From contig JALSMA010000001.1 of assembly GCA_026988015.1 (NCBI GenBank), positions 11,156 through 75,155 on the forward strand: a stretch of 64,000 bases of DNA. The letters are read 5' to 3'. The stretch is from Desulfobulbaceae bacterium (GTDB lineage: Bacteria; Desulfobacterota; Desulfobulbia; Desulfobulbales; Desulfocapsaceae). The position numbers and the translations under genes are program-made. The notes under the pieces are model-generated. The model was not told the origin of the DNA. It did no database searches and was given only the letters and a program-made list of their open reading frames with translations. This document shows, one piece after another, positions 1 to 64,000 of the stretch (positions are counted from its first letter, which is position 1; the number at the start of each line of letters is the position of its first letter).

Positions 1-16
1 CTCATTTCCACTCACC

Positions 17-2614
17 ATGACCCAGGGCCAGGCGGACACAAGCCTTGAAATCAGCTTTGCGCCCAATCGAAAACAGGGGGATCGTTTACGTATTGATATC
101 AAGATGAACGCCTCTGATCTGACATTCGGCGGAAAAAAAGAATCGCTCGAAATCACAATCCCCGCGCTTACCCTCGACGCAGTTGTCATGCCGATGGCAA
201 AGAAGTTTCATGTAAATGATATCATCACCAAGAAAATTCGGGTCAGCGCCACTGAAGAATTCACAGCTTCGGTACTGCACGCACTTTTCTTCCCGCGTAC
301 AGACAGAACAAATAACAAATCACCCACCATAAGCATTGACCGTTTTCTCACCGACCAGGCGACTGTTATATTCCGTTCAACCGATAGCGCCCGGAAAAGT
401 ATCCGTTCCCAATGGAATGAGCTGCAAGTCTCAATCAAGAATTTTGATCCTCAGAAAACTTCCGGAACCATCCATATCAGCGGAGAACACGCCGGTGATA
501 TGGGATCCTTTTCCTGGCAGGGTGACGTTACTCAGACTGGATCCATCCAGGGGAAACTCCTCTTAAATGACTTTTCCGCTACCACATTTATTCAGCAGAT
601 TGCACCTGAAAGCCGAGACACCGTTGCTGGTGTTGCCAGTTTCTCCGGCGACCTCTCATTTCATTCAACAAAGGAAGAACAGCTTTCCTATACATTTGCC
701 GGAGGTATACTCCAGTTTCAAAATCTCAAAATCAGCCATAAAAAATCCCCCTGGTTTAAGGCAGAATCTGTACGCCTCACCAGAATCAACAACTCAGATA
801 ATACACTCAATCTCGGGGATATTTTCCTTAAGGGAGCAAGTCTCAACCTGACCAGCGAAAAACTTCCTCCCCTTTTCACCAGGCTTCTCACAGAACCGGA
901 ACATCCCCTGATCATGGGCATAGATTTTTCAGGAGATATTCAACTAAAAAGAACTGCCAAACAGGACCAACCTCTCAAAATCCGTTCTGTTACCTTCCAG
1001 GCAACCAGATTAAACAACCGGGCAACCACCGAAAACTTTGCCTTTTCAGGTAAGATCCCGCCAAAAGGAATTATTAAAGCCAGGGGAATTTTGAACCTCA
1101 CCCCCTCTCGGATTCAAGCCAAGCTTGCCTTTTCCGATCTGGAGTCTGAAAATTTCACCGCGTTTTCCAGAGGCTGGCCACTTCTCGCAACCAGCAAAAT
1201 GAGCCTGCATGGAAAAGGAGTGTACAGGTTTCCAGACTCATCTTTTCAAGGGAACCTCAGGCTCTCTGATACCTTATTACAAAACAGTGGTAAAACAACA
1301 CTTGTCAGTTGGGATACGGCAGAATTCAACAATGTAACCTGCCACTTTACGCCCTTTTCCCTGCAGGCCGAATCACTACTCCTCAATACTCCGCAATTTC
1401 AATGGACACGCAGTGATCTTTCTCCTTTTCAACACATTCAAAAGGGCCTCCGTACCCTGTCTACAAATGCCTCTTCCGACAAGGAAAACCCTCTGGCTGT
1501 TGATATCAAGAAAATCAACTTCCGTGACGCCACTGTTCATTTCACAGACAAAAGGCTCTTTCCTGCCTGGAGCGGAACCTTTAAGGGCCTTGAGGGATGG
1601 ATAAATGACGTTAACACCACTGGAAACAACCTTTCTTCCTTTGCCATCAGGGGATTCCTTGACGAATCTCCTCTTACTTTTTCAGGATCAACTGCCCTCT
1701 TCAATCCGAAAGTTGAGGGACACGCAAAAATGACCCTTTCCGATTTTCCTTTGAAAAATTTCGCCCGACAGTTTGAAACGGCACCCATTGACCCCGTTAC
1801 CGCAGAGCTGGACCTGAATTTGACCATGACAGAGACCGTCTCGCAGTTTCACAGTGAAAGCGAGCTGCTTCTCAAGAAACTGTACGCCCGTTCTACCAAC
1901 TCGACTACAGCCCTGGCACTGGCTGTCATGAAAGACAAGAGTGACAGCTTTTCTATGAAGGTTGTTATTGATCTTGGCAGCAAGTCTCTTTTACAGCAGG
2001 GACTCGCCAGCTTCCAGACCACTGTTATAAAGGCGTCCTATGCGCCACTTCTCCTTGATCGCAGGTTTAAGGATCTCCAGGACAAAGGATTTATCTCCTT
2101 TTTGCCCGGATCTAACAAACTGGAAGCAGCCGCCAGAAGCATACTTAGCAGGTACGGGGACCTCCTCAAAGAGCACCCTGGGCTGGGCCTTCTGATAACC
2201 GGGATGGCGGATGGCAGGAAGGATCGTGATATTCTCAAAAAAGAAAAAGAGAATATCGAGCAACAGCGTGTGGATGGCATTAACAAGGTAAAACTTGCTG
2301 AACATCGTCAAAAACAGCTCAAACTTGCTGCCATCCAACCTAGCAATACCATTAAAGAGGAAAATATAAGTAAAGAGGAACTCTCCGATTTCACCCCTGT
2401 ACCACCAAATCCTGTCCACATCAGTGACAGGGATCTCCTCGAACTCGCGCAAGAACGAAGCTTGATTGTCCATGATTTCTTAATCCACAGTCTGAACATT
2501 GCACCTGAGCGACTGAGTACAAAAAACAAGGTACTGGTGAGAGAAAACCCATCTGCAACCGGTAGTAGTATTGAAATTAAAGCAGTTATGGTAAAAACCA
2601 ATCGGCCCAATTAA
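17..2614 (+). CDS. large envelope-associated protein, DUF748/AsmA-like (possibly 5'-truncated by the window edge)
   Basis: 865-aa ORF. The frame stays open back to base 2, so the true start may lie upstream. It has repeated segments of the type 'IKKINFRDATVHFTDKRLFPAWSGTFKGLEGWI' and a charged coiled-coil C-terminal part. The family call is from memory of DUF748 patterns only. Confidence 0.4.
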   Translation: MTQGQADTSLEISFAPNRKQGDRLRIDIKMNASDLTFGGKKESLEITIPALTLDAVVMPMAKKFHVNDIITKKIRVSATEEFTASVLHALFFPRTDRTNNKSPTISIDRFLTDQATVIFRSTDSARKSIRSQWNELQVSIKNFDPQKTSGTIHISGEHAGDMGSFSWQGDVTQTGSIQGKLLLNDFSATTFIQQIAPESRDTVAGVASFSGDLSFHSTKEEQLSYTFAGGILQFQNLKISHKKSPWFKAESVRLTRINNSDNTLNLGDIFLKGASLNLTSEKLPPLFTRLLTEPEHPLIMGIDFSGDIQLKRTAKQDQPLKIRSVTFQATRLNNRATTENFAFSGKIPPKGIIKARGILNLTPSRIQAKLAFSDLESENFTAFSRGWPLLATSKMSLHGKGVYRFPDSSFQGNLRLSDTLLQNSGKTTLVSWDTAEFNNVTCHFTPFSLQAESLLLNTPQFQWTRSDLSPFQHIQKGLRTLSTNASSDKENPLAVDIKKINFRDATVHFTDKRLFPAWSGTFKGLEGWINDVNTTGNNLSSFAIRGFLDESPLTFSGSTALFNPKVEGHAKMTLSDFPLKNFARQFETAPIDPVTAELDLNLTMTETVSQFHSESELLLKKLYARSTNSTTALALAVMKDKSDSFSMKVVIDLGSKSLLQQGLASFQTTVIKASYAPLLLDRRFKDLQDKGFISFLPGSNKLEAAARSILSRYGDLLKEHPGLGLLITGMADGRKDRDILKKEKENIEQQRVDGINKVKLAEHRQKQLKLAAIQPSNTIKEENISKEELSDFTPVPPNPVHISDRDLLELAQERSLIVHDFLIHSLNIAPERLSTKNKVLVRENPSATGSSIEIKAVMVKTNRPN

Positions 2615-2677
2615 TTATTCAATCAGAACAAATATACCCGGCAACAGTTTCCCTGCCCTGCCACCATACTGACACCC

Positions 2678-3529
2678 ATGCTGAAACCTCCATATACACA
2701 TTATGATCAACTGTACGTATATAACTTTGACTCTATTGACCTGGGTATTATTGATGATCCCGATCTGATTGGTACCTGGATTGAAGACGACACTGCTATC
2801 CTCTTTTTTCATAAGGAAAAAAAGGAACTGGTTACAACAATCTGCAATCGCAGCAATGCGAAGATAATCTACGAAGCCAACTTGAACTACCAAGATTGGG
2901 AGGCGGGGCTGGATATCACCACCTTTGAAGTACCCCCCCTCATTGTTGCCCCAATCTGGGAAGCAGAGAAACTCAACCACAGTAACAACTCCATCCCCAT
3001 TAAACTTGACCCAAGTGTTATTTTCGGCTCCGGGTTCCATCCTTCCACAAGACTTTGTCTTGAAACAATAACTGACCTCATAGGATCAGTTCCTGATGCA
3101 TCAATTAAAACCATGGTTGATCTCGGCACCGGAACGGGATTACTGTCTCTGGGAGCTGCGAAACTCGGTGTTACAGAGATCCGATCTTATGACAATAACC
3201 CCTTTGCCTGCTCTGTGGCGCTGAAAAACGTGGCCCTCAACAACTGTGAACAGCAGATAAATGTCATGGAAGCAGATCTACGTAACAGACTCCCGGACGC
3301 AAAGGTTGATCTGGTGGTAGCTAACCTTTACAAAGGGCTGCTCCTCGACTTTTTCACCAACTCGAGCTTCTGGAAGGCACGCTACTACATTATTTCGGGA
3401 TTTATCCCGTCCATGGAAGAAGAACTTCTCAAAGCCCTCCCCATGACTCAATTGAAACTTGTAGAGAGAAGAAAAAATGGTCCCTGGCGACTCTGGCTGC
3501 TTGCAAATTCCCCGCTGGAATCACCCTGA
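2678..3529 (+). CDS. prmA: ribosomal protein L11 methyltransferase
   Basis: 'FGSGFHPSTRLCLE' followed by the SAM-binding motif 'VDLGTGTGLLSLGAAKLG' and 'YDNNPFA', the typical PrmA layout. Length 283 aa. Confidence 0.7.
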   Translation: MLKPPYTHYDQLYVYNFDSIDLGIIDDPDLIGTWIEDDTAILFFHKEKKELVTTICNRSNAKIIYEANLNYQDWEAGLDITTFEVPPLIVAPIWEAEKLNHSNNSIPIKLDPSVIFGSGFHPSTRLCLETITDLIGSVPDASIKTMVDLGTGTGLLSLGAAKLGVTEIRSYDNNPFACSVALKNVALNNCEQQINVMEADLRNRLPDAKVDLVVANLYKGLLLDFFTNSSFWKARYYIISGFIPSMEEELLKALPMTQLKLVERRKNGPWRLWLLANSPLESP

Positions 3530-3542
3530 ACAGCAAAAAACC

Positions 3543-3950
3543 ATGCAATCCTTTCTTGACTCCTACGGCTACATAGTTACCTGGCTTGGCATTATCTCAG
3601 GATTCACCTTTTTCCTGAGCCTGCTTCTTATACCTCTTTTCATTAATTGGCTGGACAGTGACTTTTTTCTCCATATCCATGAACGCCCTAAAAGAGAGAA
3701 TGAACATCCACTGATGTTTCTGCTGCTGCGCATTCTACGCTACAGTATCGGTGTGTTTCTGATAACCGCTGGGGTCCTGATGCTATTCCTGCCCGGCCAG
3801 GGCCTGCTCACCATAATCCTTGGCATTGTTCTTCTGGATTTCCCGGCTAAACGTGCCTTAACCGACAAGATTATCAGCTACCAGAAGATTCAGAAAGGTC
3901 TCAACTGGATCCGGGAAAAGGGTGCAAAATCACCTTTCAATTTCCCGTGA
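3543..3950 (+). CDS. small integral membrane protein (PGPGW-like)
   Basis: The ORF is trimmed to the ATG at 3543, just after the prmA stop. It has several hydrophobic helices and 'FLPGQGLLTIILGIVLLDFPAKR'. The family call is weak. Confidence 0.4.
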   Translation: MQSFLDSYGYIVTWLGIISGFTFFLSLLLIPLFINWLDSDFFLHIHERPKRENEHPLMFLLLRILRYSIGVFLITAGVLMLFLPGQGLLTIILGIVLLDFPAKRALTDKIISYQKIQKGLNWIREKGAKSPFNFP

Positions 3951-4002
3951 CAAAACAATCAAGAGGCTGTCCGACTGTTCCAGGACAAGCTCCCAGGCAC
4001 AC

Positions 4003-5112
4003 ATGACACAACAAGTCCCTCTGCAAAAGGCCTTGATTAGCTGGTTCCGCGCGAACCAACGCGATCTTCCCTGGCGGCACAGCTATGCCCCCTATGAGGT
4101 ATGGATTTCAGAAATCATGCTGCAACAGACCCAGATGGACCGGGTGGTTCTTTATTTCAAACGCTGGATGGATATTTTCCCAGACATTCAATCACTTGTC
4201 AGCACCCATGAAGATCAGGTACTCAAGTGCTGGGAAGGGCTGGGCTACTATTCAAGAGCCAGAAATATTTTAAAAAGCGCAAGGGTACTTCTTGAACAAT
4301 ATGGCGCTGAAATCCCGTCGAGCCGCAAAGAACTCCTGCAACTTCCAGGTATCGGCCCTTATACAGCGGGAGCAATTGCCTCCATCGGATATAATCGTGA
4401 CGTAGCTGTAGTTGATGCCAATGTGGTGCGAATTTTCGCAAGGATTTTCAACATTGATCTCATCCCAGACAGTCCTGAAGCAAAAGCACTCAACTGGGAA
4501 ACTGCGAAAAAACTTCTGCCGGAAGGCCAGGCCAGAGAGTTTAACCAGGGCCTGATGGAACTTGGTGCACTTATCTGCCGACCTAGGAATCCACACTGCT
4601 CCTCCTGTCCCCTTGCCCCATATTGCCTCGCGCTCAAATATGATCTTATAACCGAGCGTCCCGTTCCTAAGAAAAGTAGCAAAATCATTCCCATTGAGAT
4701 GGCCACAGGTGTTTTGATCAATAATGGAAAACTTTTCATTCAGCAACGCCTGCCCGATGATGTGTGGGGATCTCTGTGGGAATTTCCCGGTGGCCGGATT
4801 GAGATGGGGGAGGATCCGGAGGAGGCAGTGCTCCGGGAATTTTTCGAGGAAACGGAATTTAGAGTGGATGTGGCATCAAAAATCACCACAACCACCCACC
4901 ATTACACCCGTTACAAGGTGACCCTGCACTGTTTTCTGGTGACGCTGGCGCAGAAAAATCCAGACCCGGTTCTACATGCAGCCAGGAATTTCCACTGGAT
5001 ACCATTCTCAGCCCTCGACAATTTTGCTTTCCCGGCAGGACACCGGAAGCTTATCAACCATATGCAGAATTCAGGTTTCGTCCTTGAGCAGCCTTCCGGA
5101 AAACCAGATTAA
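4003..5112 (+). CDS. mutY: A/G-specific adenine DNA glycosylase with C-terminal NUDIX-like domain
   Basis: 'LPWRHSYAPYEVWISEIMLQQTQMDRV', an HhH 'LPGIGPYTAGAIASI', the FeS loop 'CRPRNPHCSSCPLAPYC' and a NUDIX-like 'WEFPGGRIE'. The start is set at the ATG at 4003. Confidence 0.9.
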   Translation: MTQQVPLQKALISWFRANQRDLPWRHSYAPYEVWISEIMLQQTQMDRVVLYFKRWMDIFPDIQSLVSTHEDQVLKCWEGLGYYSRARNILKSARVLLEQYGAEIPSSRKELLQLPGIGPYTAGAIASIGYNRDVAVVDANVVRIFARIFNIDLIPDSPEAKALNWETAKKLLPEGQAREFNQGLMELGALICRPRNPHCSSCPLAPYCLALKYDLITERPVPKKSSKIIPIEMATGVLINNGKLFIQQRLPDDVWGSLWEFPGGRIEMGEDPEEAVLREFFEETEFRVDVASKITTTTHHYTRYKVTLHCFLVTLAQKNPDPVLHAARNFHWIPFSALDNFAFPAGHRKLINHMQNSGFVLEQPSGKPD

Positions 5113-6630
5113 CACAAGAACCGGAAATCCCATGAGCGTGGTCATTAAGAAGAAGGATTCATATCCGTAGGCCGAAACAGCAGTACCGGAATAGCCACCG
5201 ATAAGTTTTGGGAACAACGTCATAAGAGAGGAGAAAAGAGCGTACTGAACGGCGGTAAAGGAAATATTGGTAAGGCTTGACAGAAAGGCCACAAAGGCTG
5301 TTGAGGCCAGTCCGGCACAGAGATTATCAGCACCTATCACCACGGTGAGCATGGTAATATCATTACCACTTCTTGCAAGGAGCATAAAGAGCAGGTTCGT
5401 GGCCGCAGCGAGAACACCACCCGCAAAAAGAATCCTGTACACGCCATACCGAACGGTGAGCAGTCCCCCTAAAAAACCTCCTGCAAGGGTCATCAGCACC
5501 CCAAAGGTTTTGGTCACCGTGGCTATTACATTCTTACTAAAACCCATATCCAGGTAAAAAACATTGGACACCACACCAAGTACAATATCCGAAATTCGAT
5601 AAAAACCCACCAGAAGCAATAACAGAATGGCTGTTTTTCCGCCATAGCGCACAAAGAAATCCTGCACCGGAGCCACGTAACTCTCCCGTACCATATCTTC
5701 ATCCGCAAGTCCTGCTTTCACCGACATCAGTGCCCCTCCAGCTGCTACGACCAAGGCCAGAAACAGCCGACAAGCCTCAACTACAAAGCTTATAAGCCTC
5801 CCATGAATACTTTCCGGACCTGCAAATTGCGTCTTCAGGTCAGTGGCGATAGATGAAGTGAGAAAGAAACAGCCGGCAAAGAGTGCCGCAGCGAGCAGGA
5901 AGAGGCAGAAAAAGCGGATGTACTGGGCTACCGAATAGCTGTAAAGACTCTTTTTTGCCTCTTCCGGTTCCGAAATAATACAGGTGGTCACCACTCCGAC
6001 CAACATAACAGCAGCCATAACAAGGTAAGTGTTTCGCCAGGCAACCACGCTATACACCTCTCTGGTCGTGCCAAACCATGAAGCCATATAGAGTGAACCC
6101 GCTCCAGCCACCAGCATTCCTATGCGGTACCCGGCAACATAGGTTGAGGCCAGCATCGCTTGCAGCGACTCATCGACACTCTCTATACGGTACGCATCTA
6201 TGACAATATCCTGGGTGGCCGATGAGAACCCGAGAAAAACAGCAGCCAGAGCCATGATGACCAGACTGGAATCACCTCTGGTGGGATCAGTAAACCCCAT
6301 CCACACAATGGCAGTTATCACCGAAAACTGGGATAGCAGCATCCAGGAGCGCCGCCTGCCAAATATCCTGGTGAGCAGGGGAAGAGGCAACTTATCCACC
6401 AGCGGGGCCCAGATAAACTTAAATGAATACCCGAGTGCTGCCCAGCTGAAAAATGTCACAGCAGAACGGCTCACCCCAGCTTCACGCAGCCATACAGACA
6501 AGGTGGAAAATATAAGAAGTATGGGGACACCTGCAGAAAAGCCCAGAAAAAGCATAGTGAGTACCCTGGGATGTCCCCAGATTCTCAACATATCAATTTT
6601 AGAGCTCGAGTCCCCTTTTTTTTCGGCCAT
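5071..6630 (-). CDS. ampG: AmpG-family MFS muropeptide permease
   Basis: 'LGFSAGVPILL...WLREAGVS...KFIWAPLVDK...GRRRSWMLLSQ' and many TM helices. Its 3' end overlaps the mutY 3' end convergently (5071-5112). Confidence 0.8.
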   Translation of the reverse strand: MAEKKGDSSSKIDMLRIWGHPRVLTMLFLGFSAGVPILLIFSTLSVWLREAGVSRSAVTFFSWAALGYSFKFIWAPLVDKLPLPLLTRIFGRRRSWMLLSQFSVITAIVWMGFTDPTRGDSSLVIMALAAVFLGFSSATQDIVIDAYRIESVDESLQAMLASTYVAGYRIGMLVAGAGSLYMASWFGTTREVYSVVAWRNTYLVMAAVMLVGVVTTCIISEPEEAKKSLYSYSVAQYIRFFCLFLLAAALFAGCFFLTSSIATDLKTQFAGPESIHGRLISFVVEACRLFLALVVAAGGALMSVKAGLADEDMVRESYVAPVQDFFVRYGGKTAILLLLLVGFYRISDIVLGVVSNVFYLDMGFSKNVIATVTKTFGVLMTLAGGFLGGLLTVRYGVYRILFAGGVLAAATNLLFMLLARSGNDITMLTVVIGADNLCAGLASTAFVAFLSSLTNISFTAVQYALFSSLMTLFPKLIGGYSGTAVSAYGYESFFLMTTLMGFPVLVLIWFSGRLLKDET

Positions 6631-6739
6631 TCTTCCCTTTTCCCCGTATTAGAATTATGGTATCAATGAGTCTATACCCATTTAATAATACAAAAGCAAA
6701 CAGCTTTCCGGCTAGCCAGGATTCTGAAAAAATATCATC

Positions 6740-8209
6740 ATGCCAGTAAAGATATACAATACACTTACACGAAAAAAAGAAATACTCAAGCCCATTGAAC
6801 CGGGTCATATAAAGCTGTATGTCTGCGGAATTACGTCCTATGACTACTGCCACATCGGTCATGCCAGATCATCTCTTGCCTTTGACATGATTGTCCGTTA
6901 CCTGAGATACACAGGTAACAGAGTAACCTATATCCGCAATTTCACCGACATCGACGACAAGATCATCGCACGAGCTGCAGAGCAGAATACCAGCACTGAG
7001 GAACTGGCCAATCGTTTTATTGACGAATTTTATGTGGATATGGACAAACTTGGCGTTGACCGTCCCACCATGGAGCCCAAAGCCACTGAACATATCCAGG
7101 AAATGATAGATCTTATTGCTGAGCTGATTGAAAAGGACATGGCCTACCCAGCATCCGGAGATGTGTATTATTCCGTCAAGTCTTTTGAGGGATATGGTAA
7201 GCTTTCCGGCCGAAATCTCGACGATATGCAGGCAGGAGCCCGTATATCTGTCAACGAAAACAAGGTAAACCCCATGGACTTTGTTCTCTGGAAGGCATCC
7301 AAGCCCGGTGAACCGAGCTGGGACAGTCCCTGGGGGCCTGGAAGGCCCGGCTGGCATATAGAATGTTCCGCAATGAGCCGTAAATATCTTGGTTCCACCT
7401 TTGATATCCATGGTGGTGGTCAGGACCTCATCTTCCCGCACCATGAGAATGAACTGGCTCAGAGTGAAGGTGCCAATAACAAGCCCTTTGTAAATATGTG
7501 GATTCATCACGGTTTTGTTACCATCCGAGATGAAAAAATGTCAAAATCCCTGGGTAACTTCCTCACCATCAGAGACATACTCGAGCACTACCATCCGGAA
7601 GTGTTGAGATTTTTCATTTTTTCCACCCACTATCGCAACCCCCTCGATTTCTCAGAAGCTGCCATGCAGGATGCCATGGCCGGGCTCGACCGTCTCTACA
7701 ACTGTATGGCTGCTGTGGATGCTCTTGAGGAGGCCTGCTCTGACAGCATCCAAACACTTGCAAGTAACAAGGATAGAGAAAAAATCGAAGGACTGGAAGA
7801 ACGATTCAGAAAAGCCATGGATAATGACTTCAACACAGCGCAGGCTCAGGGCAGCCTCTTTGAAGCAGTGAAGGTCATCAATAAAATCCTGAGACAGCTA
7901 CCGGCCTCCCCCGCACCAACTGATCTTGATCTGTTAAAATGTGGCGCCGCCACTGTTAAAAGGCTAGCTGCCATCATGGGGATACTTGAAGAAAATGCCG
8001 CAGATTACCTGGCGAGTAAAAAGGCTGCCATGCTTGCAAAAACTGGTATCAGTGAAGCTGACATTCTTGAGCTTATCCAGGACCGGAATCAGGCGAGACA
8101 GGATAAGGATTGGTCTCTCAGTGACCAGATCCGCGACAAGCTTCTTGAAAAAGGGATAGAACTTAAAGACGGCCCGGAAGGTACGGGCTGGAGTGTTAAA
8201 CGAAACTGA
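6740..8209 (+). CDS. cysS: cysteine--tRNA ligase
   Basis: Class I signatures 'HIGHARS' and 'KMSKSLGN', and the zinc-site 'WHIECSAM'. Confidence 0.95.
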   Translation: MPVKIYNTLTRKKEILKPIEPGHIKLYVCGITSYDYCHIGHARSSLAFDMIVRYLRYTGNRVTYIRNFTDIDDKIIARAAEQNTSTEELANRFIDEFYVDMDKLGVDRPTMEPKATEHIQEMIDLIAELIEKDMAYPASGDVYYSVKSFEGYGKLSGRNLDDMQAGARISVNENKVNPMDFVLWKASKPGEPSWDSPWGPGRPGWHIECSAMSRKYLGSTFDIHGGGQDLIFPHHENELAQSEGANNKPFVNMWIHHGFVTIRDEKMSKSLGNFLTIRDILEHYHPEVLRFFIFSTHYRNPLDFSEAAMQDAMAGLDRLYNCMAAVDALEEACSDSIQTLASNKDREKIEGLEERFRKAMDNDFNTAQAQGSLFEAVKVINKILRQLPASPAPTDLDLLKCGAATVKRLAAIMGILEENAADYLASKKAAMLAKTGISEADILELIQDRNQARQDKDWSLSDQIRDKLLEKGIELKDGPEGTGWSVKRN

Positions 8210-8210
8210 T

Positions 8211-9032
8211 ATGAACAACAGTATCCGCATGCCGTCCGTGGCCGGACGCTTTTATCCAGGAGACGCCAACGAGTTACGTCAAGCTCTTCTGGAATTATCT
8301 GCGAACAATACCGGCACAGAGAAGAGAAAAAACGTTCTGGCGGCTGTCTCTCCCCATGCCGGGTATCTTTACTCCGGGGATGTGGCAACTGAAACAATCG
8401 GAATGATAACGGTCCCCGAAACTGTAGTTCTTCTCGGGCCAAATCATACCGGTAAGGGTGCCCCGGTTGCCCTCTCAACAGCTACCTGGGATATGCCCAT
8501 GGGGCAAGTTCCCGTGAACCACGATTTTGCAGATGCTCTGTTAAAACACTCTGACATCATCGAGCAGGATGAACTCGCTCACAAATTTGAACATTCCCTT
8601 GAAGTGCAGATTCCATTTCTGCAGGCTGCCCAGAGAAACCTGTCCATCATCCCCATCACTCTTTCCCACGTCTCATACCGTACCCTCGATGAAGTGGGAC
8701 TCGCTCTAGCTGAAACCATCAAGCAGTTTAAGACAGAAAACATCCTTATTGTGGCGTCATCAGACATGACCCATTATGAGCCTCGGGAAACAGCAGAAAA
8801 AAAAGACCACTATGTGTTAAAAAAACTGGCAGATATGAATCCCAATATCCTCTACCGTTCAGTTACCGGTCATAATATTTCCATGTGCGGAATCATGCCG
8901 GTAACAATGGCCTTGATCGCTGCCCTGGAACTGGGTGCCACAAAAACTGAACTGGTGCGCTACACGGATTCAGGCGAAGTTACCGGTGACATAACACAGG
9001 TGGTCGGCTATGCCGGAGTACTTATCTCTTAA
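8211..9032 (+). CDS. AmmeMemoRadiSam system protein B (Memo-like)
   Basis: 'PSVAGRFYPGD', 'SPHAGYLYSG', 'GPNHTG' and 'SSDMTHYE' are typical of the Memo/AmmeMemoRadiSam B family. The ATG at 8211 comes directly after the cysS stop. Confidence 0.7.
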   Translation: MNNSIRMPSVAGRFYPGDANELRQALLELSANNTGTEKRKNVLAAVSPHAGYLYSGDVATETIGMITVPETVVLLGPNHTGKGAPVALSTATWDMPMGQVPVNHDFADALLKHSDIIEQDELAHKFEHSLEVQIPFLQAAQRNLSIIPITLSHVSYRTLDEVGLALAETIKQFKTENILIVASSDMTHYEPRETAEKKDHYVLKKLADMNPNILYRSVTGHNISMCGIMPVTMALIAALELGATKTELVRYTDSGEVTGDITQVVGYAGVLIS

Positions 9033-9099
9033 GAGATTAATTTTCCTTGACAGGAGCGTGAAAAGTTTCTAAATAATCCACCTCAGCACTTTTCCATCC

Positions 9100-9174
<75 letters not shown>

Positions 9175-9421
9175 ACTTGCATCTTCACGTAGTAATTTCA
9201 ACTACTTGAAAAAAGCGCTTTAAGGTGAAATCACAAGTGTCACACAAAGTGAGGCACAATGAACACCTACTCTCCTTCTTATCTTCATAAAAATCACTTC
9301 GGTAAATATCGTATTTCAGATGTGTGACTCCGGTCAGTATCAGAAAATCAGGAAAACGCAGGGGAGAGAAATGTTCTTCATACTGTACAGTCCTCTACTG
9401 GTTGCCTGTCAAAAGAGGCTT

Positions 9422-10501
9422 CTACCAGCTATATCCAAGTTTTACCCTGGTGGTTATGTCGGTTGTTTCTACACCTTCTGGAGGCTCACTGTCAAATTCG
9501 TACTCCAGTTCAGTACTGGCCACAAAACCACCCCAGAGTGGTACCCGAAATCCGGTCCAGCTTGTCCACACTAGCTTATCGCTCACATCGTAGCCCCAGA
9601 ATCCATTCTGGCGATGATAAAACTGCAGAATATCGGTCAGCAAAAAGGTATCAAAATCGAGCATCCACCCAGGTGCCCAGTAGTCCCTGCCTTCTGAACT
9701 TTGAAACTCTTCAGAAATTCGTAAAAACCCAGCGCCTGTTTTCAGATTTATGGCATGGCCTTCATAGAACTGATAACCGACATGGGGGCCGGCACCCATC
9801 CGCAGGGTAAGCTCTGCAAATTCGTTACTCTCGGCAAGCAGGGTGAAGCCGACAAAGCGTTTAAATGTTCGCACCCCCCATTGCCAAGAGTCGGGTAGAA
9901 AATAATCATAACTGGAGCCAACCTTCCATTTATTTTTTGTTTGTGCGGCGTACTTTTTGTCATTTTCATAACTGAATTTTCCATTCAGGCGATGCTGCTT
10001 TCGCCGCAACTCAATTTCACCATCCGAATCAACCTCATCAACCTCATTGTTTCCCCGTTCATACTTCAGGGTAAGATTGATCCGCCCGGTGAAGAGAAAT
10101 CCCTCACCAAAAATCCACGGTTGCGGGTTTATTGCGGTGAGGAGATCTTGTTCCATCTGGATATTCTGGCCAGTGTCTTCATCCACGACCAAGAGGATTT
10201 TGTCTTCCAAGTTTTCCAATAACGTACTTTTTATTATCTGCTCATTGGCAATCTGCAGAGTCATCGTCTGCTCCGTCTCAACCGTTTTGATCTGCTCCCA
10301 TTTGATGGTGATTATTCCTGCATAAGGTGTCTTAAACTGCAGCGAGTCACTGCTCCGTGCCACCACTTCTCCCGTAAGTCTGTCACCATTCTGCATTACA
10401 AGAACATCTGCCATCGCTGTCGAAACAAATGGCGATAGACTGAAAAGCAGAGCTTGGTAAAAAGCTACTGCCTTTCTTTTCAAGTTTGTGGCGGCTGTCA
10501 T
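9422..10501 (-). CDS. DUF481-family outer-membrane beta-barrel protein (YdiY-like)
   Basis: Signal peptide, an N-terminal 'VLVMQNGDRLTGEVV' motif, an alternating beta-strand pattern and a C-terminal aromatic residue 'LGYSW'. Confidence 0.55.
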   Translation of the reverse strand: MTAATNLKRKAVAFYQALLFSLSPFVSTAMADVLVMQNGDRLTGEVVARSSDSLQFKTPYAGIITIKWEQIKTVETEQTMTLQIANEQIIKSTLLENLEDKILLVVDEDTGQNIQMEQDLLTAINPQPWIFGEGFLFTGRINLTLKYERGNNEVDEVDSDGEIELRRKQHRLNGKFSYENDKKYAAQTKNKWKVGSSYDYFLPDSWQWGVRTFKRFVGFTLLAESNEFAELTLRMGAGPHVGYQFYEGHAINLKTGAGFLRISEEFQSSEGRDYWAPGWMLDFDTFLLTDILQFYHRQNGFWGYDVSDKLVWTSWTGFRVPLWGGFVASTELEYEFDSEPPEGVETTDITTRVKLGYSW

Positions 10502-10784
10502 AGATTCCAGGAAGTTTTCCTAATATTTAACAATTCTGATGAATTCGTAAAAACTAGATAACCTGATGCATAAACAGGCTAATGCGACTCTTCCCCATAC
10601 ATAAGGAGTACATTTTCTATTAATTGCGACAAACCAGTGCACACTGAAATTAGAAACAAACGTAGCAACGATGCAGATAAAACTTTTTTGAAACACGGTC
10701 GATTTTATTCACCCTTGATAAGTTTCTTGTTAGAATTATATAACACTATTAATATAATCAATAAAAGAAAGTATTTTATTATTG

Positions 10785-10945
10785 ATGGCGTCGTAAAAAC
10801 TCATCATCTACTTCGTTGCTGCATTTTTTGTTAATTATTGTAATAATGTACTCTTGGTACGCCGAAATCAAACAATAAATACACGGCTTGCATCTGAGTC
10901 TTTTTACTTAACCATTTATCAATTGACCTTTTTACGAGATTGTCA
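10785..10945 (+). repeat. dispersed intergenic repeat, copy A (full length)
   Basis: It shares ATGGCGTCGTAAAAAyTCwTCAyCTACTTCGTTGCT, GTACTCTTGG and GCATCTGA..TTTT.ACTTAACCAT with 34908-35060. Its 3' 39 nt match 56566-56604 at about 34 of 39 positions (hand alignment). Confidence 0.6.
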
Positions 10946-11003
10946 TTGTTGCGGATCACAAAGAGCAGCATTGTCTAAACTTAATTTTATCAAGGAACTT
11001 CTC

Positions 11004-11594
11004 ATGGTTAAAAACTTTTTTTTCGCACTGCTCTATGTTTTTCTGTTCAGCTCTTCTTACCTGCACGCAGCTACATCCGATCCTGTTCTGGAAACCATCG
11101 ATAAAGCGATTGAGGAGTATAGAAACAATGATTTTGGCAATGCCGCAACCAGCCTTGACTATGCAAGTCAACTGATCCGTCAGAAGAAAGGTGAAGCTCT
11201 TGGAAAACTACTCCCTCCCCCCCTTGATGGCTGGCAGGCAGAACCGGGAAATTCAAAGGTCACGGCAGTATCACTGTTTGGTGGTGGCCTGACGGCTGAG
11301 AGAAAATATCATAAAGAAAAAGCCACGGTGGACATCGCCATCGTCACCGATTCCCCCCTCCTGCAATCAATGATCATGATGTTTTCCAATCCAATTTTTG
11401 CAGCATCTGCCGGACAATTTGAATTAATCAACGGCCACAAAGGAATCGTTAATTTCAAAAACAATCGAGGGGACATTAACATTGTGGTAAACAACCGTTT
11501 TCTTGTCACCCTCAATGGAAAAAACACCAGCCTGGATGACCTGATGAACTTTGCAGAAAGTATTGATTTAAAAGCAATCAGTAATCTGCCATAG
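11004..11594 (+). CDS. hypothetical secreted protein
   Basis: The ORF is trimmed to the ATG at 11004, giving the signal peptide 'MVKNFFFALLYVFLFSSSYLHAATSDP'. No family recognised. Confidence 0.5.
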   Translation: MVKNFFFALLYVFLFSSSYLHAATSDPVLETIDKAIEEYRNNDFGNAATSLDYASQLIRQKKGEALGKLLPPPLDGWQAEPGNSKVTAVSLFGGGLTAERKYHKEKATVDIAIVTDSPLLQSMIMMFSNPIFAASAGQFELINGHKGIVNFKNNRGDINIVVNNRFLVTLNGKNTSLDDLMNFAESIDLKAISNLP

Positions 11595-11675
11595 TACGAT
11601 AATCAATCACAGGAACTAACTATTCCCCTTTTAGAATTCACAGGGATGGCTCGAAAGGTTATTTCTGATGAAGAG

Positions 11676-11731
11676 CCGCCCCTGCTGGTATGACGAATTG
11701 GCCTTCTTCCGCCGCAGGGGTGGTTTTAATT
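11676..11731 (+). terminator. possible terminator hairpin
   Basis: CCGCCCCTGC (11676-11685) pairs with GCAGGGGTGG (11714-11723, one G-U pair) and is followed by TTTTAATT. The 28-nt loop makes this weak. Confidence 0.3.
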
Positions 11732-11771
11732 CCTGAACGAACGTTTTTTAAAGCCACACAGAGTGAGAACA

Positions 11772-11933
11772 ATGAGTGACACAGAACAAAAAATCAGTGA
11801 TGCGTTGTTGTTAAAGATAGCCAAGGAGATTGCCGTTAAATTTATTGAAGTTGGCCGTTTGACACCAGCCACTTTTGAGAGCAGTTTTGAAAAAATATAC
11901 CACAGTATCAAACAGACGGTGGAAAAGCCGTGA
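11772..11933 (+). CDS. unlisted 53-aa ORF, translationally coupled to mpl
   Basis: My own translation is MSDTEQKISDALLLKIAKEIAVKFIEVGRLTPATFESSFEKIYHSIKQTVEKP. It has an amphipathic helical character and runs in the same direction as its neighbours. Its TGA overlaps the mpl GTG (GTGA at 11930-11933). Confidence 0.4.
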   Translation: MSDTEQKISDALLLKIAKEIAVKFIEVGRLTPATFESSFEKIYHSIKQTVEKP

Positions 11934-13384
11934 CTGAGCTACTTCCTGACCTGAATAAGGCCCCTGAGAATATAAAACATATCCATATCATGGGTATCTG
12001 CGGAACCGGGATGGCCGCTCTTGCCGGAATGCTCAAGGCTACAGGATACAGAATAACAGGATCGGACAAGGCAGTTTATCCGCCCATGTCCATTTTTCTT
12101 GAAGAAATTGGTATCACTGCCCATGACGGATATAAAGCCACAAACCTCTCCCCCAAACCGGACCTGGTCATTGTCGGCAATGTCATCACCCGTATAAATC
12201 CCGAAGCTGAAGCTCTGGCTGCCGCAAAAATTCCTTATCTGTCGTTTCCCCAGGCGCTGGCCCATTTTTTTATCCAGTCCCGTACATCGCTGGTGGTAAC
12301 CGGTACCCATGGCAAAACCACAACCTCATCTCTGCTGGCCTCCTGCCTGAATAGAGCTGAACTTGATCCAACCTTTATGATAGGAGGCATTGTCCGGGAA
12401 TTTGACTCTAACTTCCGCCTGGGTAAAGGTGCCCATTTTGTTTCGGAAGGTGATGAGTATGACACCGCCTTTTTTGACAAGGAATCAAAATTCCTCCACT
12501 ATCGACCCGATATCGCAATCATCACTTCAGTGGAATTTGACCATGCCGATATCTTCGCAGACCTTGAAGCCATCAAAAATTCTTTTAAAAAGTTTGTTGC
12601 CCTGCTGCCTGAAGGTGGGCTGATCATAGCCCACCTGGATGACCCTAATGTGCGTGAAGTTGTAAAAGGTGCACCCTGTGAGGTCCAGGGATATGGCCAG
12701 AGCCCTGAACTTGACTGGTGCCTTGCTGGTGTTCAGGCAAACGGCGGTATCACCCGCTTCACCGTAAAACATTCGGGCAAAAAATGGGCCGAGTTTTCCG
12801 TCCGGCTTCCCGGAACCCATAATTGTCTGAACAGCCTTGCCGTAGCAGCAGCTCTCCACAGCATTGGGGTACCCCAAAAGACTATCAGTGAGGGGCTGAC
12901 CAATTTTGGCGGGATAAAGCGGCGTCAGGAGATTCGAGGTATTGTTAACGGAATTACTGTCATAGATGATTTCGCCCACCACCCCACAGCGGTACGTGAG
13001 ACTTTGAAAGCCTTAAAGAATGCCTATCCGGAACAACGCCTCATTACCATTTTTGAGCCTCGTACCAACTCTTCAAGAAGGGCTGTCTTTCAACAGGATT
13101 ATGTTGACTGCTTTGATGCTTCTGAACTCACTTTTATCCGCAAACCCGTTCCTCTCAATAACATCCCCGCAATTGATATGTTCTCAGCAGACAGACTGGC
13201 TGCTGATATTCGTAATCGAGGTGTACACGCTGAGTCCTGTGCAGATACTGAAATCATTCTTGATAAAATCACTCCCCTCCTGCAGGCAACGGATGTGGTT
13301 GCCATTCTTTCCAATGGCGGCTTTGATAATATTCACAGCAGACTCCTTGAAAAATTGGAAGCATCCCCGTTGCAATCCGTCTAA
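11930..13384 (+). CDS. mpl: UDP-N-acetylmuramate:L-alanyl-gamma-D-glutamyl-meso-diaminopimelate ligase
   Basis: 'HIMGICGTGMAALAGML', 'VTGTHGKTTTSSL' and 'DEYDTAFFDK' are the Mur ligase/Mpl pattern. Start codon uncertain. Confidence 0.85.
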   Translation: MTELLPDLNKAPENIKHIHIMGICGTGMAALAGMLKATGYRITGSDKAVYPPMSIFLEEIGITAHDGYKATNLSPKPDLVIVGNVITRINPEAEALAAAKIPYLSFPQALAHFFIQSRTSLVVTGTHGKTTTSSLLASCLNRAELDPTFMIGGIVREFDSNFRLGKGAHFVSEGDEYDTAFFDKESKFLHYRPDIAIITSVEFDHADIFADLEAIKNSFKKFVALLPEGGLIIAHLDDPNVREVVKGAPCEVQGYGQSPELDWCLAGVQANGGITRFTVKHSGKKWAEFSVRLPGTHNCLNSLAVAAALHSIGVPQKTISEGLTNFGGIKRRQEIRGIVNGITVIDDFAHHPTAVRETLKALKNAYPEQRLITIFEPRTNSSRRAVFQQDYVDCFDASELTFIRKPVPLNNIPAIDMFSADRLAADIRNRGVHAESCADTEIILDKITPLLQATDVVAILSNGGFDNIHSRLLEKLEASPLQSV

Positions 13385-13520
13385 ATTCTTGACCATTCAT
13401 CCGATATACCGTACTATTGAGCCGTCATTCATTTCACTATTCTGATCTTAGTCCTCATCACCGGGGCCACTAAAGATTTGACAAGGCGTTATCATAATTT
13501 TTTTCAGGAGAGGACCCAAT

Positions 13521-14651
13521 ATGAAACTCGCTGTTCTAAAAGAGACTGAAGAGGGCGAAAACAGGGTCGCTATTATCCCGGATTCAATCAAACGACTCAA
13601 CAAAAATGGCTTTGAGATTTTGATAGAAACAGGCGCTGGCCTGGCATCCGGACACAGCGACAAGGACTACACGGACAAAGGCGCCACCATCGTAACTGAC
13701 ACCCAGGAGCTGATCAATCAAAGCGACTGTATTGTTAAAGTTCGTCCCCCATCCATTGAAGAAGTTGATAGATTAAAGGACAACTCCTTTTATATCTCCA
13801 TCATCCAGTCCACCCTGCGTCACGATCTGGTAACAAAATTTCAGGAAAAGAAGATCACCGCATTTGGCCTTGACATTATTCCAAGAACCACCCTGGCACA
13901 GTCCATGGATGTTCTTTCCTCCATGAGTACCATTTCCGGTTACAAAGCTGTCCTGCTTGCAGCGGACAACATTAATAAATTCTTTCCCATGCTCATGACT
14001 GCAGCAGGAACAGTTGCACCCGCCAAAGTTCTTGTTTTGGGAGCTGGTGTTGCTGGACTTATGGCCTGTGCCACTGCCAAACGCCTTGGTGGAGTGGTTG
14101 AAGCTTTTGATGTACGTCCTGAAGTTAAGGAACAGGTTAATTCTGTAGGAGCCAAATTTGTCGAAGTACCTGTTAAAGAAGATGGCTCCGGTGGAGGCGG
14201 ATATGCCAAAGAGATGTCTGAGGTGTACAAGCAGAAACAGGCAGAACTCATCTCCAAACATATCGCCAAGTCAGATGTTGTTATTCCAACAGCGCTGATT
14301 CCCGGCAAAAAAGCCCCCATACTCATAACTGAAGAACAGGTTAAATCCATGAAACCGGGTTCCGTCATTGTGGATCTGGCAGCCGAAATGGGCGGCAACT
14401 GTGCTGTTACGACACCGGGCGAGAATGTCATTGTCCATGGTGTTCAGGTCATAGGCCACGCGAACCTGCCCTCCACTATGTCCTATCACGCCTCTCAGAT
14501 GTTTTCCAAAAATGTGGAAAAATTCCTTTTTCATCTTTGTGACGAAAATGGATTCAAGATGGATATGGAAGATGAAATTACCAGTGGATCACTGGTCACC
14601 AAAGATGGCGAAGTCATACATGAACTGACCAAGTCACTCATGGCCGGTTAG
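13521..14651 (+). CDS. pntAA: NAD(P) transhydrogenase subunit alpha part 1
   Basis: AlaDH/PNT fold with 'VLVLGAGVAGLMA'. It is followed by the small alpha-2 and beta subunit genes. Confidence 0.9.
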   Translation: MKLAVLKETEEGENRVAIIPDSIKRLNKNGFEILIETGAGLASGHSDKDYTDKGATIVTDTQELINQSDCIVKVRPPSIEEVDRLKDNSFYISIIQSTLRHDLVTKFQEKKITAFGLDIIPRTTLAQSMDVLSSMSTISGYKAVLLAADNINKFFPMLMTAAGTVAPAKVLVLGAGVAGLMACATAKRLGGVVEAFDVRPEVKEQVNSVGAKFVEVPVKEDGSGGGGYAKEMSEVYKQKQAELISKHIAKSDVVIPTALIPGKKAPILITEEQVKSMKPGSVIVDLAAEMGGNCAVTTPGENVIVHGVQVIGHANLPSTMSYHASQMFSKNVEKFLFHLCDENGFKMDMEDEITSGSLVTKDGEVIHELTKSLMAG

Positions 14652-14667
14652 TTAAGGAGAAGAAAAG

Positions 14668-14973
14668 ATGGATACAGGAACAATCATCATTGGTTTGACC
14701 ATTTTTGTACTGGCCTGCTTTGCAGGAGCCGAGCTTATTTCAAAAGTGCCTCAGACCTTACACACCCCACTTATGTCTGGCTCGAATGCCATTTCTGGTA
14801 TTGCCATTCTTGGTGCATTAATTGCGACCGGAAGACCGGAATCCATTGACGCCGAATCTGCCATTGGATTTTTTGCCGTTATCTTTGCCACAGTGAACGT
14901 GGTGGGCGGTTATATGGTCACCAACCGTATGCTGCAGATGTTCAAGAAAAAGAAACTGAAGAAAAAAGAATAG
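14668..14973 (+). CDS. pntAB: NAD(P) transhydrogenase subunit alpha part 2
   Basis: 101-aa membrane protein with 'HTPLMSGSNAISGI', lying between pntAA and pntB. Confidence 0.85.
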   Translation: MDTGTIIIGLTIFVLACFAGAELISKVPQTLHTPLMSGSNAISGIAILGALIATGRPESIDAESAIGFFAVIFATVNVVGGYMVTNRMLQMFKKKKLKKKE

Positions 14974-15047
14974 CAGCCGGTTAACGGATCCCTGCCCGAC
15001 CATAGGTCGGGTGCTTAAAGAATGTACCAAATAAGAGAGTTTAAGTT

Positions 15048-16430
15048 ATGTCTACTGTCAATATTATCGATTTTGTATATCTGATATCAGCAGTGCTCTT
15101 CATGCTGGGTATCAAAAACCTGAGTTCTCCGGCAACAGCCAAACTCGGGAATTATTTGTCCATGACTGGAATGGGTGTGGCAATCATCGCCACTCTGGCC
15201 AGCCCTGACATGTTCGGCTTTACCATGATCATCATTGCCATCGCCATTGGTGCTGCCATTGGTGGCTATGCTGCCGTCAAAGTAGAGATGACCTCCATGC
15301 CGGAAATGGTAGCCCTGTTTAACGGTTGCGGTGGTGCAGCATCAGCACTGGTAGCGATGGCCGAATTCAACGGCCAAACTGCCACTTTTGCCAATTTCAC
15401 CCTCATCACTCTACTTCTCTCCATCATTATCGGTGGCCTGACCTTCACCGGATCAATTATTGCTTATACAAAACTGCAGGGTATCATTTCCACTCGTCCC
15501 ATCACCTATCCTTTCCAGCAGATTGTCAATGCAGGAATTGTTATTCTTACCCTGTTTCTCGCCTACACCGTCTTTCAAGACCCATCAAATCTCTTTGCAT
15601 TTTACCTGATCATCGTTCTGTCCCTCAGCCTTGGAGTGCTTGCAGTGATTCCCATTGGCGGTGCTGATATGCCGGTTATTGTATCGTTGCTTAATTCCTA
15701 CTCCGGACTTGCTGTTTCCATGACCGGTTTTGCCTTGAATAACAATGCTCTTATCATCGTTGGTTCTCTGGTTGGGGCCTCAGGTCTCTTTCTCACCAAA
15801 ATCATGTGTGATGCAATGAACCGATCCCTCGCTAATGTCCTCTTCGGAGCCTTTGGCGCAATTGACGAATCGGTTGCAGACGGCGGCGAAGGACCCGCAG
15901 GCAGCATGAAAGGATTTGAGGTAGAGGATGTTGCCATTGCCCTGCAGAATGCCGATTCATTGATCATTGTCCCAGGATACGGAATGGCTGCAGCACAAGC
16001 TCAGCATGTTACCCGCGAGCTTGGTGATTTTCTCACTGAAGAGGGAGTTGAAGTTCGCTATGCCATCCATTCAGTTGCCGGACGTATGCCCGGACACATG
16101 AATGTTCTTCTGGCAGAAGCGGATGTCTCCTACGATCAGCTCTTTGCAATGGAAGACATCAATGACGATTTTTCCACCACAGACGTTGTGCTTGTCATTG
16201 GTGCCAACGATGTTGTCAACCCTGCGGCAAAAACCAATCCTAGTAGTCCCATTTACGGTATGCCCATCCTTGAAGTGGATAAAGCAAGAACAGTTGTAGT
16301 CCTAAAACGTTCTATGAATGTTGGTTTTGCCGGTATCGAAAATGAACTCTTCTTTAAAGATAATACCATGATGCTCTTTGGCGATGCCAAGGCGTCTATC
16401 CAAAACCTTCTTGCTGCTGTTAAAGAGTAA
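15048..16430 (+). CDS. pntB: NAD(P) transhydrogenase subunit beta
   Basis: N-terminal TM bundle and a C-terminal NADP(H) domain: 'IIVPGYGMAAAQAQH', 'YAIHSVAGRMPGHMNVLLAEA', 'GANDVVNPAA'. Confidence 0.95.
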   Translation: MSTVNIIDFVYLISAVLFMLGIKNLSSPATAKLGNYLSMTGMGVAIIATLASPDMFGFTMIIIAIAIGAAIGGYAAVKVEMTSMPEMVALFNGCGGAASALVAMAEFNGQTATFANFTLITLLLSIIIGGLTFTGSIIAYTKLQGIISTRPITYPFQQIVNAGIVILTLFLAYTVFQDPSNLFAFYLIIVLSLSLGVLAVIPIGGADMPVIVSLLNSYSGLAVSMTGFALNNNALIIVGSLVGASGLFLTKIMCDAMNRSLANVLFGAFGAIDESVADGGEGPAGSMKGFEVEDVAIALQNADSLIIVPGYGMAAAQAQHVTRELGDFLTEEGVEVRYAIHSVAGRMPGHMNVLLAEADVSYDQLFAMEDINDDFSTTDVVLVIGANDVVNPAAKTNPSSPIYGMPILEVDKARTVVVLKRSMNVGFAGIENELFFKDNTMMLFGDAKASIQNLLAAVKE

Positions 16431-16454
16431 TCTGAAAAGCAAAGTCGAAACGTA

Positions 16455-16495
16455 AAAAAGCGGATTGAGAATTCCTGTTCTCAATCCGCTTTTTC
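16455..16495. terminator. bidirectional rho-independent terminator between pntB and the convergent receiver gene
   Basis: GCGGATTGAGA (16460-16470) pairs with TCTCAATCCGC (16479-16489). It is flanked by an A-run upstream and TTTTT downstream. Confidence 0.8.
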
Positions 16496-16564
16496 CATTG
16501 CCACCCCTGTTGCGCAAAAGCCTGTACTGCCCACAGCCTGTTACCCTCTGATCTGTACTCCCGC

Positions 16565-16963
16565 TCAAATCAACCCCAGTTCAACAAGTTGCTGCTGTAT
16601 CACACTGGCACTTACAGGTTTGGTGAGATAGGCTTCACACCCGCCTTTCACCAGTGCTTCCATGATATTCCCTGAATCATCAAGGGCGGTGATCATCATC
16701 ACTTTAACCCTGCTGCCATCGTGAAGCCCTCTTTCTTTTTCAAGATGACGAATCTCTTTAAGTGCTGCCTGACCATCCATTTCCGGCATCATAATATCAA
16801 GACAGACCAAGTCATATTTCCGAGCAGTCTCTTCCAGACTCTCACGAAAACGCTCCACGGCGCTCTCCCCATCACTGACAAGATGACACTCGCCATAGGG
16901 TTTCAGGAAATTAGCAAGTAACAGTTGATTTACAGGCGCATCTTCAGCAATTAAAATTTTCAT
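16565..16963 (-). CDS. stand-alone response regulator receiver (CheY-like)
   Basis: 'MKILIAEDAPVNQ...DLVCLDIMMPEMDG...MMITALDD...YLTKP'. The listed 255-aa ORF is trimmed to the ATG at 16963, because the longer form would overlap tilS. Confidence 0.8.
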   Translation of the reverse strand: MKILIAEDAPVNQLLLANFLKPYGECHLVSDGESAVERFRESLEETARKYDLVCLDIMMPEMDGQAALKEIRHLEKERGLHDGSRVKVMMITALDDSGNIMEALVKGGCEAYLTKPVSASVIQQQLVELGLI

Positions 16964-17000
16964 ATTGACCTGATAATATTTTAGAATTTCTCCTCTATGT

Positions 17001-18473
17001 ATGCTATACGAAAACATGGCATATTCAAATAAAAAACAGACTTCCCCATCAATTGAACTAAAGATGCCAACCTTGAAAAAGAATGCTATCCAGAGACGTA
17101 TCCATAAAGTTCTTACATCAAACTCTTTACTAGAAAGTGGACAACCTGTTATTATCGCAGTCTCTGCCGGTTCTGACTCAATCAGCCTCCTCCATATTCT
17201 CTCTTTTTTATATCCTACCACAAAACGCATAGCGGTATATGTAGACCATGGGCTGCGCCCAGATGAAACGGAATCTGAACAAAAACTTGTCAAAAAACAG
17301 GCTGAAATCTGTTCTGCTGTTTTCCGCAGCATATCAGTGAATGTGATACAGGAAAAAGAACAAAAAGGCTCGTCCCTTGAAGAAGCTGCACGAACCCTTC
17401 GCTATCAAGCACTCGAAAAAATACGTAATTCAGAAAATGCCTGCTGCATCGCAGTTGGACATACCGCAGATGACCAGGCAGAAGAAATTCTTCTTCGTCT
17501 TATTCGGGGCAGTGGACGTACCGGCCTTAGTGGCATGAAACTGAAAAATGGCCACATTATCCGGCCCCTTCTTCAAGAACCTAAAGTGGAGCTACTTGAT
17601 TACCTGCATTCACTGAACATCAAATATTGTATAGATAGTTCAAACTTTGAAAAGGATTTTTTACGAAACAGGATCAGGCTGGATCTTCTTGTCGATCTTG
17701 AGAAACATTACAACGGGTCTATCCGTAGAACCCTCCTGCAGACAGCCGAAATACTTTCTGCAGAGGATGATCTTCTTGATGAGCTATCTCGAGCGGCCTT
17801 TCTGAAACATGTTCAACTCGAGCCAGCAAAGATCTATCTTTCCATTACCGACTTCTCCAGGGAACCTCTGGCCATAAAGCGTAGAATCCTTGAAAAAATC
17901 TGCTGGCAGATGAAGTCCAAGCCATCATTTAAAAAAATAAAACATCTTCTCTATCTTTGTTCTTCTACCAGTGGCAAAGAAATTCATCTCAGTGGCGGCC
18001 TGCGTGCAGTCAGAGAGCAGGCAAATATCATTTTTTTTCACCCAGCTGAACAGACGGGCTACCGGGGCTCTGCCATCATAAAAAAAACTTTTCCTCCTAT
18101 CACAATTCCCGGTCCAGGGGACTTTCCTGTATCTGAACTGAAACGAAAACTCATTATTTCTAAAGTCCACAGTGCCCAGATTCGCACTGTTTTCTCCCAT
18201 AAACTGATTATCAGTGCAGACCTGCTCCTGTTCCCCCTGCTACTGCGTCCTTATTCGGAAGCAGAACGTTTCAGACCCCTTGGCGCACCCGGAAACAAAA
18301 AGATTTCCAGATTCCTGTCAGATCTCAAAATTCCCAGATCTGAACGTCATCACTATCCAGTTCTCATTTCAGACGGGAAGGTTGCAGCCATCCCAGGATT
18401 AAGGATAACAGAAGAGTTCAAAGTGACCAGACAGACAAAACAGATGCTGCTCATACAATGGTTACCCTACTGA
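17001..18473 (+). CDS. tilS: tRNA(Ile)-lysidine synthetase
   Basis: PP-loop 'IIAVSAGSDSISLLH', 'GHTADDQAEEILLRLIRGSG' and a C-terminal TilS domain. The true start is probably an internal Met (17016 or 17064). Confidence 0.8.
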   Translation: MLYENMAYSNKKQTSPSIELKMPTLKKNAIQRRIHKVLTSNSLLESGQPVIIAVSAGSDSISLLHILSFLYPTTKRIAVYVDHGLRPDETESEQKLVKKQAEICSAVFRSISVNVIQEKEQKGSSLEEAARTLRYQALEKIRNSENACCIAVGHTADDQAEEILLRLIRGSGRTGLSGMKLKNGHIIRPLLQEPKVELLDYLHSLNIKYCIDSSNFEKDFLRNRIRLDLLVDLEKHYNGSIRRTLLQTAEILSAEDDLLDELSRAAFLKHVQLEPAKIYLSITDFSREPLAIKRRILEKICWQMKSKPSFKKIKHLLYLCSSTSGKEIHLSGGLRAVREQANIIFFHPAEQTGYRGSAIIKKTFPPITIPGPGDFPVSELKRKLIISKVHSAQIRTVFSHKLIISADLLLFPLLLRPYSEAERFRPLGAPGNKKISRFLSDLKIPRSERHHYPVLISDGKVAAIPGLRITEEFKVTRQTKQMLLIQWLPY

Positions 18474-18593
18474 CTTCAAGCTCATTGCCCTGTACAATGG
18501 ACATACAGTTCCTTACTCTTGAATGACTGCTAAAAACGCGACATTTCGCTCATTACTGCAAATTTAACCATTCGTCATTAATCCAAAACCAAT

Positions 18594-19235
18594 ATGCAAG
18601 AACATCAGCCTAAACCCGTTGCTACCAAAAAATCTCTACACGAAAAAAACACCACAGAACACCGTGCCATCACCCTCATTGCCTGTCCCATTTTTCAAAA
18701 AGAACTTGAACATGTTCTCAACGAACTCAAGCTGGTTTTTCATATTGATTACATGCATTACAGCATCCATAACAATCCAATGAAAATGGAAGAACAGCTC
18801 CAGGCAGGAGTCGAAAAAGCATCCAGACAGAAAACAGACAAGGTGTGCTTTCTGGTTGGCAGACACTGCAAGGGGAAACGTGATGTGATTCAGGTGGTTA
18901 ATGACTGCGGTGGCAGAATCCCACAAGCAAAAAACTGCATTGATATGCTTATTGGCGATACACTGGTTCAATCACTACAGAAAAAAAGAACCTCATTGAT
19001 GACTCCTGCATGGATTAAAATGATCAACAAATCCATCAATGATGGCCAGTGGACCGTTACAGATGCCCGATTAAATCTAGGATGGTACAATAAAATATTG
19101 ATTCTTGATACTGGTGTTGATCCATTAAGTGATGAGCAAATAGTGGAATTTTATGATCTTATCCAAGTTGAAATCGAAGTCCTGCCGGTGACACTTTGTC
19201 ACTTTAAAGCCCTTCTTGAAAAACTGCTGCAATAA
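18594..19235 (+). CDS. hypothetical protein, possibly DUF1638
   Basis: 'LIACPIFQKELEHVL' near the N-terminus resembles DUF1638 proteins. Weak call. Confidence 0.3.
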   Translation: MQEHQPKPVATKKSLHEKNTTEHRAITLIACPIFQKELEHVLNELKLVFHIDYMHYSIHNNPMKMEEQLQAGVEKASRQKTDKVCFLVGRHCKGKRDVIQVVNDCGGRIPQAKNCIDMLIGDTLVQSLQKKRTSLMTPAWIKMINKSINDGQWTVTDARLNLGWYNKILILDTGVDPLSDEQIVEFYDLIQVEIEVLPVTLCHFKALLEKLLQ

Positions 19236-19453
19236 CTCAAATACAACTAGGTCTGCATTTTTTTCCTGACCGCATTGGAATTCTTGTTATTTTTCAAAAG
19301 ACGAGTTTACATGGAAACTCAACCCAGCAACGCCCTAAATGCTTGTAGACCTATAAAGTTTTTCTTCGAAATTAAAAGCACAATGTAGTACAATACTCCA
19401 GAATTACATCTTTCCGCTATCAACAAACCACCATCCTAGGGCAAGTAAGACCA

Positions 19454-20611
19454 GTGTGTAAAAAAGATAACGACAGTCCCCCTCTTCGTACAGTCACCAC
19501 TCATCCTCCCCACAGCTGCCCCAATCCTCAGAACTGTAACCACACAGATACCTGGGAACAACTTTTTAATGCCATTCAGGATCCGGTACTTGTTGTAACC
19601 CCGAGTGGAACGATTATAGAGGCAAATAATGCGACACTTCTCGCAGCTCGAAAGCCAAGAGATCAAGTTGTAGGAACCGGTATCTGCCAAATTGTCCATG
19701 GCGGTAAATGGCCACATATCAAGTGTCCTCTTGAAGAATTTCTTAAAACCTGTTCCCCAAAAGTAGAAGAGACTCGCCTTCCAGGACTCAATGGTGAATA
19801 TTCTTTTACAATATCACCCGTTACGGAGCCAAGTGGCAATATAGACAAAATCATGCTCATTGCCAGGGAACTCACTCGAGATGAAAGCCGTAAGATGGAT
19901 TCAATCCGTACCGCAAAACTTGCAGCCATTGGAGAACTCGCCGCAGGTGTTGCCCATGAAGTCAATAACCCCATCACCGGAATAATTAATTTTGCTCAGA
20001 TACTTCTTGACAATTACAAACTTGATTCTTCAGGGCGTGACATTGTGCACAAAATTATCAAAGAAGGCGATCGAATCGCATCAATTACCCATAACCTGCT
20101 TTCTTTTTCAAGGGCCGAAAAGCATGAACGCCAGCCGGTCAATCCTGTAACGATTATAAAAGAAAGTCTTACTCTAGTGCAGCACCAGTTAAAGAAAGAG
20201 GGAATTACGATAAAAACCAGTTTTCCCGCAAGAGACCACCTCATCATTGCTGACTTTCAGCAACTGCAACAGGTGTTAGTTAACCTGATCAGTAACAGCC
20301 GCTATGCATTAAACGCCAGATACCCAGGATACCACCCAAACAAATGTATTGAGATAACATGTGGTTACACAGAAAGCAAAAGGAATCCCATGGTCACCAT
20401 TGTCGTAAAAGATTATGGCACCGGCTTTCCACAGTCGCTCCTCGAGCGCCTCTTTGAGCCTTTTTTTACAACCAAAGCACCTGGAGAAGGTACAGGACTT
20501 GGGCTGAGTATCAGTTACGGTATCTTAAAAGATCATGGAGGAGATCTGCGGGTCAATTCCATTCTTGATAAATACACTGAAATAATAATGGAACTCCCTG
20601 CGGGAATCTAA
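19454..20611 (+). CDS. soluble PAS-domain sensor histidine kinase (NtrB-like)
   Basis: No TM helix. The PAS region is Cys/His-rich: 'CQIVHGGKWPHIKCPLEEFLKTC'. DHp is 'LAAGVAHEVNNPITGIINFAQILL', the N-box is 'NLISNSRYAL', G1 is 'DYGTGFP' and G2 is 'GTGLGLSISYGI'. GTG start. Confidence 0.85.
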   Translation: MCKKDNDSPPLRTVTTHPPHSCPNPQNCNHTDTWEQLFNAIQDPVLVVTPSGTIIEANNATLLAARKPRDQVVGTGICQIVHGGKWPHIKCPLEEFLKTCSPKVEETRLPGLNGEYSFTISPVTEPSGNIDKIMLIARELTRDESRKMDSIRTAKLAAIGELAAGVAHEVNNPITGIINFAQILLDNYKLDSSGRDIVHKIIKEGDRIASITHNLLSFSRAEKHERQPVNPVTIIKESLTLVQHQLKKEGITIKTSFPARDHLIIADFQQLQQVLVNLISNSRYALNARYPGYHPNKCIEITCGYTESKRNPMVTIVVKDYGTGFPQSLLERLFEPFFTTKAPGEGTGLGLSISYGILKDHGGDLRVNSILDKYTEIIMELPAGI

Positions 20612-20615
20612 GCTT

Positions 20616-22403
20616 ATGGACAAAGATTTATATACAGCAAAAATCCTTATTGTCGACGATGAAGAGTCAATCAGGCAAACCTTTGAGATATTTCTTACCT
20701 CAGCAGGTTATCGTCATGTCAAGGCTGTTGAAACATTTGATGAGGCTGTTGAAGAACTCAAAAATACTCCCTACGACTTAATCATCAGCGATATTGTCCT
20801 CATTGGTCCCTGCGGAACTGACCTTCTACGAAAAACAAGGGAACTTGGTGTGATGTGTCCAGTAGTTATGATCACTGGATTCCCAAACCTTGAGTCAGCT
20901 GCAGAAGCTGTTAGGCACCGCGCCTTTGATTACATTTCAAAACCAGTCAACAAGGAAACTCTTCTCCGCTTTACCCGGCAGGCACTTATCCACTGGTACC
21001 TTGAGAACAAGGCTGGTCGGTTGCAACGCGAAAATGAAAAGTATCGTCGCTACCTTGAAACCATTTTTCAATCAGTAAGCGATGCTATTATCACCATAGA
21101 TTCCAAAATGAATATCGTTCAATTAAATGAAACAGCGGAACAATGGTTTAAAGAGACCAATAAAGAAGGACCGCCTTCATTAAACAACCTACCAACTGAA
21201 GTTGCTTTTGCCTGTATTCGTGATGCCAAAAAAGTTCTGCAGGATGGCACCGAGGTCAGAAAGCATCTTATTGAGTACCATACCAGTGACGATACCACTA
21301 AACTCATCAGCCTCAACGCTTCGCCACTTCGTGGTGAGGATAATGAGTTTCAGGGTGTTGTCATTGTGGCAAGAGATCTCAGCAGTGACGAACCTAAGGA
21401 AGTAAGAGAAATAAGGCAAAGATTCCACGGCTATGTAGGTGCAAGCAGTGTTATGCAGGAAGTTTACAAGATGATAGAGAATATAGGAAAGGTTGACACA
21501 GCTGTTCTCATCACAGGTGAATCTGGTACAGGAAAAGAACTTGCTGCCGAAGCACTGCATGCTGAAAGCTCCAGGCGTGACAAGCCGCTTATAAAAATTG
21601 ACTGCGTTTCCGCAACCGAAACCCTACTTGAAAGCGAACTTTTTGGTCACTCCAAAGGTGCTTTTACTGGTGCTGACCGTAATAGACCCGGGAGATTGCT
21701 GCAGGCAGACGGTGGCACCCTGTTTCTTGATGAAATTGGAGACATCTCACCACGCACCCAGCTCCTGCTTCTGCGTTTCCTGCAGGAAAAAACCTTCACC
21801 CCTGTTGGACAGGACACCCCTATTCATGTTGATGTGCGGATTATTGCTGCCACCAATGTAGACTTCCATGAAATGGTATCACAGGGGAAATTCCGCGAAG
21901 ACCTTTATTATCGTCTCAAGGTTATTGAAGTAAAACTCCCCCCTCTTCGTGAACGAATAAACGGTATACCGCTACTTGCCACTCATTTCCTTACTATTTT
22001 CCGCAAACAACTTAACAAAAAAATTGCTACCATTTCTGACCAAGCACTGGATTGTATGTCTCGATACTACTGGCCCGGTAATGTACGTGAATTACGGCAC
22101 GTCATGGAAAGAGCGTGTGTCCTTTGCAATGGTCCTGTTCTGCTCCTGAAACACCTTCCAGAAGAACTGCACCAAACTCCCCCAAAAGTGGTTCATTCCT
22201 CCGCTTCTCCTCAAATACCCAAAAATACCGAGAAACCCATAACCTTATTCTCAGCTAACCCTGAATACCAGAGAGAAGATGAAAAGATCATCGATGCCCT
22301 CAGGAAAGCTAACGGTAACAAGGTGAAAGCCGCTAAGATATTAGGCATTGCCCGCTCTACTCTTTACAGGCAAATGCAACGTTACCACATAGATGAGTCA
22401 TAA
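20616..22403 (+). CDS. sigma-54-dependent response regulator (REC-PAS-AAA+-Fis HTH)
   Basis: REC '[11 protein letters not shown]...DLIISDIVL', Walker A '[11 protein letters not shown]', the 'GAFTGA' loop and a C-terminal '[16 protein letters not shown]'. Confidence 0.9.
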
Positions 22404-22472
22404 AACTGTAGTTCATCTCTTCTGTCATACAATGCCTTCTTACCTGTACTGTTTGCAATACCCTTGCAATAC

Positions 22473-22582
22473 ATGTCCCACCAGAGACACATTAGGGACA
22501 CACTAGAGACACATTCGGGACATGTCCGGGACATCCCGCCATTGCAGCGCCTGGGACAGGCCACTGTCCGACCCTTGGGACA
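22473..22582 (+). promoter_or_regulatory. array of GGGACA/TGTCCC half-sites, a candidate enhancer (UAS) for the sigma-54 activator
   Basis: A tandem 18-mer AGAGACACATT(A/C)GGGACA occurs at 22483-22500 and 22505-22522 (22-bp period). There is a palindrome GGACATGTCC within 22517-22537 and GGACAG-N4-CTGTCC at 22554-22569. More GGGACA/TGTCCC sites occur at 22473-22480 and 22577-22582. Confidence 0.45.
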
Positions 22583-22665
22583 CACAGCCAACACCATTCT
22601 TTTTGTGAGTGATTACAGGACGTCACAACAACCACCACAAAGAAACACGCCACTTTGTGTCACTC

Positions 22666-22681
22666 TGGCACGGCATGTGCT
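22666..22681 (+). promoter_or_regulatory. sigma-54 (-24/-12) promoter
   Basis: TGGCACGGCATGTGCT matches TGGCAC-N5-TTGCW with correct GG-N10-GC spacing. It lies about 55 nt upstream of the ATG at 22736. Confidence 0.6.
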
Positions 22682-22735
22682 TAGTAAGAGTTACAACACA
22701 GCAACACCCTATCAACCTCAAGAAGGAGATACACC

Positions 22736-22960
22736 ATGGGTAATACGACACTTACACAACAGAAAAGTACAGTCGGAGTTCATGATGCTACCAAAAGCTC
22801 CGTTACCACAGAAATTGACAAGGTTGTTATTGGTTCAGTTGCTGCATTTACCGGAGTCGTAGCCCTTTGGAGCGTCGCCTGCTTATTCAGTGCCATGTTC
22901 CAGGCAGGAGGGCCATTGCAGCTGGTTGGCAGTTATTTCAAGGCACTTGCAGGAATGTAA
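22736..22960 (+). CDS. 74-aa single-pass membrane protein, paralog 1 (unknown family)
   Basis: SD GAAGGAGAT upstream. It has a polar Ser/Thr/Lys N-terminal third and one TM helix 'VVIGSVAAFTGVVALWSVACLFSAMF', then 'QAGGPLQLVGSYFKALAGM'. Confidence 0.6.
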   Translation: MGNTTLTQQKSTVGVHDATKSSVTTEIDKVVIGSVAAFTGVVALWSVACLFSAMFQAGGPLQLVGSYFKALAGM

Positions 22961-23027
22961 CCTTGAATATTTTTTAAAAAAACAATTTAAGTCTTATCTA
23001 ATACAACAAACCTAAGAGAGGAAAAAG

Positions 23028-23252
23028 ATGGCAGAAACAGTTATGACCAAACAGAAAACCGGAAGTGCCGCCCAGACTGACTCTAAGACCTCAGTCTCCA
23101 CCGAAATTGACAAAATCATCATAGGCACCATTGCAGCATTTGCTGGAGTTGTTGGCCTCTGGAGTATTGCATGTCTTGCCAGCGCAATGTTTCAGGCTGG
23201 TGGCCCACTTGCGTTGGCAGGTGGATGGTTGAAGGCAGTAAGTGGCATGTAG
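23028..23252 (+). CDS. 74-aa single-pass membrane protein, paralog 2 (unknown family)
   Basis: SD AGAGAGG upstream. It aligns without gaps to paralog 1 with a little over half of positions identical (hand count), including 'TEIDK', 'AAF.GVV.LWS.ACL.SAMFQAGGPL' and the C-terminal 'GM'. Confidence 0.6.
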   Translation: MAETVMTKQKTGSAAQTDSKTSVSTEIDKIIIGTIAAFAGVVGLWSIACLASAMFQAGGPLALAGGWLKAVSGM

Positions 23253-23302
23253 TACACCCTACGTCGGAAATAGAAATATTGCATTCATTCCAGACAGCAA
23301 AC

Positions 23303-23347
23303 AAAAAGAGCCCTGTGGAGATAACTCCACAGGGCTCTTTTTGTTTT
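23303..23347 (+). terminator. rho-independent terminator after the small-protein pair
   Basis: A perfect 14-bp stem AGAGCCCTGTGGAG / CTCCACAGGGCTCT with loop ATAA, followed by TTTTGTTTT. Confidence 0.85.
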
Positions 23348-23395
23348 ACCTACAGTAGTGATTACCATTACCGCAAGTGGTCCTGTAGTGTCTTA

Positions 23396-23424
23396 TTGAC
23401 AAACACATTCATTACTTTTAAAAA
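23396..23424 (+). promoter_or_regulatory. possible sigma-70 promoter for the ftsH operon
   Basis: TTGACA (23396-23401), a 17-nt spacer, then TAAAAA (23419-23424), about 100 nt upstream of the ftsH ATG. Sequence match only. Confidence 0.3.
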
Positions 23425-23521
23425 CTACCGGCCCCTCTTCCCTACACTTCGAAGAGATGTCTGACCGTATAACAAAACTGGTGGTGAATCCCAAATACCA
23501 ATTCTTTTTCCGAGACTAACT

Positions 23522-25387
23522 ATGGCTATTCTTGTTCGAAATCTTCTTCTCTGTTTTCTATTCTCTGCTCTGGCAATGTTCCTTGCGCTGCTCTGGTTCA
23601 TTGAACACAGGCATCCGAGTCAGGATTACAGCAAGGTTATTGAGCGGTTAAACAATAATCAGATAGTAAAACTTAAATTCACTGGAAATAAAGTCGCTTT
23701 TACTGACAGAGAAGGCCATACCTTCGTAACAACTGTTCCAGATGCCAGCAGATTTCTAGAAAGGGTCCAGGGCAAAAATATCCGTGTTATTGTAAAGCAG
23801 GACAGGTTCAACCTGATTTACATGACTGTCATATCCGGATTTATTGTCCTGTTAATTCTGGTTGCCTGGTGGTCATCTTATAAGAACAAAAAAGACGATG
23901 AAGAAGACAACAAATTTGCCAGCGATAAACTCGTCAGCATCAGTGGCAATGACCTTCAACTTACGTTCAAAGACATCGCTGGCATTCCTGAGGCAAAGGA
24001 GGAGCTTGAAGAAGTTGTATCTTTCCTTAAGTCCCCGGAAAGTTATAAAAAGATTGGAGCAACCATCCCTAAGGGTATTCTCCTTCAAGGTCCTCCTGGA
24101 ACCGGAAAAACCATGCTAGCCAAGACTGTTGCAGGTGAGGCAAAGGTTCCATTTTACAGCTTTAGTGGCTCCGACTTTGTGGAGATGTTTGTAGGTGTAG
24201 GTGCATCCAGGGTCAGGGATATTTTTAAAGAGGCGAAGAAAAATACTCCCTGTATTGTTTTTATAGATGAAATTGATGCTGTGGGAGCAAGTAGATCCAG
24301 TGGTGCCTCTGCTGGGGGACAGGAGGAACGGGGCCAGACACTGAACGCTCTGCTGGTTGAGATGGATGGCTTTGATACTGAAGACACCATTGTGGTACTT
24401 GCTGCCACAAACAGGCCTGACATTCTAGACTCAGCCCTTAAACGTCCCGGACGTTTTGACAGGCAGATAAATATCTTACCACCCGATGTCAAAGGCAGGT
24501 TTGAGATTCTTAAAATTCATGGCAAAAAAGTCGCACTTGCCCCAGAAGTAAATCTTGAAAATGTTGCCAGGGCAACTCCCGGATTCACCGGTGCTGAACT
24601 TGCTAACCTCATAAATGAAGCAGCACTTATGGCCGCCAGGCACGGTAGCGATCATATTGATAACAATGATTTTGAAAAGGCACGTGACCGTATTCTCATG
24701 GGTGTTGAACGAAAAGGTCTAGTTGTAAATGAGGAGGATCGTAAGATTCTTGCTTTTCACGAAGCCGGACATGGGATACTTGCCAGCAAACTCCCTAAAT
24801 CCGACCCTCTGCATAAAATTACCATAGTCCCTCGGGGCATGGCCCTTGGTCAGACCCAGCAATTACCCCTTAGTGATCATCCAGCCTACTCCAAAGAGTA
24901 TCTACGCACCAAAATAATTGTCCTCATGGGTGGTCGGGCAGCTGAAGAAATTATTTTTGGGGAACAGACCACAGGTGCACAAGGCGACCTACTCACTGCC
25001 ACCCAGATCGCAACAGACATGATCTGCAAATGGGGTATGAGTAACACCTTGGGTCCACAGGCCTACGCCATTGACAGTGGTGGTTTTCTTGAAAGTACAG
25101 CTAGCAGATTATCAATGAGCCATGAAACCACAACCCGGATAGATCATGAAGTAAATGAATTACTCACCGGTTGTTATGAAGAAGCGGTTCGCATCCTCAA
25201 ACAGGAGCACTGGCTCCTTAAGAATCTTGCAGAAATTCTTCTCCAGGTCGAAACTCTCGATGGAGAAGAATTTGAAATCATTGTTCAATGCAGCCTTGAA
25301 AAAGAAGCTGCTGCTACAGAAAACCCCGAACCAAGCTGCCGGACCTGCGCGGTTCGACATGACTGCATACAAGCTCAGGACTTATAG
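23522..25387 (+). CDS. ftsH: ATP-dependent zinc metalloprotease, FtsH family
   Basis: Two TM helices, Walker A 'GPPGTGKT', Walker B 'IVFIDEIDA', SRH 'ATNRPDILDSALKRPGRFDR' and the zinc site 'HEAGHG'. The C-terminal tail is unusual, with four Cys: 'CSLEK...CRTCAVRHDC'. Confidence 0.9.
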   Translation: MAILVRNLLLCFLFSALAMFLALLWFIEHRHPSQDYSKVIERLNNNQIVKLKFTGNKVAFTDREGHTFVTTVPDASRFLERVQGKNIRVIVKQDRFNLIYMTVISGFIVLLILVAWWSSYKNKKDDEEDNKFASDKLVSISGNDLQLTFKDIAGIPEAKEELEEVVSFLKSPESYKKIGATIPKGILLQGPPGTGKTMLAKTVAGEAKVPFYSFSGSDFVEMFVGVGASRVRDIFKEAKKNTPCIVFIDEIDAVGASRSSGASAGGQEERGQTLNALLVEMDGFDTEDTIVVLAATNRPDILDSALKRPGRFDRQINILPPDVKGRFEILKIHGKKVALAPEVNLENVARATPGFTGAELANLINEAALMAARHGSDHIDNNDFEKARDRILMGVERKGLVVNEEDRKILAFHEAGHGILASKLPKSDPLHKITIVPRGMALGQTQQLPLSDHPAYSKEYLRTKIIVLMGGRAAEEIIFGEQTTGAQGDLLTATQIATDMICKWGMSNTLGPQAYAIDSGGFLESTASRLSMSHETTTRIDHEVNELLTGCYEEAVRILKQEHWLLKNLAEILLQVETLDGEEFEIIVQCSLEKEAAATENPEPSCRTCAVRHDCIQAQDL

Positions 25388-25394
25388 GAAACAG

Positions 25395-26324
25395 ATGCGA
25401 TCTCTACGTAGACTCAGCACCATTACATTTCTTTGCACCGCACTCCTACTTGGAATGCTCCTGATCGCAGGCTATTCCCAAAACCGGATGATGGATGCGT
25501 ACAATACCATCGTTAAACAAAGTGAAAGTACGATTTTCCTCTTTTCAACCATTCGAGAACAGACCACTGAGGCTCTCCTAACCCAGAATGCCTCACAAAT
25601 CCAGGCCGCTGCCAGGGAAATAGAACAGCTCCATGGTCGCTATACTGATATGCTTGAAAGTCGTCTCATACCGGGACAATATAAAATCTCATTTCTCAAA
25701 GAAATTGATCTGGAACAGGTGGCGATAGATCTCAGAAGTATGGCTGAAGCTCCCACAGATACCACTCAGGCCCTTGCCATTGTCAGTCAACTCCGTCAGA
25801 TCAACAATCAATTTCTCCAGTTTGACAGAATTGTGGTGAGCGAAATGAAGAATAGAGTTATGGGCTACCAGAAAAAGGCGCTGGTTCTCATGGGACTGAT
25901 TGTCGCGTTAACAAGTTTCACCCTGATCATTCTCTACAAAAAATCAGTCAAACCTCTTATTATTCTTGCTGAACAGAGTAAAAATGCCTTGGTCAACAAA
26001 ACCCCTCTGGAACTGAATGACGAGTATACAAGCAGTATAGAGGTCAAAACTCTCATTTCCTCTTTTAATCATTTGCTGCAACTTCCACCAGAAGCAGCAC
26101 TACACAATGATACTCCCAGCCCTCGTGAGGCAGAGTTCTTTTCCATCGTCAATGAAGTCACCAACAGACTTAACGGAATAATCAACTACTCACAGCTGCT
26201 CGCAGACTATTGTGAAGCTGAAAAAGTTGGTGATGAGCAAAAAGAAATCCTCTACAAAATTATGGAGAATGGTGAAAAAAGCGCAAAAATCCTACAGAAA
26301 AGCCTGCATGGAGGAGAAAAATGA
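25395..26324 (+). CDS. membrane sensor-like protein with a His-less DHp domain and no ATPase domain
   Basis: The ORF is trimmed to the ATG at 25395 (SD AGGAAA, 8 nt after the ftsH stop). It has TM1 'ITFLCTALLLGMLLIAG', a periplasmic segment of about 190 aa and TM2 'LVLMGLIVALTSFTLIILY'. Then comes 'FFSIVNEVTNRLNGIINYSQLLAD', which aligns with the kinase's 'AGVAHEVNNPITGIINFAQILLD' with Asn in place of His. The protein ends after the second DHp helix. Confidence 0.55.
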   Translation: MRSLRRLSTITFLCTALLLGMLLIAGYSQNRMMDAYNTIVKQSESTIFLFSTIREQTTEALLTQNASQIQAAAREIEQLHGRYTDMLESRLIPGQYKISFLKEIDLEQVAIDLRSMAEAPTDTTQALAIVSQLRQINNQFLQFDRIVVSEMKNRVMGYQKKALVLMGLIVALTSFTLIILYKKSVKPLIILAEQSKNALVNKTPLELNDEYTSSIEVKTLISSFNHLLQLPPEAALHNDTPSPREAEFFSIVNEVTNRLNGIINYSQLLADYCEAEKVGDEQKEILYKIMENGEKSAKILQKSLHGGEK

Positions 26325-27760
26325 ATCCCCCCGAACACACGAGCAGCGGTAACAGGAACAGTAAGAAGACAGAAGCCTGGGAAAAATTGCTCAGCTGTAC
26401 CTGGAAAACGCCTCTTGGAATTATAGGGGTTAGCCTTACCACAATATCCGTTACCCTTATAATCATCGGGTTTATCTGTCACCTCACCGGTTTAATTTCA
26501 GACCACTATTTTTTCATTTTCACATTCATGTTTCTGCCATTAATGATGCTCTTCGGACTGGCATTGATTCCTCTCGCCTGCTACTTCCGAAGGAAAAAGT
26601 GGTTCCAGGGCAGCCTCCTCAACACCAATCACCTTCAAATTGACCTCGCGGACAAGCAACACAGAAAAGGAATTGTCTTATTTCTGATTCTGTCAGTCAT
26701 CAATCTCACGATCATAGTTCTGGTGCTTTATGAAGGATATACCTTCACCGACTCCTCATACTTTTGTGGTGTGGTCTGTCATGAAGTTATGGAACCACAG
26801 TACTCCGCCTACCAACGATCCCCCCATGCCAAGGTATCCTGCGTATCCTGCCATATTGGGACTGGATCCTCCTGGTATGTGCAGGCAAAACTCTCCGGAA
26901 TCCGACAGGTGAAAGCAATTATCAGCAGTGATTTCAACCGCCCCATCACCGCTCCAGTAGAGAACCTCAGGCCAGCAAGAGAAACCTGTGAATCCTGTCA
27001 CTGGCCCGATAAATTTCACGGTAAAAAGATCAAAGAGTTTATCAGTTACACAAACGATAACCAGACTGACCCGCAAATTCAGGAAGTAGCCCTTCACATT
27101 GGTGGCCGCAATCCCGTAACCGATGAGTTTGAAGGAATCCACTGGCACGTCAGTCGTAACATTACCGTTGAATATCAGGCTCTTGACACAAAGCGTACCA
27201 GAATAGGAAGAGTAAGGGTCACAAAACCCGATGGAACTACAGAGGAATATTCCACAGGAAATGATGTCCCTGACAAAGGTGTTACCCCAGCGTGGCGTAC
27301 CATGGACTGTATCGACTGTCATAACCGGCCGACTCACATTTACGACCAGCTTGACCAGATCATTGACTTTGGTCTTTATTCAAAAAAGATTGACTCCAAT
27401 ATTGCAGGGATACGTGAAGACAGCACCACCATTCTGAAAATTGAATACACAAGGAGGAACGAAGCTATTGAAAGAATCGTTCCTGACCTCATTGAGCTCG
27501 TCTCCAAACGACACGGAAAAGATTATGTGAATATGAACAGAGATAAAATTGTTCGTTCAGGAACATTTTTGCTGGAAGCTTACCTGAACAATGTGTGGCC
27601 CGAGATGAAGGTAACCTGGGGAACATATCGCCAGCACCTTGGTCACCTCAATTCTGACGATGGATACGGTTGTTTTCGGTGCCATGACGAAGTGCATAAA
27701 ACCCAATTTGGCAAAGCAATAAAACAGGATTGTGACATGTGTCACGACGAACCTGAATAG
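26321..27760 (+). CDS. membrane-anchored multihaem cytochrome c (NapC/NirT/Cbc-like)
   Basis: ATGA overlap with the preceding stop. It has three N-terminal hydrophobic segments and five CXXCH motifs (CVSCH, CESCH, CIDCH, CFRCH, CDMCH), plus one CX3CH (CGVVCH). Confidence 0.8.
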   Translation: MNPPEHTSSGNRNSKKTEAWEKLLSCTWKTPLGIIGVSLTTISVTLIIIGFICHLTGLISDHYFFIFTFMFLPLMMLFGLALIPLACYFRRKKWFQGSLLNTNHLQIDLADKQHRKGIVLFLILSVINLTIIVLVLYEGYTFTDSSYFCGVVCHEVMEPQYSAYQRSPHAKVSCVSCHIGTGSSWYVQAKLSGIRQVKAIISSDFNRPITAPVENLRPARETCESCHWPDKFHGKKIKEFISYTNDNQTDPQIQEVALHIGGRNPVTDEFEGIHWHVSRNITVEYQALDTKRTRIGRVRVTKPDGTTEEYSTGNDVPDKGVTPAWRTMDCIDCHNRPTHIYDQLDQIIDFGLYSKKIDSNIAGIREDSTTILKIEYTRRNEAIERIVPDLIELVSKRHGKDYVNMNRDKIVRSGTFLLEAYLNNVWPEMKVTWGTYRQHLGHLNSDDGYGCFRCHDEVHKTQFGKAIKQDCDMCHDEPE

Positions 27761-27785
27761 TAAGAAAGATCTAGAAGAGGACAGA

Positions 27786-28571
27786 ATGAAAGTAAACAAA
27801 GAGGATAATATGAAGATTGAAGACTTAAAAAAACTCAGTAATGAGGGAATTAAAAATATCCCCTCCGTGGAAAGGCGGCAGTTTCTACAGTTTGGCCTTG
27901 CCATAACCGGTGTTTTTCTCGGAGGAACAGTACTCTCCCTGACATCAGCTAAAAATGTTGACGGTGCTGTCAGTGGCGGGAAAATACTTGATGGAAATTA
28001 TCCCTACAGCCCACATTACACCATGGTCATCCGTGAAAAGCACTGCATCGACTGCGAAAAGTGTCTTGATGCATGCCGTAGCACAAACAATGTCTCCCTG
28101 CACGGATACAGAACTGATATCCTTGAACGCAGCGTACCAAAAGCTCCTGGTGAAAGAGAACGCATTTTCATGCCCATTCTGTGTAACCATTGCAACCGTC
28201 CCCCATGTGTTCGAGTCTGTCCCACCAGTGCCACTTTCAAGGACGAAATCAATGGCATCGTTCGAATGAACATCAGTAAATGTATCGGTTGCAAAACCTG
28301 TATGGCTGCCTGTCCATACAATGCTCGATTCTTTGATGAAGAAATTCGGGCCATTGACAAGTGTAACTTCTGTTACGACACCAAGCTCAAAGAGAGTAAC
28401 GGGAAAATCACTGCATGTGCTGCAGCCTGTCCTGCAAATGTCCGGGTATTTGGCGATCTCACCAACCCTGATACCCCTGCCTATAAACTCATTCACTCTG
28501 CCGGAAAAGTTTTCTGGGTCCTGCGTCCTGAATTAAACAGTATGCCCAATGTCTTTTACGTGGAAAAGTAA
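27786..28571 (+). CDS. Tat-exported 4Fe-4S ferredoxin-type subunit (NrfC/PsrB/DsrO-like)
   Basis: Twin-arginine signal 'VERRQFLQFGLAITG' and Cys clusters 'CIDCEKCLDAC', 'CNHCNRPPCVRVCP', 'CIGCKTCMAACP', 'CNFC' and 'CAAACP'. The start is set at the ATG at 27786. Confidence 0.85.
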   Translation: MKVNKEDNMKIEDLKKLSNEGIKNIPSVERRQFLQFGLAITGVFLGGTVLSLTSAKNVDGAVSGGKILDGNYPYSPHYTMVIREKHCIDCEKCLDACRSTNNVSLHGYRTDILERSVPKAPGERERIFMPILCNHCNRPPCVRVCPTSATFKDEINGIVRMNISKCIGCKTCMAACPYNARFFDEEIRAIDKCNFCYDTKLKESNGKITACAAACPANVRVFGDLTNPDTPAYKLIHSAGKVFWVLRPELNSMPNVFYVEK

Positions 28572-28625
28572 CCGGGCAAATATGAGACTCAGCAAATATT
28601 CAAATTAAACAACAGGAAAAGCACC

Positions 28626-29798
28626 ATGATTCTTGAAAAGAAAATCGACTCAAAATATATAACCTTTGGCCCTCAGGAAATTCTCTTTGTTGTCCTCGCC
28701 ATCATCAGTATGATTGGCCTCTCCTTCGGAGCTCATGCACTGTTGGTCGGACATGACAACGTCTTTGGCACCAGCCGTGAAATCCCGTGGGGAATCCTCA
28801 TCAGCCCCTATGTATTCTTTGCCTGCCTCTCAACAGGGCTTTGCATCGTCTTATCACTTGGTCAGATCTTTAACATTGAGGTCTTCAAACCAATCATCAA
28901 CCGTACAGCATTCCTGTCCCTGGTCACCATGGCAACAGGACTTATGTGCATTACTCTTGAGCTTGAGAACCCCTGGAGAGTCCCTTTTTTCGCCCTGCTC
29001 TCCCCACATCCGGCATCAAACATCTGGTGGAAAACCACGATTTACAGCCTCTTTATGATCTTCATGGTATTCAACCTGCTCTCTCTTTTTATGAAGAATG
29101 AGAAAAAGGCTAGAATTTTCTCCATTATAGCCCTTCTTACCGTGACCATGGGAAACCTGAACATGAACTCCGATATGGCCATTCTGGGTGGACGCGGTTT
29201 CTGGAGTGAGAATTACATGCCCCTCTACTTCCTCACACTCTCCACTCTCACCGGCTGTGCCGCAATCCTGCTCTTTACCTGGATAGCCAATAAACTCAAC
29301 AAAGAGACACCAACTGAGGCTGAAAACAATGCGTTGCGGGCCACTTCACGCCTCTTTTTAGCTCTGCTGGTTGGACTTCTCTATTTCACAGGCGTGAAGA
29401 TCATGGGAGGCTTTTACCCTGAGTTCACAAAAAACCCCGAAGCCATGTACCTCCTGGTCCAGGGCAACTTCGCCCCTAACTTCTGGATAGGCGAAGTGAT
29501 ACTGGCCGTTATTCTGCCAATACTCCTGGTATTGCTTTCAAGGGGAAGAAACAAAGGAATGCTTGCAATCGCCAGTATATCCTGCCTGGTAGGAACCTTT
29601 ACACTCTACTACCACCTGGTCATCGTCGGACAGCTCATCCCACATTACTTTCAGTTCAATGTAGTTGGTCTGCCCCAGTATTACTCATACACACCCAGTC
29701 TCCATGAAAGCATGATCACCGTTGGAGCAATCTTCTTTTTCCTTGCCGCTTTTGTATTTGGCGAAATACTTTTCAGGAAGATTAATTTCGGTAAATAG
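28626..29798 (+). CDS. NrfD/PsrC/DsrP-type polytopic quinone-interacting membrane subunit
   Basis: 390 aa and about 10 TM helices, directly downstream of the NrfC-type gene. This is the typical NrfCD pairing. Confidence 0.8.
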   Translation: MILEKKIDSKYITFGPQEILFVVLAIISMIGLSFGAHALLVGHDNVFGTSREIPWGILISPYVFFACLSTGLCIVLSLGQIFNIEVFKPIINRTAFLSLVTMATGLMCITLELENPWRVPFFALLSPHPASNIWWKTTIYSLFMIFMVFNLLSLFMKNEKKARIFSIIALLTVTMGNLNMNSDMAILGGRGFWSENYMPLYFLTLSTLTGCAAILLFTWIANKLNKETPTEAENNALRATSRLFLALLVGLLYFTGVKIMGGFYPEFTKNPEAMYLLVQGNFAPNFWIGEVILAVILPILLVLLSRGRNKGMLAIASISCLVGTFTLYYHLVIVGQLIPHYFQFNVVGLPQYYSYTPSLHESMITVGAIFFFLAAFVFGEILFRKINFGK

Positions 29799-29814
29799 CA
29801 GGAGGAATACCAGT

Positions 29815-30963
29815 TCAGTCCCTGCGTGAGGAACCATCTTGCAGCTTTTTGAACAGAACACTGAACTGTTTTTCAAATTCGGATCGGTTTTTATTGCTAC
29901 CCCCGGCAAAAAAAACACTGGTTCCTTCTCCTTCCCCTTGGAGAAGGAGCCAGATCCGTCTGTGAGAAATAAAAAAACTGAGAACCAATCCCACGACCAT
30001 CAGTAAACATCCCAGATAGACAAGCCAGACGCCAGGATCTTTCGTTACCTGCAGTCCTGTTCCATACATCTGTTTTACTCTCAGCAGATACCGGCCACTT
30101 CCCAATTGTACAGTCTTTGACTGACCATCGTCGAGCCATACTGTAACAGGTTCGTCACTTTCATTGGAAAGCCATACTTTCACCTTTATTACTGACTGCC
30201 CTCTCACCTCGCCATTAATGATGCCAAAGGAAAGGTTTTCCTGTTGCCACTGCTGTTCTTTCTGAAACGGGATGATAACGTTTATCATCTCATCAGTATC
30301 AATATTGTTCAACTGAAGTTGAAATTCATTATAACCTTCATATGTTGCCTGGTAGAAGGTGATACCCCGGTACTTCAGTGGTGCATTAACCTCTATCTCT
30401 TTACTGAGTTGCTCTCGACCAGACGCAATTACAGTAAGCCTGCTCCTGTAATCTTTAACCATACCATCAGGATAAAATTCGATATCAAAAGACTCACAGC
30501 GCAATGTGAAACCAAGATCCATGGTGGATCGACCGTCACCCACAAAGATTACCCCCGTCTCCTCATCCACCGGGATCATGACATTTCCTCTAAATCCAAG
30601 AAAACTCCCGATAACTGCGCCGAGAACTATGAGAAGTATAGAGCTATGAACACTATATACTCCAGCCCTGCTATACGCACCTTTCTGAGAGAATATACGA
30701 ACATCTCTCTCCCCGTCGTGACTAAGCGAACTGTTCCATCCCAAACGACAAAGCCTTTTCTGCAACAATTCAGCGCTATCTCCAAGAGACAACGGTAAAG
30801 TCCAGGATCCCTGCAGCTTCTTTCTCTTAATGTGTTCATCGGGAACAGTCAGACCATCCATGGTAATCTGTCTCCAGACACCAGGGAACCTCTCCAGACT
30901 GCAGACAATAAGATTGGCGCAAAGAACACCAAGGAGTCCCATGAACCAGAAGGAATGATACAT
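29815..30963 (-). CDS. resB: cytochrome c biogenesis protein ResB/Ccs1 (System II); the listed ORF lacks the conserved N-terminal helix
   Basis: 'SFWFMGLLGVLCANLIVCSLERFP' and a large soluble domain plus a C-terminal TM. The conserved ResB N-terminus 'FFSSVRLAILTLFLLAATSVIGTLLPQ' is encoded in frame upstream (about 31040-31125) without any ATG/GTG/TTG. See the finding at 30964-31215. Confidence 0.75.
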   Translation of the reverse strand: MYHSFWFMGLLGVLCANLIVCSLERFPGVWRQITMDGLTVPDEHIKRKKLQGSWTLPLSLGDSAELLQKRLCRLGWNSSLSHDGERDVRIFSQKGAYSRAGVYSVHSSILLIVLGAVIGSFLGFRGNVMIPVDEETGVIFVGDGRSTMDLGFTLRCESFDIEFYPDGMVKDYRSRLTVIASGREQLSKEIEVNAPLKYRGITFYQATYEGYNEFQLQLNNIDTDEMINVIIPFQKEQQWQQENLSFGIINGEVRGQSVIKVKVWLSNESDEPVTVWLDDGQSKTVQLGSGRYLLRVKQMYGTGLQVTKDPGVWLVYLGCLLMVVGLVLSFFISHRRIWLLLQGEGEGTSVFFAGGSNKNRSEFEKQFSVLFKKLQDGSSRRD

Positions 30964-31212
30964 ATCAGAGAGATTACAAATATCAATAATATACGCCGTA
31001 ACGGAGCCATACTCATCAGCGTACCAGTCAGCACTTTTATTTTGGGGAAGAAGGGTTCCGATAACAGACGTTGCGGCGAGAAGAAACAGGGTCAGAATTG
31101 CCAGACGAACTGAAGAAAAAAAGGCCCAGCCATGAGGTGTCTGTTTGCAGTCTGATGTTTTGATAATTTTGGAAAACCGGTTGTTTCTGGTTAGTAAAAG
31201 ACTGTATATCTT

Positions 31213-33144
31213 TTATCTCTTCTTACGGAGTATACGGATATCACCAACTCGGATGGTGAGTTTAATACGATCAAAATATTCAAGCAGAGGGATAGAGAAC
31301 TTTCGGGTCAATCCGGTGAGATTCTTAAAGCGAGGCGCATCAATCTCACCCTCTTTTTCTATAAATTCAGAAACTTGCAGTGCCAGCAATTCGATAGCTG
31401 CAGCATCATAATAAAGGGTTTCACTCACCTTCACGAGCTTTTCTTCTCTCAATAACAGTGCGAAAACCTCTTTCACCAGTGATACTGGATAATCGCTGAA
31501 ATGCTCCAGGGTCTCACGCATGGTTGCAGGAGCCAGCTTTTTCTTAGAATACCAGACCTCAAGATCCTTCTGAAGCTGTTTTTCATCTGCCTGGAGGGCT
31601 ACCTGATGGGAGACAAGTCGCACTGCCGAATCCTCCTGTACCACCAGACCTTTTTTCCGAAGTTCTGAAAGACAGAAGTGGAAGACTTTCTGATCCACAT
31701 TTTTACCAAGTCCTGAACGCAACTCCTCCTTTGAAAGGCCAGCCTGCAGCGGGTTTTCACGATGAAACTGTTCCAGATTACCAAGCATGGACTGCTCCAC
31801 CCTGTCTGTCACTGTTTTATCAAGGTAACGCTGTGTTGCCGAGTCTACAACAACAATTTTCCGGGACGAAAGAGGAGCTGTTATGATCTTTTTAAGTGAC
31901 TTGCCAAATACCCCCAAACGTACCGCAAGTTCATCAAAAGTCAGCCCCTGTATTCCCCGCTCCCTGAGAAAAAGTAGAATTTTACTCTCCACATTTTCCC
32001 CGGTCAGAATCTCAAAGGTCTTCACGTTTTCTTCCCGATCCCGTTCTGTAAGACGTTTCCGTTTTCGAGGTGGCATATTCCCCAAGACTTCACCACCACC
32101 GATAGTAGCAACAGGAGAATAGGATCGCACCACATAACGATCTCCAGGCCATACTGCAACGGCCTCCTCCAGAAGAATCTGGACACCGACGGACTCTCCA
32201 GGCTGCAAGAGATCACGATCAAGGATGGAAATACGTCCCATTATTTCAGCCGTTCCGAGATGAACGCGAACACGGGCCCGATGTTTCAGGGGCTTGGTAT
32301 TTGAGGCAAGATATAGAAATCCACAATCCAGCATATAGCCAGGCAGCAGGGTACCAGGAGTAGCAGCAACCATACCCCGGGAGACAGAAGCTGTGTCAAC
32401 ACCCTGAAGATTGATAGCTGTGCGGTGTCCAGCCTCGACGGTTTCGACGTCTGAGGAATGCACCTGTATACCACGCACCTTGGCCACCATATCCATCGGA
32501 TAGAAGCGGAGTTCGTCTCCGATGGAGACACGTCCCGACATGGAAGTTCCGGTGATGACAGCGCCAAACCCCTTTATGGCAAAAATCCGATCCACAGGGA
32601 GGCGGAACGGCCCGTGCACTTCATGGAATTCCTGACCTGCGACAAAAGAATCGAGCAAGTTGCGTATTTCATCCATGCCTTCACTAGTTACAGACGAAAC
32701 AGGAACCAATGGAGCATCTTCTAAAAAGCTACCTTCACAGTACTCGCGCACCTCTTCGGTGACCATTTCCAACCACTCTTCATCAACCATATCTTTTTTG
32801 GTGATGACAATGACACCCTGTTTCACCCCAAGCAGCCGACAAATTTCAAAGTGCTCCTGAGTCTGAGGCATGATGCCCTCGTCCGCCGCAATGATAAAGG
32901 CCACAAGGTCCATCCCTGATACCCCTGCAACCATATTCTTAACAAACTTTTCATGGCCTGGAACATCCACAATGCCAAGACGATGCCCACAGGGAAGGTC
33001 GAGGTAAGCAAAACCCAGCTCAATGGTGATGCCACGCTTTTTCTCCTCTTTCAGTCTATCGGTCTCAATACCTGTCAGAGCTCTGATAAAACTGGTTTTT
33101 CCATGATCAACATGGCCTGCAGTACCTAGAACAATTTCACGCAT
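31213..33144 (-). CDS. selB: selenocysteine-specific translation elongation factor
   Basis: GTPase motifs '[12 protein letters not shown]', 'DVPGHEKF' and 'TKKD', then a long C-terminal winged-helix extension. 643 aa, typical SelB length. Confidence 0.9.
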
Positions 33145-33172
33145 AGGATAAGGTCACAAAAAGATGAAGGAA

Positions 33173-33802
33173 TCAGGTCAGATAGGGATTGGAACGTGCC
33201 TCTTCTTCGATGGTTGAACGAGACCCTCCATAGCCATGTCCCGGCCAGACGATAGTTTCAGGCGGCAGAGTGAGTAGCTTCTCCCGGATACCGGAGATCA
33301 GCTCATCATGAGAACCTCCGGGGAAATCTGTACGACCGATCCCTCCCACAAAAAGAGAGTCACCAGTGATCAGATCAGGGGCACAATAGAGGCAGATACC
33401 TCCAGGCGTATGCCCCGGAGTGTGTATCACCTGCAGAGTTTCATTACCCACGGCTATCACATCACCGTGTTTCACAATACGATCAGCGGGTGGAGAAGAT
33501 TCAAGGCCAAGCATCGAAAAATATTTCTCTACCTCAGGCCGCCCAAAAAACTCCACATCATCCTCATGCATGATGATATCAGCACCACTTGCCTCTTTCA
33601 GCGTTCTGTTTCCACAAACGTGATCAGGATGCCCGTGGGTGGCAATGATACTGTCAATCACGAGCCCAGCATCTTTTACTTCCTGCAGGATTCTCTTCTC
33701 ATCACCACCCGGGTCTATCACTGCACAGAGAGAGGTTTCAGAGCAGCCGACAATGTAGCAACAGACGCCCATAGACCCAACAGTTATTTGTTTTAAAAAC
33801 AT
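33173..33802 (-). CDS. MBL-fold metallo-hydrolase (glyoxalase II-like)
   Basis: 'THGHPDHVCGN', 'HTPGHTPGG' and 'GDSLFVGGIGRTDFPGG'. Confidence 0.8.
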   Translation of the reverse strand: MFLKQITVGSMGVCCYIVGCSETSLCAVIDPGGDEKRILQEVKDAGLVIDSIIATHGHPDHVCGNRTLKEASGADIIMHEDDVEFFGRPEVEKYFSMLGLESSPPADRIVKHGDVIAVGNETLQVIHTPGHTPGGICLYCAPDLITGDSLFVGGIGRTDFPGGSHDELISGIREKLLTLPPETIVWPGHGYGGSRSTIEEEARSNPYLT

Positions 33803-33902
33803 AAGATTATAAATACAAAGGTTAACGACTTCAGACTGGTGAGAAAGAGCAGGTTTTTTATACGGTCCTGCTCACTTCCCAGACAGCCTGACACAAAAGA
33901 TA

Positions 33903-34892
33903 TCAGCAGTCGCAGGTATCAGGGTTACAGGTTCCACCGCAACCACAATCAGATTCAGAATCGCCGGAAGCCATATTGAGGGTCACAGGCGCCGCAACAG
34001 GAGGCATACGTAATTCAACACCGTCTACAATCTTAGAGAACGCCTCGGTTGCAGGACTCTTAGCATCGGATGAGAGGTAAGGAACCCCGTCATCACCTGC
34101 GATAACAACCTTGGGATCCATTGGAACCGCCCCAAGGAATGCCAGCTCAAATTCACGAGCTATCTCTTCACCACCACCAGTCTTAAAAATATCTACTGTT
34201 GCATTACACTCAGGACAGACAAAACCGGACATATTCTCAACCACGCCAACAACCTCCATTTCTACAGTTTTGCAGAAATTAAGAGATTTACGCACATCAG
34301 CAAGGGCTACTTTCTGAGGTGTGGTAACAACCAGCGCTTTGACACCAGGAATAGTCTGAGCAACCGAAAGGGGTTCGTCACCAGTACCTGGGGGAGCATC
34401 AATAACGAGGTAGTCAAGTTCTCCCCAGTCCATATCAGCAACAAACTGACGTATTGCCTGAATCTTGAGGGGACCACGCCAGATAATAGCCTCGTCACGA
34501 TCTTTCATCATGTATTCCAATGAAACAACTTTCAAGTTGTCGTTGTATTCAAGGGGTGGCACAAGATCATCAGGGTTTTCTGGTGCTTCAAGACTTCCTT
34601 TCAGATTGAGCATCCTGATAACATCGGGACCATGGAGATCCACATCCATCAGGCCGACCTTGTGACCCCGAGCCGCAAGGCCAAGAGCAAGATTTACAGA
34701 TACAGTGGATTTACCAACGCCACCCTTGCCGCTCATCACCAGAATTTTATTTTTGATCTTCCCAAGAGACCGGGTAATAGCATTGTCCTGCTGTGCCATC
34801 TGGGCCTGTTGAGACTCTTTGCTGCTTCCGCAGCTACCACTTGAGCAGGAACTTCCTGAACCGCATGAACTCATAACATCCTCCTGTAACAT
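33903..34892 (-). CDS. Mrp/ApbC/NBP35-family Fe-S cluster carrier ATPase with Cys-rich termini
   Basis: Deviant Walker A 'SGKGGVGKST', 'IDAPPGTGDE' and the CXXC 'CPEC'. The N-terminus is 'SSCGSGSSCSSGSCGSS' and the C-terminus is 'DCGCGGTCNPDTCDC'. Confidence 0.85.
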   Translation of the reverse strand: MLQEDVMSSCGSGSSCSSGSCGSSKESQQAQMAQQDNAITRSLGKIKNKILVMSGKGGVGKSTVSVNLALGLAARGHKVGLMDVDLHGPDVIRMLNLKGSLEAPENPDDLVPPLEYNDNLKVVSLEYMMKDRDEAIIWRGPLKIQAIRQFVADMDWGELDYLVIDAPPGTGDEPLSVAQTIPGVKALVVTTPQKVALADVRKSLNFCKTVEMEVVGVVENMSGFVCPECNATVDIFKTGGGEEIAREFELAFLGAVPMDPKVVIAGDDGVPYLSSDAKSPATEAFSKIVDGVELRMPPVAAPVTLNMASGDSESDCGCGGTCNPDTCDC

Positions 34893-34907
34893 ATATAAAA
34901 AAAATTT

Positions 34908-35060
34908 ATGGCGTCGTAAAAATTCTTCACCTACTTCGTTGCTTCGTTTTTTTTATTTAATTACGATACACCCTGATAGGTAAAATTAAACAAAAAATGC
35001 GTGCCTCACGCCCCCAGAAAGTACTCTTGGGGTGCATCTGAAGCTTTTCACTTAACCATC
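34908..35060 (+). repeat. dispersed intergenic repeat, copy B
   Basis: It shares the same three conserved blocks with copy A (10785-10945). It starts 16 nt from the mrp-like start codon. Confidence 0.6.
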
Positions 35061-35497
35061 GGTTATTTTATCTTTCCACAAGCTTATCAAATGTAAAAGA
35101 TAGTATTTTCAGTATGTTTGCACAAAGATCACAACCACAAATGGAACGCCGTCCCGCTGGCCACAATCAAGGCATACAGTAATGCTGTTCTCTGGAAAAG
35201 CAAATATTTTCCACTGCGGCCAGCCACCATCACACATTATTATTTATGATGTCTCAATTCTCTGTCTGTTTTTATTGCTTTCTTCAAGATCTGGCCGTAA
35301 TATGAATAGTTTTTGTGACTGAAAGAAACGGGGTCAAACTAAAGACATTACCATTGAACACCCAAGGGAAGGTGAGTGTTTTTTTACTAACATACTAATT
35401 TCTAATTTCATGTTTGTATTTAATATGTTACCGAGAATAACAATCACTAAGTCATCACTGATTCAAGATTACCGCTGATCAACAAAGGATTTCGTTT

Positions 35498-36703
35498 ATG
35501 TTAGGCTGGTTTAAGAAAAAATTCTCAAAAGACAGTCCCCATGCCGACGTTACTGTAGAGCAGAACAGTCAGGATATTACCGAAAAAGCATTTGAGCCCG
35601 AGAAAGCCGCTGCTACTGACAACAATCCAGCCGCTCCCGCAGGTGACACATCTGAAGATTCGGTTTCCCTGGAATCAACCGGAAACTCCGGTACTCAACC
35701 AGAGACAGAGCCACCACAGACTACCCTACCTGCGACCGAACAGCAGGAGGGCAGCAGCTCCGGAAGGGAATCTATGTTCCAACGGCTCTCTTCCCGGCTC
35801 AACAAAACCAAAGAGTCCCTGATCTACCGAATAGACAGCCTCTTTCTCGGCAAAAAAGAGATCGACGCTGACCTTTTTGACGAACTTGAAGAAATCCTCA
35901 TCACTGCAGACATTGGCATCAACACCACCATGGAGCTCCTTGATGATGCCAGAAAAAGGGTTAAACGTGACGCCCTCTCCAACCCTATAGAACTGAAAGC
36001 GGTACTGAAGGAGAAACTGCGCTCTTTTATCACAAATTCTGACAAGGCCGCGGAACTGGTTATGCCGAAATCCGGCCCTTTTGTGATCATGGTGGTGGGT
36101 GTAAACGGAGTAGGAAAAACCACAACTATCGGAAAAATCACAAAGAAATTCAAGAACTCCGGCCAGTCCGTTCTTCTAGTGGCCGCTGACACTTTTCGCG
36201 CCGCCGCTGTAGCCCAACTCAAAATTTGGGGGGAACGCAATAACACCCAGGTTGTTTCCAAAGATGAAGGTGCCGACCCATCCGCTGTTGCCTTTGATGC
36301 GATGGACTTGGCCGTTGCAGAAGATTACGATGTGGTTATAGTAGACACTGCCGGGAGGCTGCACACCCAGGTCAACCTCATGGAGGAACTCAAAAAGATC
36401 AAGAAGGTCATGGGAAAAAGAATACCCAATGCCCCTCATGAGATCCTACTGGTACTCGATGCAACCACTGGCCAGAATGCTGTGTCACAGGCTAAACTTT
36501 TCAACGAAGCCGTTGGAATCACCGGCCTTGCACTCACTAAACTTGATGGTACAGCCAAAGGTGGTATCGTTGCCAATATCAGCCGTGAACTCGACATCCC
36601 CATCCGCTTCATCGGGATTGGTGAACAGATTGATGATCTGCGTGATTTTGACCCCGATCAATTTCTCAATGCCCTTTTTGGAGACGCTCTCTACCACCAA
36701 TAA
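35498..36703 (+). CDS. ftsY: signal recognition particle receptor
   Basis: Acidic N-terminal domain, then the NG domain '[14 protein letters not shown]', 'DTAGRLH' and '[10 protein letters not shown]'. Confidence 0.95.
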
Positions 36704-36730
36704 CATCCCTTTTGGCCCCAAATAAAAAAA

Positions 36731-37564
36731 ATGCCATACCAAAGAAATCAACAACCAGGATGTGGAGGATGCCTCCTCATCCTGCTCCTCTTCAGCCTGC
36801 TAACAGGCGGTTTTTCTGGACTTTTAAATTTTCTTGGAGTTCTTATCTACTCTGGACTTGCTGGTATTTTAATATTTATCGGTCTTTTCTGGGGATTCAG
36901 CTACTGGATTCAGAGAAAAGTATCCGACTATGAAGCATCACAAACCGAAAGCCACAACCGTTTTGTGTGGCTCCTCATTCATACTCTGATCAACATTGCC
37001 AGGATAGACGGGGTGGTCAGCAAGGAAGAGATATCCACCATCCAGCGTTTCTTTCAATACAATCTCCGTTATGATCAGACCCGTATGTACTGGGTCAAAA
37101 ACTTGATCAAAGAGGCCGTAGACTCCCCTCAATCCCTGGAATCACTACTCCTTGAATTCCGTGACACCTTCGCCTATGAGCCAAGACTCATCCTTCTGGA
37201 ACTGATTTACCAGATCCTCTACACTAAACCGCAGGTACCCGAAGCCGAACTCAAAATGGCACGGGACATAGCAGCTTACCTGCAGATAAAGGACTACGAC
37301 AAACGTACCATTGAAGCAAAATACAAGTATGGCAGCAAACAGCAGTCGTCTTCCTACACAAACCAGAGAACGGAGGAGCACTACTATGCCATTCTCGGGC
37401 TTGAACCTGGTGCAGACTCGGATACCATCAAAAAGGCCTACCGAAAGCTCAGCATGAAATACCATCCGGATAAGGTCCGCCACCTGGGTGAGGAATTCCG
37501 TTCTGTTGCAGAAGGCAAAATGAAAGAAATCAATGCAGCCTATGATTATTTCAAAAAAAGATAA
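36731..37564 (+). CDS. djlA: DnaJ-like co-chaperone with membrane anchor and TerB-like domain
   Basis: N-terminal TM segments, a TerB-like middle '[20 protein letters not shown]' and a C-terminal J-domain '[31 protein letters not shown]'. Confidence 0.65.
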
Positions 37565-37615
37565 TACCCTGAGTGGATACATGAACAATCCATAAAAAAT
37601 AAGGAGTTTACCATA

Positions 37616-38803
37616 ATGACTATCTCAACAAAGATGCGTAATTTTGCAGAAAAATCTTCCTGGATCCGTAAGATGTTTGAAGAAGGTGCAAAGATGAAGG
37701 CACAGCATGGTGCTGCAAATGTATTTGATTTCAGCCTTGGCAACCCTGATGTTCCGCCACCAGCTGAATACAATAAAGTCATCAAAGAAATAGTTGCCGA
37801 CGAAACACCCGGTATGCACGCCTATATGCCCAATGGCGGATACCCATGGGTCCGTGAAGCCCTTGCGGGCAAGATGTCCAGTGAACAGGGTATTGATGTC
37901 TTTCATGGCGACATGCTTATGACCTGCGGTGCAGCCGGCGCCTTGAATGTGGTCATGAAGTCACTCCTGAACCCTGGTGAAGAAGTAATTCTTCTTGCAC
38001 CCTATTTTGTAGAATACAACTTCTATGTGGATAATCATGGCGGGGTCAGTAAGATCGTTCAGACCGATAGCGAGTTCAACCTTGACATAAACGCCATTGG
38101 AGAAGCCATAACGGAAAAGACAAAAGCCGTTATCATCAACTCTCCCAATAATCCAACCGGCCAGATTTACTCCCAGGCCTCCCTCAATGAACTCGGGGCG
38201 CTGCTGGATAAAAAAGGGGCTGAACTCAAAACGACCATCTATCTCCTGGCAGATGAGCCGTACCGCAAGATTATTTTTGACAACAATGCTGTTGGCAGTG
38301 TCTTTCAGGCCACAAATAACTCCATAGTCCTGTCATCTTATTCCAAAAATCTCTCACTACCAGGTGAGCGTATCGGATACCTAGCAGTTCACCCCGAGAT
38401 CACAGAAAAAGCAGCCCTTCTCGATGCAATGACCCTGGCCAACCGGATTCTCGGCTTCGTCAACGCACCGGCCCTTATGCAGCGCGTTGTAGCTGAACTT
38501 CAGGATGCAAGCGTTGACACCTCCATCTACGTCGAGCGCAGGGAAACTTTTTGCAAACTGTTACGTGATGCCGGCTATGAATTCATCCCCCCAAAAGGCG
38601 CCTTTTATGTCTTCCCCAAATCTCCCATCACTGACGATGTGAAGTTTTGTGCAATCCTTCAGGAAGAGAAGATCCTGGCTGTACCTGGTCAGGGATTTGG
38701 CGCGCCGGGATACTTCCGACTGGCATTCTGTGTCAGTGATACCGTAATTGCAGGATCTGCCAATGCCTTTAAAAGAGCCCTGGACAAAGCCAGAAGCCTG
38801 TAA
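37616..38803 (+). CDS. class I/II pyridoxal-phosphate-dependent aminotransferase
   Basis: 'NSPNNPTG', 'SYSKNLSLPGERIGY' (PLP lysine) and 'FRLAF'. Confidence 0.85.
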   Translation: MTISTKMRNFAEKSSWIRKMFEEGAKMKAQHGAANVFDFSLGNPDVPPPAEYNKVIKEIVADETPGMHAYMPNGGYPWVREALAGKMSSEQGIDVFHGDMLMTCGAAGALNVVMKSLLNPGEEVILLAPYFVEYNFYVDNHGGVSKIVQTDSEFNLDINAIGEAITEKTKAVIINSPNNPTGQIYSQASLNELGALLDKKGAELKTTIYLLADEPYRKIIFDNNAVGSVFQATNNSIVLSSYSKNLSLPGERIGYLAVHPEITEKAALLDAMTLANRILGFVNAPALMQRVVAELQDASVDTSIYVERRETFCKLLRDAGYEFIPPKGAFYVFPKSPITDDVKFCAILQEEKILAVPGQGFGAPGYFRLAFCVSDTVIAGSANAFKRALDKARSL

Positions 38804-39160
38804 AAAAAGTTTCCCTCCCACCACCAGCCTTTGCTGCTATCACCATATTTCCAATGGCGACAGCAAAGGCCTCCTTCTTTCCCCCTCTTTACTTCACATG
38901 GGTAATCTCCATTGTCAAATAAGCGTGTGATTTGAGTTGACAGCTGCCAGACAGGCCGTCCGAGCTGAACCACTTTGAAACACTTGTTCCATTGCGTTTC
39001 ACCGCGCCAGAAAAACCAATAACATACTAGACCAACTACGAAAACATCACCAAAGGCAAACGTGAGCGTTTCACTACGTTCCAATCCTGTTTCTCCCCCC
39101 CTGGCACCAAAACATCACATCCCACTGTTATTACAACGTAAAGACAAAAAGCAACTACCT

Positions 39161-39176
39161 TGGCACACTATTCGCA
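39161..39176 (+). promoter_or_regulatory. sigma-54 (-24/-12) promoter
   Basis: TGGCACACTATTCGCA has correct GG-N10-GC spacing and lies about 53 nt upstream of the ATG at 39229. The 9-mer GCGTTTCAC occurs twice upstream (38994-39002 and 39066-39074). Confidence 0.55.
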
Positions 39177-39228
39177 TAGTCTTTATTAGTTGTCGGACCA
39201 TAGATTATTCCACAAAAGGAGATCAGCG

Positions 39229-40446
39229 ATGCCATCCGTAGCTATATTCTGCAGCAAATTCACTAACGAAAAAGAAATTTTACACAAACTTCGTACGTTA
39301 TTGGGACTTGAGGTCATCACAGATGGGGATATTATCGATGAAGCCTGTGACAGGCAACTGGCAATCCGAAACAAGCTGGAACAAGCTCTTTATAAAAAAA
39401 CATCCGTTTTCAATCAGTTTACCCTGGAGAGAGAACGTAACGTTGCACACCTTAAATTTATCCTGGCAGAACGATTAGCACAAAAACAAAACGAAATTTA
39501 TTACGGTTTCACATCACTTCTTATTCCCAACGATATAACCCACGTTTTAAAAGTACTGGTTATTGACAGTAGCGACATGAGGTGCAAGAGAGCGGTGAAT
39601 GAAGGTATCCCTGAGAAAGAAGCTGCACAGATTATCCGGGAAGAAGACATCAGCGCTTACAGTTGGACTGATTTCCTGTTCCACAAAGAGGCTTTTGATA
39701 AATCTCTGTATGATATTGTTATCCCCGTCGGTGGAAAAAATAGCGATGACATCATCAACCTCATCCAGGAAAACCTTAACAAACCCGCTGTACTTGAAAC
39801 GGAAGAATCTATTCAGGCTGTTAAGGATTTCGCTCTCACCGCCAAGGTTGAAAATGCGCTACTCTCCAAGGGGCAACGGGTTGAAGTTGAAACACACAAC
39901 GGTTGTGTTTCACTCAAGGTCACCAAGGGTTCCTTCAACTTCAACAGACTTACAGAAAAGTTATCTGCAATTGCCGGCAGTGTTCCGGGTGTTAAAGATG
40001 TAGAGGTTCTTCAGGGCAAGGGACATATCACATCAATATATCGTGACCAGAACTTCGAATTGCCCCCTAAAGTCCTGCTGGTTGATGATGAAAAAGAATA
40101 CGTCCAGACACTGTCCGAAAGACTGACAACCCGGAATATGGGACCCTATGCTGTATATGACGGCCAGCAGGCTTTGAATTTTGTAGACACTGACAAACCT
40201 GATGTCATGGTGCTTGACCTTAAAATGCCTGGTATTAACGGTATCGAGGTACTGCAGCAAATAAAAAAAACAAATCCCAATATCGAGGTTATCATTTTAA
40301 CAGGGCATGGATCCGAAGCTGATCGAGAGACATGCATGAACCTTGGCGCATACGCCTATCTACAGAAGCCGACAGACGTTGAAAAAATTTCTGCCACCAT
40401 TGCAGAAGCCTATAAAAAAATCACAGCAAAGAAAGCGATCGCCTGA
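39229..40446 (+). CDS. fusion protein: cytidylate-kinase-like N-domain, BON-like domain, C-terminal receiver
   Basis: SD AAAGGAG sits before the ATG at 39229. The N-terminal 'VAIFCSKFTNEKEILHKL' region is cytidylate-kinase-like. 'VENALLSKGQRVEVETHNGCVSLKV...VPGVKDVEV' is BON-like. The REC is 'VLLVDDEKEYVQTLSERL...VMVLDLKMPGING...IILTGHG...YLQKP'. Confidence 0.6.
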   Translation: MPSVAIFCSKFTNEKEILHKLRTLLGLEVITDGDIIDEACDRQLAIRNKLEQALYKKTSVFNQFTLERERNVAHLKFILAERLAQKQNEIYYGFTSLLIPNDITHVLKVLVIDSSDMRCKRAVNEGIPEKEAAQIIREEDISAYSWTDFLFHKEAFDKSLYDIVIPVGGKNSDDIINLIQENLNKPAVLETEESIQAVKDFALTAKVENALLSKGQRVEVETHNGCVSLKVTKGSFNFNRLTEKLSAIAGSVPGVKDVEVLQGKGHITSIYRDQNFELPPKVLLVDDEKEYVQTLSERLTTRNMGPYAVYDGQQALNFVDTDKPDVMVLDLKMPGINGIEVLQQIKKTNPNIEVIILTGHGSEADRETCMNLGAYAYLQKPTDVEKISATIAEAYKKITAKKAIA

Positions 40447-40555
40447 AAACAAGCATCAGGATTCCTACTATCGACCAATGTACCTACCCAACGTGTTTTA
40501 TACCACCAGGTGCATTGTGAAAACTGACGAACCTTAAACCTTTGGAGGGAGAGAC

Positions 40556-40996
40556 ATGGCAGATAAACTAAATGCCAACGTACTACTGGTTGATGACGAA
40601 GAGCAGTTTCTGGAAGTTCTTTCAGAACGACTTGAAACCCGTGGCCTGCAAGTGAACTCGGTAACAAGTGGAGAAGATGCTGTTGCCCAGGTTGAAGACA
40701 GTAATTTTGACGCCATCGTGGTGGATCTTGCCATGCCGGGTATCAACGGCATCGAGACCATGAAACGGATCAAGGAGAAGCGCCCGGATCTTGAGATTAT
40801 AATTTTAACCGGGCAGGCTACTGTTGAGACCGGTATCGAGGCAATGAAGCTTGGTGCCGAAGATTTCCTGGAAAAGCCGGTGGATCTCAACGTGCTTCTA
40901 GAAAAAATCAGTAATGCAAAACATAAAAGAATGCTGGTTCTTGAAAAGAAATCTCAGGACGAAATGAAAAAAATTCTGAAAAGCAAAAGCTGGTAA
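40556..40996 (+). CDS. single-domain response regulator with conserved C-terminal tail (paralog of 50029-50466)
   Basis: 'VLLVDDEEQFLEVLSERLETRG...VVDLAMPGINGIE...IILTGQA...FLEKP' and the tail 'AKHKRMLVLEKKSQDEMKKILKSKSW'. Confidence 0.85.
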   Translation: MADKLNANVLLVDDEEQFLEVLSERLETRGLQVNSVTSGEDAVAQVEDSNFDAIVVDLAMPGINGIETMKRIKEKRPDLEIIILTGQATVETGIEAMKLGAEDFLEKPVDLNVLLEKISNAKHKRMLVLEKKSQDEMKKILKSKSW

Positions 40997-41189
40997 GCAC
41001 ACGCCTCTTACCTAGCTGAAATACATCCCGCAAAAAGTACCATAATAATGCCGGTTTTTATTAAAAACTCCGCTTCTAACACACCTGTACCCGATGGCAC
41101 TCCAGCCACATCTGGCCCCAGGTAGGTGTTCCCGTTATATATCCTTCATGCCTAACTTAATGGTTTAACTATCCAAGAGGAGAGAACTT

Positions 41190-41708
41190 GTGACTGCAGA
41201 AAAACAGGTCGTAAAAGATTGCATAATACCAATTGACCGCTACCCCCACCTGAGAGATTCGCAAACATTAAGTGATGCTGTACAAATATTGCTTTCTTAT
41301 ACCTGTGGCAACGAAGGGCGCCTCCAGTATGGCGGAGTGCTCATTATTAACGAAAGCAATCAACTAACTGGTTGTCTTAACCTGCAAACCATCCTCCGGG
41401 CCCTTGATAGGCGGCTGGCAGACTCACCAGGAGGTTTTGAGGGGAAAGATGGGAAATACCCTGACCTAGCCTTTTTATGGGAAGAATCTTTTTTCAGAAA
41501 ATGTTCTGAAAAACACGATATCCCCATCAAGGACTTTATGATTTCAAGCAACACAATCGTCAAGGGAAGTGATCCTCTGCTGAAGGCTCTTTCCATCATG
41601 TTGCATAATAACGAAATTTTCTTACCAGTATCGGAAGACGGAAACATAATCGGAGTTATCCGCTTGGAAGAAATATTTACCGCTATCTGCAGCGCCTGCA
41701 GACTATGA
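41190..41708 (+). CDS. CBS-domain pair protein
   Basis: GTG start. There are two CBS-like units: 'VKDCIIPIDRYPHLRDSQTLSDAVQILL' and 'IKDFMISSNTIV...LPVSEDGNIIGVIRLEEIF'. Confidence 0.6.
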   Translation: MTAEKQVVKDCIIPIDRYPHLRDSQTLSDAVQILLSYTCGNEGRLQYGGVLIINESNQLTGCLNLQTILRALDRRLADSPGGFEGKDGKYPDLAFLWEESFFRKCSEKHDIPIKDFMISSNTIVKGSDPLLKALSIMLHNNEIFLPVSEDGNIIGVIRLEEIFTAICSACRL

Positions 41709-41742
41709 TGGATTAAAAACACAATAAAATTAGAAGAAGAGG

Positions 41743-43248
41743 GTGTTAGCTATGTCTCATGCAACAACAGAAGTAGCTTTAGCTGAAGCTAGTAAGCCGT
41801 TCGACTGGAAACGGCTTATATTTATGTTTACCGGTATTGGACTTTTTGCCTTTGTCTATTACTGTCCGCCCTGGCCGGATGCCATTGACCCTATGGGGAA
41901 GCACTTTGTATTGAGCCCGCAAGCCAAAGGAGCCATTGCCGTCTTTCTACTGGCTGCAACATGGTGGGTCTTTGAGGTTGTCCCCATTGGCGTCACCAGT
42001 CTTACCATCGGAGTCCTCCAGGCACTTTTCATGATCCGCGACCCCAAGGTGGCCTTCAAAGATTTCATGGACCCTTCAGTTCTCTTTATTTTCGGTTCTA
42101 TTGTTATTGGCATGGTCTTCACCAAAACAGGGTTGACTAAGCGTATTGCCTACAAAATGCTCTCCATTGTCGGCGAGAAAACAAGCATGATCTATCTTGG
42201 CTGTTTTGTTATGACAGCTGCCTTGACTCATGTCATGGCCCATACAGCCGTTGCCGCCACCATGTTCCCCCTGCTCATGGCCATTCACGCCCTCTATTCA
42301 GACGAAGACAAACCCACCAAATTTGGTAAGGGCCTTTTTATAGGCATGGCTTATGTGGCAGGTGCAGGAAGTATTGTCACCTTGCTTGGCGCCGCCCGCG
42401 GTGCGGTTGCTCTTGGTTTCTACAAAGACATTATGAATGTAGATATCAGCTTTTTTCAACTTACCATGTACATGTTCCCCATTGGCTGGATCATGGTTTT
42501 CCTGCTGTGGGGCTTCTTCATGATTTTTTTCAAGCCAGAACAGGCTCGAATTCCCGGCCTTAAAGAAAAAGCCAAGAGGATGTATATTGAATTGGGAAGT
42601 TGGAGCAGAAATGAAATATTGACAGCCGTCATTGTTGTAGGAACCATTCTGATCATAGCCCTGAAAAACTTCATCCCAGCATTGGACGGTTTGCACAAGA
42701 CCGGTATCCTGCTCTGTTCCACCATCGCTTTTTTTCTCTTTAATATTCTGGACATTGATGACCTTGAGGAAATTCCCTGGAATATCATTCTCCTTTTTGC
42801 AGGTGCCATGTCCATCGGCTTTTGCTTGTGGGAAACCGGGGCAGCTAAATGGATGGCTGTTAACTGGCTGGTTCTTTTTCAGGATTCCCCCTCCATTGTA
42901 TTTATTATTGGTATGGCCTTTTTTGTCATGATGATGACCAACTTTATCATGAATGTTGCTGCAATTGCTATCTCCCTGCCAGTGGCTCTGGTCATTGCAC
43001 CTTATCTTGGAGTTGGTGGAGAAGTGATTCTATTCTCTGCTCTGGTTGTATCCGGTATGCCATTCCTGTTACTGGTTGGTGCTGCCCCCAACGCCATAGC
43101 CTACAACTCTAAACAATTCACCACTGGAGAATTCTTTTTATGGGGACTCCCGGCAAGTGTTGTACTTATGCTGGTTACCTGGCTTGCGGTTGCTGTCATC
43201 TGGCCGGTGATGGGTATGGAGATATATGTGACCCCAACAGTACGATAA
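41743..43248 (+). CDS. SLC13/DASS-like anion permease (ArsB/NhaD superfamily)
   Basis: About 12-14 TM segments with internal repeat motifs 'AGAGSIVTLLGAARG' and 'VGAAPNAIAYNS'. Confidence 0.55.
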   Translation: MLAMSHATTEVALAEASKPFDWKRLIFMFTGIGLFAFVYYCPPWPDAIDPMGKHFVLSPQAKGAIAVFLLAATWWVFEVVPIGVTSLTIGVLQALFMIRDPKVAFKDFMDPSVLFIFGSIVIGMVFTKTGLTKRIAYKMLSIVGEKTSMIYLGCFVMTAALTHVMAHTAVAATMFPLLMAIHALYSDEDKPTKFGKGLFIGMAYVAGAGSIVTLLGAARGAVALGFYKDIMNVDISFFQLTMYMFPIGWIMVFLLWGFFMIFFKPEQARIPGLKEKAKRMYIELGSWSRNEILTAVIVVGTILIIALKNFIPALDGLHKTGILLCSTIAFFLFNILDIDDLEEIPWNIILLFAGAMSIGFCLWETGAAKWMAVNWLVLFQDSPSIVFIIGMAFFVMMMTNFIMNVAAIAISLPVALVIAPYLGVGGEVILFSALVVSGMPFLLLVGAAPNAIAYNSKQFTTGEFFLWGLPASVVLMLVTWLAVAVIWPVMGMEIYVTPTVR

Positions 43249-43427
43249 TACTACTTACACCATCTTTTGTTGGCAGAAATCCCTTAATGTGGCATTATTA
43301 CACATGTTAGTGTCTGTTCATTGCGGATAGACTCTAGTCAAAGGATTCTGGTAATGATCCAGATACTTCAACAAAACAATAACAGCTCAAAACGTACCGG
43401 TTCAGCAACACAGAACCGGTACGTTTC

Positions 43428-44900
43428 GTGAAAATTGGGGAGGACCAAACAGTGTCTTTTTTTTCCAGTAAGTTTATATTCCTTGTTTCTGTACTCATTG
43501 GCCTGCCTGGTACGGCATTGGCGGCAACTGCTGGATCTGGTGGCCAAATTGACCTCACGTCTCATTGGGCAGGATACGTCTCAATTGCGATTTTCGTCAT
43601 TGCGTACGCTTTGGTCATGGCCGAAGAATTTACTCATATGCGTAAATCAAAACCCGTCCTGCTGGCTGCCGGGATGATTTGGGCGATTGTTGCCTGGGTT
43701 TATGCCAGCAACGGCCTTACTCATGCCGCAGAGGTAGCAGTTCGCCACAACATCCTTGAGTTCGCTGAACTCTTTCTCTTTTTACTGGTGGCAATGACCT
43801 ATATCAATGCCATGGAAGAAAGGCTGGTTTTCGAGACTCTGCGAGTCAAACTGGTGTGTGCCGGCTATTCACTACGCAAACTCTTCTGGATTACCGGTGT
43901 CCTCGCTTTTTTCATTTCTCCGATTGCTGATAACCTGACCACTGCCCTTCTAATGTGCGCCGTCGTCATGGCAATTGGTAAAGGCAATGTCAAATTTGTC
44001 AGCCTGGCATGCATCAACATCGTCGTAGCTGCCAATGCAGGTGGCGCGTTCAGTCCTTTCGGCGACATCACTACCCTTATGGTGTGGCAGAAAGGCATTG
44101 TTGACTTTTGGACTTTTTTCAACCTTTTTATCCCTTCAGCAGTTAATTGGCTGGTACCAGCTGTGATCATGAGCTTTGCTGTTCCCAATGCCCAACCTGC
44201 GGCCTGTGAAGGCGATGTCACTATGAAACGTGGTGCTGTTGTGGTTATGGCTCTGTTCTTACTGACTATTATAACAGCCGTCAGTTTCCATAACTTTCTC
44301 CACCTGCCGCCGATGATGGGGATGATGACAGGTCTTGCCTATCTGAAACTTTACGGTTATTACCTGAAAAAAACTCACAAAAATGGTCCCGGCTCAGCTG
44401 GACATGATCCAGTAAAAGCTGAGGAGCGACTTGGTGACACCGTTGCTTTTGATATTTTCAAAAAAATTGCCAGAGCTGAGTGGGACACATTGATGTTTTT
44501 TTATGGGGTTATTCTCTGCGTTGGTGGCCTGGGATTTATCGGCTACCTGGCAATGGCATCTCAGGTCATGTATATTGGATGGGGAACCACACCTGCCAAT
44601 ATAATGGTTGGTGTTCTCTCTGCCATTGTTGACAACATTCCCGTCATGTTTGCAGTGCTGACCATGAAACCTGATATGTCAACGGGACAGTGGCTGCTGG
44701 CGACTCTGACCGCAGGGGTTGGGGGAAGTATGCTGTCCATTGGGTCAGCTGCCGGTGTAGCTCTCATGGGGCAGGCTCGTGGTATGTATACATTTTTTGG
44801 TCATCTTAAATGGATGCCGGTTATTGCTCTTGGATACGCGGCAAGTATTTATGTACATTTTCTGGTCAATAGTAGATTTTTTGACGGTGTTCCCTTATAG
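43428..44900 (+). CDS. nhaD: NhaD-family Na+/H+ antiporter
   Basis: 'SPIADNLTTALLM', 'AANAGGAFSPFGDITTLMVW' and 'SAIVDNIPV'. GTG start. Confidence 0.8.
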   Translation: MKIGEDQTVSFFSSKFIFLVSVLIGLPGTALAATAGSGGQIDLTSHWAGYVSIAIFVIAYALVMAEEFTHMRKSKPVLLAAGMIWAIVAWVYASNGLTHAAEVAVRHNILEFAELFLFLLVAMTYINAMEERLVFETLRVKLVCAGYSLRKLFWITGVLAFFISPIADNLTTALLMCAVVMAIGKGNVKFVSLACINIVVAANAGGAFSPFGDITTLMVWQKGIVDFWTFFNLFIPSAVNWLVPAVIMSFAVPNAQPAACEGDVTMKRGAVVVMALFLLTIITAVSFHNFLHLPPMMGMMTGLAYLKLYGYYLKKTHKNGPGSAGHDPVKAEERLGDTVAFDIFKKIARAEWDTLMFFYGVILCVGGLGFIGYLAMASQVMYIGWGTTPANIMVGVLSAIVDNIPVMFAVLTMKPDMSTGQWLLATLTAGVGGSMLSIGSAAGVALMGQARGMYTFFGHLKWMPVIALGYAASIYVHFLVNSRFFDGVPL

Positions 44901-44967
44901 AGTAACCTGACGGTTACTGTCAGGGAAAAGAGAGGGCTGTGTAATTAAACAGAGGCGGTCAAGCGTT

Positions 44968-46362
44968 ATGGCATCAACAATTCCCAGCCCACTGGAAAAA
45001 ATTGCTGTAATAGAGATCTTAAACAGTGTCCCGCATGGTGTTCTCATTCTGGATACTGAGCTGCGCATCCTGGAGATGAACAGTTTTCTGGAGGTCCTTA
45101 CAGGATTCTCCAGTTCTGATGCACGTGGAGTCTACGCAGACTACATTTTACGCAGCAATATAGACAATAACGGTAGGAAATTTCATGAAGTTTTAGAATC
45201 AGTGGAATGTCTATCAGTTGCAGGTGATATTATCACCCAGCACCACAAAAAAATTCCCGTCCACTTCACTGTTTCCCCCTTGATGGATGATTCCGGTATT
45301 GCGGCCGGACTTCTGGTGTTTCTTGAAGATATCTCTGCCTTGGAGTCTTTTGACAAAAAACGCCGCAACAATAATGCTGTTGTGGATATCCTCGGTCTTA
45401 GCCCCAAGATACAGGAAACGTTCGACCTGATACCTGTACTTGCTCATACCGACGCCTCAGTCCTAATCACTGGAGAAACCGGGACAGGCAAAGATATGTT
45501 TGCCGAAGCCATCCATAAAACTTCAAAAAGGTCTCGTCATCCCTTCATTAAAGTTAACTGTGGAGCTCTGCCTGAGGCCTTGCTCGAATCTGAATTATTT
45601 GGTCACGCCAGAGGTGCATTCACAGGTGCCGTAAAAGATAAACCTGGCCTGTTCCGTATGGCACAAAATGGTACCATTTTTCTCACCGAGATAGGAGACC
45701 TGCCTCTCACCCTACAGGTGAAGCTCCTCTCGGTGCTGGATGACAAAGAATTTTTCCCTGTGGGTGGGGTTAAAAAAGTGAAGGTTAATATCCGCATTAT
45801 TGCCGCTACCCACCGCCCCTTGAGGGAACTGGTCAAGCTTGGTGAATTCAGGGAAGATCTCTTCTACCGCCTCAATGTCCTGCGCATGCACTTGCCACCG
45901 CTCCGTGAACGGGAGGGTGATGTTCGACTGCTTCTCGATCATTTTATGCGGAAATTTAGTGGTTCCCTGAATAAGCCCATCAAGGGATTTTCCAAAAGAT
46001 CTATTGAAATATTAACATCGTATCGTTATCCAGGTAATGTTCGTGAACTCCGCAATATTATTGAGTACGCCGTGAATATATGCCAGGAAAAGAAAATCCA
46101 GGAAGAATCTTTACCCAAGTATCTCTTTTCTCCTCAGAGAGGTCAGGAAGTTGCGCCAAGAAAAGAGCAGATGCCAAGTGAGACCATTGCAGAGACAGCT
46201 TCGTCTTCAACCACGGGCAATGGGGGATGGGGGGAAGTTGAAAAAGAAATGATACTTGACGCCATGAAGAAAACCGGGGGAAACCGTTCCAAAGCTGCCC
46301 GCATATTAGGCTGGGGCAGAACAACCCTGTGGCGCAAACTCAACAGGTACGAATTAAGCTGA
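44968..46362 (+). CDS. sigma-54-dependent transcriptional activator, PAS-AAA+-HTH, no receiver domain
   Basis: N-terminal PAS-like region, 'GETGTGKDMFA', 'GAFTGA', 'ELRN' and a C-terminal 'AARILGWGRTTLWRKL'. Confidence 0.9.
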   Translation: MASTIPSPLEKIAVIEILNSVPHGVLILDTELRILEMNSFLEVLTGFSSSDARGVYADYILRSNIDNNGRKFHEVLESVECLSVAGDIITQHHKKIPVHFTVSPLMDDSGIAAGLLVFLEDISALESFDKKRRNNNAVVDILGLSPKIQETFDLIPVLAHTDASVLITGETGTGKDMFAEAIHKTSKRSRHPFIKVNCGALPEALLESELFGHARGAFTGAVKDKPGLFRMAQNGTIFLTEIGDLPLTLQVKLLSVLDDKEFFPVGGVKKVKVNIRIIAATHRPLRELVKLGEFREDLFYRLNVLRMHLPPLREREGDVRLLLDHFMRKFSGSLNKPIKGFSKRSIEILTSYRYPGNVRELRNIIEYAVNICQEKKIQEESLPKYLFSPQRGQEVAPRKEQMPSETIAETASSSTTGNGGWGEVEKEMILDAMKKTGGNRSKAARILGWGRTTLWRKLNRYELS

Positions 46363-46375
46363 ACAAGTCTCCTTT

Positions 46376-46729
46376 ATGAAAATATTACTCACCATCCAAA
46401 AAAGAAATATAGCTCCACGTTTTGACCTGACAACCGAGGTTCTGATTGCACTCTGCGTGGATCAGCACATCCTAGGTACTCCACGAACCATTCTGATGAC
46501 CCGCCCCTCCTCTGAAGAACTCTGTGCCCTCATCATTAAAGAGGGAGTTAATACTGTTATTTGCGGGGGGATCGAGGAAAGTCACCTAAAGTATCTTACC
46601 TGGAAAAATATCCAGGTCATTGACTCAGTCATAGGACCATATTCCGAAGCCTTGAAAGCAGTTAACAAGGGCACCTTAAGGCCCAGCATAATTTTACCTG
46701 AAACAATGCAGGGAGAGCAAGCAAAATGA
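46376..46729 (+). CDS. NifB/NifX-family (dinitrogenase FeMo-cofactor-binding domain-like) small protein
   Basis: 117 aa, 'NIAPRFDLTTEVLI...GVNTVICGGIEE', the typical fold pattern of PF02579-type proteins. Its stop overlaps the start of the next gene (ATGA). Confidence 0.5.
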   Translation: MKILLTIQKRNIAPRFDLTTEVLIALCVDQHILGTPRTILMTRPSSEELCALIIKEGVNTVICGGIEESHLKYLTWKNIQVIDSVIGPYSEALKAVNKGTLRPSIILPETMQGEQAK

Positions 46730-48462
46730 GTTCCATTATTCATAAAATTACCCATTATCTAACCATAATTGTCCATGGAATCGATAAAGGCAGCAGCTAC
46801 AAAAACTTTCGTTTTATGCTCTACGGTGCAATGTTTGCTATTTGTTTTATTCCCCTCATCGTAGTCACAGGTCTCAGCTCACTAGAATATAAAAAACTTC
46901 TGGAAAAAGAAGAAGAAGAGCAGCTTCTCTGGCATACCCAGGGAACACAGAAAACCATCGAAGCATTTATCCATGAACTGCAATCCGTTGTTAAGTTTGT
47001 CTCTAAAAAGTACAATTACAATGAGCTCCTTGAACAAGAGAATGTCAGTGAGCTGTTTCTTCGCCTGAAGGATCAATATCCAGGATTTGTTGATCTTGGG
47101 GTGATCGGCCCCTCCGGAATTCAACAGAAATATGCAGGACCTTTTCGCCTTGAAGGCTATGACTATAGTGACCAGGATTGGTACGTGAAGGTCCTTGCCC
47201 GGCAGCTTTATATAAGCAATGTATTCATGGGGTTTAGAAAGTTGCCCCATTTTGTCATAGCTGTCAGCAATAAACTGCCCGGGAAGGAAGAATATTGGGT
47301 ACTGCGCCTCAGCATTGACTATGAAACCTTGCAAAACTACATATCAACCGTCAGTACCAAGGCTTCCCAGGATATTTTCCTTGTTAACAACCAGGGGGTT
47401 CTTCAAACCCGATCAAATATTTTCGGCGATCTTCTTGAAACCTATCCTTTTCTCAAACCTCCCCCAGAGGGGGAAATTATTATCAACACCGCAAACTACA
47501 ATGGTATAAAACAATTAAGATCTTTTGTTCATATTGAAGACAGCCCCTGGATTCTTGGTATAGTCAAAGAGACATACATATACGGAGAGAAATGGTCATC
47601 ATTCCGCCACAGGATGCGCCTAATTTTCCTTGGCTGTACATTTCTGGCCTTGGTGGTCATTATACAAGTCGTCAATGCTATAACAGATCGGCTGCGTGAA
47701 GCAGACGACAAGCGTAATGTTGCAATGACCGAGGCAGAACACACAAACAAACTCGCGTCTATAGGAAGGCTCGCCGCCGGTGTAGCCCATGAAATCAACA
47801 ACCCTCTGGCCATTATTGATCAAAAGGCGGGCCTTGTGACAGATCTAATGGTATTTGCAGATGACTTCCAACACAAGGAGAAGCTCCTTAAATCCATTGA
47901 TGGAATCCAAGATGCAGTGGAACGCTGCAAAGTCATAACCCACCGCCTTTTAGGGTTTGCCCGAAGGATGGATGTGGTCTTTGAATACATAGATATCACA
48001 GACCTCCTCCGTGAGGTCCTCGGTTTTCTTGAAAAAGAAGCCCTGTACAGCCATATTCGTTTCGAGCTTGCCTTTGCTGAAAACCTTCCCATGATTTTCA
48101 GCGACCGTGGCCAACTGCAGCAGATTTTCCTCAATATCACCAACAACGCCATTGATGCTATAGGAGAGGACGGTGAGATAACTCTCATCACCGTACTGCG
48201 CGAAGATGAGGATATTATAGACATTTCTGTCCATGACACCGGCCCCGGCATGCCTCCTGAGCTTATCAAACGTATATTCGATCCATTTTTTACCACGAAG
48301 GAGGCCGGACAAGGGACTGGCCTAGGCCTTTCCATAACTTATGGTCTGGTTAAAAAACTTGGTGGAAATATTACAGTCGAGTCAGAAGTTGGACAGGGGA
48401 CGACATTTACTGTAAGTCTACCTGTAAACAATTCCCATAAAGGTGGAGGGTTAAATGGATGA
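46726..48462 (+). CDS. Cache-domain sensor histidine kinase
   Basis: Two TMs flank a periplasmic domain of about 250 aa with Cache-like 'DWYVKVL...LYISNVF'. DHp is 'LAAGVAHEINNPLAII', the N-box is 'NITNNAIDA', G1 is 'DTGPGMP' and G2 is 'GTGLGLSITYGL'. Confidence 0.85.
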   Translation: MSSIIHKITHYLTIIVHGIDKGSSYKNFRFMLYGAMFAICFIPLIVVTGLSSLEYKKLLEKEEEEQLLWHTQGTQKTIEAFIHELQSVVKFVSKKYNYNELLEQENVSELFLRLKDQYPGFVDLGVIGPSGIQQKYAGPFRLEGYDYSDQDWYVKVLARQLYISNVFMGFRKLPHFVIAVSNKLPGKEEYWVLRLSIDYETLQNYISTVSTKASQDIFLVNNQGVLQTRSNIFGDLLETYPFLKPPPEGEIIINTANYNGIKQLRSFVHIEDSPWILGIVKETYIYGEKWSSFRHRMRLIFLGCTFLALVVIIQVVNAITDRLREADDKRNVAMTEAEHTNKLASIGRLAAGVAHEINNPLAIIDQKAGLVTDLMVFADDFQHKEKLLKSIDGIQDAVERCKVITHRLLGFARRMDVVFEYIDITDLLREVLGFLEKEALYSHIRFELAFAENLPMIFSDRGQLQQIFLNITNNAIDAIGEDGEITLITVLREDEDIIDISVHDTGPGMPPELIKRIFDPFFTTKEAGQGTGLGLSITYGLVKKLGGNITVESEVGQGTTFTVSLPVNNSHKGGGLNG

Positions 48463-48838
48463 GATCAAACTCTTAATCGTTGATGATGAAGTTGAGTTTG
48501 CTTCCGCACTCGCAGAAAGGCTTGAGCTGAGAAACTATCATGTTGATACAGCCAACAGTGGAACTGAAGCCCTGAAAGGACTTGGCTCCACTTATTTTCC
48601 TGATATAATTCTGCTGGATCTGAGAATGCCTGATATGAGTGGCTTTGATGTTCTTGTCAAAATTAAAGAGAAACACCCTGCCATTGAAGTCATAATGCTG
48701 ACAGGACATGGGGCTTCTTCCGGAGGATCAAGCAGCCTGGAAAAGGGAGCATTTGCTTTTATCATGAAACCTGTAAACATCTGTGATTTAACAAAAAAGA
48801 TACAAGAGGCTTATAAGAACCGCACATCAGCCCCTTAA
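48455..48838 (+). CDS. single-domain response regulator
   Basis: It overlaps the kinase 3' end by 8 nt. 'LLIVDDEVEFASALAERLELRN...ILLDLRMPDMSG...MLTGHG...IMKP'. Confidence 0.85.
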   Translation: MDEIKLLIVDDEVEFASALAERLELRNYHVDTANSGTEALKGLGSTYFPDIILLDLRMPDMSGFDVLVKIKEKHPAIEVIMLTGHGASSGGSSSLEKGAFAFIMKPVNICDLTKKIQEAYKNRTSAP

Positions 48839-48960
48839 GTGAAATCTGAATTCGGGAGTGTTCGACAGTAATAAGTGAGGCAAATGACGTCTTCAAACAT
48901 ACATCATCACGAATTGCATATTTGTGTTTCAAGGTGTGGTGAACTTGTAAAAAGCTAAAA

Positions 48961-49003
48961 TAAACGACAGCTAAGCAGGGGAGGAGTTTTTACAACGCCG
49001 CCT
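48961..49003 (-). repeat. possible degenerate, inverted copy D of the 5' block of the dispersed repeat
   Basis: The reverse complement GGCGGCGTTGTAAAAACTCCTCCCCTGCTTAGCTGTCGTTT aligns loosely with GGCGTCGTAAAAACTCATCATCTACTTCGTTGCTGCATTT. It shares an exact GTAAAAACTC core and about 60% of positions after that (by eye). Confidence 0.25.
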
Positions 49004-49025
49004 GTATGTTGCCAACGAAACAATA

Positions 49026-49745
49026 ATGAATCCATTACGGATTCAGAAAAAAACAAGGATTCGCATCATGAGGATGAAACTGGAAAACACATTGCGAGAC
49101 AGACAACTTGCCTCTGTGGGAAAATTACTGGCAGGCTACACCCATGAGCTCAAAAATCATCTGGCTATCATCAACGAGTCCAGCGGCCTAATGGCTGACC
49201 TGCTTGGCATGACCGAAAGTGAAGATGAACAGACCCGCGTCAGATTCAAGAAAATTATCAATACCATTGGTGAACGTATCCGGGAGGCGAATGGCATGGC
49301 CAACCATTTAAACAGTTTTGCCCACCGCATGGACACGTCACTGTCGAGTTTTAATGTAAACGATCTCTTGATCGAAGAACTTGCTCTTATCGACCGGGTG
49401 GCACGGTTAAAGAACATCCGGCTAAAAGTCAACCTTCAAGACAACATACCGCCAATTACCAATAACCCATCCTTGTTTCAATTTATCATTTTTATGATAA
49501 TTCAGGAACTTACAAACAGCCTTGCTGCAGGGAGTGTCATTGAAATCTCATCACATATAAATGACCAGATAATCCGTGTCTGTCTCAGTAGCACCGAACC
49601 ACTTGACACAATACCGGAATCACCAGAACCAGATAACAGCGACGAAGTGTTGCAATTTGTCGCCGCAAAAATGAACATCGGTCTCAACCGGACACCTCCA
49701 GGATCAGACCCGTACCAGATTATTTTGACTCTGCCATCTACCTGA
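49026..49745 (+). CDS. soluble histidine-kinase-like protein with intact DHp His but a degenerate ATP-binding domain
   Basis: 'LASVGKLLAGYTHELKNHLAIINESSGLMADLL' resembles the DHp of the Cache kinase. The C-terminal half lacks recognisable G1 (DxGxG) and G2 (GxGLG) boxes. The start is uncertain (alternative ATG at 49068). Confidence 0.55.
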   Translation: MNPLRIQKKTRIRIMRMKLENTLRDRQLASVGKLLAGYTHELKNHLAIINESSGLMADLLGMTESEDEQTRVRFKKIINTIGERIREANGMANHLNSFAHRMDTSLSSFNVNDLLIEELALIDRVARLKNIRLKVNLQDNIPPITNNPSLFQFIIFMIIQELTNSLAAGSVIEISSHINDQIIRVCLSSTEPLDTIPESPEPDNSDEVLQFVAAKMNIGLNRTPPGSDPYQIILTLPST

Positions 49746-50028
49746 CCTTCTGTCATTTGTCATTCTCACAGTCCTGAAGCCATGCCCGTTCGATGGTGAT
49801 GGAGCCTGTTTTTTTTCTTCAGGTTGATTATAGTGTAGTGTGTCCATGGGTTTGAAGAGAACAGGATGCACCGGCTGCGAACGCCCTGAAGAGAGGTAGA
49901 TGTTTTTTTCAAATTTCCCTGGTTACTACTTGTGAGCCTGTACTTTAATCCATTGCCACAGCAACCAATCACGAACCCATCACAGATTCAAATATTTATA
50001 TAACGTCACTTTAAGGAAAGAGGAACAT

Positions 50029-50466
50029 ATGAACACAATTGAAGGGAAAGTATTGTTAGTTGACGACGAAGAAAAATTTCTGGAAGTTCTCTCTGAACGT
50101 CTCGAAACCCATGGTCTGAAGGTCAGTACAGCTACAAGTGGTGAAGATGCACTCGATCGGGCTGAAGATCAGAACTTTGACGCCATCATTGTTGATCTTG
50201 CCATGCCTGGCATTGACGGTATCGAAACTCTGCGCCGCCTCAAGGAAAAAAATGGTGACCTGGAAATTATCATTTTAACTGGTCATGCCTCTGTAAAAAA
50301 GGGCATTGATGCAATGAAACTTGGCGCTGAAGATTTCCTTGAGAAACCAGTTGATTTAAGCGTTCTACTCGACAAAATAAATGAAGCCAAGCATAAGAGA
50401 ATGCTCATAATGGAAAAGAAATCTCTCGATAAGGTTAAAAAGATACTTAAGACGAAGGCCTGGTAA
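50029..50466 (+). CDS. single-domain response regulator with conserved C-terminal tail (paralog of 40556-40996)
   Basis: 'VLLVDDEEKFLEVLSERLETHG...IVDLAMPGIDGIE...IILTGHA...FLEKP' and the tail 'AKHKRMLIMEKKSLDKVKKILKTKAW'. Confidence 0.85.
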   Translation: MNTIEGKVLLVDDEEKFLEVLSERLETHGLKVSTATSGEDALDRAEDQNFDAIIVDLAMPGIDGIETLRRLKEKNGDLEIIILTGHASVKKGIDAMKLGAEDFLEKPVDLSVLLDKINEAKHKRMLIMEKKSLDKVKKILKTKAW

Positions 50467-50749
50467 TTTGCCGATCTTTGCGGAAAACAGATTTTTCTTT
50501 AACTGCCGGTCTTTAGTTGCTATATTGTAAGCAAGGTAAAATAGCAGTTGCAGCTCTAACCATTCCCTCCGATCTCTACAAATGTTGCAGGTGCCTGAAT
50601 CAGTGAGTATTCGATGGTGATACAAGCTGACTTCCCCAAACATACCTGATTGCATGTTATATACTTTAGTTTCAACATGTTACCATGCAAAACTACCACA
50701 AGGTAGCCACGGATTCAGGATATATACATAACCGGTGAGCAGGTGAACA

Positions 50750-50941
50750 ATGGCTGAGAAAGTACAAATTGACCAGGATGAATGTATCGGGTGTGAAACC
50801 TGTGTAGAACTTTGCAAAAGTGTATTTGCCTTTAATGAAGATGATGGCAAGGCTTATGTGATTGACGAGGATACAGTGGATAAGAACTGTGTTAAAGAAG
50901 CCATAGGCTCCTGCCCCGCTGAATGCATCAGCTGCGAATAA
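50750..50941 (+). CDS. small single-cluster ferredoxin
   Basis: 63 aa, 'CIGCETCVELC' plus a distal 'SCPAECISC'. This is the pattern of short [4Fe-4S]/[3Fe-4S] ferredoxins. Confidence 0.7.
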   Translation: MAEKVQIDQDECIGCETCVELCKSVFAFNEDDGKAYVIDEDTVDKNCVKEAIGSCPAECISCE

Positions 50942-51066
50942 AAACATCTTCCCTCTTCACTGGTGAACCAGGGTACCATAATTCCACCACCTCAAAAAAA
51001 ACCGAATAGTCTTTTAAAACAGTGGCGTTTTTTAATTCTTCAGCAATATGTCTGAAATTCACAATA

Positions 51067-52866
51067 ATGAAACCCGCTTTCTTCCCGCCCCGAAAATTCA
51101 GAGATAGTTTTTTGCCCATCCTCTCTTTAATCGTCGTGGGATTTTTTTACATCCTGTCCTCTGCAACTCCACTTCTGGCCAAGCCTCCCCTTGTCGTAAC
51201 AGTACGGGGACTTGAAGATCCTTTGTATGAAAACGTCCTCAATTTCCTTGATATCGAGAAACAGAAAGATAACAAAGAACTCACCCGGCACTGGATACAG
51301 AGCCTCCACCAGCAGGCCAATCAGGAAATCAAAGAAGCATTGCAGCCTTATGGCTACTACCAGCCTGAGATCGTAGCTGATTTACGAGAAACAGATGGGG
51401 TTTGGAACGCAACCTATACTGTGGACAAGGGTCTGCCCGTTAAGATTACCAAACGTGATATTCGCTGGACAGGAGAAGGGGCGGCAGAATATGTTTTCCA
51501 GGAAAGCATCAAGAATTACTTTAAAAACTGCAGCAACCGCCTTGTTCATTCCGAGTATGAAGCGGCAAAAAACAGTTTTATGAGTGTTGCCTTCTCCACT
51601 GGTTACCCAAAAGCGAAATTTATAACGAGTAAATGGCTGGTGGATCTAGCCCGTAACAGTGCTGAACTCACCCTTCACATGGATACCGGTCCACTGTATT
51701 ACTTTGGAGACGTATTCTTTCAACAGGACTTTTTAGATCCGGATCTGCTGGCCCAGTATAACAATATTAAAAAAGGGAGCCCCTACTCCCATGAAGACCT
51801 GCTCACCTTTCAGCAGATTCTGATAGCCAGTAACTACGCCAGAGAAGTCACCATCGAACCACTCTTTCACAAAGCACACAATAACCTTTTACCGGTAAAT
51901 GTCCTGATGGATCCCATAGTTCCACACAGGTTCACCTTTGGGCTTGGCTACGAAACTGATGTTGGACTGCGAGGATCTGCGCGATGGGATGACCGACTGA
52001 TCAACCGCTACGGACATCACTCTGAAGTACTTATAAAGCTTTCCGGGAAAGAGAGTACCCTTCGGGGACAATACAGTATCCCCGTTGTAAACCCAATGAC
52101 TGACAACTGGGTTTCATCAACAAGTTACAACTATGAAGAAACACCCGACACCAGCAGCAGCACCTTTGACCTGGAAACAGCCTTTGTCCACAGAAATTTT
52201 GAAGATACTCAGTTTTACAAAGCCTTCATCCTTGCGGCAAGTGAGATTTTCACTGTTGGGAACACCCCGAAGACCACAACAAACTTGCTCATCCCCGGTG
52301 GCACCGTGCGCTTCTCCACCATGGAAAAGACAGTTTTCCCCCAAAAAGGCTACTATTTTTTCACAGACCTCCGCGGTGCTGCAGAGACTATGTTCTCAGA
52401 TACCAATTTTGCACGCCTCCATGTTAAGGGACAATACATGATGGGACTAGGAGAGAATGGACGCATAAATACACGCATGGAAGTTGGAGCGGCATGGGTA
52501 GATAATTTTTCTATTTATCCAACCTCCCTCAGGTTTTTTGCAGGTGGCGATAACTCAGTACGGGGATACAGCTATGAATCCCTCGGCCCCAGAGATGACC
52601 TTGGAGTAGTTGTCGGTGGAAAGCAGGTCTTTTCCGGCAGCCTTCAATATGACCATAGAGTTGCCGAATCCTGGGTAGTGGATGGGTTTGTTGATCTGGG
52701 TAACGCTTACAACGACACTTTGGATAAAGTCTTTGTCGGGGCAGGGCTAGGATTTCGCTGGCTGGCACCATTTGGTTCCCTTCGCTTCGACATTGCCTAT
52801 CCAGCCAGCGAGCAACCACAACTTGATGACTGGCGAATTCATATCGGTTTTGGAGCAACATTGTGA
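51067..52866 (+). CDS. tamA: TamA/BamA-family outer-membrane protein assembly factor
   Basis: The ORF is trimmed to the ATG at 51067, giving a signal peptide. It has POTRA-like repeats and a C-terminal Omp85 barrel with 'FFAGGDNSVRGYSYESLGP'. It is followed by, and overlaps, tamB. Confidence 0.6.
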   Translation: MKPAFFPPRKFRDSFLPILSLIVVGFFYILSSATPLLAKPPLVVTVRGLEDPLYENVLNFLDIEKQKDNKELTRHWIQSLHQQANQEIKEALQPYGYYQPEIVADLRETDGVWNATYTVDKGLPVKITKRDIRWTGEGAAEYVFQESIKNYFKNCSNRLVHSEYEAAKNSFMSVAFSTGYPKAKFITSKWLVDLARNSAELTLHMDTGPLYYFGDVFFQQDFLDPDLLAQYNNIKKGSPYSHEDLLTFQQILIASNYAREVTIEPLFHKAHNNLLPVNVLMDPIVPHRFTFGLGYETDVGLRGSARWDDRLINRYGHHSEVLIKLSGKESTLRGQYSIPVVNPMTDNWVSSTSYNYEETPDTSSSTFDLETAFVHRNFEDTQFYKAFILAASEIFTVGNTPKTTTNLLIPGGTVRFSTMEKTVFPQKGYYFFTDLRGAAETMFSDTNFARLHVKGQYMMGLGENGRINTRMEVGAAWVDNFSIYPTSLRFFAGGDNSVRGYSYESLGPRDDLGVVVGGKQVFSGSLQYDHRVAESWVVDGFVDLGNAYNDTLDKVFVGAGLGFRWLAPFGSLRFDIAYPASEQPQLDDWRIHIGFGATL

Positions 52867-55800
52867 AAAAGTTGATCTTACGCTCTGGCGCTGCTCTGTT
52901 TGCCTTGATACTGCTCCTGGGTGGTACTTTCTTCTTCCTCACAGGAACAGAGCGAGGCACATCCTTCCTGCTCAACCAGGTAACCAATCTTGTTGGTACA
53001 CTCCACATTGGATCGTCCAGCGGCGCACTTCTTGATAGACTCGAGCTTCAGGATGTTCTTATTCAAAATCCAGCAACAGGGATTATCAAGATCAATCGAC
53101 TTGTTTTTGACTGGAAAAGCAGCGAAATGCTCCGCCTCCATCTCCACATCCTTGAATTCACTGCTGACACCATCGTCTACACCCTGCCGACTACCAGCGA
53201 AAAGCCCCCCCCTGACAAAAACAAACCGTTCACGCTCCCTGAAATCAGGCTTCCCTTCAATATCACTATCGCTAAACTTGAACTGCACAATTTTATAATC
53301 CTCTCTGCAACAAACAACACTGAAGCTTTCGTAGTCAGTAGTGCCGGCATTGCCCTCCACTGGGACAAAAACATTTTCCTACAAAGGCTGGACATCTCTC
53401 TTCCACAGGTAACAGTTACTGCCTCCGGAGTGATCAGCCCCACAGGGAATTATCCGCTGCAACTGTCGACATCAATGACAACCAGAGGTGATGGCATTCC
53501 CTCAGTTGAAATCCAGGGTGAATATAATGGAAACCTGGACGGACTTGATATCAAAGAGCGGATTCGTGGAGATATTCAGGGTGGACTGGATATACATATT
53601 AAAAGTGTTCTCAGCAATCCAAGCTACCGGGCATCCCTCGATATCACAAGCCTACAACCAAAACTATTCAGCCTCGATATCCCTGGAGATCTTACAGGAA
53701 AAATAGAGTGCAAGGGTGATCTGCGGCAACTTTCCGCCTCTGCAACCCTTGGCTTAAGAGACCCAGAAAACAGTGCTTTAAATGTAGATGCAACCCTGAA
53801 TGCGGATATGCAGCTGGACACCCTGGCCACCACCATCAGCCAGCTGACAATACAGCAGCTCAATTCAAAGGGCCGCATCGATCTCTCCGGAACCGTAGAC
53901 AACAGCCAAGATATGGATCTGGTACTGCAGTGGCAGGAGCTGCAATGGCCACTGACCGGTAAGAGCATTTACAGCACTACTCGGGGACAGATATCCATCC
54001 AAGGTACTCCCGACAACTATCATCTGAAAGTTACGGATGTAATGGCCTCCGGAGGTAGCATCCCATCCGCAACCATTCAGTTGAGTGGTGACGGAAGCAA
54101 AGACGCGATAACCAACCTTAGTCTTCATTCCAATCTCCTTGATGGTTCCGCTACGATTACAGGAAAGATTCAATGGTCACCGGTTGTTACCTGGCAACTG
54201 AAAAGTATCGGGCACGAGATCAACCCCGGAGTAAAATATTCAGATTGGCCCGGCAAACTTGCCTGGCAGATTAAATCATCCGGTGATCTGAAGGGCTCAG
54301 GCGTCACTGCTGACATAACCTTAACAACGTTGCAGGGCCATCTCAGGGAACTTCCCCTTGCTGGAACCGGACACATAGCAGTCTCTCCAGATGAGTTTGC
54401 AATCAGCAAACTTCTTATTTCCTCAGGTGATACCACAATTTCCGCCAATGGTGTTATTGGCCAGCATTCACAACTTGAATGGGCTATGGACATCAGTGAC
54501 CTTTCCGATCTCTATCCCGAGGCTGAAGGTACATTTCTTGCTACCGGGAGCATACTTGGAAAGATGAAAGACCCTCGGCTGAAACTGCAGCTGCAAGGAT
54601 CAGCCATTGCTTTTGAGGATATCAAACTCGCAGAGTTGCAGGCAGCTGCTGATCTTGATCTCAGCTGGCAAACCCCTTTCAACGTGAACATCAGCGGCAG
54701 CCATCTGGAGGTTGGGAAAAACCTTTTAGATACAGTATGCATGAAAGGATCCGGGACAAAAGAAGATCACAATCTGCAGATATCTGCCGTACATTCCCTG
54801 GCTGAGATCGCTATCGGCTTCAGGGGTGAATATGAAAATGAGCAGTGGTATGGAACCATTTCGCAACTTGATCTACACTCGGCAGACTTTGGTAGCTGGC
54901 GTTTGGAACAGGCAGTAAAGCTATCCGCAAACACCAGCACTGCGGAGATTGACACAATCTGCCTTAGCCGTAATCAATCTGCACTCTGCCTTGGTGGGGC
55001 ATGGGAAGCAGCAGCAAACAGGACTGAAGCAGAGCTCAAACTGACATCCCTGCCCCTGACCATGTTTTCACCATGGCTCCCCGATTCCGTAAAATACTTC
55101 AGTGGATCGCTTTCTGGAAACGCCAGTGTCACCATGACGGAGAACCTCAAGGCTGGAATAACTCTGGAAATCAGCCCGGGAAGCATTTCCTATATCACCA
55201 ATCAAAAAGAAAGAAACCTACCCCACGAAGGCGGCAGGCTTGAGCTTCATATTCTGGACAACTCCCTTGACGCAGACTTTCGTTTGGGAATCGATTCAAA
55301 CAGCATCACAGCCAGACTTAAATCACCAGATATACTCGTCGGCCACACTCTCAACAGTGATGCCAGCCTTGATGGAGATATAACCATTCAGGCCCGGGAA
55401 TTTGAGATCATAGAAGCTCTAGTCCCCGCAGTCCAAAAACTCGACGCTGCCATGAATATTAACCTGGACATCCAGGGTAGTTTCAGCAAGCCGGACATTA
55501 ACGGCACAGGAAAGATTGCTATCCCTCACCTCTGGGTCCCAAAGGCAGGCCTTGATCTCCGAGATACCACGTTTTCCCTTCTGTCTGACTCAACAGAAAT
55601 CAGTTTTGAGGGAAAACTGAATTCCCGCGACGGTTTCATGAATCTAGATGGCAGAGCCACACTGGATGCATCTCAAAACTGGCCTCTCCAGGTTTCTCTC
55701 AAAGGAAGGAACTTTCTTCTTATCAACCTGCCGGAGGCACAACTATTTCTTTCATCAGACCTCCTTTTCAAAAGGGAAGATGGGGTGCTGAGCATAACGG

Positions 55801-56549
55801 GCGAGGCCACTATCCCAAGAGCTGATATTCTCCTGCGGGATCTCCCTAAAGGAAGCCAGACACCCTCTCCAGATGTTGTCATTCTTCAGGAAGAAAAGGA
55901 AGAAGACACCTCACTGCCACTCCACACCAACCTCAAGCTAATTCTTGGGGACAATATCCATTTTGCCGGATTTGGCCTTAACGCCTTTATCAACGGTCAG
56001 CTTCACATTCTCGCAGAGCCGGATGAGCCAATGACCGGCAGCGGCGCTTTCTATATTAAACAGGGGAATTTCCGCGCCTATGGGCAGGACCTTACTATTG
56101 AAACAGGAGTAATCTCCTTTCCGGGCGGTCCCTTAACTCAACCCGGAATAAACCTCAGGGCAACACGAAATGTGGGAGACATAGTCGCCGGTATTACTGC
56201 AATCGGTCCTGCCACAAAACCACGGATTACAACATTTTCCAACCCACCCATGTCAGAGAGCCAGGTGATATCATACCTGCTCACCGGTGCAGGGCCAGGT
56301 GGCGGAAACCAAGGTGCCAAAGTGTCCATAGGCCGTCAGATTAATAACAAGCTCTCTGTGTCTGTTGGTACTGACGTGAAAACCGGGGATTCAGAATTTG
56401 TCACCCGATACCGTCTCAATCACAAAATCTATGTTCAAACCACAACAGCATCAAACGGCAACGCCGCCGACATCTTTTACACTTTTGAAACCGGGAAAAT
56501 AACGCAGAAAGAAGCAGAATCGGGACTACTGCCTGTGCCTGAGAAATAA
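52863..56549 (+). CDS. tamB: translocation and assembly module protein TamB (DUF490)
   Basis: GTGA overlap with tamA. It has an N-terminal anchor helix and a 1228-aa beta-rich body. The C-terminal DUF490-like region is 'GNFRAYGQDLTIETGVISFPGGPL...PRITTFSNPPMSESQVISYLLTG'. Confidence 0.8.
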   Translation: MKKLILRSGAALFALILLLGGTFFFLTGTERGTSFLLNQVTNLVGTLHIGSSSGALLDRLELQDVLIQNPATGIIKINRLVFDWKSSEMLRLHLHILEFTADTIVYTLPTTSEKPPPDKNKPFTLPEIRLPFNITIAKLELHNFIILSATNNTEAFVVSSAGIALHWDKNIFLQRLDISLPQVTVTASGVISPTGNYPLQLSTSMTTRGDGIPSVEIQGEYNGNLDGLDIKERIRGDIQGGLDIHIKSVLSNPSYRASLDITSLQPKLFSLDIPGDLTGKIECKGDLRQLSASATLGLRDPENSALNVDATLNADMQLDTLATTISQLTIQQLNSKGRIDLSGTVDNSQDMDLVLQWQELQWPLTGKSIYSTTRGQISIQGTPDNYHLKVTDVMASGGSIPSATIQLSGDGSKDAITNLSLHSNLLDGSATITGKIQWSPVVTWQLKSIGHEINPGVKYSDWPGKLAWQIKSSGDLKGSGVTADITLTTLQGHLRELPLAGTGHIAVSPDEFAISKLLISSGDTTISANGVIGQHSQLEWAMDISDLSDLYPEAEGTFLATGSILGKMKDPRLKLQLQGSAIAFEDIKLAELQAAADLDLSWQTPFNVNISGSHLEVGKNLLDTVCMKGSGTKEDHNLQISAVHSLAEIAIGFRGEYENEQWYGTISQLDLHSADFGSWRLEQAVKLSANTSTAEIDTICLSRNQSALCLGGAWEAAANRTEAELKLTSLPLTMFSPWLPDSVKYFSGSLSGNASVTMTENLKAGITLEISPGSISYITNQKERNLPHEGGRLELHILDNSLDADFRLGIDSNSITARLKSPDILVGHTLNSDASLDGDITIQAREFEIIEALVPAVQKLDAAMNINLDIQGSFSKPDINGTGKIAIPHLWVPKAGLDLRDTTFSLLSDSTEISFEGKLNSRDGFMNLDGRATLDASQNWPLQVSLKGRNFLLINLPEAQLFLSSDLLFKREDGVLSITGEATIPRADILLRDLPKGSQTPSPDVVILQEEKEEDTSLPLHTNLKLILGDNIHFAGFGLNAFINGQLHILAEPDEPMTGSGAFYIKQGNFRAYGQDLTIETGVISFPGGPLTQPGINLRATRNVGDIVAGITAIGPATKPRITTFSNPPMSESQVISYLLTGAGPGGGNQGAKVSIGRQINNKLSVSVGTDVKTGDSEFVTRYRLNHKIYVQTTTASNGNAADIFYTFETGKITQKEAESGLLPVPEK

Positions 56550-56565
56550 ATGGGATGCGTTTTTA

Positions 56566-56604
56566 TTTAGCCATCTATCAATTGACCTTTTTATAAGATT
56601 GTCA
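56566..56604 (+). repeat. dispersed intergenic repeat, copy C (3' block only)
   Basis: TTTAGCCATCTATCAATTGACCTTTTTATAAGATTGTCA compared with 10907-10945 CTTAACCATTTATCAATTGACCTTTTTACGAGATTGTCA. Confidence 0.55.
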
Positions 56605-56611
56605 GGTTTGA

Positions 56612-57013
56612 TCATTCTCCAAAAACAGGAATAGCCTTTCTTTCCTCATTGATGGCCACCATGGTCACACTGGCCTCAGTTACTTTGTACTCCTCGTCGG
56701 TGCGTCGGGGATTGGCAAGCACATCAATATGGATTTCAATAGAACTTCTGCCAACTGCCACCGCCTGACACCAGAGACTGACAATATCCCCCACCTGTAC
56801 CGGGCGATGAAACTGGATAGAGTCCATGCTCACCGTCACAAAACGATGCGGTGCCTGGCGCTGCGCCTCAACAGCAGCTGCCTCATCTATCAAGGACAGA
56901 ATCATCCCCCCAAAGATATCACCATCAGGATTAGTGTATTTGGGGAGCATAACTAATCGGATTGAAGGCTCTTTTGAGGGTGGTTTAAGTTTATTAGTCA
57001 TGTTTTTCCACAC
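56612..57013 (-). CDS. hotdog-fold acyl-CoA thioesterase (YciA-like)
   Basis: 'MLPKYTNPDGDIFGGMILSLIDEAAAVEA...VTVSMDSIQFHRPVQVGDIV'. Confidence 0.75.
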   Translation of the reverse strand: MWKNMTNKLKPPSKEPSIRLVMLPKYTNPDGDIFGGMILSLIDEAAAVEAQRQAPHRFVTVSMDSIQFHRPVQVGDIVSLWCQAVAVGRSSIEIHIDVLANPRRTDEEYKVTEASVTMVAINEERKAIPVFGE

Positions 57014-57538
57014 TCCTTAATTAAAAGCGATATAGTGATTCCACTTCAGTAACACACTGAAATACAATAGAATTGACATGTTCGAAGAAATTACCCGCCT
57101 CACTTCAGAACATTTATTACCCATGTCAACCGCACAAAAAATATCCTCATCTCTCATCTTCACAGAAAAGTTCTGTAAATTCAAGCAATACCTGACTCCT
57201 CAACAACATCAAACAAGAGCTATTCTCTTAAGAGAAGAAAGTGTTTTCTACAAACATACCTTTTTGATACTTTCACCCTTAATTCCATGATGTTACCAAC
57301 AAGATAACCACGGATTACTCACGGAGGCTGGTGTTTGTCTTCATTTGCCCTTTTGTACTGTATAGTTTGACTGTTTACGTCCTATCCCATACAATACGTT
57401 GAAGCAATGCCTGAAAAATAAAAGAACTTGCGCCTCAATTGAGAGAAAAATTCTCATTAATCGACAGACACGAACTGAGAATCTTAGCTAAACTTCAGTA
57501 ACGTTAGGTACTAACCCCTGAAAAGGAACCATAGACTT

Positions 57539-57985
57539 ATGATGGAACTCACTAACCCGGGGCTGTTATGGCTCAGCATGGGCGTACTTCTTTTTGTTAT
57601 GGAAATGGCCGTTCCCGGCTTTATTCTCTTTTTCTTTGGAGTTGCCGCATGGATAACAGCCCTTGCATGCTATCTTTTCCCAGTGACACTTGACATACAA
57701 CTTGCCATCTTTCTGGGCGCATCACTGATTTCGCTCTTTGGGCTCCGGGGCATTGTCAAAAAAGTTTTTACAGGAGATGCTGTAGATAGTGTCGAGGACT
57801 CCATCATGGCAGACGGTGGGGAAAAATGTGAGGTAACAGTATCCATAATTCCACCGGCAGAGGGACAGGTTAAATTTTCAGGAACCTTCTGGCGGGCCGA
57901 GGCCAATGAGCAGATCGACGCAGGAGAAGTCGTTGAAATTGTAAAACAAGACGGCCTCCTCATTTCTGTACAAAAAATCAGCTGA
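57539..57985 (+). CDS. NfeD-family membrane protein
   Basis: Three N-terminal TMs and a C-terminal OB-like 'GQVKFSGTFWRAEANEQIDAGEVVEIV', upstream of an SPFH gene. Confidence 0.7.
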   Translation: MMELTNPGLLWLSMGVLLFVMEMAVPGFILFFFGVAAWITALACYLFPVTLDIQLAIFLGASLISLFGLRGIVKKVFTGDAVDSVEDSIMADGGEKCEVTVSIIPPAEGQVKFSGTFWRAEANEQIDAGEVVEIVKQDGLLISVQKIS

Positions 57986-58029
57986 CGACTCAATCCACAC
58001 GTTAACCATCTCAACCCTCGGAGAAACAA

Positions 58030-59016
58030 ATGGAAACTCTTACAGCCCTTGGTATTCTCATTGGTCTCATGGTTGTTGTTCTTATCAAGGCCGCAGTAGT
58101 TGTTCCGCAGCGCATGGAATTTGTAGTGGAAAGGCTTGGGAAATATCGCACCACCCTCCAGGCCGGTTTCCATATCCTTATTCCATTCATTGACAAGGTA
58201 GCCTACAAACGAAGTCTGAAAGAGGAACCCATTGATATATCAGCTCAAACCTGCATTACAGCAGATAACGTCACCCTGGAAGTTGATGGTATTCTCTACA
58301 TCCAGGTCATTGATACTAAAAAATCAGCCTATGGGATTGATAACTTTCACTTTGCAGCAGCACAGCTTGCCCAGACAAGTCTTCGTTCAGCGATTGGCAA
58401 AATCGAACTCGACAGAACATTTGAAGCCAGAGAGACCCTCAACGGTCAGGTGGTCATGGCCCTTGACGAAGCCGCAGAGAACTGGGGCGTTAAAGTGCTG
58501 CGATATGAAATTAAAGATATCCAGCCACCAAGGACAGTCCTCGAGGCCATGGAAAAACAGATGAAGGCCGAGCGTGAGAAACGTGCTGAAATAGCCAGGT
58601 CTGAGGCGGATAAGCAGTCCACAATCAACCGCGCTGCAGGTGACCGTGCCGAGGCCATTGCTCTGTCAGAAGGCGAGAAGATGAAACGTATCAATGAGGC
58701 CGAGGGTCGCGCCAGGGAAATCACCATGGTTGCTGAAGCCACGGCTGAAGGAATACGCCGGGTAGCTCAAGCTCTCAGTCTGCCCGGAGGGAGTGAAGCT
58801 GCCAATCTCGAAGTAGCCAAGAGCTATGTTGCTGAGTTTGGGAAACTTGCCAAAGAAAATAACACCATGATACTGCCAGCGAATCTGACCGATGTGGCCT
58901 CCATGGTAACAGCAGTCATGTCTACTATTAAACAGACCGAGGTGAATCCAGCACAACAGAAACCAGCCCCCAGACGAACAGTCCCTAAACCCAGCCCCCC
59001 CGCCCCTCAAGCCTGA
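58030..59016 (+). CDS. SPFH/band-7 (stomatin/paraslipin-like) protein
   Basis: N-terminal anchor, 'VVPQRMEFVVERLGKY', 'GIKVLRYEIKDIQPP' and a coiled-coil tail. Confidence 0.85.
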   Translation: METLTALGILIGLMVVVLIKAAVVVPQRMEFVVERLGKYRTTLQAGFHILIPFIDKVAYKRSLKEEPIDISAQTCITADNVTLEVDGILYIQVIDTKKSAYGIDNFHFAAAQLAQTSLRSAIGKIELDRTFEARETLNGQVVMALDEAAENWGVKVLRYEIKDIQPPRTVLEAMEKQMKAEREKRAEIARSEADKQSTINRAAGDRAEAIALSEGEKMKRINEAEGRAREITMVAEATAEGIRRVAQALSLPGGSEAANLEVAKSYVAEFGKLAKENNTMILPANLTDVASMVTAVMSTIKQTEVNPAQQKPAPRRTVPKPSPPAPQA

Positions 59017-59030
59017 TTTCATCTTCTCCC

Positions 59031-59060
59031 TTTCTGTCTGAGTTGAGCAACTCAGACAGA
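59031..59060. terminator. hairpin between convergent SPFH and der genes (possible bidirectional terminator, no U-tract)
   Basis: TTCTGTCTGAGTT / AACTCAGACAGAA is a 13-bp perfect stem with loop GAGC. Confidence 0.35.
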
Positions 59061-59077
59061 AAATCAAGCCATACCGG

Positions 59078-60427
59078 CTATCTTTTACCTTTTTTGTCCC
59101 TGTTCTTATCTCGAATAAAGAGTTGAATGGGAACCTTATCAAGCCCGAGTCCTTCACGAAACCTATTGGTGAGGTACCGTTCGTAGGAGAAGTGAACACC
59201 TTTTGAAGAGTTGCTCATGATAACAAATTTTGGGGGCCGGTTGCCAACCTGTGAGGTGTAGTAAAACTTCAATCTTTTATTTTTATAAATGGGTGGTGAA
59301 TGGTCTTCCACTGCATCTTTGAGTAATCTATTTAATGCCGAAGTCGGGAATACTGAGGTGAACTGTTTATAGACAGAACCAATCGTTGGAAAGAGACGCT
59401 TTATCCCGTAACCGGTAAGCGCAGAAGCAGTGAGAAGCGGTGCAAATCCCACAAAGGGAACTGCTAGAGAAATCTCGGCCATGATCTGCCGCTGCCGTTC
59501 CTTAACATCCTTCACCAGGTCCCATTTATTAACAACCAGAATCAAACCACGGCCCTGCTCCTGGGTATAACCGATTACCTTGGTATCCTGTTCGGTGATT
59601 CCTTCATCGGCATCAATTAAAACCACGGCGATATCACACCGCTCAAGTGCAGCCAGGGCCTTTAGTATTGAAAATTTTTCCAGTTTTTCCTTTGTCTTAC
59701 CTTTTCTTCTAATACCTGCCGTGTCAATAAGAAGATAATTATGTTTTCCATGGCTCAAGAGTGTATCAACAGAATCCCTGGTAGTCCCGGAAACCGATGA
59801 AACCACCATGCGATCCTGCCCCAGAATCTGATTTATCATGGAGGACTTCCCTACATTGGGTCTGCCGAAAAATGCAACCTTCACCGTACCTTCAGGAAGG
59901 CCAAGATCATCATCACTGGCTATCAGACTCTCCCCAAGCGCGTCCATAAGGGTGTGATATCCATATTTATGTTCTGATGACAGGGCCCAGAGTTCTTCCA
60001 CACCAAGCTCGTAAAACTGGGACATCTGCTCAATTTCCTGTTCCGGGCCATCAATTTTATTCACCACATAGAAGATAGTCTTCCGAGTACGGCGTAGCAT
60101 GTTGGCAACTTCCTTATCCGCCGGGGTTACCCCTTCCCGACCATCCAGGAGAAAAAGGATAATATCCGCCTCTTCAATGGCATTCAAAGCCTGGTCCCGG
60201 ATATGTCCTCCCATTGCATCGCCGCTGGAGTCCTCAATACCGCCAGTATCAACCAGCATGAAAAGTTTGTCATTCCACATAACCTTCTCATAATGCCGAT
60301 CTCTGGTAACACCGGGAGTGGGATCAACCAGAGCCTTCCTTGACTTGGTGATACGATTGAAAAGTGTCGATTTTCCGACATTGGGCCGTCCGACCAGTGC
60401 AACAACAGAATGGGTTTGAATGGGCAT
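59078..60427 (-). CDS. der: ribosome biogenesis GTPase Der (EngA)
   Basis: Two tandem GTPase domains ('GRPNVGKSTLFN' and 'GRPNVGKSSMIN') plus a KH-like C-terminus. Confidence 0.95.
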   Translation of the reverse strand: MPIQTHSVVALVGRPNVGKSTLFNRITKSRKALVDPTPGVTRDRHYEKVMWNDKLFMLVDTGGIEDSSGDAMGGHIRDQALNAIEEADIILFLLDGREGVTPADKEVANMLRRTRKTIFYVVNKIDGPEQEIEQMSQFYELGVEELWALSSEHKYGYHTLMDALGESLIASDDDLGLPEGTVKVAFFGRPNVGKSSMINQILGQDRMVVSSVSGTTRDSVDTLLSHGKHNYLLIDTAGIRRKGKTKEKLEKFSILKALAALERCDIAVVLIDADEGITEQDTKVIGYTQEQGRGLILVVNKWDLVKDVKERQRQIMAEISLAVPFVGFAPLLTASALTGYGIKRLFPTIGSVYKQFTSVFPTSALNRLLKDAVEDHSPPIYKNKRLKFYYTSQVGNRPPKFVIMSNSSKGVHFSYERYLTNRFREGLGLDKVPIQLFIRDKNRDKKGKR

Positions 60428-60439
60428 AATTATTTAATA

Positions 60440-60817
60440 TCAGAATTAATTTATTAGAGGAATTGATGGCAACGTTCATGGATCTAATCAACTCTTTGAT
60501 CTTACTCTCCAATCCTGCAAATTCGGGTTGAAGGGAACCGATGGCCTGAGCATTATGCTATCCCGCACTTTTGCCGCCTTCAACGGGTCCTCATTGGATC
60601 GCCGCAGCATTTTACTCTCATATTGCTTCAGCTCCTCCTTCTGCCACTCCTTAAAGAGAGAAACAGCAACGGATTCTATCCTTCCTATCCGTTCAGAGAC
60701 AACAGAGGCTGCTTTGGAGCTCTTTTCATATTCCCTGTTCAACTTGCCATAAGCCTTTTTACGAATTTATCAAGGAGTTCTGAATACAGGGCACAGGTAG
60801 AATAAACTGAAAGACAT
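60440..60817 (-). pseudogene. decayed remnant of a DUF2959-like gene
   Basis: Frame 1 gives 'KLNREYEKSSKAASVVSERIGRIESVAVSLFKEWQKEELKQYESKMLRRS'. A second frame gives 'HNAQAIGSLQPEFAGLESKIKELIRSMNVAINSSNKLI'. These resemble the central and C-terminal blocks of DUF2959 proteins (from memory). The N-terminal part is missing. Confidence 0.45.
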
Positions 60818-60864
60818 TTATTGCATAGCGATAAATACAAGAAAAAAAGAAGAGAAATAGAAAC

Positions 60865-61878
60865 TTACCCCCACAAACCGCTGATCGGGTAATTGCAATA
60901 TTGGCATCTACCATCTTTCAGGCAGTCTTTCAGAATAGAGAAACTGCGGCGTGTTATAAGCTCAGCTGCACAGGAAGGACAATAAGTATTCTCTCCACCA
61001 GTACCCGGTCTATTGCCAACATAAACAAAGTTGAGCCCTGCAGCAATCCCAATCTGTCGAGCTTTTTCAAGGGATTCCGGAGAAGTTGCCAGACATTCTG
61101 TCAGCTTATAGGCTGGATAAAAACCTGTCACATGCCAGGGAATGGAGGGATCAACAGACACAAGAAAGTCTGCTATTTCCTGCAATTCCTTTTCGCTGTC
61201 ATTCAGCCCCGGGATCAGTAATGTGGTTACTTCCACCCACACACCAGCATCAGACATACTTTGTATTGTATCAAGTACAGGCTGCAATCGAGCAGCACAA
61301 ATTTTCCTATAAAAACTATCACTAAAAGACTTCAGATCAATGTTTATGGCATCAAGGAAAGGAAGGAGCAACTTAACAGCCTCCTCACTCATATAGCCAT
61401 TGGAGACAAAATAATTCCGCAGGCCTTTACTGTACCCAAGCTCCATACAGTCAATGGCAAATTCGATAAATATGGTGGGCTCTACATAGGTATAACTGAT
61501 AGAATCACAGCCTGTTGCCACAGCATTAGCTACAATATCTTCAGCTGTCCGGAACTGACCGGGCACAGCATCTGCGCTAAACGATCCGGGTTGAGAAACA
61601 GAGGCATTCTGACAGTGACGACAGGAAAAGTTACAACCAACGGTGGAGATAGACAACGTTCGACTACCGGGGAACACGTGAAAAAGTGGTTTCTTTTCAA
61701 TGGGATCTACATTCTCGGCAACAATTTTACCGTAAACCAGACTCTGGAGAACCCCGTCTCTGTTTTCCCGAACTCCACAAAGCCCGCGCCTATGATTTGC
61801 GATAGTACAGAAATGATTACAGAGAAAACAATCAACATCGAGATTCTTTCTTTTGGTGTACAACAGTGCTTCTTGCAT
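60865..61878 (-). CDS. AmmeMemoRadiSam system radical SAM enzyme
   Basis: 'CFLCNHFCTIANHRRGLCGVREN', 'DPIEKKPLFHVFPGS', the radical SAM triad 'CNFSCRHCQN' and a C-terminal 'CPSC...CQYC'. Confidence 0.8.
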   Translation of the reverse strand: MQEALLYTKRKNLDVDCFLCNHFCTIANHRRGLCGVRENRDGVLQSLVYGKIVAENVDPIEKKPLFHVFPGSRTLSISTVGCNFSCRHCQNASVSQPGSFSADAVPGQFRTAEDIVANAVATGCDSISYTYVEPTIFIEFAIDCMELGYSKGLRNYFVSNGYMSEEAVKLLLPFLDAINIDLKSFSDSFYRKICAARLQPVLDTIQSMSDAGVWVEVTTLLIPGLNDSEKELQEIADFLVSVDPSIPWHVTGFYPAYKLTECLATSPESLEKARQIGIAAGLNFVYVGNRPGTGGENTYCPSCAAELITRRSFSILKDCLKDGRCQYCNYPISGLWG

Positions 61879-62235
61879 AAATTCTCAAAAAAAACGGATA
61901 AAAAAGGCCACAACCTCCCGACACCAAGACACTATTTTCGGCTCTTTGCTAATTGTAAGAAATGAGGAGCGAGGTGAAACAGGTTGACCAGGATCAGGGA
62001 GGACAAGTTTTTCAGGAGAAATATGATACAGAAGTCCTTCCAGGTGCCATTTTTTCATAATAACCTCCATCAAAAAAACAGAGACTTAAAAAAATACCTT
62101 TCCCCAGATGTCTCTCCAAATTAACATAACAGATCATTGTGGTCAACCAAAAACCACAACATATCGCAATAACGAAATCGTAACATACGATATAAAGTGG
62201 TGCCCCCAGTCTTCACGTCCCTTTTGTGATTTTTA

Positions 62236-63003
62236 TCAGCTTCCTTTTTCTGAGCTTTTCCCCCTTTTTTGCCACTCCCCATTAATATAAAGATAATGAG
62301 GATTAAAACGACTCTTATAATTCATTGCAGCAACATCTTTGATATAATAACCAAGATAAAGATAGGGGATATCAAGTTTGAGGCAGGTCTCAATCATGGT
62401 CAGGATATTAAACGTCCCAAGGCTTCGTGAAGCCGCATCGGGATCAAAATAGAAATAAACAGCATTCATCCAGTTGTAACCCACATCCACGATGCCAGTT
62501 CCAATCAACTCTCCCCGAAGATAATACCGGATTTCCATGCCGGGAATAATACCATTGCAAAAGAATCCCTCATAATAGGATCTGGCGTCATTATTTTTCT
62601 GCGGATAGCGAGTCCGAAGAAACTTCTCACATAAGGCCACATTTCGGTCACTTGCCTCAATGGGCGTAAATTCAACATCAATATCTTGGTTTTTTTTTGC
62701 AATCCGACGCTGGTTTCTATTGTAACACATTTCCTGGGGGTGAAGACGAATGGGAATACAGGCGGCACAGTCAGAGCAGTGCATTGTGTAAATGCAATTC
62801 CCGTTACGCCTGTATCCCGAGGCCAGAAAAAGCTCCATAATTCTATCGGAAAGGGGGGAAAACAACGCCTGATAAAACAGAGCATCATGGGGAAGATGAT
62901 ATGGACAATCCACAGCAATCTCAGCAAAAAACTGATCCATTCGGGGCCCGAGAAGACTGAAATCCCGAGCACACTGTTCATCATATAGCATTACTTTCTT
63001 CAT
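62236..63003 (-). CDS. bpt: arginyltransferase / aspartate-glutamate leucyltransferase (Bpt, ATE family)
   Basis: 'CPYHLP', 'GYRRNGNCIYTMHCSDCAACIPIRL', 'RNQRRIAKKN', 'SLGTFNILTMIE' and 'YLYLGYYI...MNYKSRFNP'. Confidence 0.7.
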   Translation of the reverse strand: MKKVMLYDEQCARDFSLLGPRMDQFFAEIAVDCPYHLPHDALFYQALFSPLSDRIMELFLASGYRRNGNCIYTMHCSDCAACIPIRLHPQEMCYNRNQRRIAKKNQDIDVEFTPIEASDRNVALCEKFLRTRYPQKNNDARSYYEGFFCNGIIPGMEIRYYLRGELIGTGIVDVGYNWMNAVYFYFDPDAASRSLGTFNILTMIETCLKLDIPYLYLGYYIKDVAAMNYKSRFNPHYLYINGEWQKRGKSSEKGS

Positions 63004-63030
63004 AGAAAAACAAAACCGGCTAGTTCTCTC

Positions 63031-64000
63031 CTAAACAAGCCCCTGATCAAGCATGGCATTCACCACTTTAACAAAACCTGCTATATTAGCACCCGCCACA
63101 TAATTACCCTTTGCCCCATAACTCTCACTCGCATCAACGCAGGTGCGATGAATGGACTTCATGATATGCTTCAACCTGTCATCCACCTCCTGACGCGGCC
63201 AGGAAAGACGCATGGAGTTCTGAGCCATTTCAAGACCTGAAACCGCTACACCTCCGGCGTTTGCAGCCTTACCTGGCGCATACAGAAGCTGATTTTCAAC
63301 AAAAAGATCAACTGCAGCCGGTACGGATGGCATATTGGCCCCCTCGCTGATAAGACGAACCCCGCCAGCCACCAAATTCTTGCCATCTTGCTCATTAATC
63401 TCATTCTGTGTTGCACAAGGAAAGGCACAATCTGCCTTATGGGCCCAGAGAGGATTATAATCTAGTTGTGGATCAAGGGGGGTGTATACAGCATGGGGAT
63501 AATTTTCAACATATTCACTAATACGTCCCCGCCTGATATTTTTCAGCTGCTGTACAAAAGCGATTTTTTCCCGGTCAATACCCTCTTCATCATATATATA
63601 CCCTGATGAATCTGAAAGTGTGAGAACCTTCCCTCCTAGATCGATCACTTTTTCCGTGAGATACTGAGCCACATTTCCGGAACCAGACACAATGCAGTTT
63701 TTCCCCTCAAGAGTTTCGTCTCTGGCAGCCAGCATCTCTGCGGCAAAATAGACCGTACCGTATCCAGTTGCCTCGGGACGAATCAGACTCCCCCCCCAGT
63801 CAAGACTTTTCCCGGTGAGCACTCCTGTAAACTCATTGCGCAGCTTTTTATACATCCCGAAAAGAAAGCCAATCTCACGCGCCCCGACACCAATATCACC
63901 TGCGGGAACATCTGTATTCGGTCCAATATGACGGAACAATTCCGCCATAAAAGATTGACAAAAACGCATTACCTCACCATCAGACTTTCCTTTGGGATCA
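63031..64000 (-). CDS. gdhA: NADP-specific glutamate dehydrogenase (5' end outside the window)
   Basis: 'DVPAGDIGVGAREIGFLFGMYKK', 'GSGNVAQY' and 'EGANMP'. The frame is open to the window edge ('PKGKSDGEVMRFCQSF'). Confidence 0.9.
   Translation of the reverse strand, partial: DPKGKSDGEVMRFCQSFMAELFRHIGPNTDVPAGDIGVGAREIGFLFGMYKKLRNEFTGVLTGKSLDWGGSLIRPEATGYGTVYFAAEMLAARDETLEGKNCIVSGSGNVAQYLTEKVIDLGGKVLTLSDSSGYIYDEEGIDREKIAFVQQLKNIRRGRISEYVENYPHAVYTPLDPQLDYNPLWAHKADCAFPCATQNEINEQDGKNLVAGGVRLISEGANMPSVPAAVDLFVENQLLYAPGKAANAGGVAVSGLEMAQNSMRLSWPRQEVDDRLKHIMKSIHRTCVDASESYGAKGNYVAGANIAGFVKVVNAMLDQGLV

Follow-up and report, generated by a model that had tools for sequence, protein, structure and literature searches.

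The components of the module described here are known separately, as ImcH-type cytochromes, sigma-54 activators, HisKA phosphatases and FtsH, but the module itself is uncharacterised and no published description of it was found in the literature. Its cytochrome is closest to ImcH (GSU3259), an inner-membrane quinol-oxidising cytochrome of Geobacter sulfurreducens. The likeness is one of architecture: three N-terminal transmembrane (TM) helices, then directly an atypical CX3CH and five to nine CX2CH motifs (PMC6295460, PMC4251993), a NapC/NirT/NrfH-like region and a length of about 480-520 aa, with six haem motifs in the module cytochrome versus seven in ImcH. Geobacter imcH is transcribed alone and constitutively (PMC4251993; bioRxiv 10.1101/2021.04.15.440034), whereas the module gene overlaps the stop codon of a kinase-dead sensor gene in an operon headed by FtsH, with NrfCD often after it. 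In the BccR/cbcBA system, also from Geobacter, the gene for a REC-AAA+-HTH sigma-54 activator likewise lies beside a quinone-linked membrane cytochrome operon, with a -24/-12 promoter and small hypothetical proteins heading the regulated unit. There, however, the cytochrome genes themselves are under the sigma-54 promoter, while in the module such a promoter precedes small proteins only and the cytochrome operon stands behind a terminator; neither an FtsH nor a kinase-dead sensor has been described for BccR, and the module has both.

Like the module sensor, the HisKA phosphatases of the CrdS-CrdA and EnvZ-OmpR systems have E at +1 and N at +4 in the DHp hairpin. CrdS is a HisKA kinase whose partner is a sigma-54 activator, and the His of CrdS is dispensable for phosphatase activity: the H371A variant lacks kinase activity, and its phosphatase activity is modestly reduced (CrdA~P half-life of 2.6 min, against 0.7 min with the wild type and 53.5 min without CrdS), while N375A, lacking the essential Asn that the module sensor retains, has none (PMC3510030). 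The need for the His differs between kinases, since PleC H610A loses phosphatase activity (PMC3510030), and phosphatase activity without the CA domain is not general among kinases. The module sensor differs from the HisKA phosphatases in that the His and the whole ATP-binding domain are lost as a natural, conserved state, in its obligatory pairing with FtsH and in the separate soluble kinase beside it. As a membrane sensor with a modelled periplasmic four-helix bundle it also resembles NarQ. A precedent for an alternative, anti-kinase role is RetS, which blocks GacS via DHp contacts.

The Psp response resembles the module in its sigma-54 activator, its very small regulon including a small integral membrane protein and its presumed membrane-state input, but the module activator carries REC and PAS input domains, and alongside it are a redox complex, a kinase-dead protein and an FtsH of the module's own. 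In PhoQ-MgrB a small membrane protein feeds back on a sensor kinase, and MgtR, SpoVM and YccA are small modulators of FtsH. By analogy, the tiny single-TM regulon of the module could feed back on its sensor or FtsH, although the module proteins have no sequence similarity to MgrB, MgtR, SpoVM or YccA and, unlike in PhoQ-MgrB, no local output other than their genes is detectable, and these are conserved as a family.

The window (the whole 64-kb stretch of DNA analysed) contains one such module at positions 19454-29798, which a first-pass annotation had described as a coherent block of co-directional genes and a candidate undescribed module. All ten ORFs were found at the coordinates first given, and their domains were confirmed by Pfam and motif scans (Table 1). 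The near-zero or overlapping junctions ascribed to the operon at 23522-29798 were likewise recovered, with a 7-nt spacer between FtsH and sensor, an ATGA overlap between sensor and cytochrome, and then 25 nt and 54 nt.

Table 1. Features of the module in the window
Feature	Position	Strand	Description
Soluble PAS histidine kinase	19454..20611	+	PAS_4 + HisKA + HATPase_c (Pfam)
Sigma-54 enhancer-binding response regulator	20616..22403	+	REC + PAS + AAA+ + AAA_lid_14 + HTH_8 (Pfam)
Upstream activating array (putative)	22479..22605	+	Direct repeats (G/A)GGACA(C), 11-bp period, core 22484-22533
Sigma-54 -24/-12 promoter	22666..22680	+	TGGCACGGCATGTGC; begins 70 nt before first small gene
Small membrane protein 1	22736..22960	+	74 aa, one hydrophobic segment
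Small membrane protein 2	23028..23252	+	74 aa, one hydrophobic segment, paralogue of protein 1
Intrinsic terminator	23304..23348	+	18-bp stem + ATAA loop + T-run; ends small-gene unit
FtsH (AAA+ / M41 zinc protease)	23522..25387	+	2 TM
Kinase-dead membrane sensor	25395..26324	+	309 aa, 2 TM; HisKA match sub-threshold
ImcH-type inner-membrane multihaem cytochrome	26321..27760	+	3 TM; start overlaps sensor stop (ATGA)
NrfC/DsrO-type four-cluster FeS subunit	27786..28571	+	Fer4_11 (Pfam); Tat-exported (predicted); accessory
NrfD/PsrC-type integral membrane quinone-interacting subunit	28626..29798	+	PF03916, E=5.5e-29; accessory

The kinase, which starts at a GTG or a nearby alternative, has the H-box GELAAGVAHEVNNP; no hydrophobic segment was found in it, and its PAS domain bears a C-x3-HGG-x3-HIKCP motif that is at least 95% invariant in 29 module kinases. 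The activator starts 4 nt past the kinase stop and matches Sigma54_activat (Pfam) with E=1.5e-66; its GAFTGA motif, at residue 348, and the Pfam domains of both proteins bear out the pairing of a PAS kinase with a REC-PAS-AAA+ sigma-54 activator. A DEIG motif is also present, and the HTH reads ARSTLYRQM.

The region described earlier as repeat-rich and enhancer-like proved to be an 11-bp array (period 11, 3.4 copies by TRF), the sole GGGACA array within the window. Its core holds 4 matches versus 0.26 expected, a number reached in 0 of 100 shuffles, and the array includes additional GGGACA/TGTCC copies. Orthologous loci, rearranged ones included, carry the array, with three to seven repeat copies, upstream of the small genes; phased 11-bp repeats are present in most small-gene leaders, and the repeat type co-varies with the activator HTH, one HTH variant occurring with GGGACA and DRSTLYRKM with GTTGCA/TGCAAC. 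The element TGGCACGGCATGTGC is the only strict -24/-12 match within 64 kb, and a -24/-12 element was found 55-153 nt before the small-gene ATG in all 32 non-redundant spacers between response regulator and small gene and in 8/8 further loci (40/40). The strong terminator has a folding energy of -34.6 kcal/mol, and in most related loci the small genes are followed by a comparable hairpin with a T-run. The single, short, terminated cargo proposed for the promoter is a pattern that holds across all loci, and sequence identifies one to four small single-TM proteins as its only predicted local cargo.

The twin 74-aa membrane proteins of the window are indeed paralogues, 58% identical. In the first, a polar N-tail of ~28 aa leads into a TM helix, which a GGP kink separates from a short amphipathic helix; its AF2 model likewise has, at low confidence, two helices with a break at GGP between them. 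The family motif is E..K...G...G.W...C........GGP..L.......A..G, and no family match was found in Pfam, NCBIfam, PHROG or PADLOC. The second protein has about 100 (109) close homologues at 59% identity or more, among them UWK_02212 of Desulfocapsa sulfexigens, and a search among 1.84 billion representatives gave 207 clusters at 50% identity.

The assignment of an FtsH-family protease to the head of the operon is confirmed at equivalog level by TIGR01241 (702.8 bits, cut-off 600). The protein aligns full-length to Escherichia coli FtsH (PDB) with E=4e-160, and the GPPGTGKT, DEID and HEAGH motifs are all present, from which it is predicted to be catalytically intact. It ends in a C-x2-C-x5-C tail (CRTCAVRHDC at residue 606), which most module FtsH proteins share, whatever their type. 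In genomes with a single module, this protein could be the sole, housekeeping FtsH.

The sensor, whose start is backed by homologues of 305-310 aa, consists of TM1, a periplasmic four-helix bundle, TM2, a linker and a DHp hairpin, without an ATPase domain. The H-box His is replaced by Asn (N253) in 55/55 aligned homologues, and N257 is likewise invariant; E254 is kept in at least 90% of the 55 and is invariant in a divergent alignment of seven sequences. The earlier statement that this DHp copies that of the soluble kinase minus the His is upheld by BLASTP (34% over 50 aa, E=3e-7) and by hhalign between the two families (95.5% probability, E=1.6e-8). Furthermore, in one homologue (L040, 488 aa) the same N-terminal sensor is followed by a complete kinase portion that has both the His and HATPase_c. 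This, together with the DHp homology, marks the His-less protein, at sequence level, as having decayed from a true sensor kinase and as a paralogue of the soluble kinase. The label of pseudo-kinase sensor was consequently right as to a His-less membrane sensor, but the protein is better read as a decayed kinase retaining the phosphatase Asn, which gives a more concrete mechanism than plain sensing. The AF2 model (pLDDT 78) has the NarQ and QseE sensors as its top Foldseek matches (E about 0.05).

The redox genes comprise the multihaem cytochrome, NrfC-type and NrfD-type subunits originally named, as motifs and Pfam confirm. The cytochrome has a CX3CH at 149 followed by five CX2CH, and matches Cytochrom_NNT (Pfam, E=8.7e-8) and NrfH 2j7a (E=2.2e-4); by TM and haem-motif layout, with criteria taken from PMC6295460 and PMC4251993, its predicted architecture is that of ImcH. 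The NrfC-like protein, whose start may lie at 27732, 27786 or about 27810, carries an RRQFL Tat motif and CxxCxxCxxxC motifs, and its matches to TIGR03149 and the DsrO models fall under their cut-offs; the NrfD protein has multiple hydrophobic segments. Among modules the partner may be the cytochrome alone, NrfCD alone, or NrfD and NrfC together with a periplasmic cytochrome of another kind. Since these non-orthologous partners swap beside the same core, NrfCD is accessory. The coupling of FtsH and pseudo-kinase to NrfCD suggested at first therefore stands in so far as a redox partner adjoins the core in nearly all instances, but not for NrfCD itself, which is interchangeable.

The comparison of gene order that the first-pass annotation had proposed revealed the same order in about 40 Desulfobulbales genomes, D. 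sulfexigens included, with 42 module instances in total. This decisively counters the refuting case named in that annotation, a neighbourhood conserved in no relative. Conserved order and the lack of a published account support the block as coherent and undescribed. The invariant core comprises the PAS kinase, the sigma-54 activator, one to four small membrane proteins, FtsH and the His-less protein, with FtsH directly before the latter in 39/39 testable cases, frames often overlapping. Flanks are shared between the window and D. sulfexigens, and are unrelated around the same order in distant MAGs, Desulforhopalus singaporensis and a 6.4-Mb genome. The whole module is tandemly duplicated in five loci (L021, L023, L024, L030 and L039), with HTH and repeat array diverging in step; the first module of tandem pairs has no redox gene after the sensor, and in L021 and L039 an ImcH-type gene lies upstream and divergent. 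In two rearranged loci (L031, L033) the two-component genes lie downstream and the small gene retains promoter and array. On this comparative evidence, a real module of sigma-54 two-component genes, small membrane proteins, FtsH, kinase-dead sensor and redox partner is indicated across the Desulfobulbales sulfur bacteria. As all instances come from this one order, common descent accounts for part of the conservation.

Gene order and motifs are observed, and from them we infer functional coupling between the parts. A sigma-54 switch with a tiny-protein cargo beside FtsH, a dead sensor and a cytochrome complex suggests that the module probably supervises the exit of electrons from the membrane. 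We give a probability of roughly 0.45 to the reading that the ten-gene block works as a single unit, a signalling and proteolysis module particular to this lineage on a quinone-linked, periplasm-facing electron-transfer complex that supervises quinol electron exit. The PAS Cys/His motif of the soluble kinase would register a cytoplasmic cue, redox or metal, upon which the kinase would phosphorylate the activator. Because the DHp docking helices persist in the kinase-dead sensor, as does the Asn at +4 on which HisKA phosphatase activity depends, this sensor may counteract the kinase, by serving solely to dephosphorylate activator~P or by pairing with the kinase in dead heterodimers, under control of its NarQ-like periplasmic bundle. 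Activator~P would assemble on the 11-bp repeats and switch on the small proteins, which by analogy may have a target within the membrane: the redox complex, the sensor (MgrB-type feedback) or FtsH. How long the sensor, the small proteins or the cytochrome last would depend on the co-translated FtsH, and overall the module would tune or repair the route of quinol electrons out of the membrane.

It is less probable, although worth weighing, that the locus serves assembly and quality control, the FtsH paralogue being a biogenesis or repair protease for the cytochrome/NrfCD complex, the small proteins inducible assembly factors or subunits, and the His-less protein an FtsH adaptor or scaffold. FtsH acts in photosystem II D1 turnover and m-AAA proteases in respiratory-chain assembly, and single-TM small subunits, which the small proteins would then resemble, are common in NrfD-type complexes (ACIII, Qrc). 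The translational coupling of FtsH, His-less protein and cytochrome, the apparently intact protease motifs and the near-constant adjacency of a redox complex would also fit. However, the redox partner swaps and sometimes lies apart from the core, while FtsH, sensor, small proteins and two-component genes are invariant; the small genes appear to be transcribed separately from the complex, behind a terminator; and the invariant DHp signalling residues (N257, GIINY helix) would be needless in a mere scaffold.

A Psp-like stress response, in which sigma-54-induced small effectors answer membrane or PMF damage, FtsH clears damaged proteins and the cytochrome is loosely relevant, seems improbable. 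The Psp analogy drawn at first holds for organisation, with an activator whose regulon amounts to a few small membrane proteins, like PspF with pspG, a membrane quality-control protease and a periplasmic sensor domain, but fails on homology: no PspA/IM30 was found in the module and no similarity to PspB, PspC or PspG in the small proteins, and the activator, a phosphorylation-controlled REC protein, scores 257.9 against the PspF cut-off of 443.55. The lasting linkage to three kinds of quinone-linked redox modules points instead to a redox-specific role. We regard as more doubtful still the proposal that there is no functional unit, and that two-component/small-gene, housekeeping ftsH and cytochrome/NrfCD operons were co-inherited vertically within the one order from which every instance comes. 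The canonical FtsH and the terminator between the small genes and ftsH agree with it, as does tilS, a common ftsH neighbour, which lies two genes upstream in both the window and D. sulfexigens. Against it, the module is intact between wholly different flanks, tandem duplicates show matched HTH and array divergence, rearranged loci retain all parts, the FtsH-sensor adjacency is unbroken, and the module's own kinase has a paralogue in the His-less protein.

The ten co-directional open reading frames described by the first-pass annotation were all present as it had reported them (see the table), and the gene order, for which it had proposed recurrence in relatives as a test, was found again in many Desulfobulbales loci. 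The whole block recurs in D. sulfexigens, TilS/DUF1638 and SelB flanks included, and the most distant match to the small proteins lies in a locus with kinase, activator, one small gene, FtsH, a 316-aa protein and a cytochrome, without NrfCD and between unrelated flanks. The protein with a His-less DHp domain (hereafter the sensor) had 242 homologues, all unnamed; a genome scan with this protein identified 44 loci, approximately 37 of which (numbered L006-L042) carried the module, almost all labelled Desulfobulbales and including those of Desulfobulbus alkaliphilus and Ca. Desulfobia pelagia. Because the scan relied on narrow peptide patterns and missed the known carriers D. sulfexigens and Desulforhopalus, the resulting figure of ~40 species is a lower bound. 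Cytochrome homologues at ~60% identity were found in Desulforhopalus singaporensis and in a 6.4-Mb genome, beside a phosphate transporter, with the order kinase, activator, two small genes, FtsH, sensor and cytochrome.

Features of the module and its surroundings in the window
Feature	Position	Strand	Characteristics
PntA and PntB transhydrogenase, TilS, DUF1638	13521-18473		Flank; syntenic with D. sulfexigens
Soluble kinase	19454-20611	+	PAS_4, HisKA, HATPase_c (Pfam)
Activator	20616-22403	+	REC, PAS, sigma-54-interaction, lid, HTH_8; GAFTGA at residue 348
Enhancer-like region	22479-22605		Repeat-rich
GGGACA array	22484-22533		11-bp period; unique in the window
Sigma-54 promoter	22666-22680		TGGCACGGCATGTGC; sole strict -24/-12 match in the 64 kb
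First small protein	22736-22960		74 aa, one hydrophobic segment
Second small protein	23028-23252		74 aa, one hydrophobic segment
Possible sigma-70-type ftsH promoter	23396-23424		TTGACA-17-TAAAAA; weak, found by eye
FtsH	23522-25387		TM segments 1-29 and 94-121; GPPGTGKT (Walker A), DEID (Walker B), HEAGH
Cys tail of FtsH	25337-25366		C-x2-C-x5-C (CRTCAVRHDC), residues 606-615
Sensor (His-less protein)	25395-26324		309 aa, two TM segments
Cytochrome	26321-27760		Hydrophobic segments 30-62, 62-90, 114-142; haem motifs CGVVCH at residue 149, then CVSCH, CESCH, CIDCH, CFRCH, CDMCH
NrfC-like FeS protein	from ~27786		RRQFL Tat motif, CxxCxxCxxxC motifs, Fer4_11
NrfD	28626-29798		PF03916; last gene of the block
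ResB-like protein	29815-30963	-	System II cytochrome c biogenesis (PF05140, E=6e-81); convergent to NrfD
SelB, metallo-beta-lactamase-fold protein, ParA/NUBPL-type ATPase	31213-34892		Flank; syntenic with D. sulfexigens
418-aa ORF	39190-40446	+	Cytidylate-kinase-like domain (PF13189) and C-terminal receiver; uncommon response-regulator architecture

Throughout the mapped loci, FtsH and the sensor form what gene order demonstrates to be an obligatory pair, FtsH lying directly 5' of the sensor in 39/39 cases with upstream sequence, and kinase, activator and one to four small genes are present wherever the contig extends far enough. The proposed link with NrfCD stood in so far as a redox partner is adjacent, but NrfC and NrfD themselves are missing from some modules. 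This neighbour is evidently persistent but replaceable, and occurs in four types: an ImcH-type cytochrome alone; cytochrome, NrfC and NrfD; NrfC and NrfD alone; or a periplasmic cytochrome with a signal peptide and about nine haems, together with NrfD and NrfC. Two complete modules stand in tandem in five genomes (L021, L023, L024, L030, L039). Identity of the second copy is ~58% for kinase, activator and FtsH and drops to 35-40% for small proteins and sensor; this copy has GTTGCA/TGCAAC repeats and, as partner, the periplasmic cytochrome, NrfD and NrfC. An ImcH-type gene lies upstream and divergent in L021 and L039, and two-component genes lie downstream of NrfD in L031 and L033. The module is thus more widespread than the scan indicates, and it moves, duplicates and rearranges as one unit; simple synteny is insufficient to account for it. 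A coincidental synteny is very improbable, being the explanation least compatible with the locus mapping, the rearranged loci, the adjacency of FtsH and sensor, and the co-variation between activator HTH and repeat type considered below.

The sensor matched HisKA only below threshold. Its resemblance to the DHp domain of the soluble kinase, noted from sequence inspection, was borne out by the alignment of its C-terminal 55 residues (BLASTP E=3e-7) and by comparison of its family with the module kinases using hhalign (95.5% probability, E=1.6e-8). The phospho-acceptor position is occupied by Asn in 55/55 aligned homologues, HATPase_c gave no match, and the protein ends ~50 residues past the H-box position. 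It nevertheless retains a DHp hairpin with the E/D(+1) and T/N(+4) motif: N257 does not vary among the 55 homologues, nor do E254 and N257 in an alignment of seven divergent sequences. The AF2 model (pLDDT 78) comprises TM1, a periplasmic four-helix bundle, TM2, a long helix and the DHp hairpin (helices 243-275 and 280-304); in Foldseek its best matches were NarQ sensor-TM-HAMP fragments and the QseE sensor, a resemblance that is suggestive only, since the E-values were not significant (best E=0.049). At the place of the sensor, one locus (L040, Desulfocapsa sp. IMS_BF-2, positions 9539-11005) encodes a 488-aa membrane histidine kinase that shares the N-terminal sensor domain, has kept the GELAAGVAHEVRN H-box intact and includes a full HATPase_c. 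This is the only homologue with His at the H-box, which is nearly identical to the GELAAGVAHEVNNP of the soluble kinases. The sensor is therefore a decayed sensor kinase paralogous to the soluble kinase of the module, of which the L040 protein is an evolutionary intermediate. In the HisKA kinase CrdS, which partners a sigma-54 activator, phosphatase activity requires the Asn at +4, and the H371A substitution abolishes kinase activity while reducing phosphatase activity only modestly (PMC3510030). Given this biochemistry and the retained E(+1)/N(+4), our preferred reading is that the sensor would act as a phosphatase only, or as a heterodimerising anti-kinase, opposing the soluble kinase. For signal transduction, the module offers a natural and conserved case of a sensor kinase reduced to a DHp without His and without ATPase, obligatorily coupled to FtsH.

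The soluble kinase carries in its PAS domain a Cys/His motif, C-x3-HGG-x3-HIKCP (residues ~78-92), that is invariant (>=95%) in 29 module kinases of all module types and is a candidate site for a metal or Fe-S cofactor or for redox sensing. Its putative partner, the activator, is an NtrC-type sigma-54 enhancer-binding response regulator according to its domains, its GAFTGA motif and the nearby -24/-12 promoter, and it scored below every equivalog cut-off (AtoC 392.6 vs 714; NtrC 388.1 vs 558.6).

Both the sigma-54 promoter and the repeat-rich enhancer-like region claimed for the window were recovered, the GGGACA array being far above chance (4 matches vs 0.26 expected in the window). A TGGCAY-N5-NTGC element was found in 32/32 non-redundant spacers between activator and first small gene, 55-153 nt 5' of the ATG, and the same -24/-12 element occurs in 8 further loci, rearranged ones included. 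Upstream of the promoter, related loci carry 3-7 GGGACA(C) direct repeats, mostly exactly 11 bp apart, which are replaced by GTTGCA/TGCAAC repeats in diverged modules. A change of repeat type goes together with two substitutions in the activator HTH, ARSTLYRQM accompanying GGGACA and DRSTLYRKM accompanying GTTGCA; this co-variation is good evidence for reading the repeats as predicted activator binding sites and the duplicated modules as probably insulated from each other. Activators of the NtrC type usually bind inverted repeats as dimers; in the enhancer-like region and its orthologous spacers the repeats are direct, one helical turn apart, which is unusual for this type, and their copy number (3-7) approximates the size of the AAA+ ring. 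For sigma-54 biology, the module offers enhancers built of 3-7 such repeats, one per helical turn, whose type clearly co-varies with the activator HTH.

The short small-gene cargo closed by a strong terminator was likewise confirmed, an 18-bp-stem hairpin with a T-run following the second small gene, and a strong hairpin and T-run follow the last small gene in most loci; Rfam gave only sub-threshold matches on the spacers, which fell on the terminator hairpin. No second sigma-54 promoter was found before ftsH in the loci scanned, bar one weak match in L030. These terminators, together with the lack of a second promoter of this class, indicate that the small proteins are a dedicated local output, and the comparison demonstrates a predicted wiring that leads from activator through repeats, sigma-54 promoter and small genes to the terminator. 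The FtsH operon would then be a separate transcription unit, to which read-through is still possible; as no sigma-54 promoter precedes it, it probably has its own promoter. A candidate of sigma-70 type lies between terminator and ftsH (see the table), and was not called by the consensus scan.

As had been claimed, the two small proteins are paralogous (58% identical). Together with the sensor, they matched no family in Pfam, NCBIfam, PHROGs or PADLOC. Their 109 close homologues (>=59% identity), D. sulfexigens UWK_02212 among them, are all unnamed. The small proteins share the motif E..K...G...G.W...C........GGP..L.......A..G; a profile search extended the family to 207 clusters at 50% identity, nearly all of 65-78 aa. 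The AF2 model, of low confidence (pLDDT 60), shows no more than two helices separated by a kink. Across loci, no correlation was seen between small-gene copy number and redox-partner type.

Module FtsH exceeds the cut-off of the FtsH model TIGR01241 (702.8 bits vs 600), and E. coli FtsH matches it from end to end (E=4e-160). Its C-terminal Cys tail, accompanied by a conserved upstream Cys, is found across the three module types in the majority of module FtsH proteins (e.g. L038, L050, L021) and was lost in those of L009, L014, L017 and L033; it is a candidate metal or redox site. Genomes with tandem modules have at least two module FtsH genes each, and the window has one in its 64 kb. In other bacteria tilS is a frequent neighbour of housekeeping ftsH, which bears on whether the module FtsH is a paralogue. 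A reading of the block as a defence system was rejected: in PADLOC, FtsH resembled IetA and TRIP13 no more than generically, as AAA+ proteins, and the small proteins, sensor and cytochrome matched nothing.

Homologues of ImcH have been defined by three TM helices, an adjoining CX3CH, 5-9 CX2CH motifs and NapC/NirT similarity (PMC6295460, PMC4251993). The cytochrome has three N-terminal TM helices, a single CX3CH followed by five CX2CH motifs, and NapC/NirT similarity above cut-off (PF03264, E=8.7e-8), its only solved relative being NrfH (2j7a_C, E=2.2e-4 over residues 114-230). It thus conforms to the published ImcH architecture, a putative assignment made by architecture and not by alignment to GSU3259; its homologues are named in generic terms only ('NapC/NirT family cytochrome c', for example). 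The two genes that follow encode a Tat-exported four-cluster ferredoxin and an NrfD-family membrane subunit, consistent with an NrfC/NrfD-type quinone-interacting module whose subtype is undefined because none of the NrfC, DsrO, TtrB, DsrP and HmcC equivalog models reached its cut-off for the window pair. The imcH gene of Geobacter is monocistronic and constitutively expressed (PMC4251993; bioRxiv 10.1101/2021.04.15.440034), and the way redox potential governs its use is an open point.

Different scenarios might explain the joint conservation of these genes. In the one we favour, the phosphorylation state of the activator would be set by kinase and dead-kinase sensor in response to cues from the cytoplasm and the periplasm, the small proteins would have the redox complex, the sensor or FtsH as their target in the membrane, and FtsH would set the lifetimes of the components, the physiological role being the tuning or repair of quinol-electron exit. 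A more far-reaching proposal, with a probability of about one in four, is that the module supplies a post-transcriptional control layer, so far missing, for the exit of electrons from the quinone pool through ImcH-type cytochromes. In it, a cytoplasmic redox-sensing PAS kinase and a periplasm-sensing, phosphatase-only dead kinase would jointly set a sigma-54 switch with the small proteins as sole products, and these, with the dedicated Cys-tailed FtsH, would gate, remodel or replace the cytochrome/NrfCD complex according to redox potential. A role of FtsH and the small proteins purely in assembly and quality control is a possible, if doubtful, alternative. A Psp-like stress response, to which the first-pass annotation had likened the module, is improbable: the analogy holds loosely, as it does for MgrB-type small proteins, but the activator falls below the cut-offs of the PspF models (257.9 vs 443.55 and 217.6 vs 529) and no module protein matches the Psp families PspA/IM30, PspB, PspC or PspG. 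If this post-transcriptional control of electron exit is true, the module would represent a new signalling architecture, with naturally split kinase and phosphatase and a built-in protease, and would offer a handle on the 'sensing' of acceptor potential that is also at issue for constitutive CbcL in Geobacter.

The components are all of known kinds, and what is new is their combination, the kinase-dead DHp sensor tied to FtsH, and two nameless families, the ~70-aa membrane proteins and the sensor itself. Our literature searches found nothing linking these module parts, nor anything joining ImcH and FtsH, or FtsH with NrfD, sigma-54 and a cytochrome; the closest described systems are ImcH, the BccR/cbcBA sigma-54 circuit and HisKA phosphatase biochemistry. 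In the D. sulfexigens genome paper, UWK_02207 and UWK_02209 bear the generic and partly wrong names 'polysulfide reductase' and 'molybdopterin oxidoreductase'. The Desulfobulbales include marine sulfur disproportionators, and the disproportionation pathway of D. sulfexigens is enzymatically unresolved (PMC3739170); in this order, a conserved and unannotated control module sits on a quinone-linked cytochrome complex. For extracellular and periplasmic electron transfer, it would link an ImcH-type quinol oxidase, so classed by architecture, to an apparatus for sensing and proteolysis, and a cultured organism with a complete genome makes the post-transcriptional control of such oxidases approachable by experiment.

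Next to the redox genes of the window, the ResB-like gene has no counterpart at this place in D. sulfexigens, where SelB directly follows NrfD; its product may serve specifically in haem attachment, for instance at the CX3CH site, or may be unrelated.
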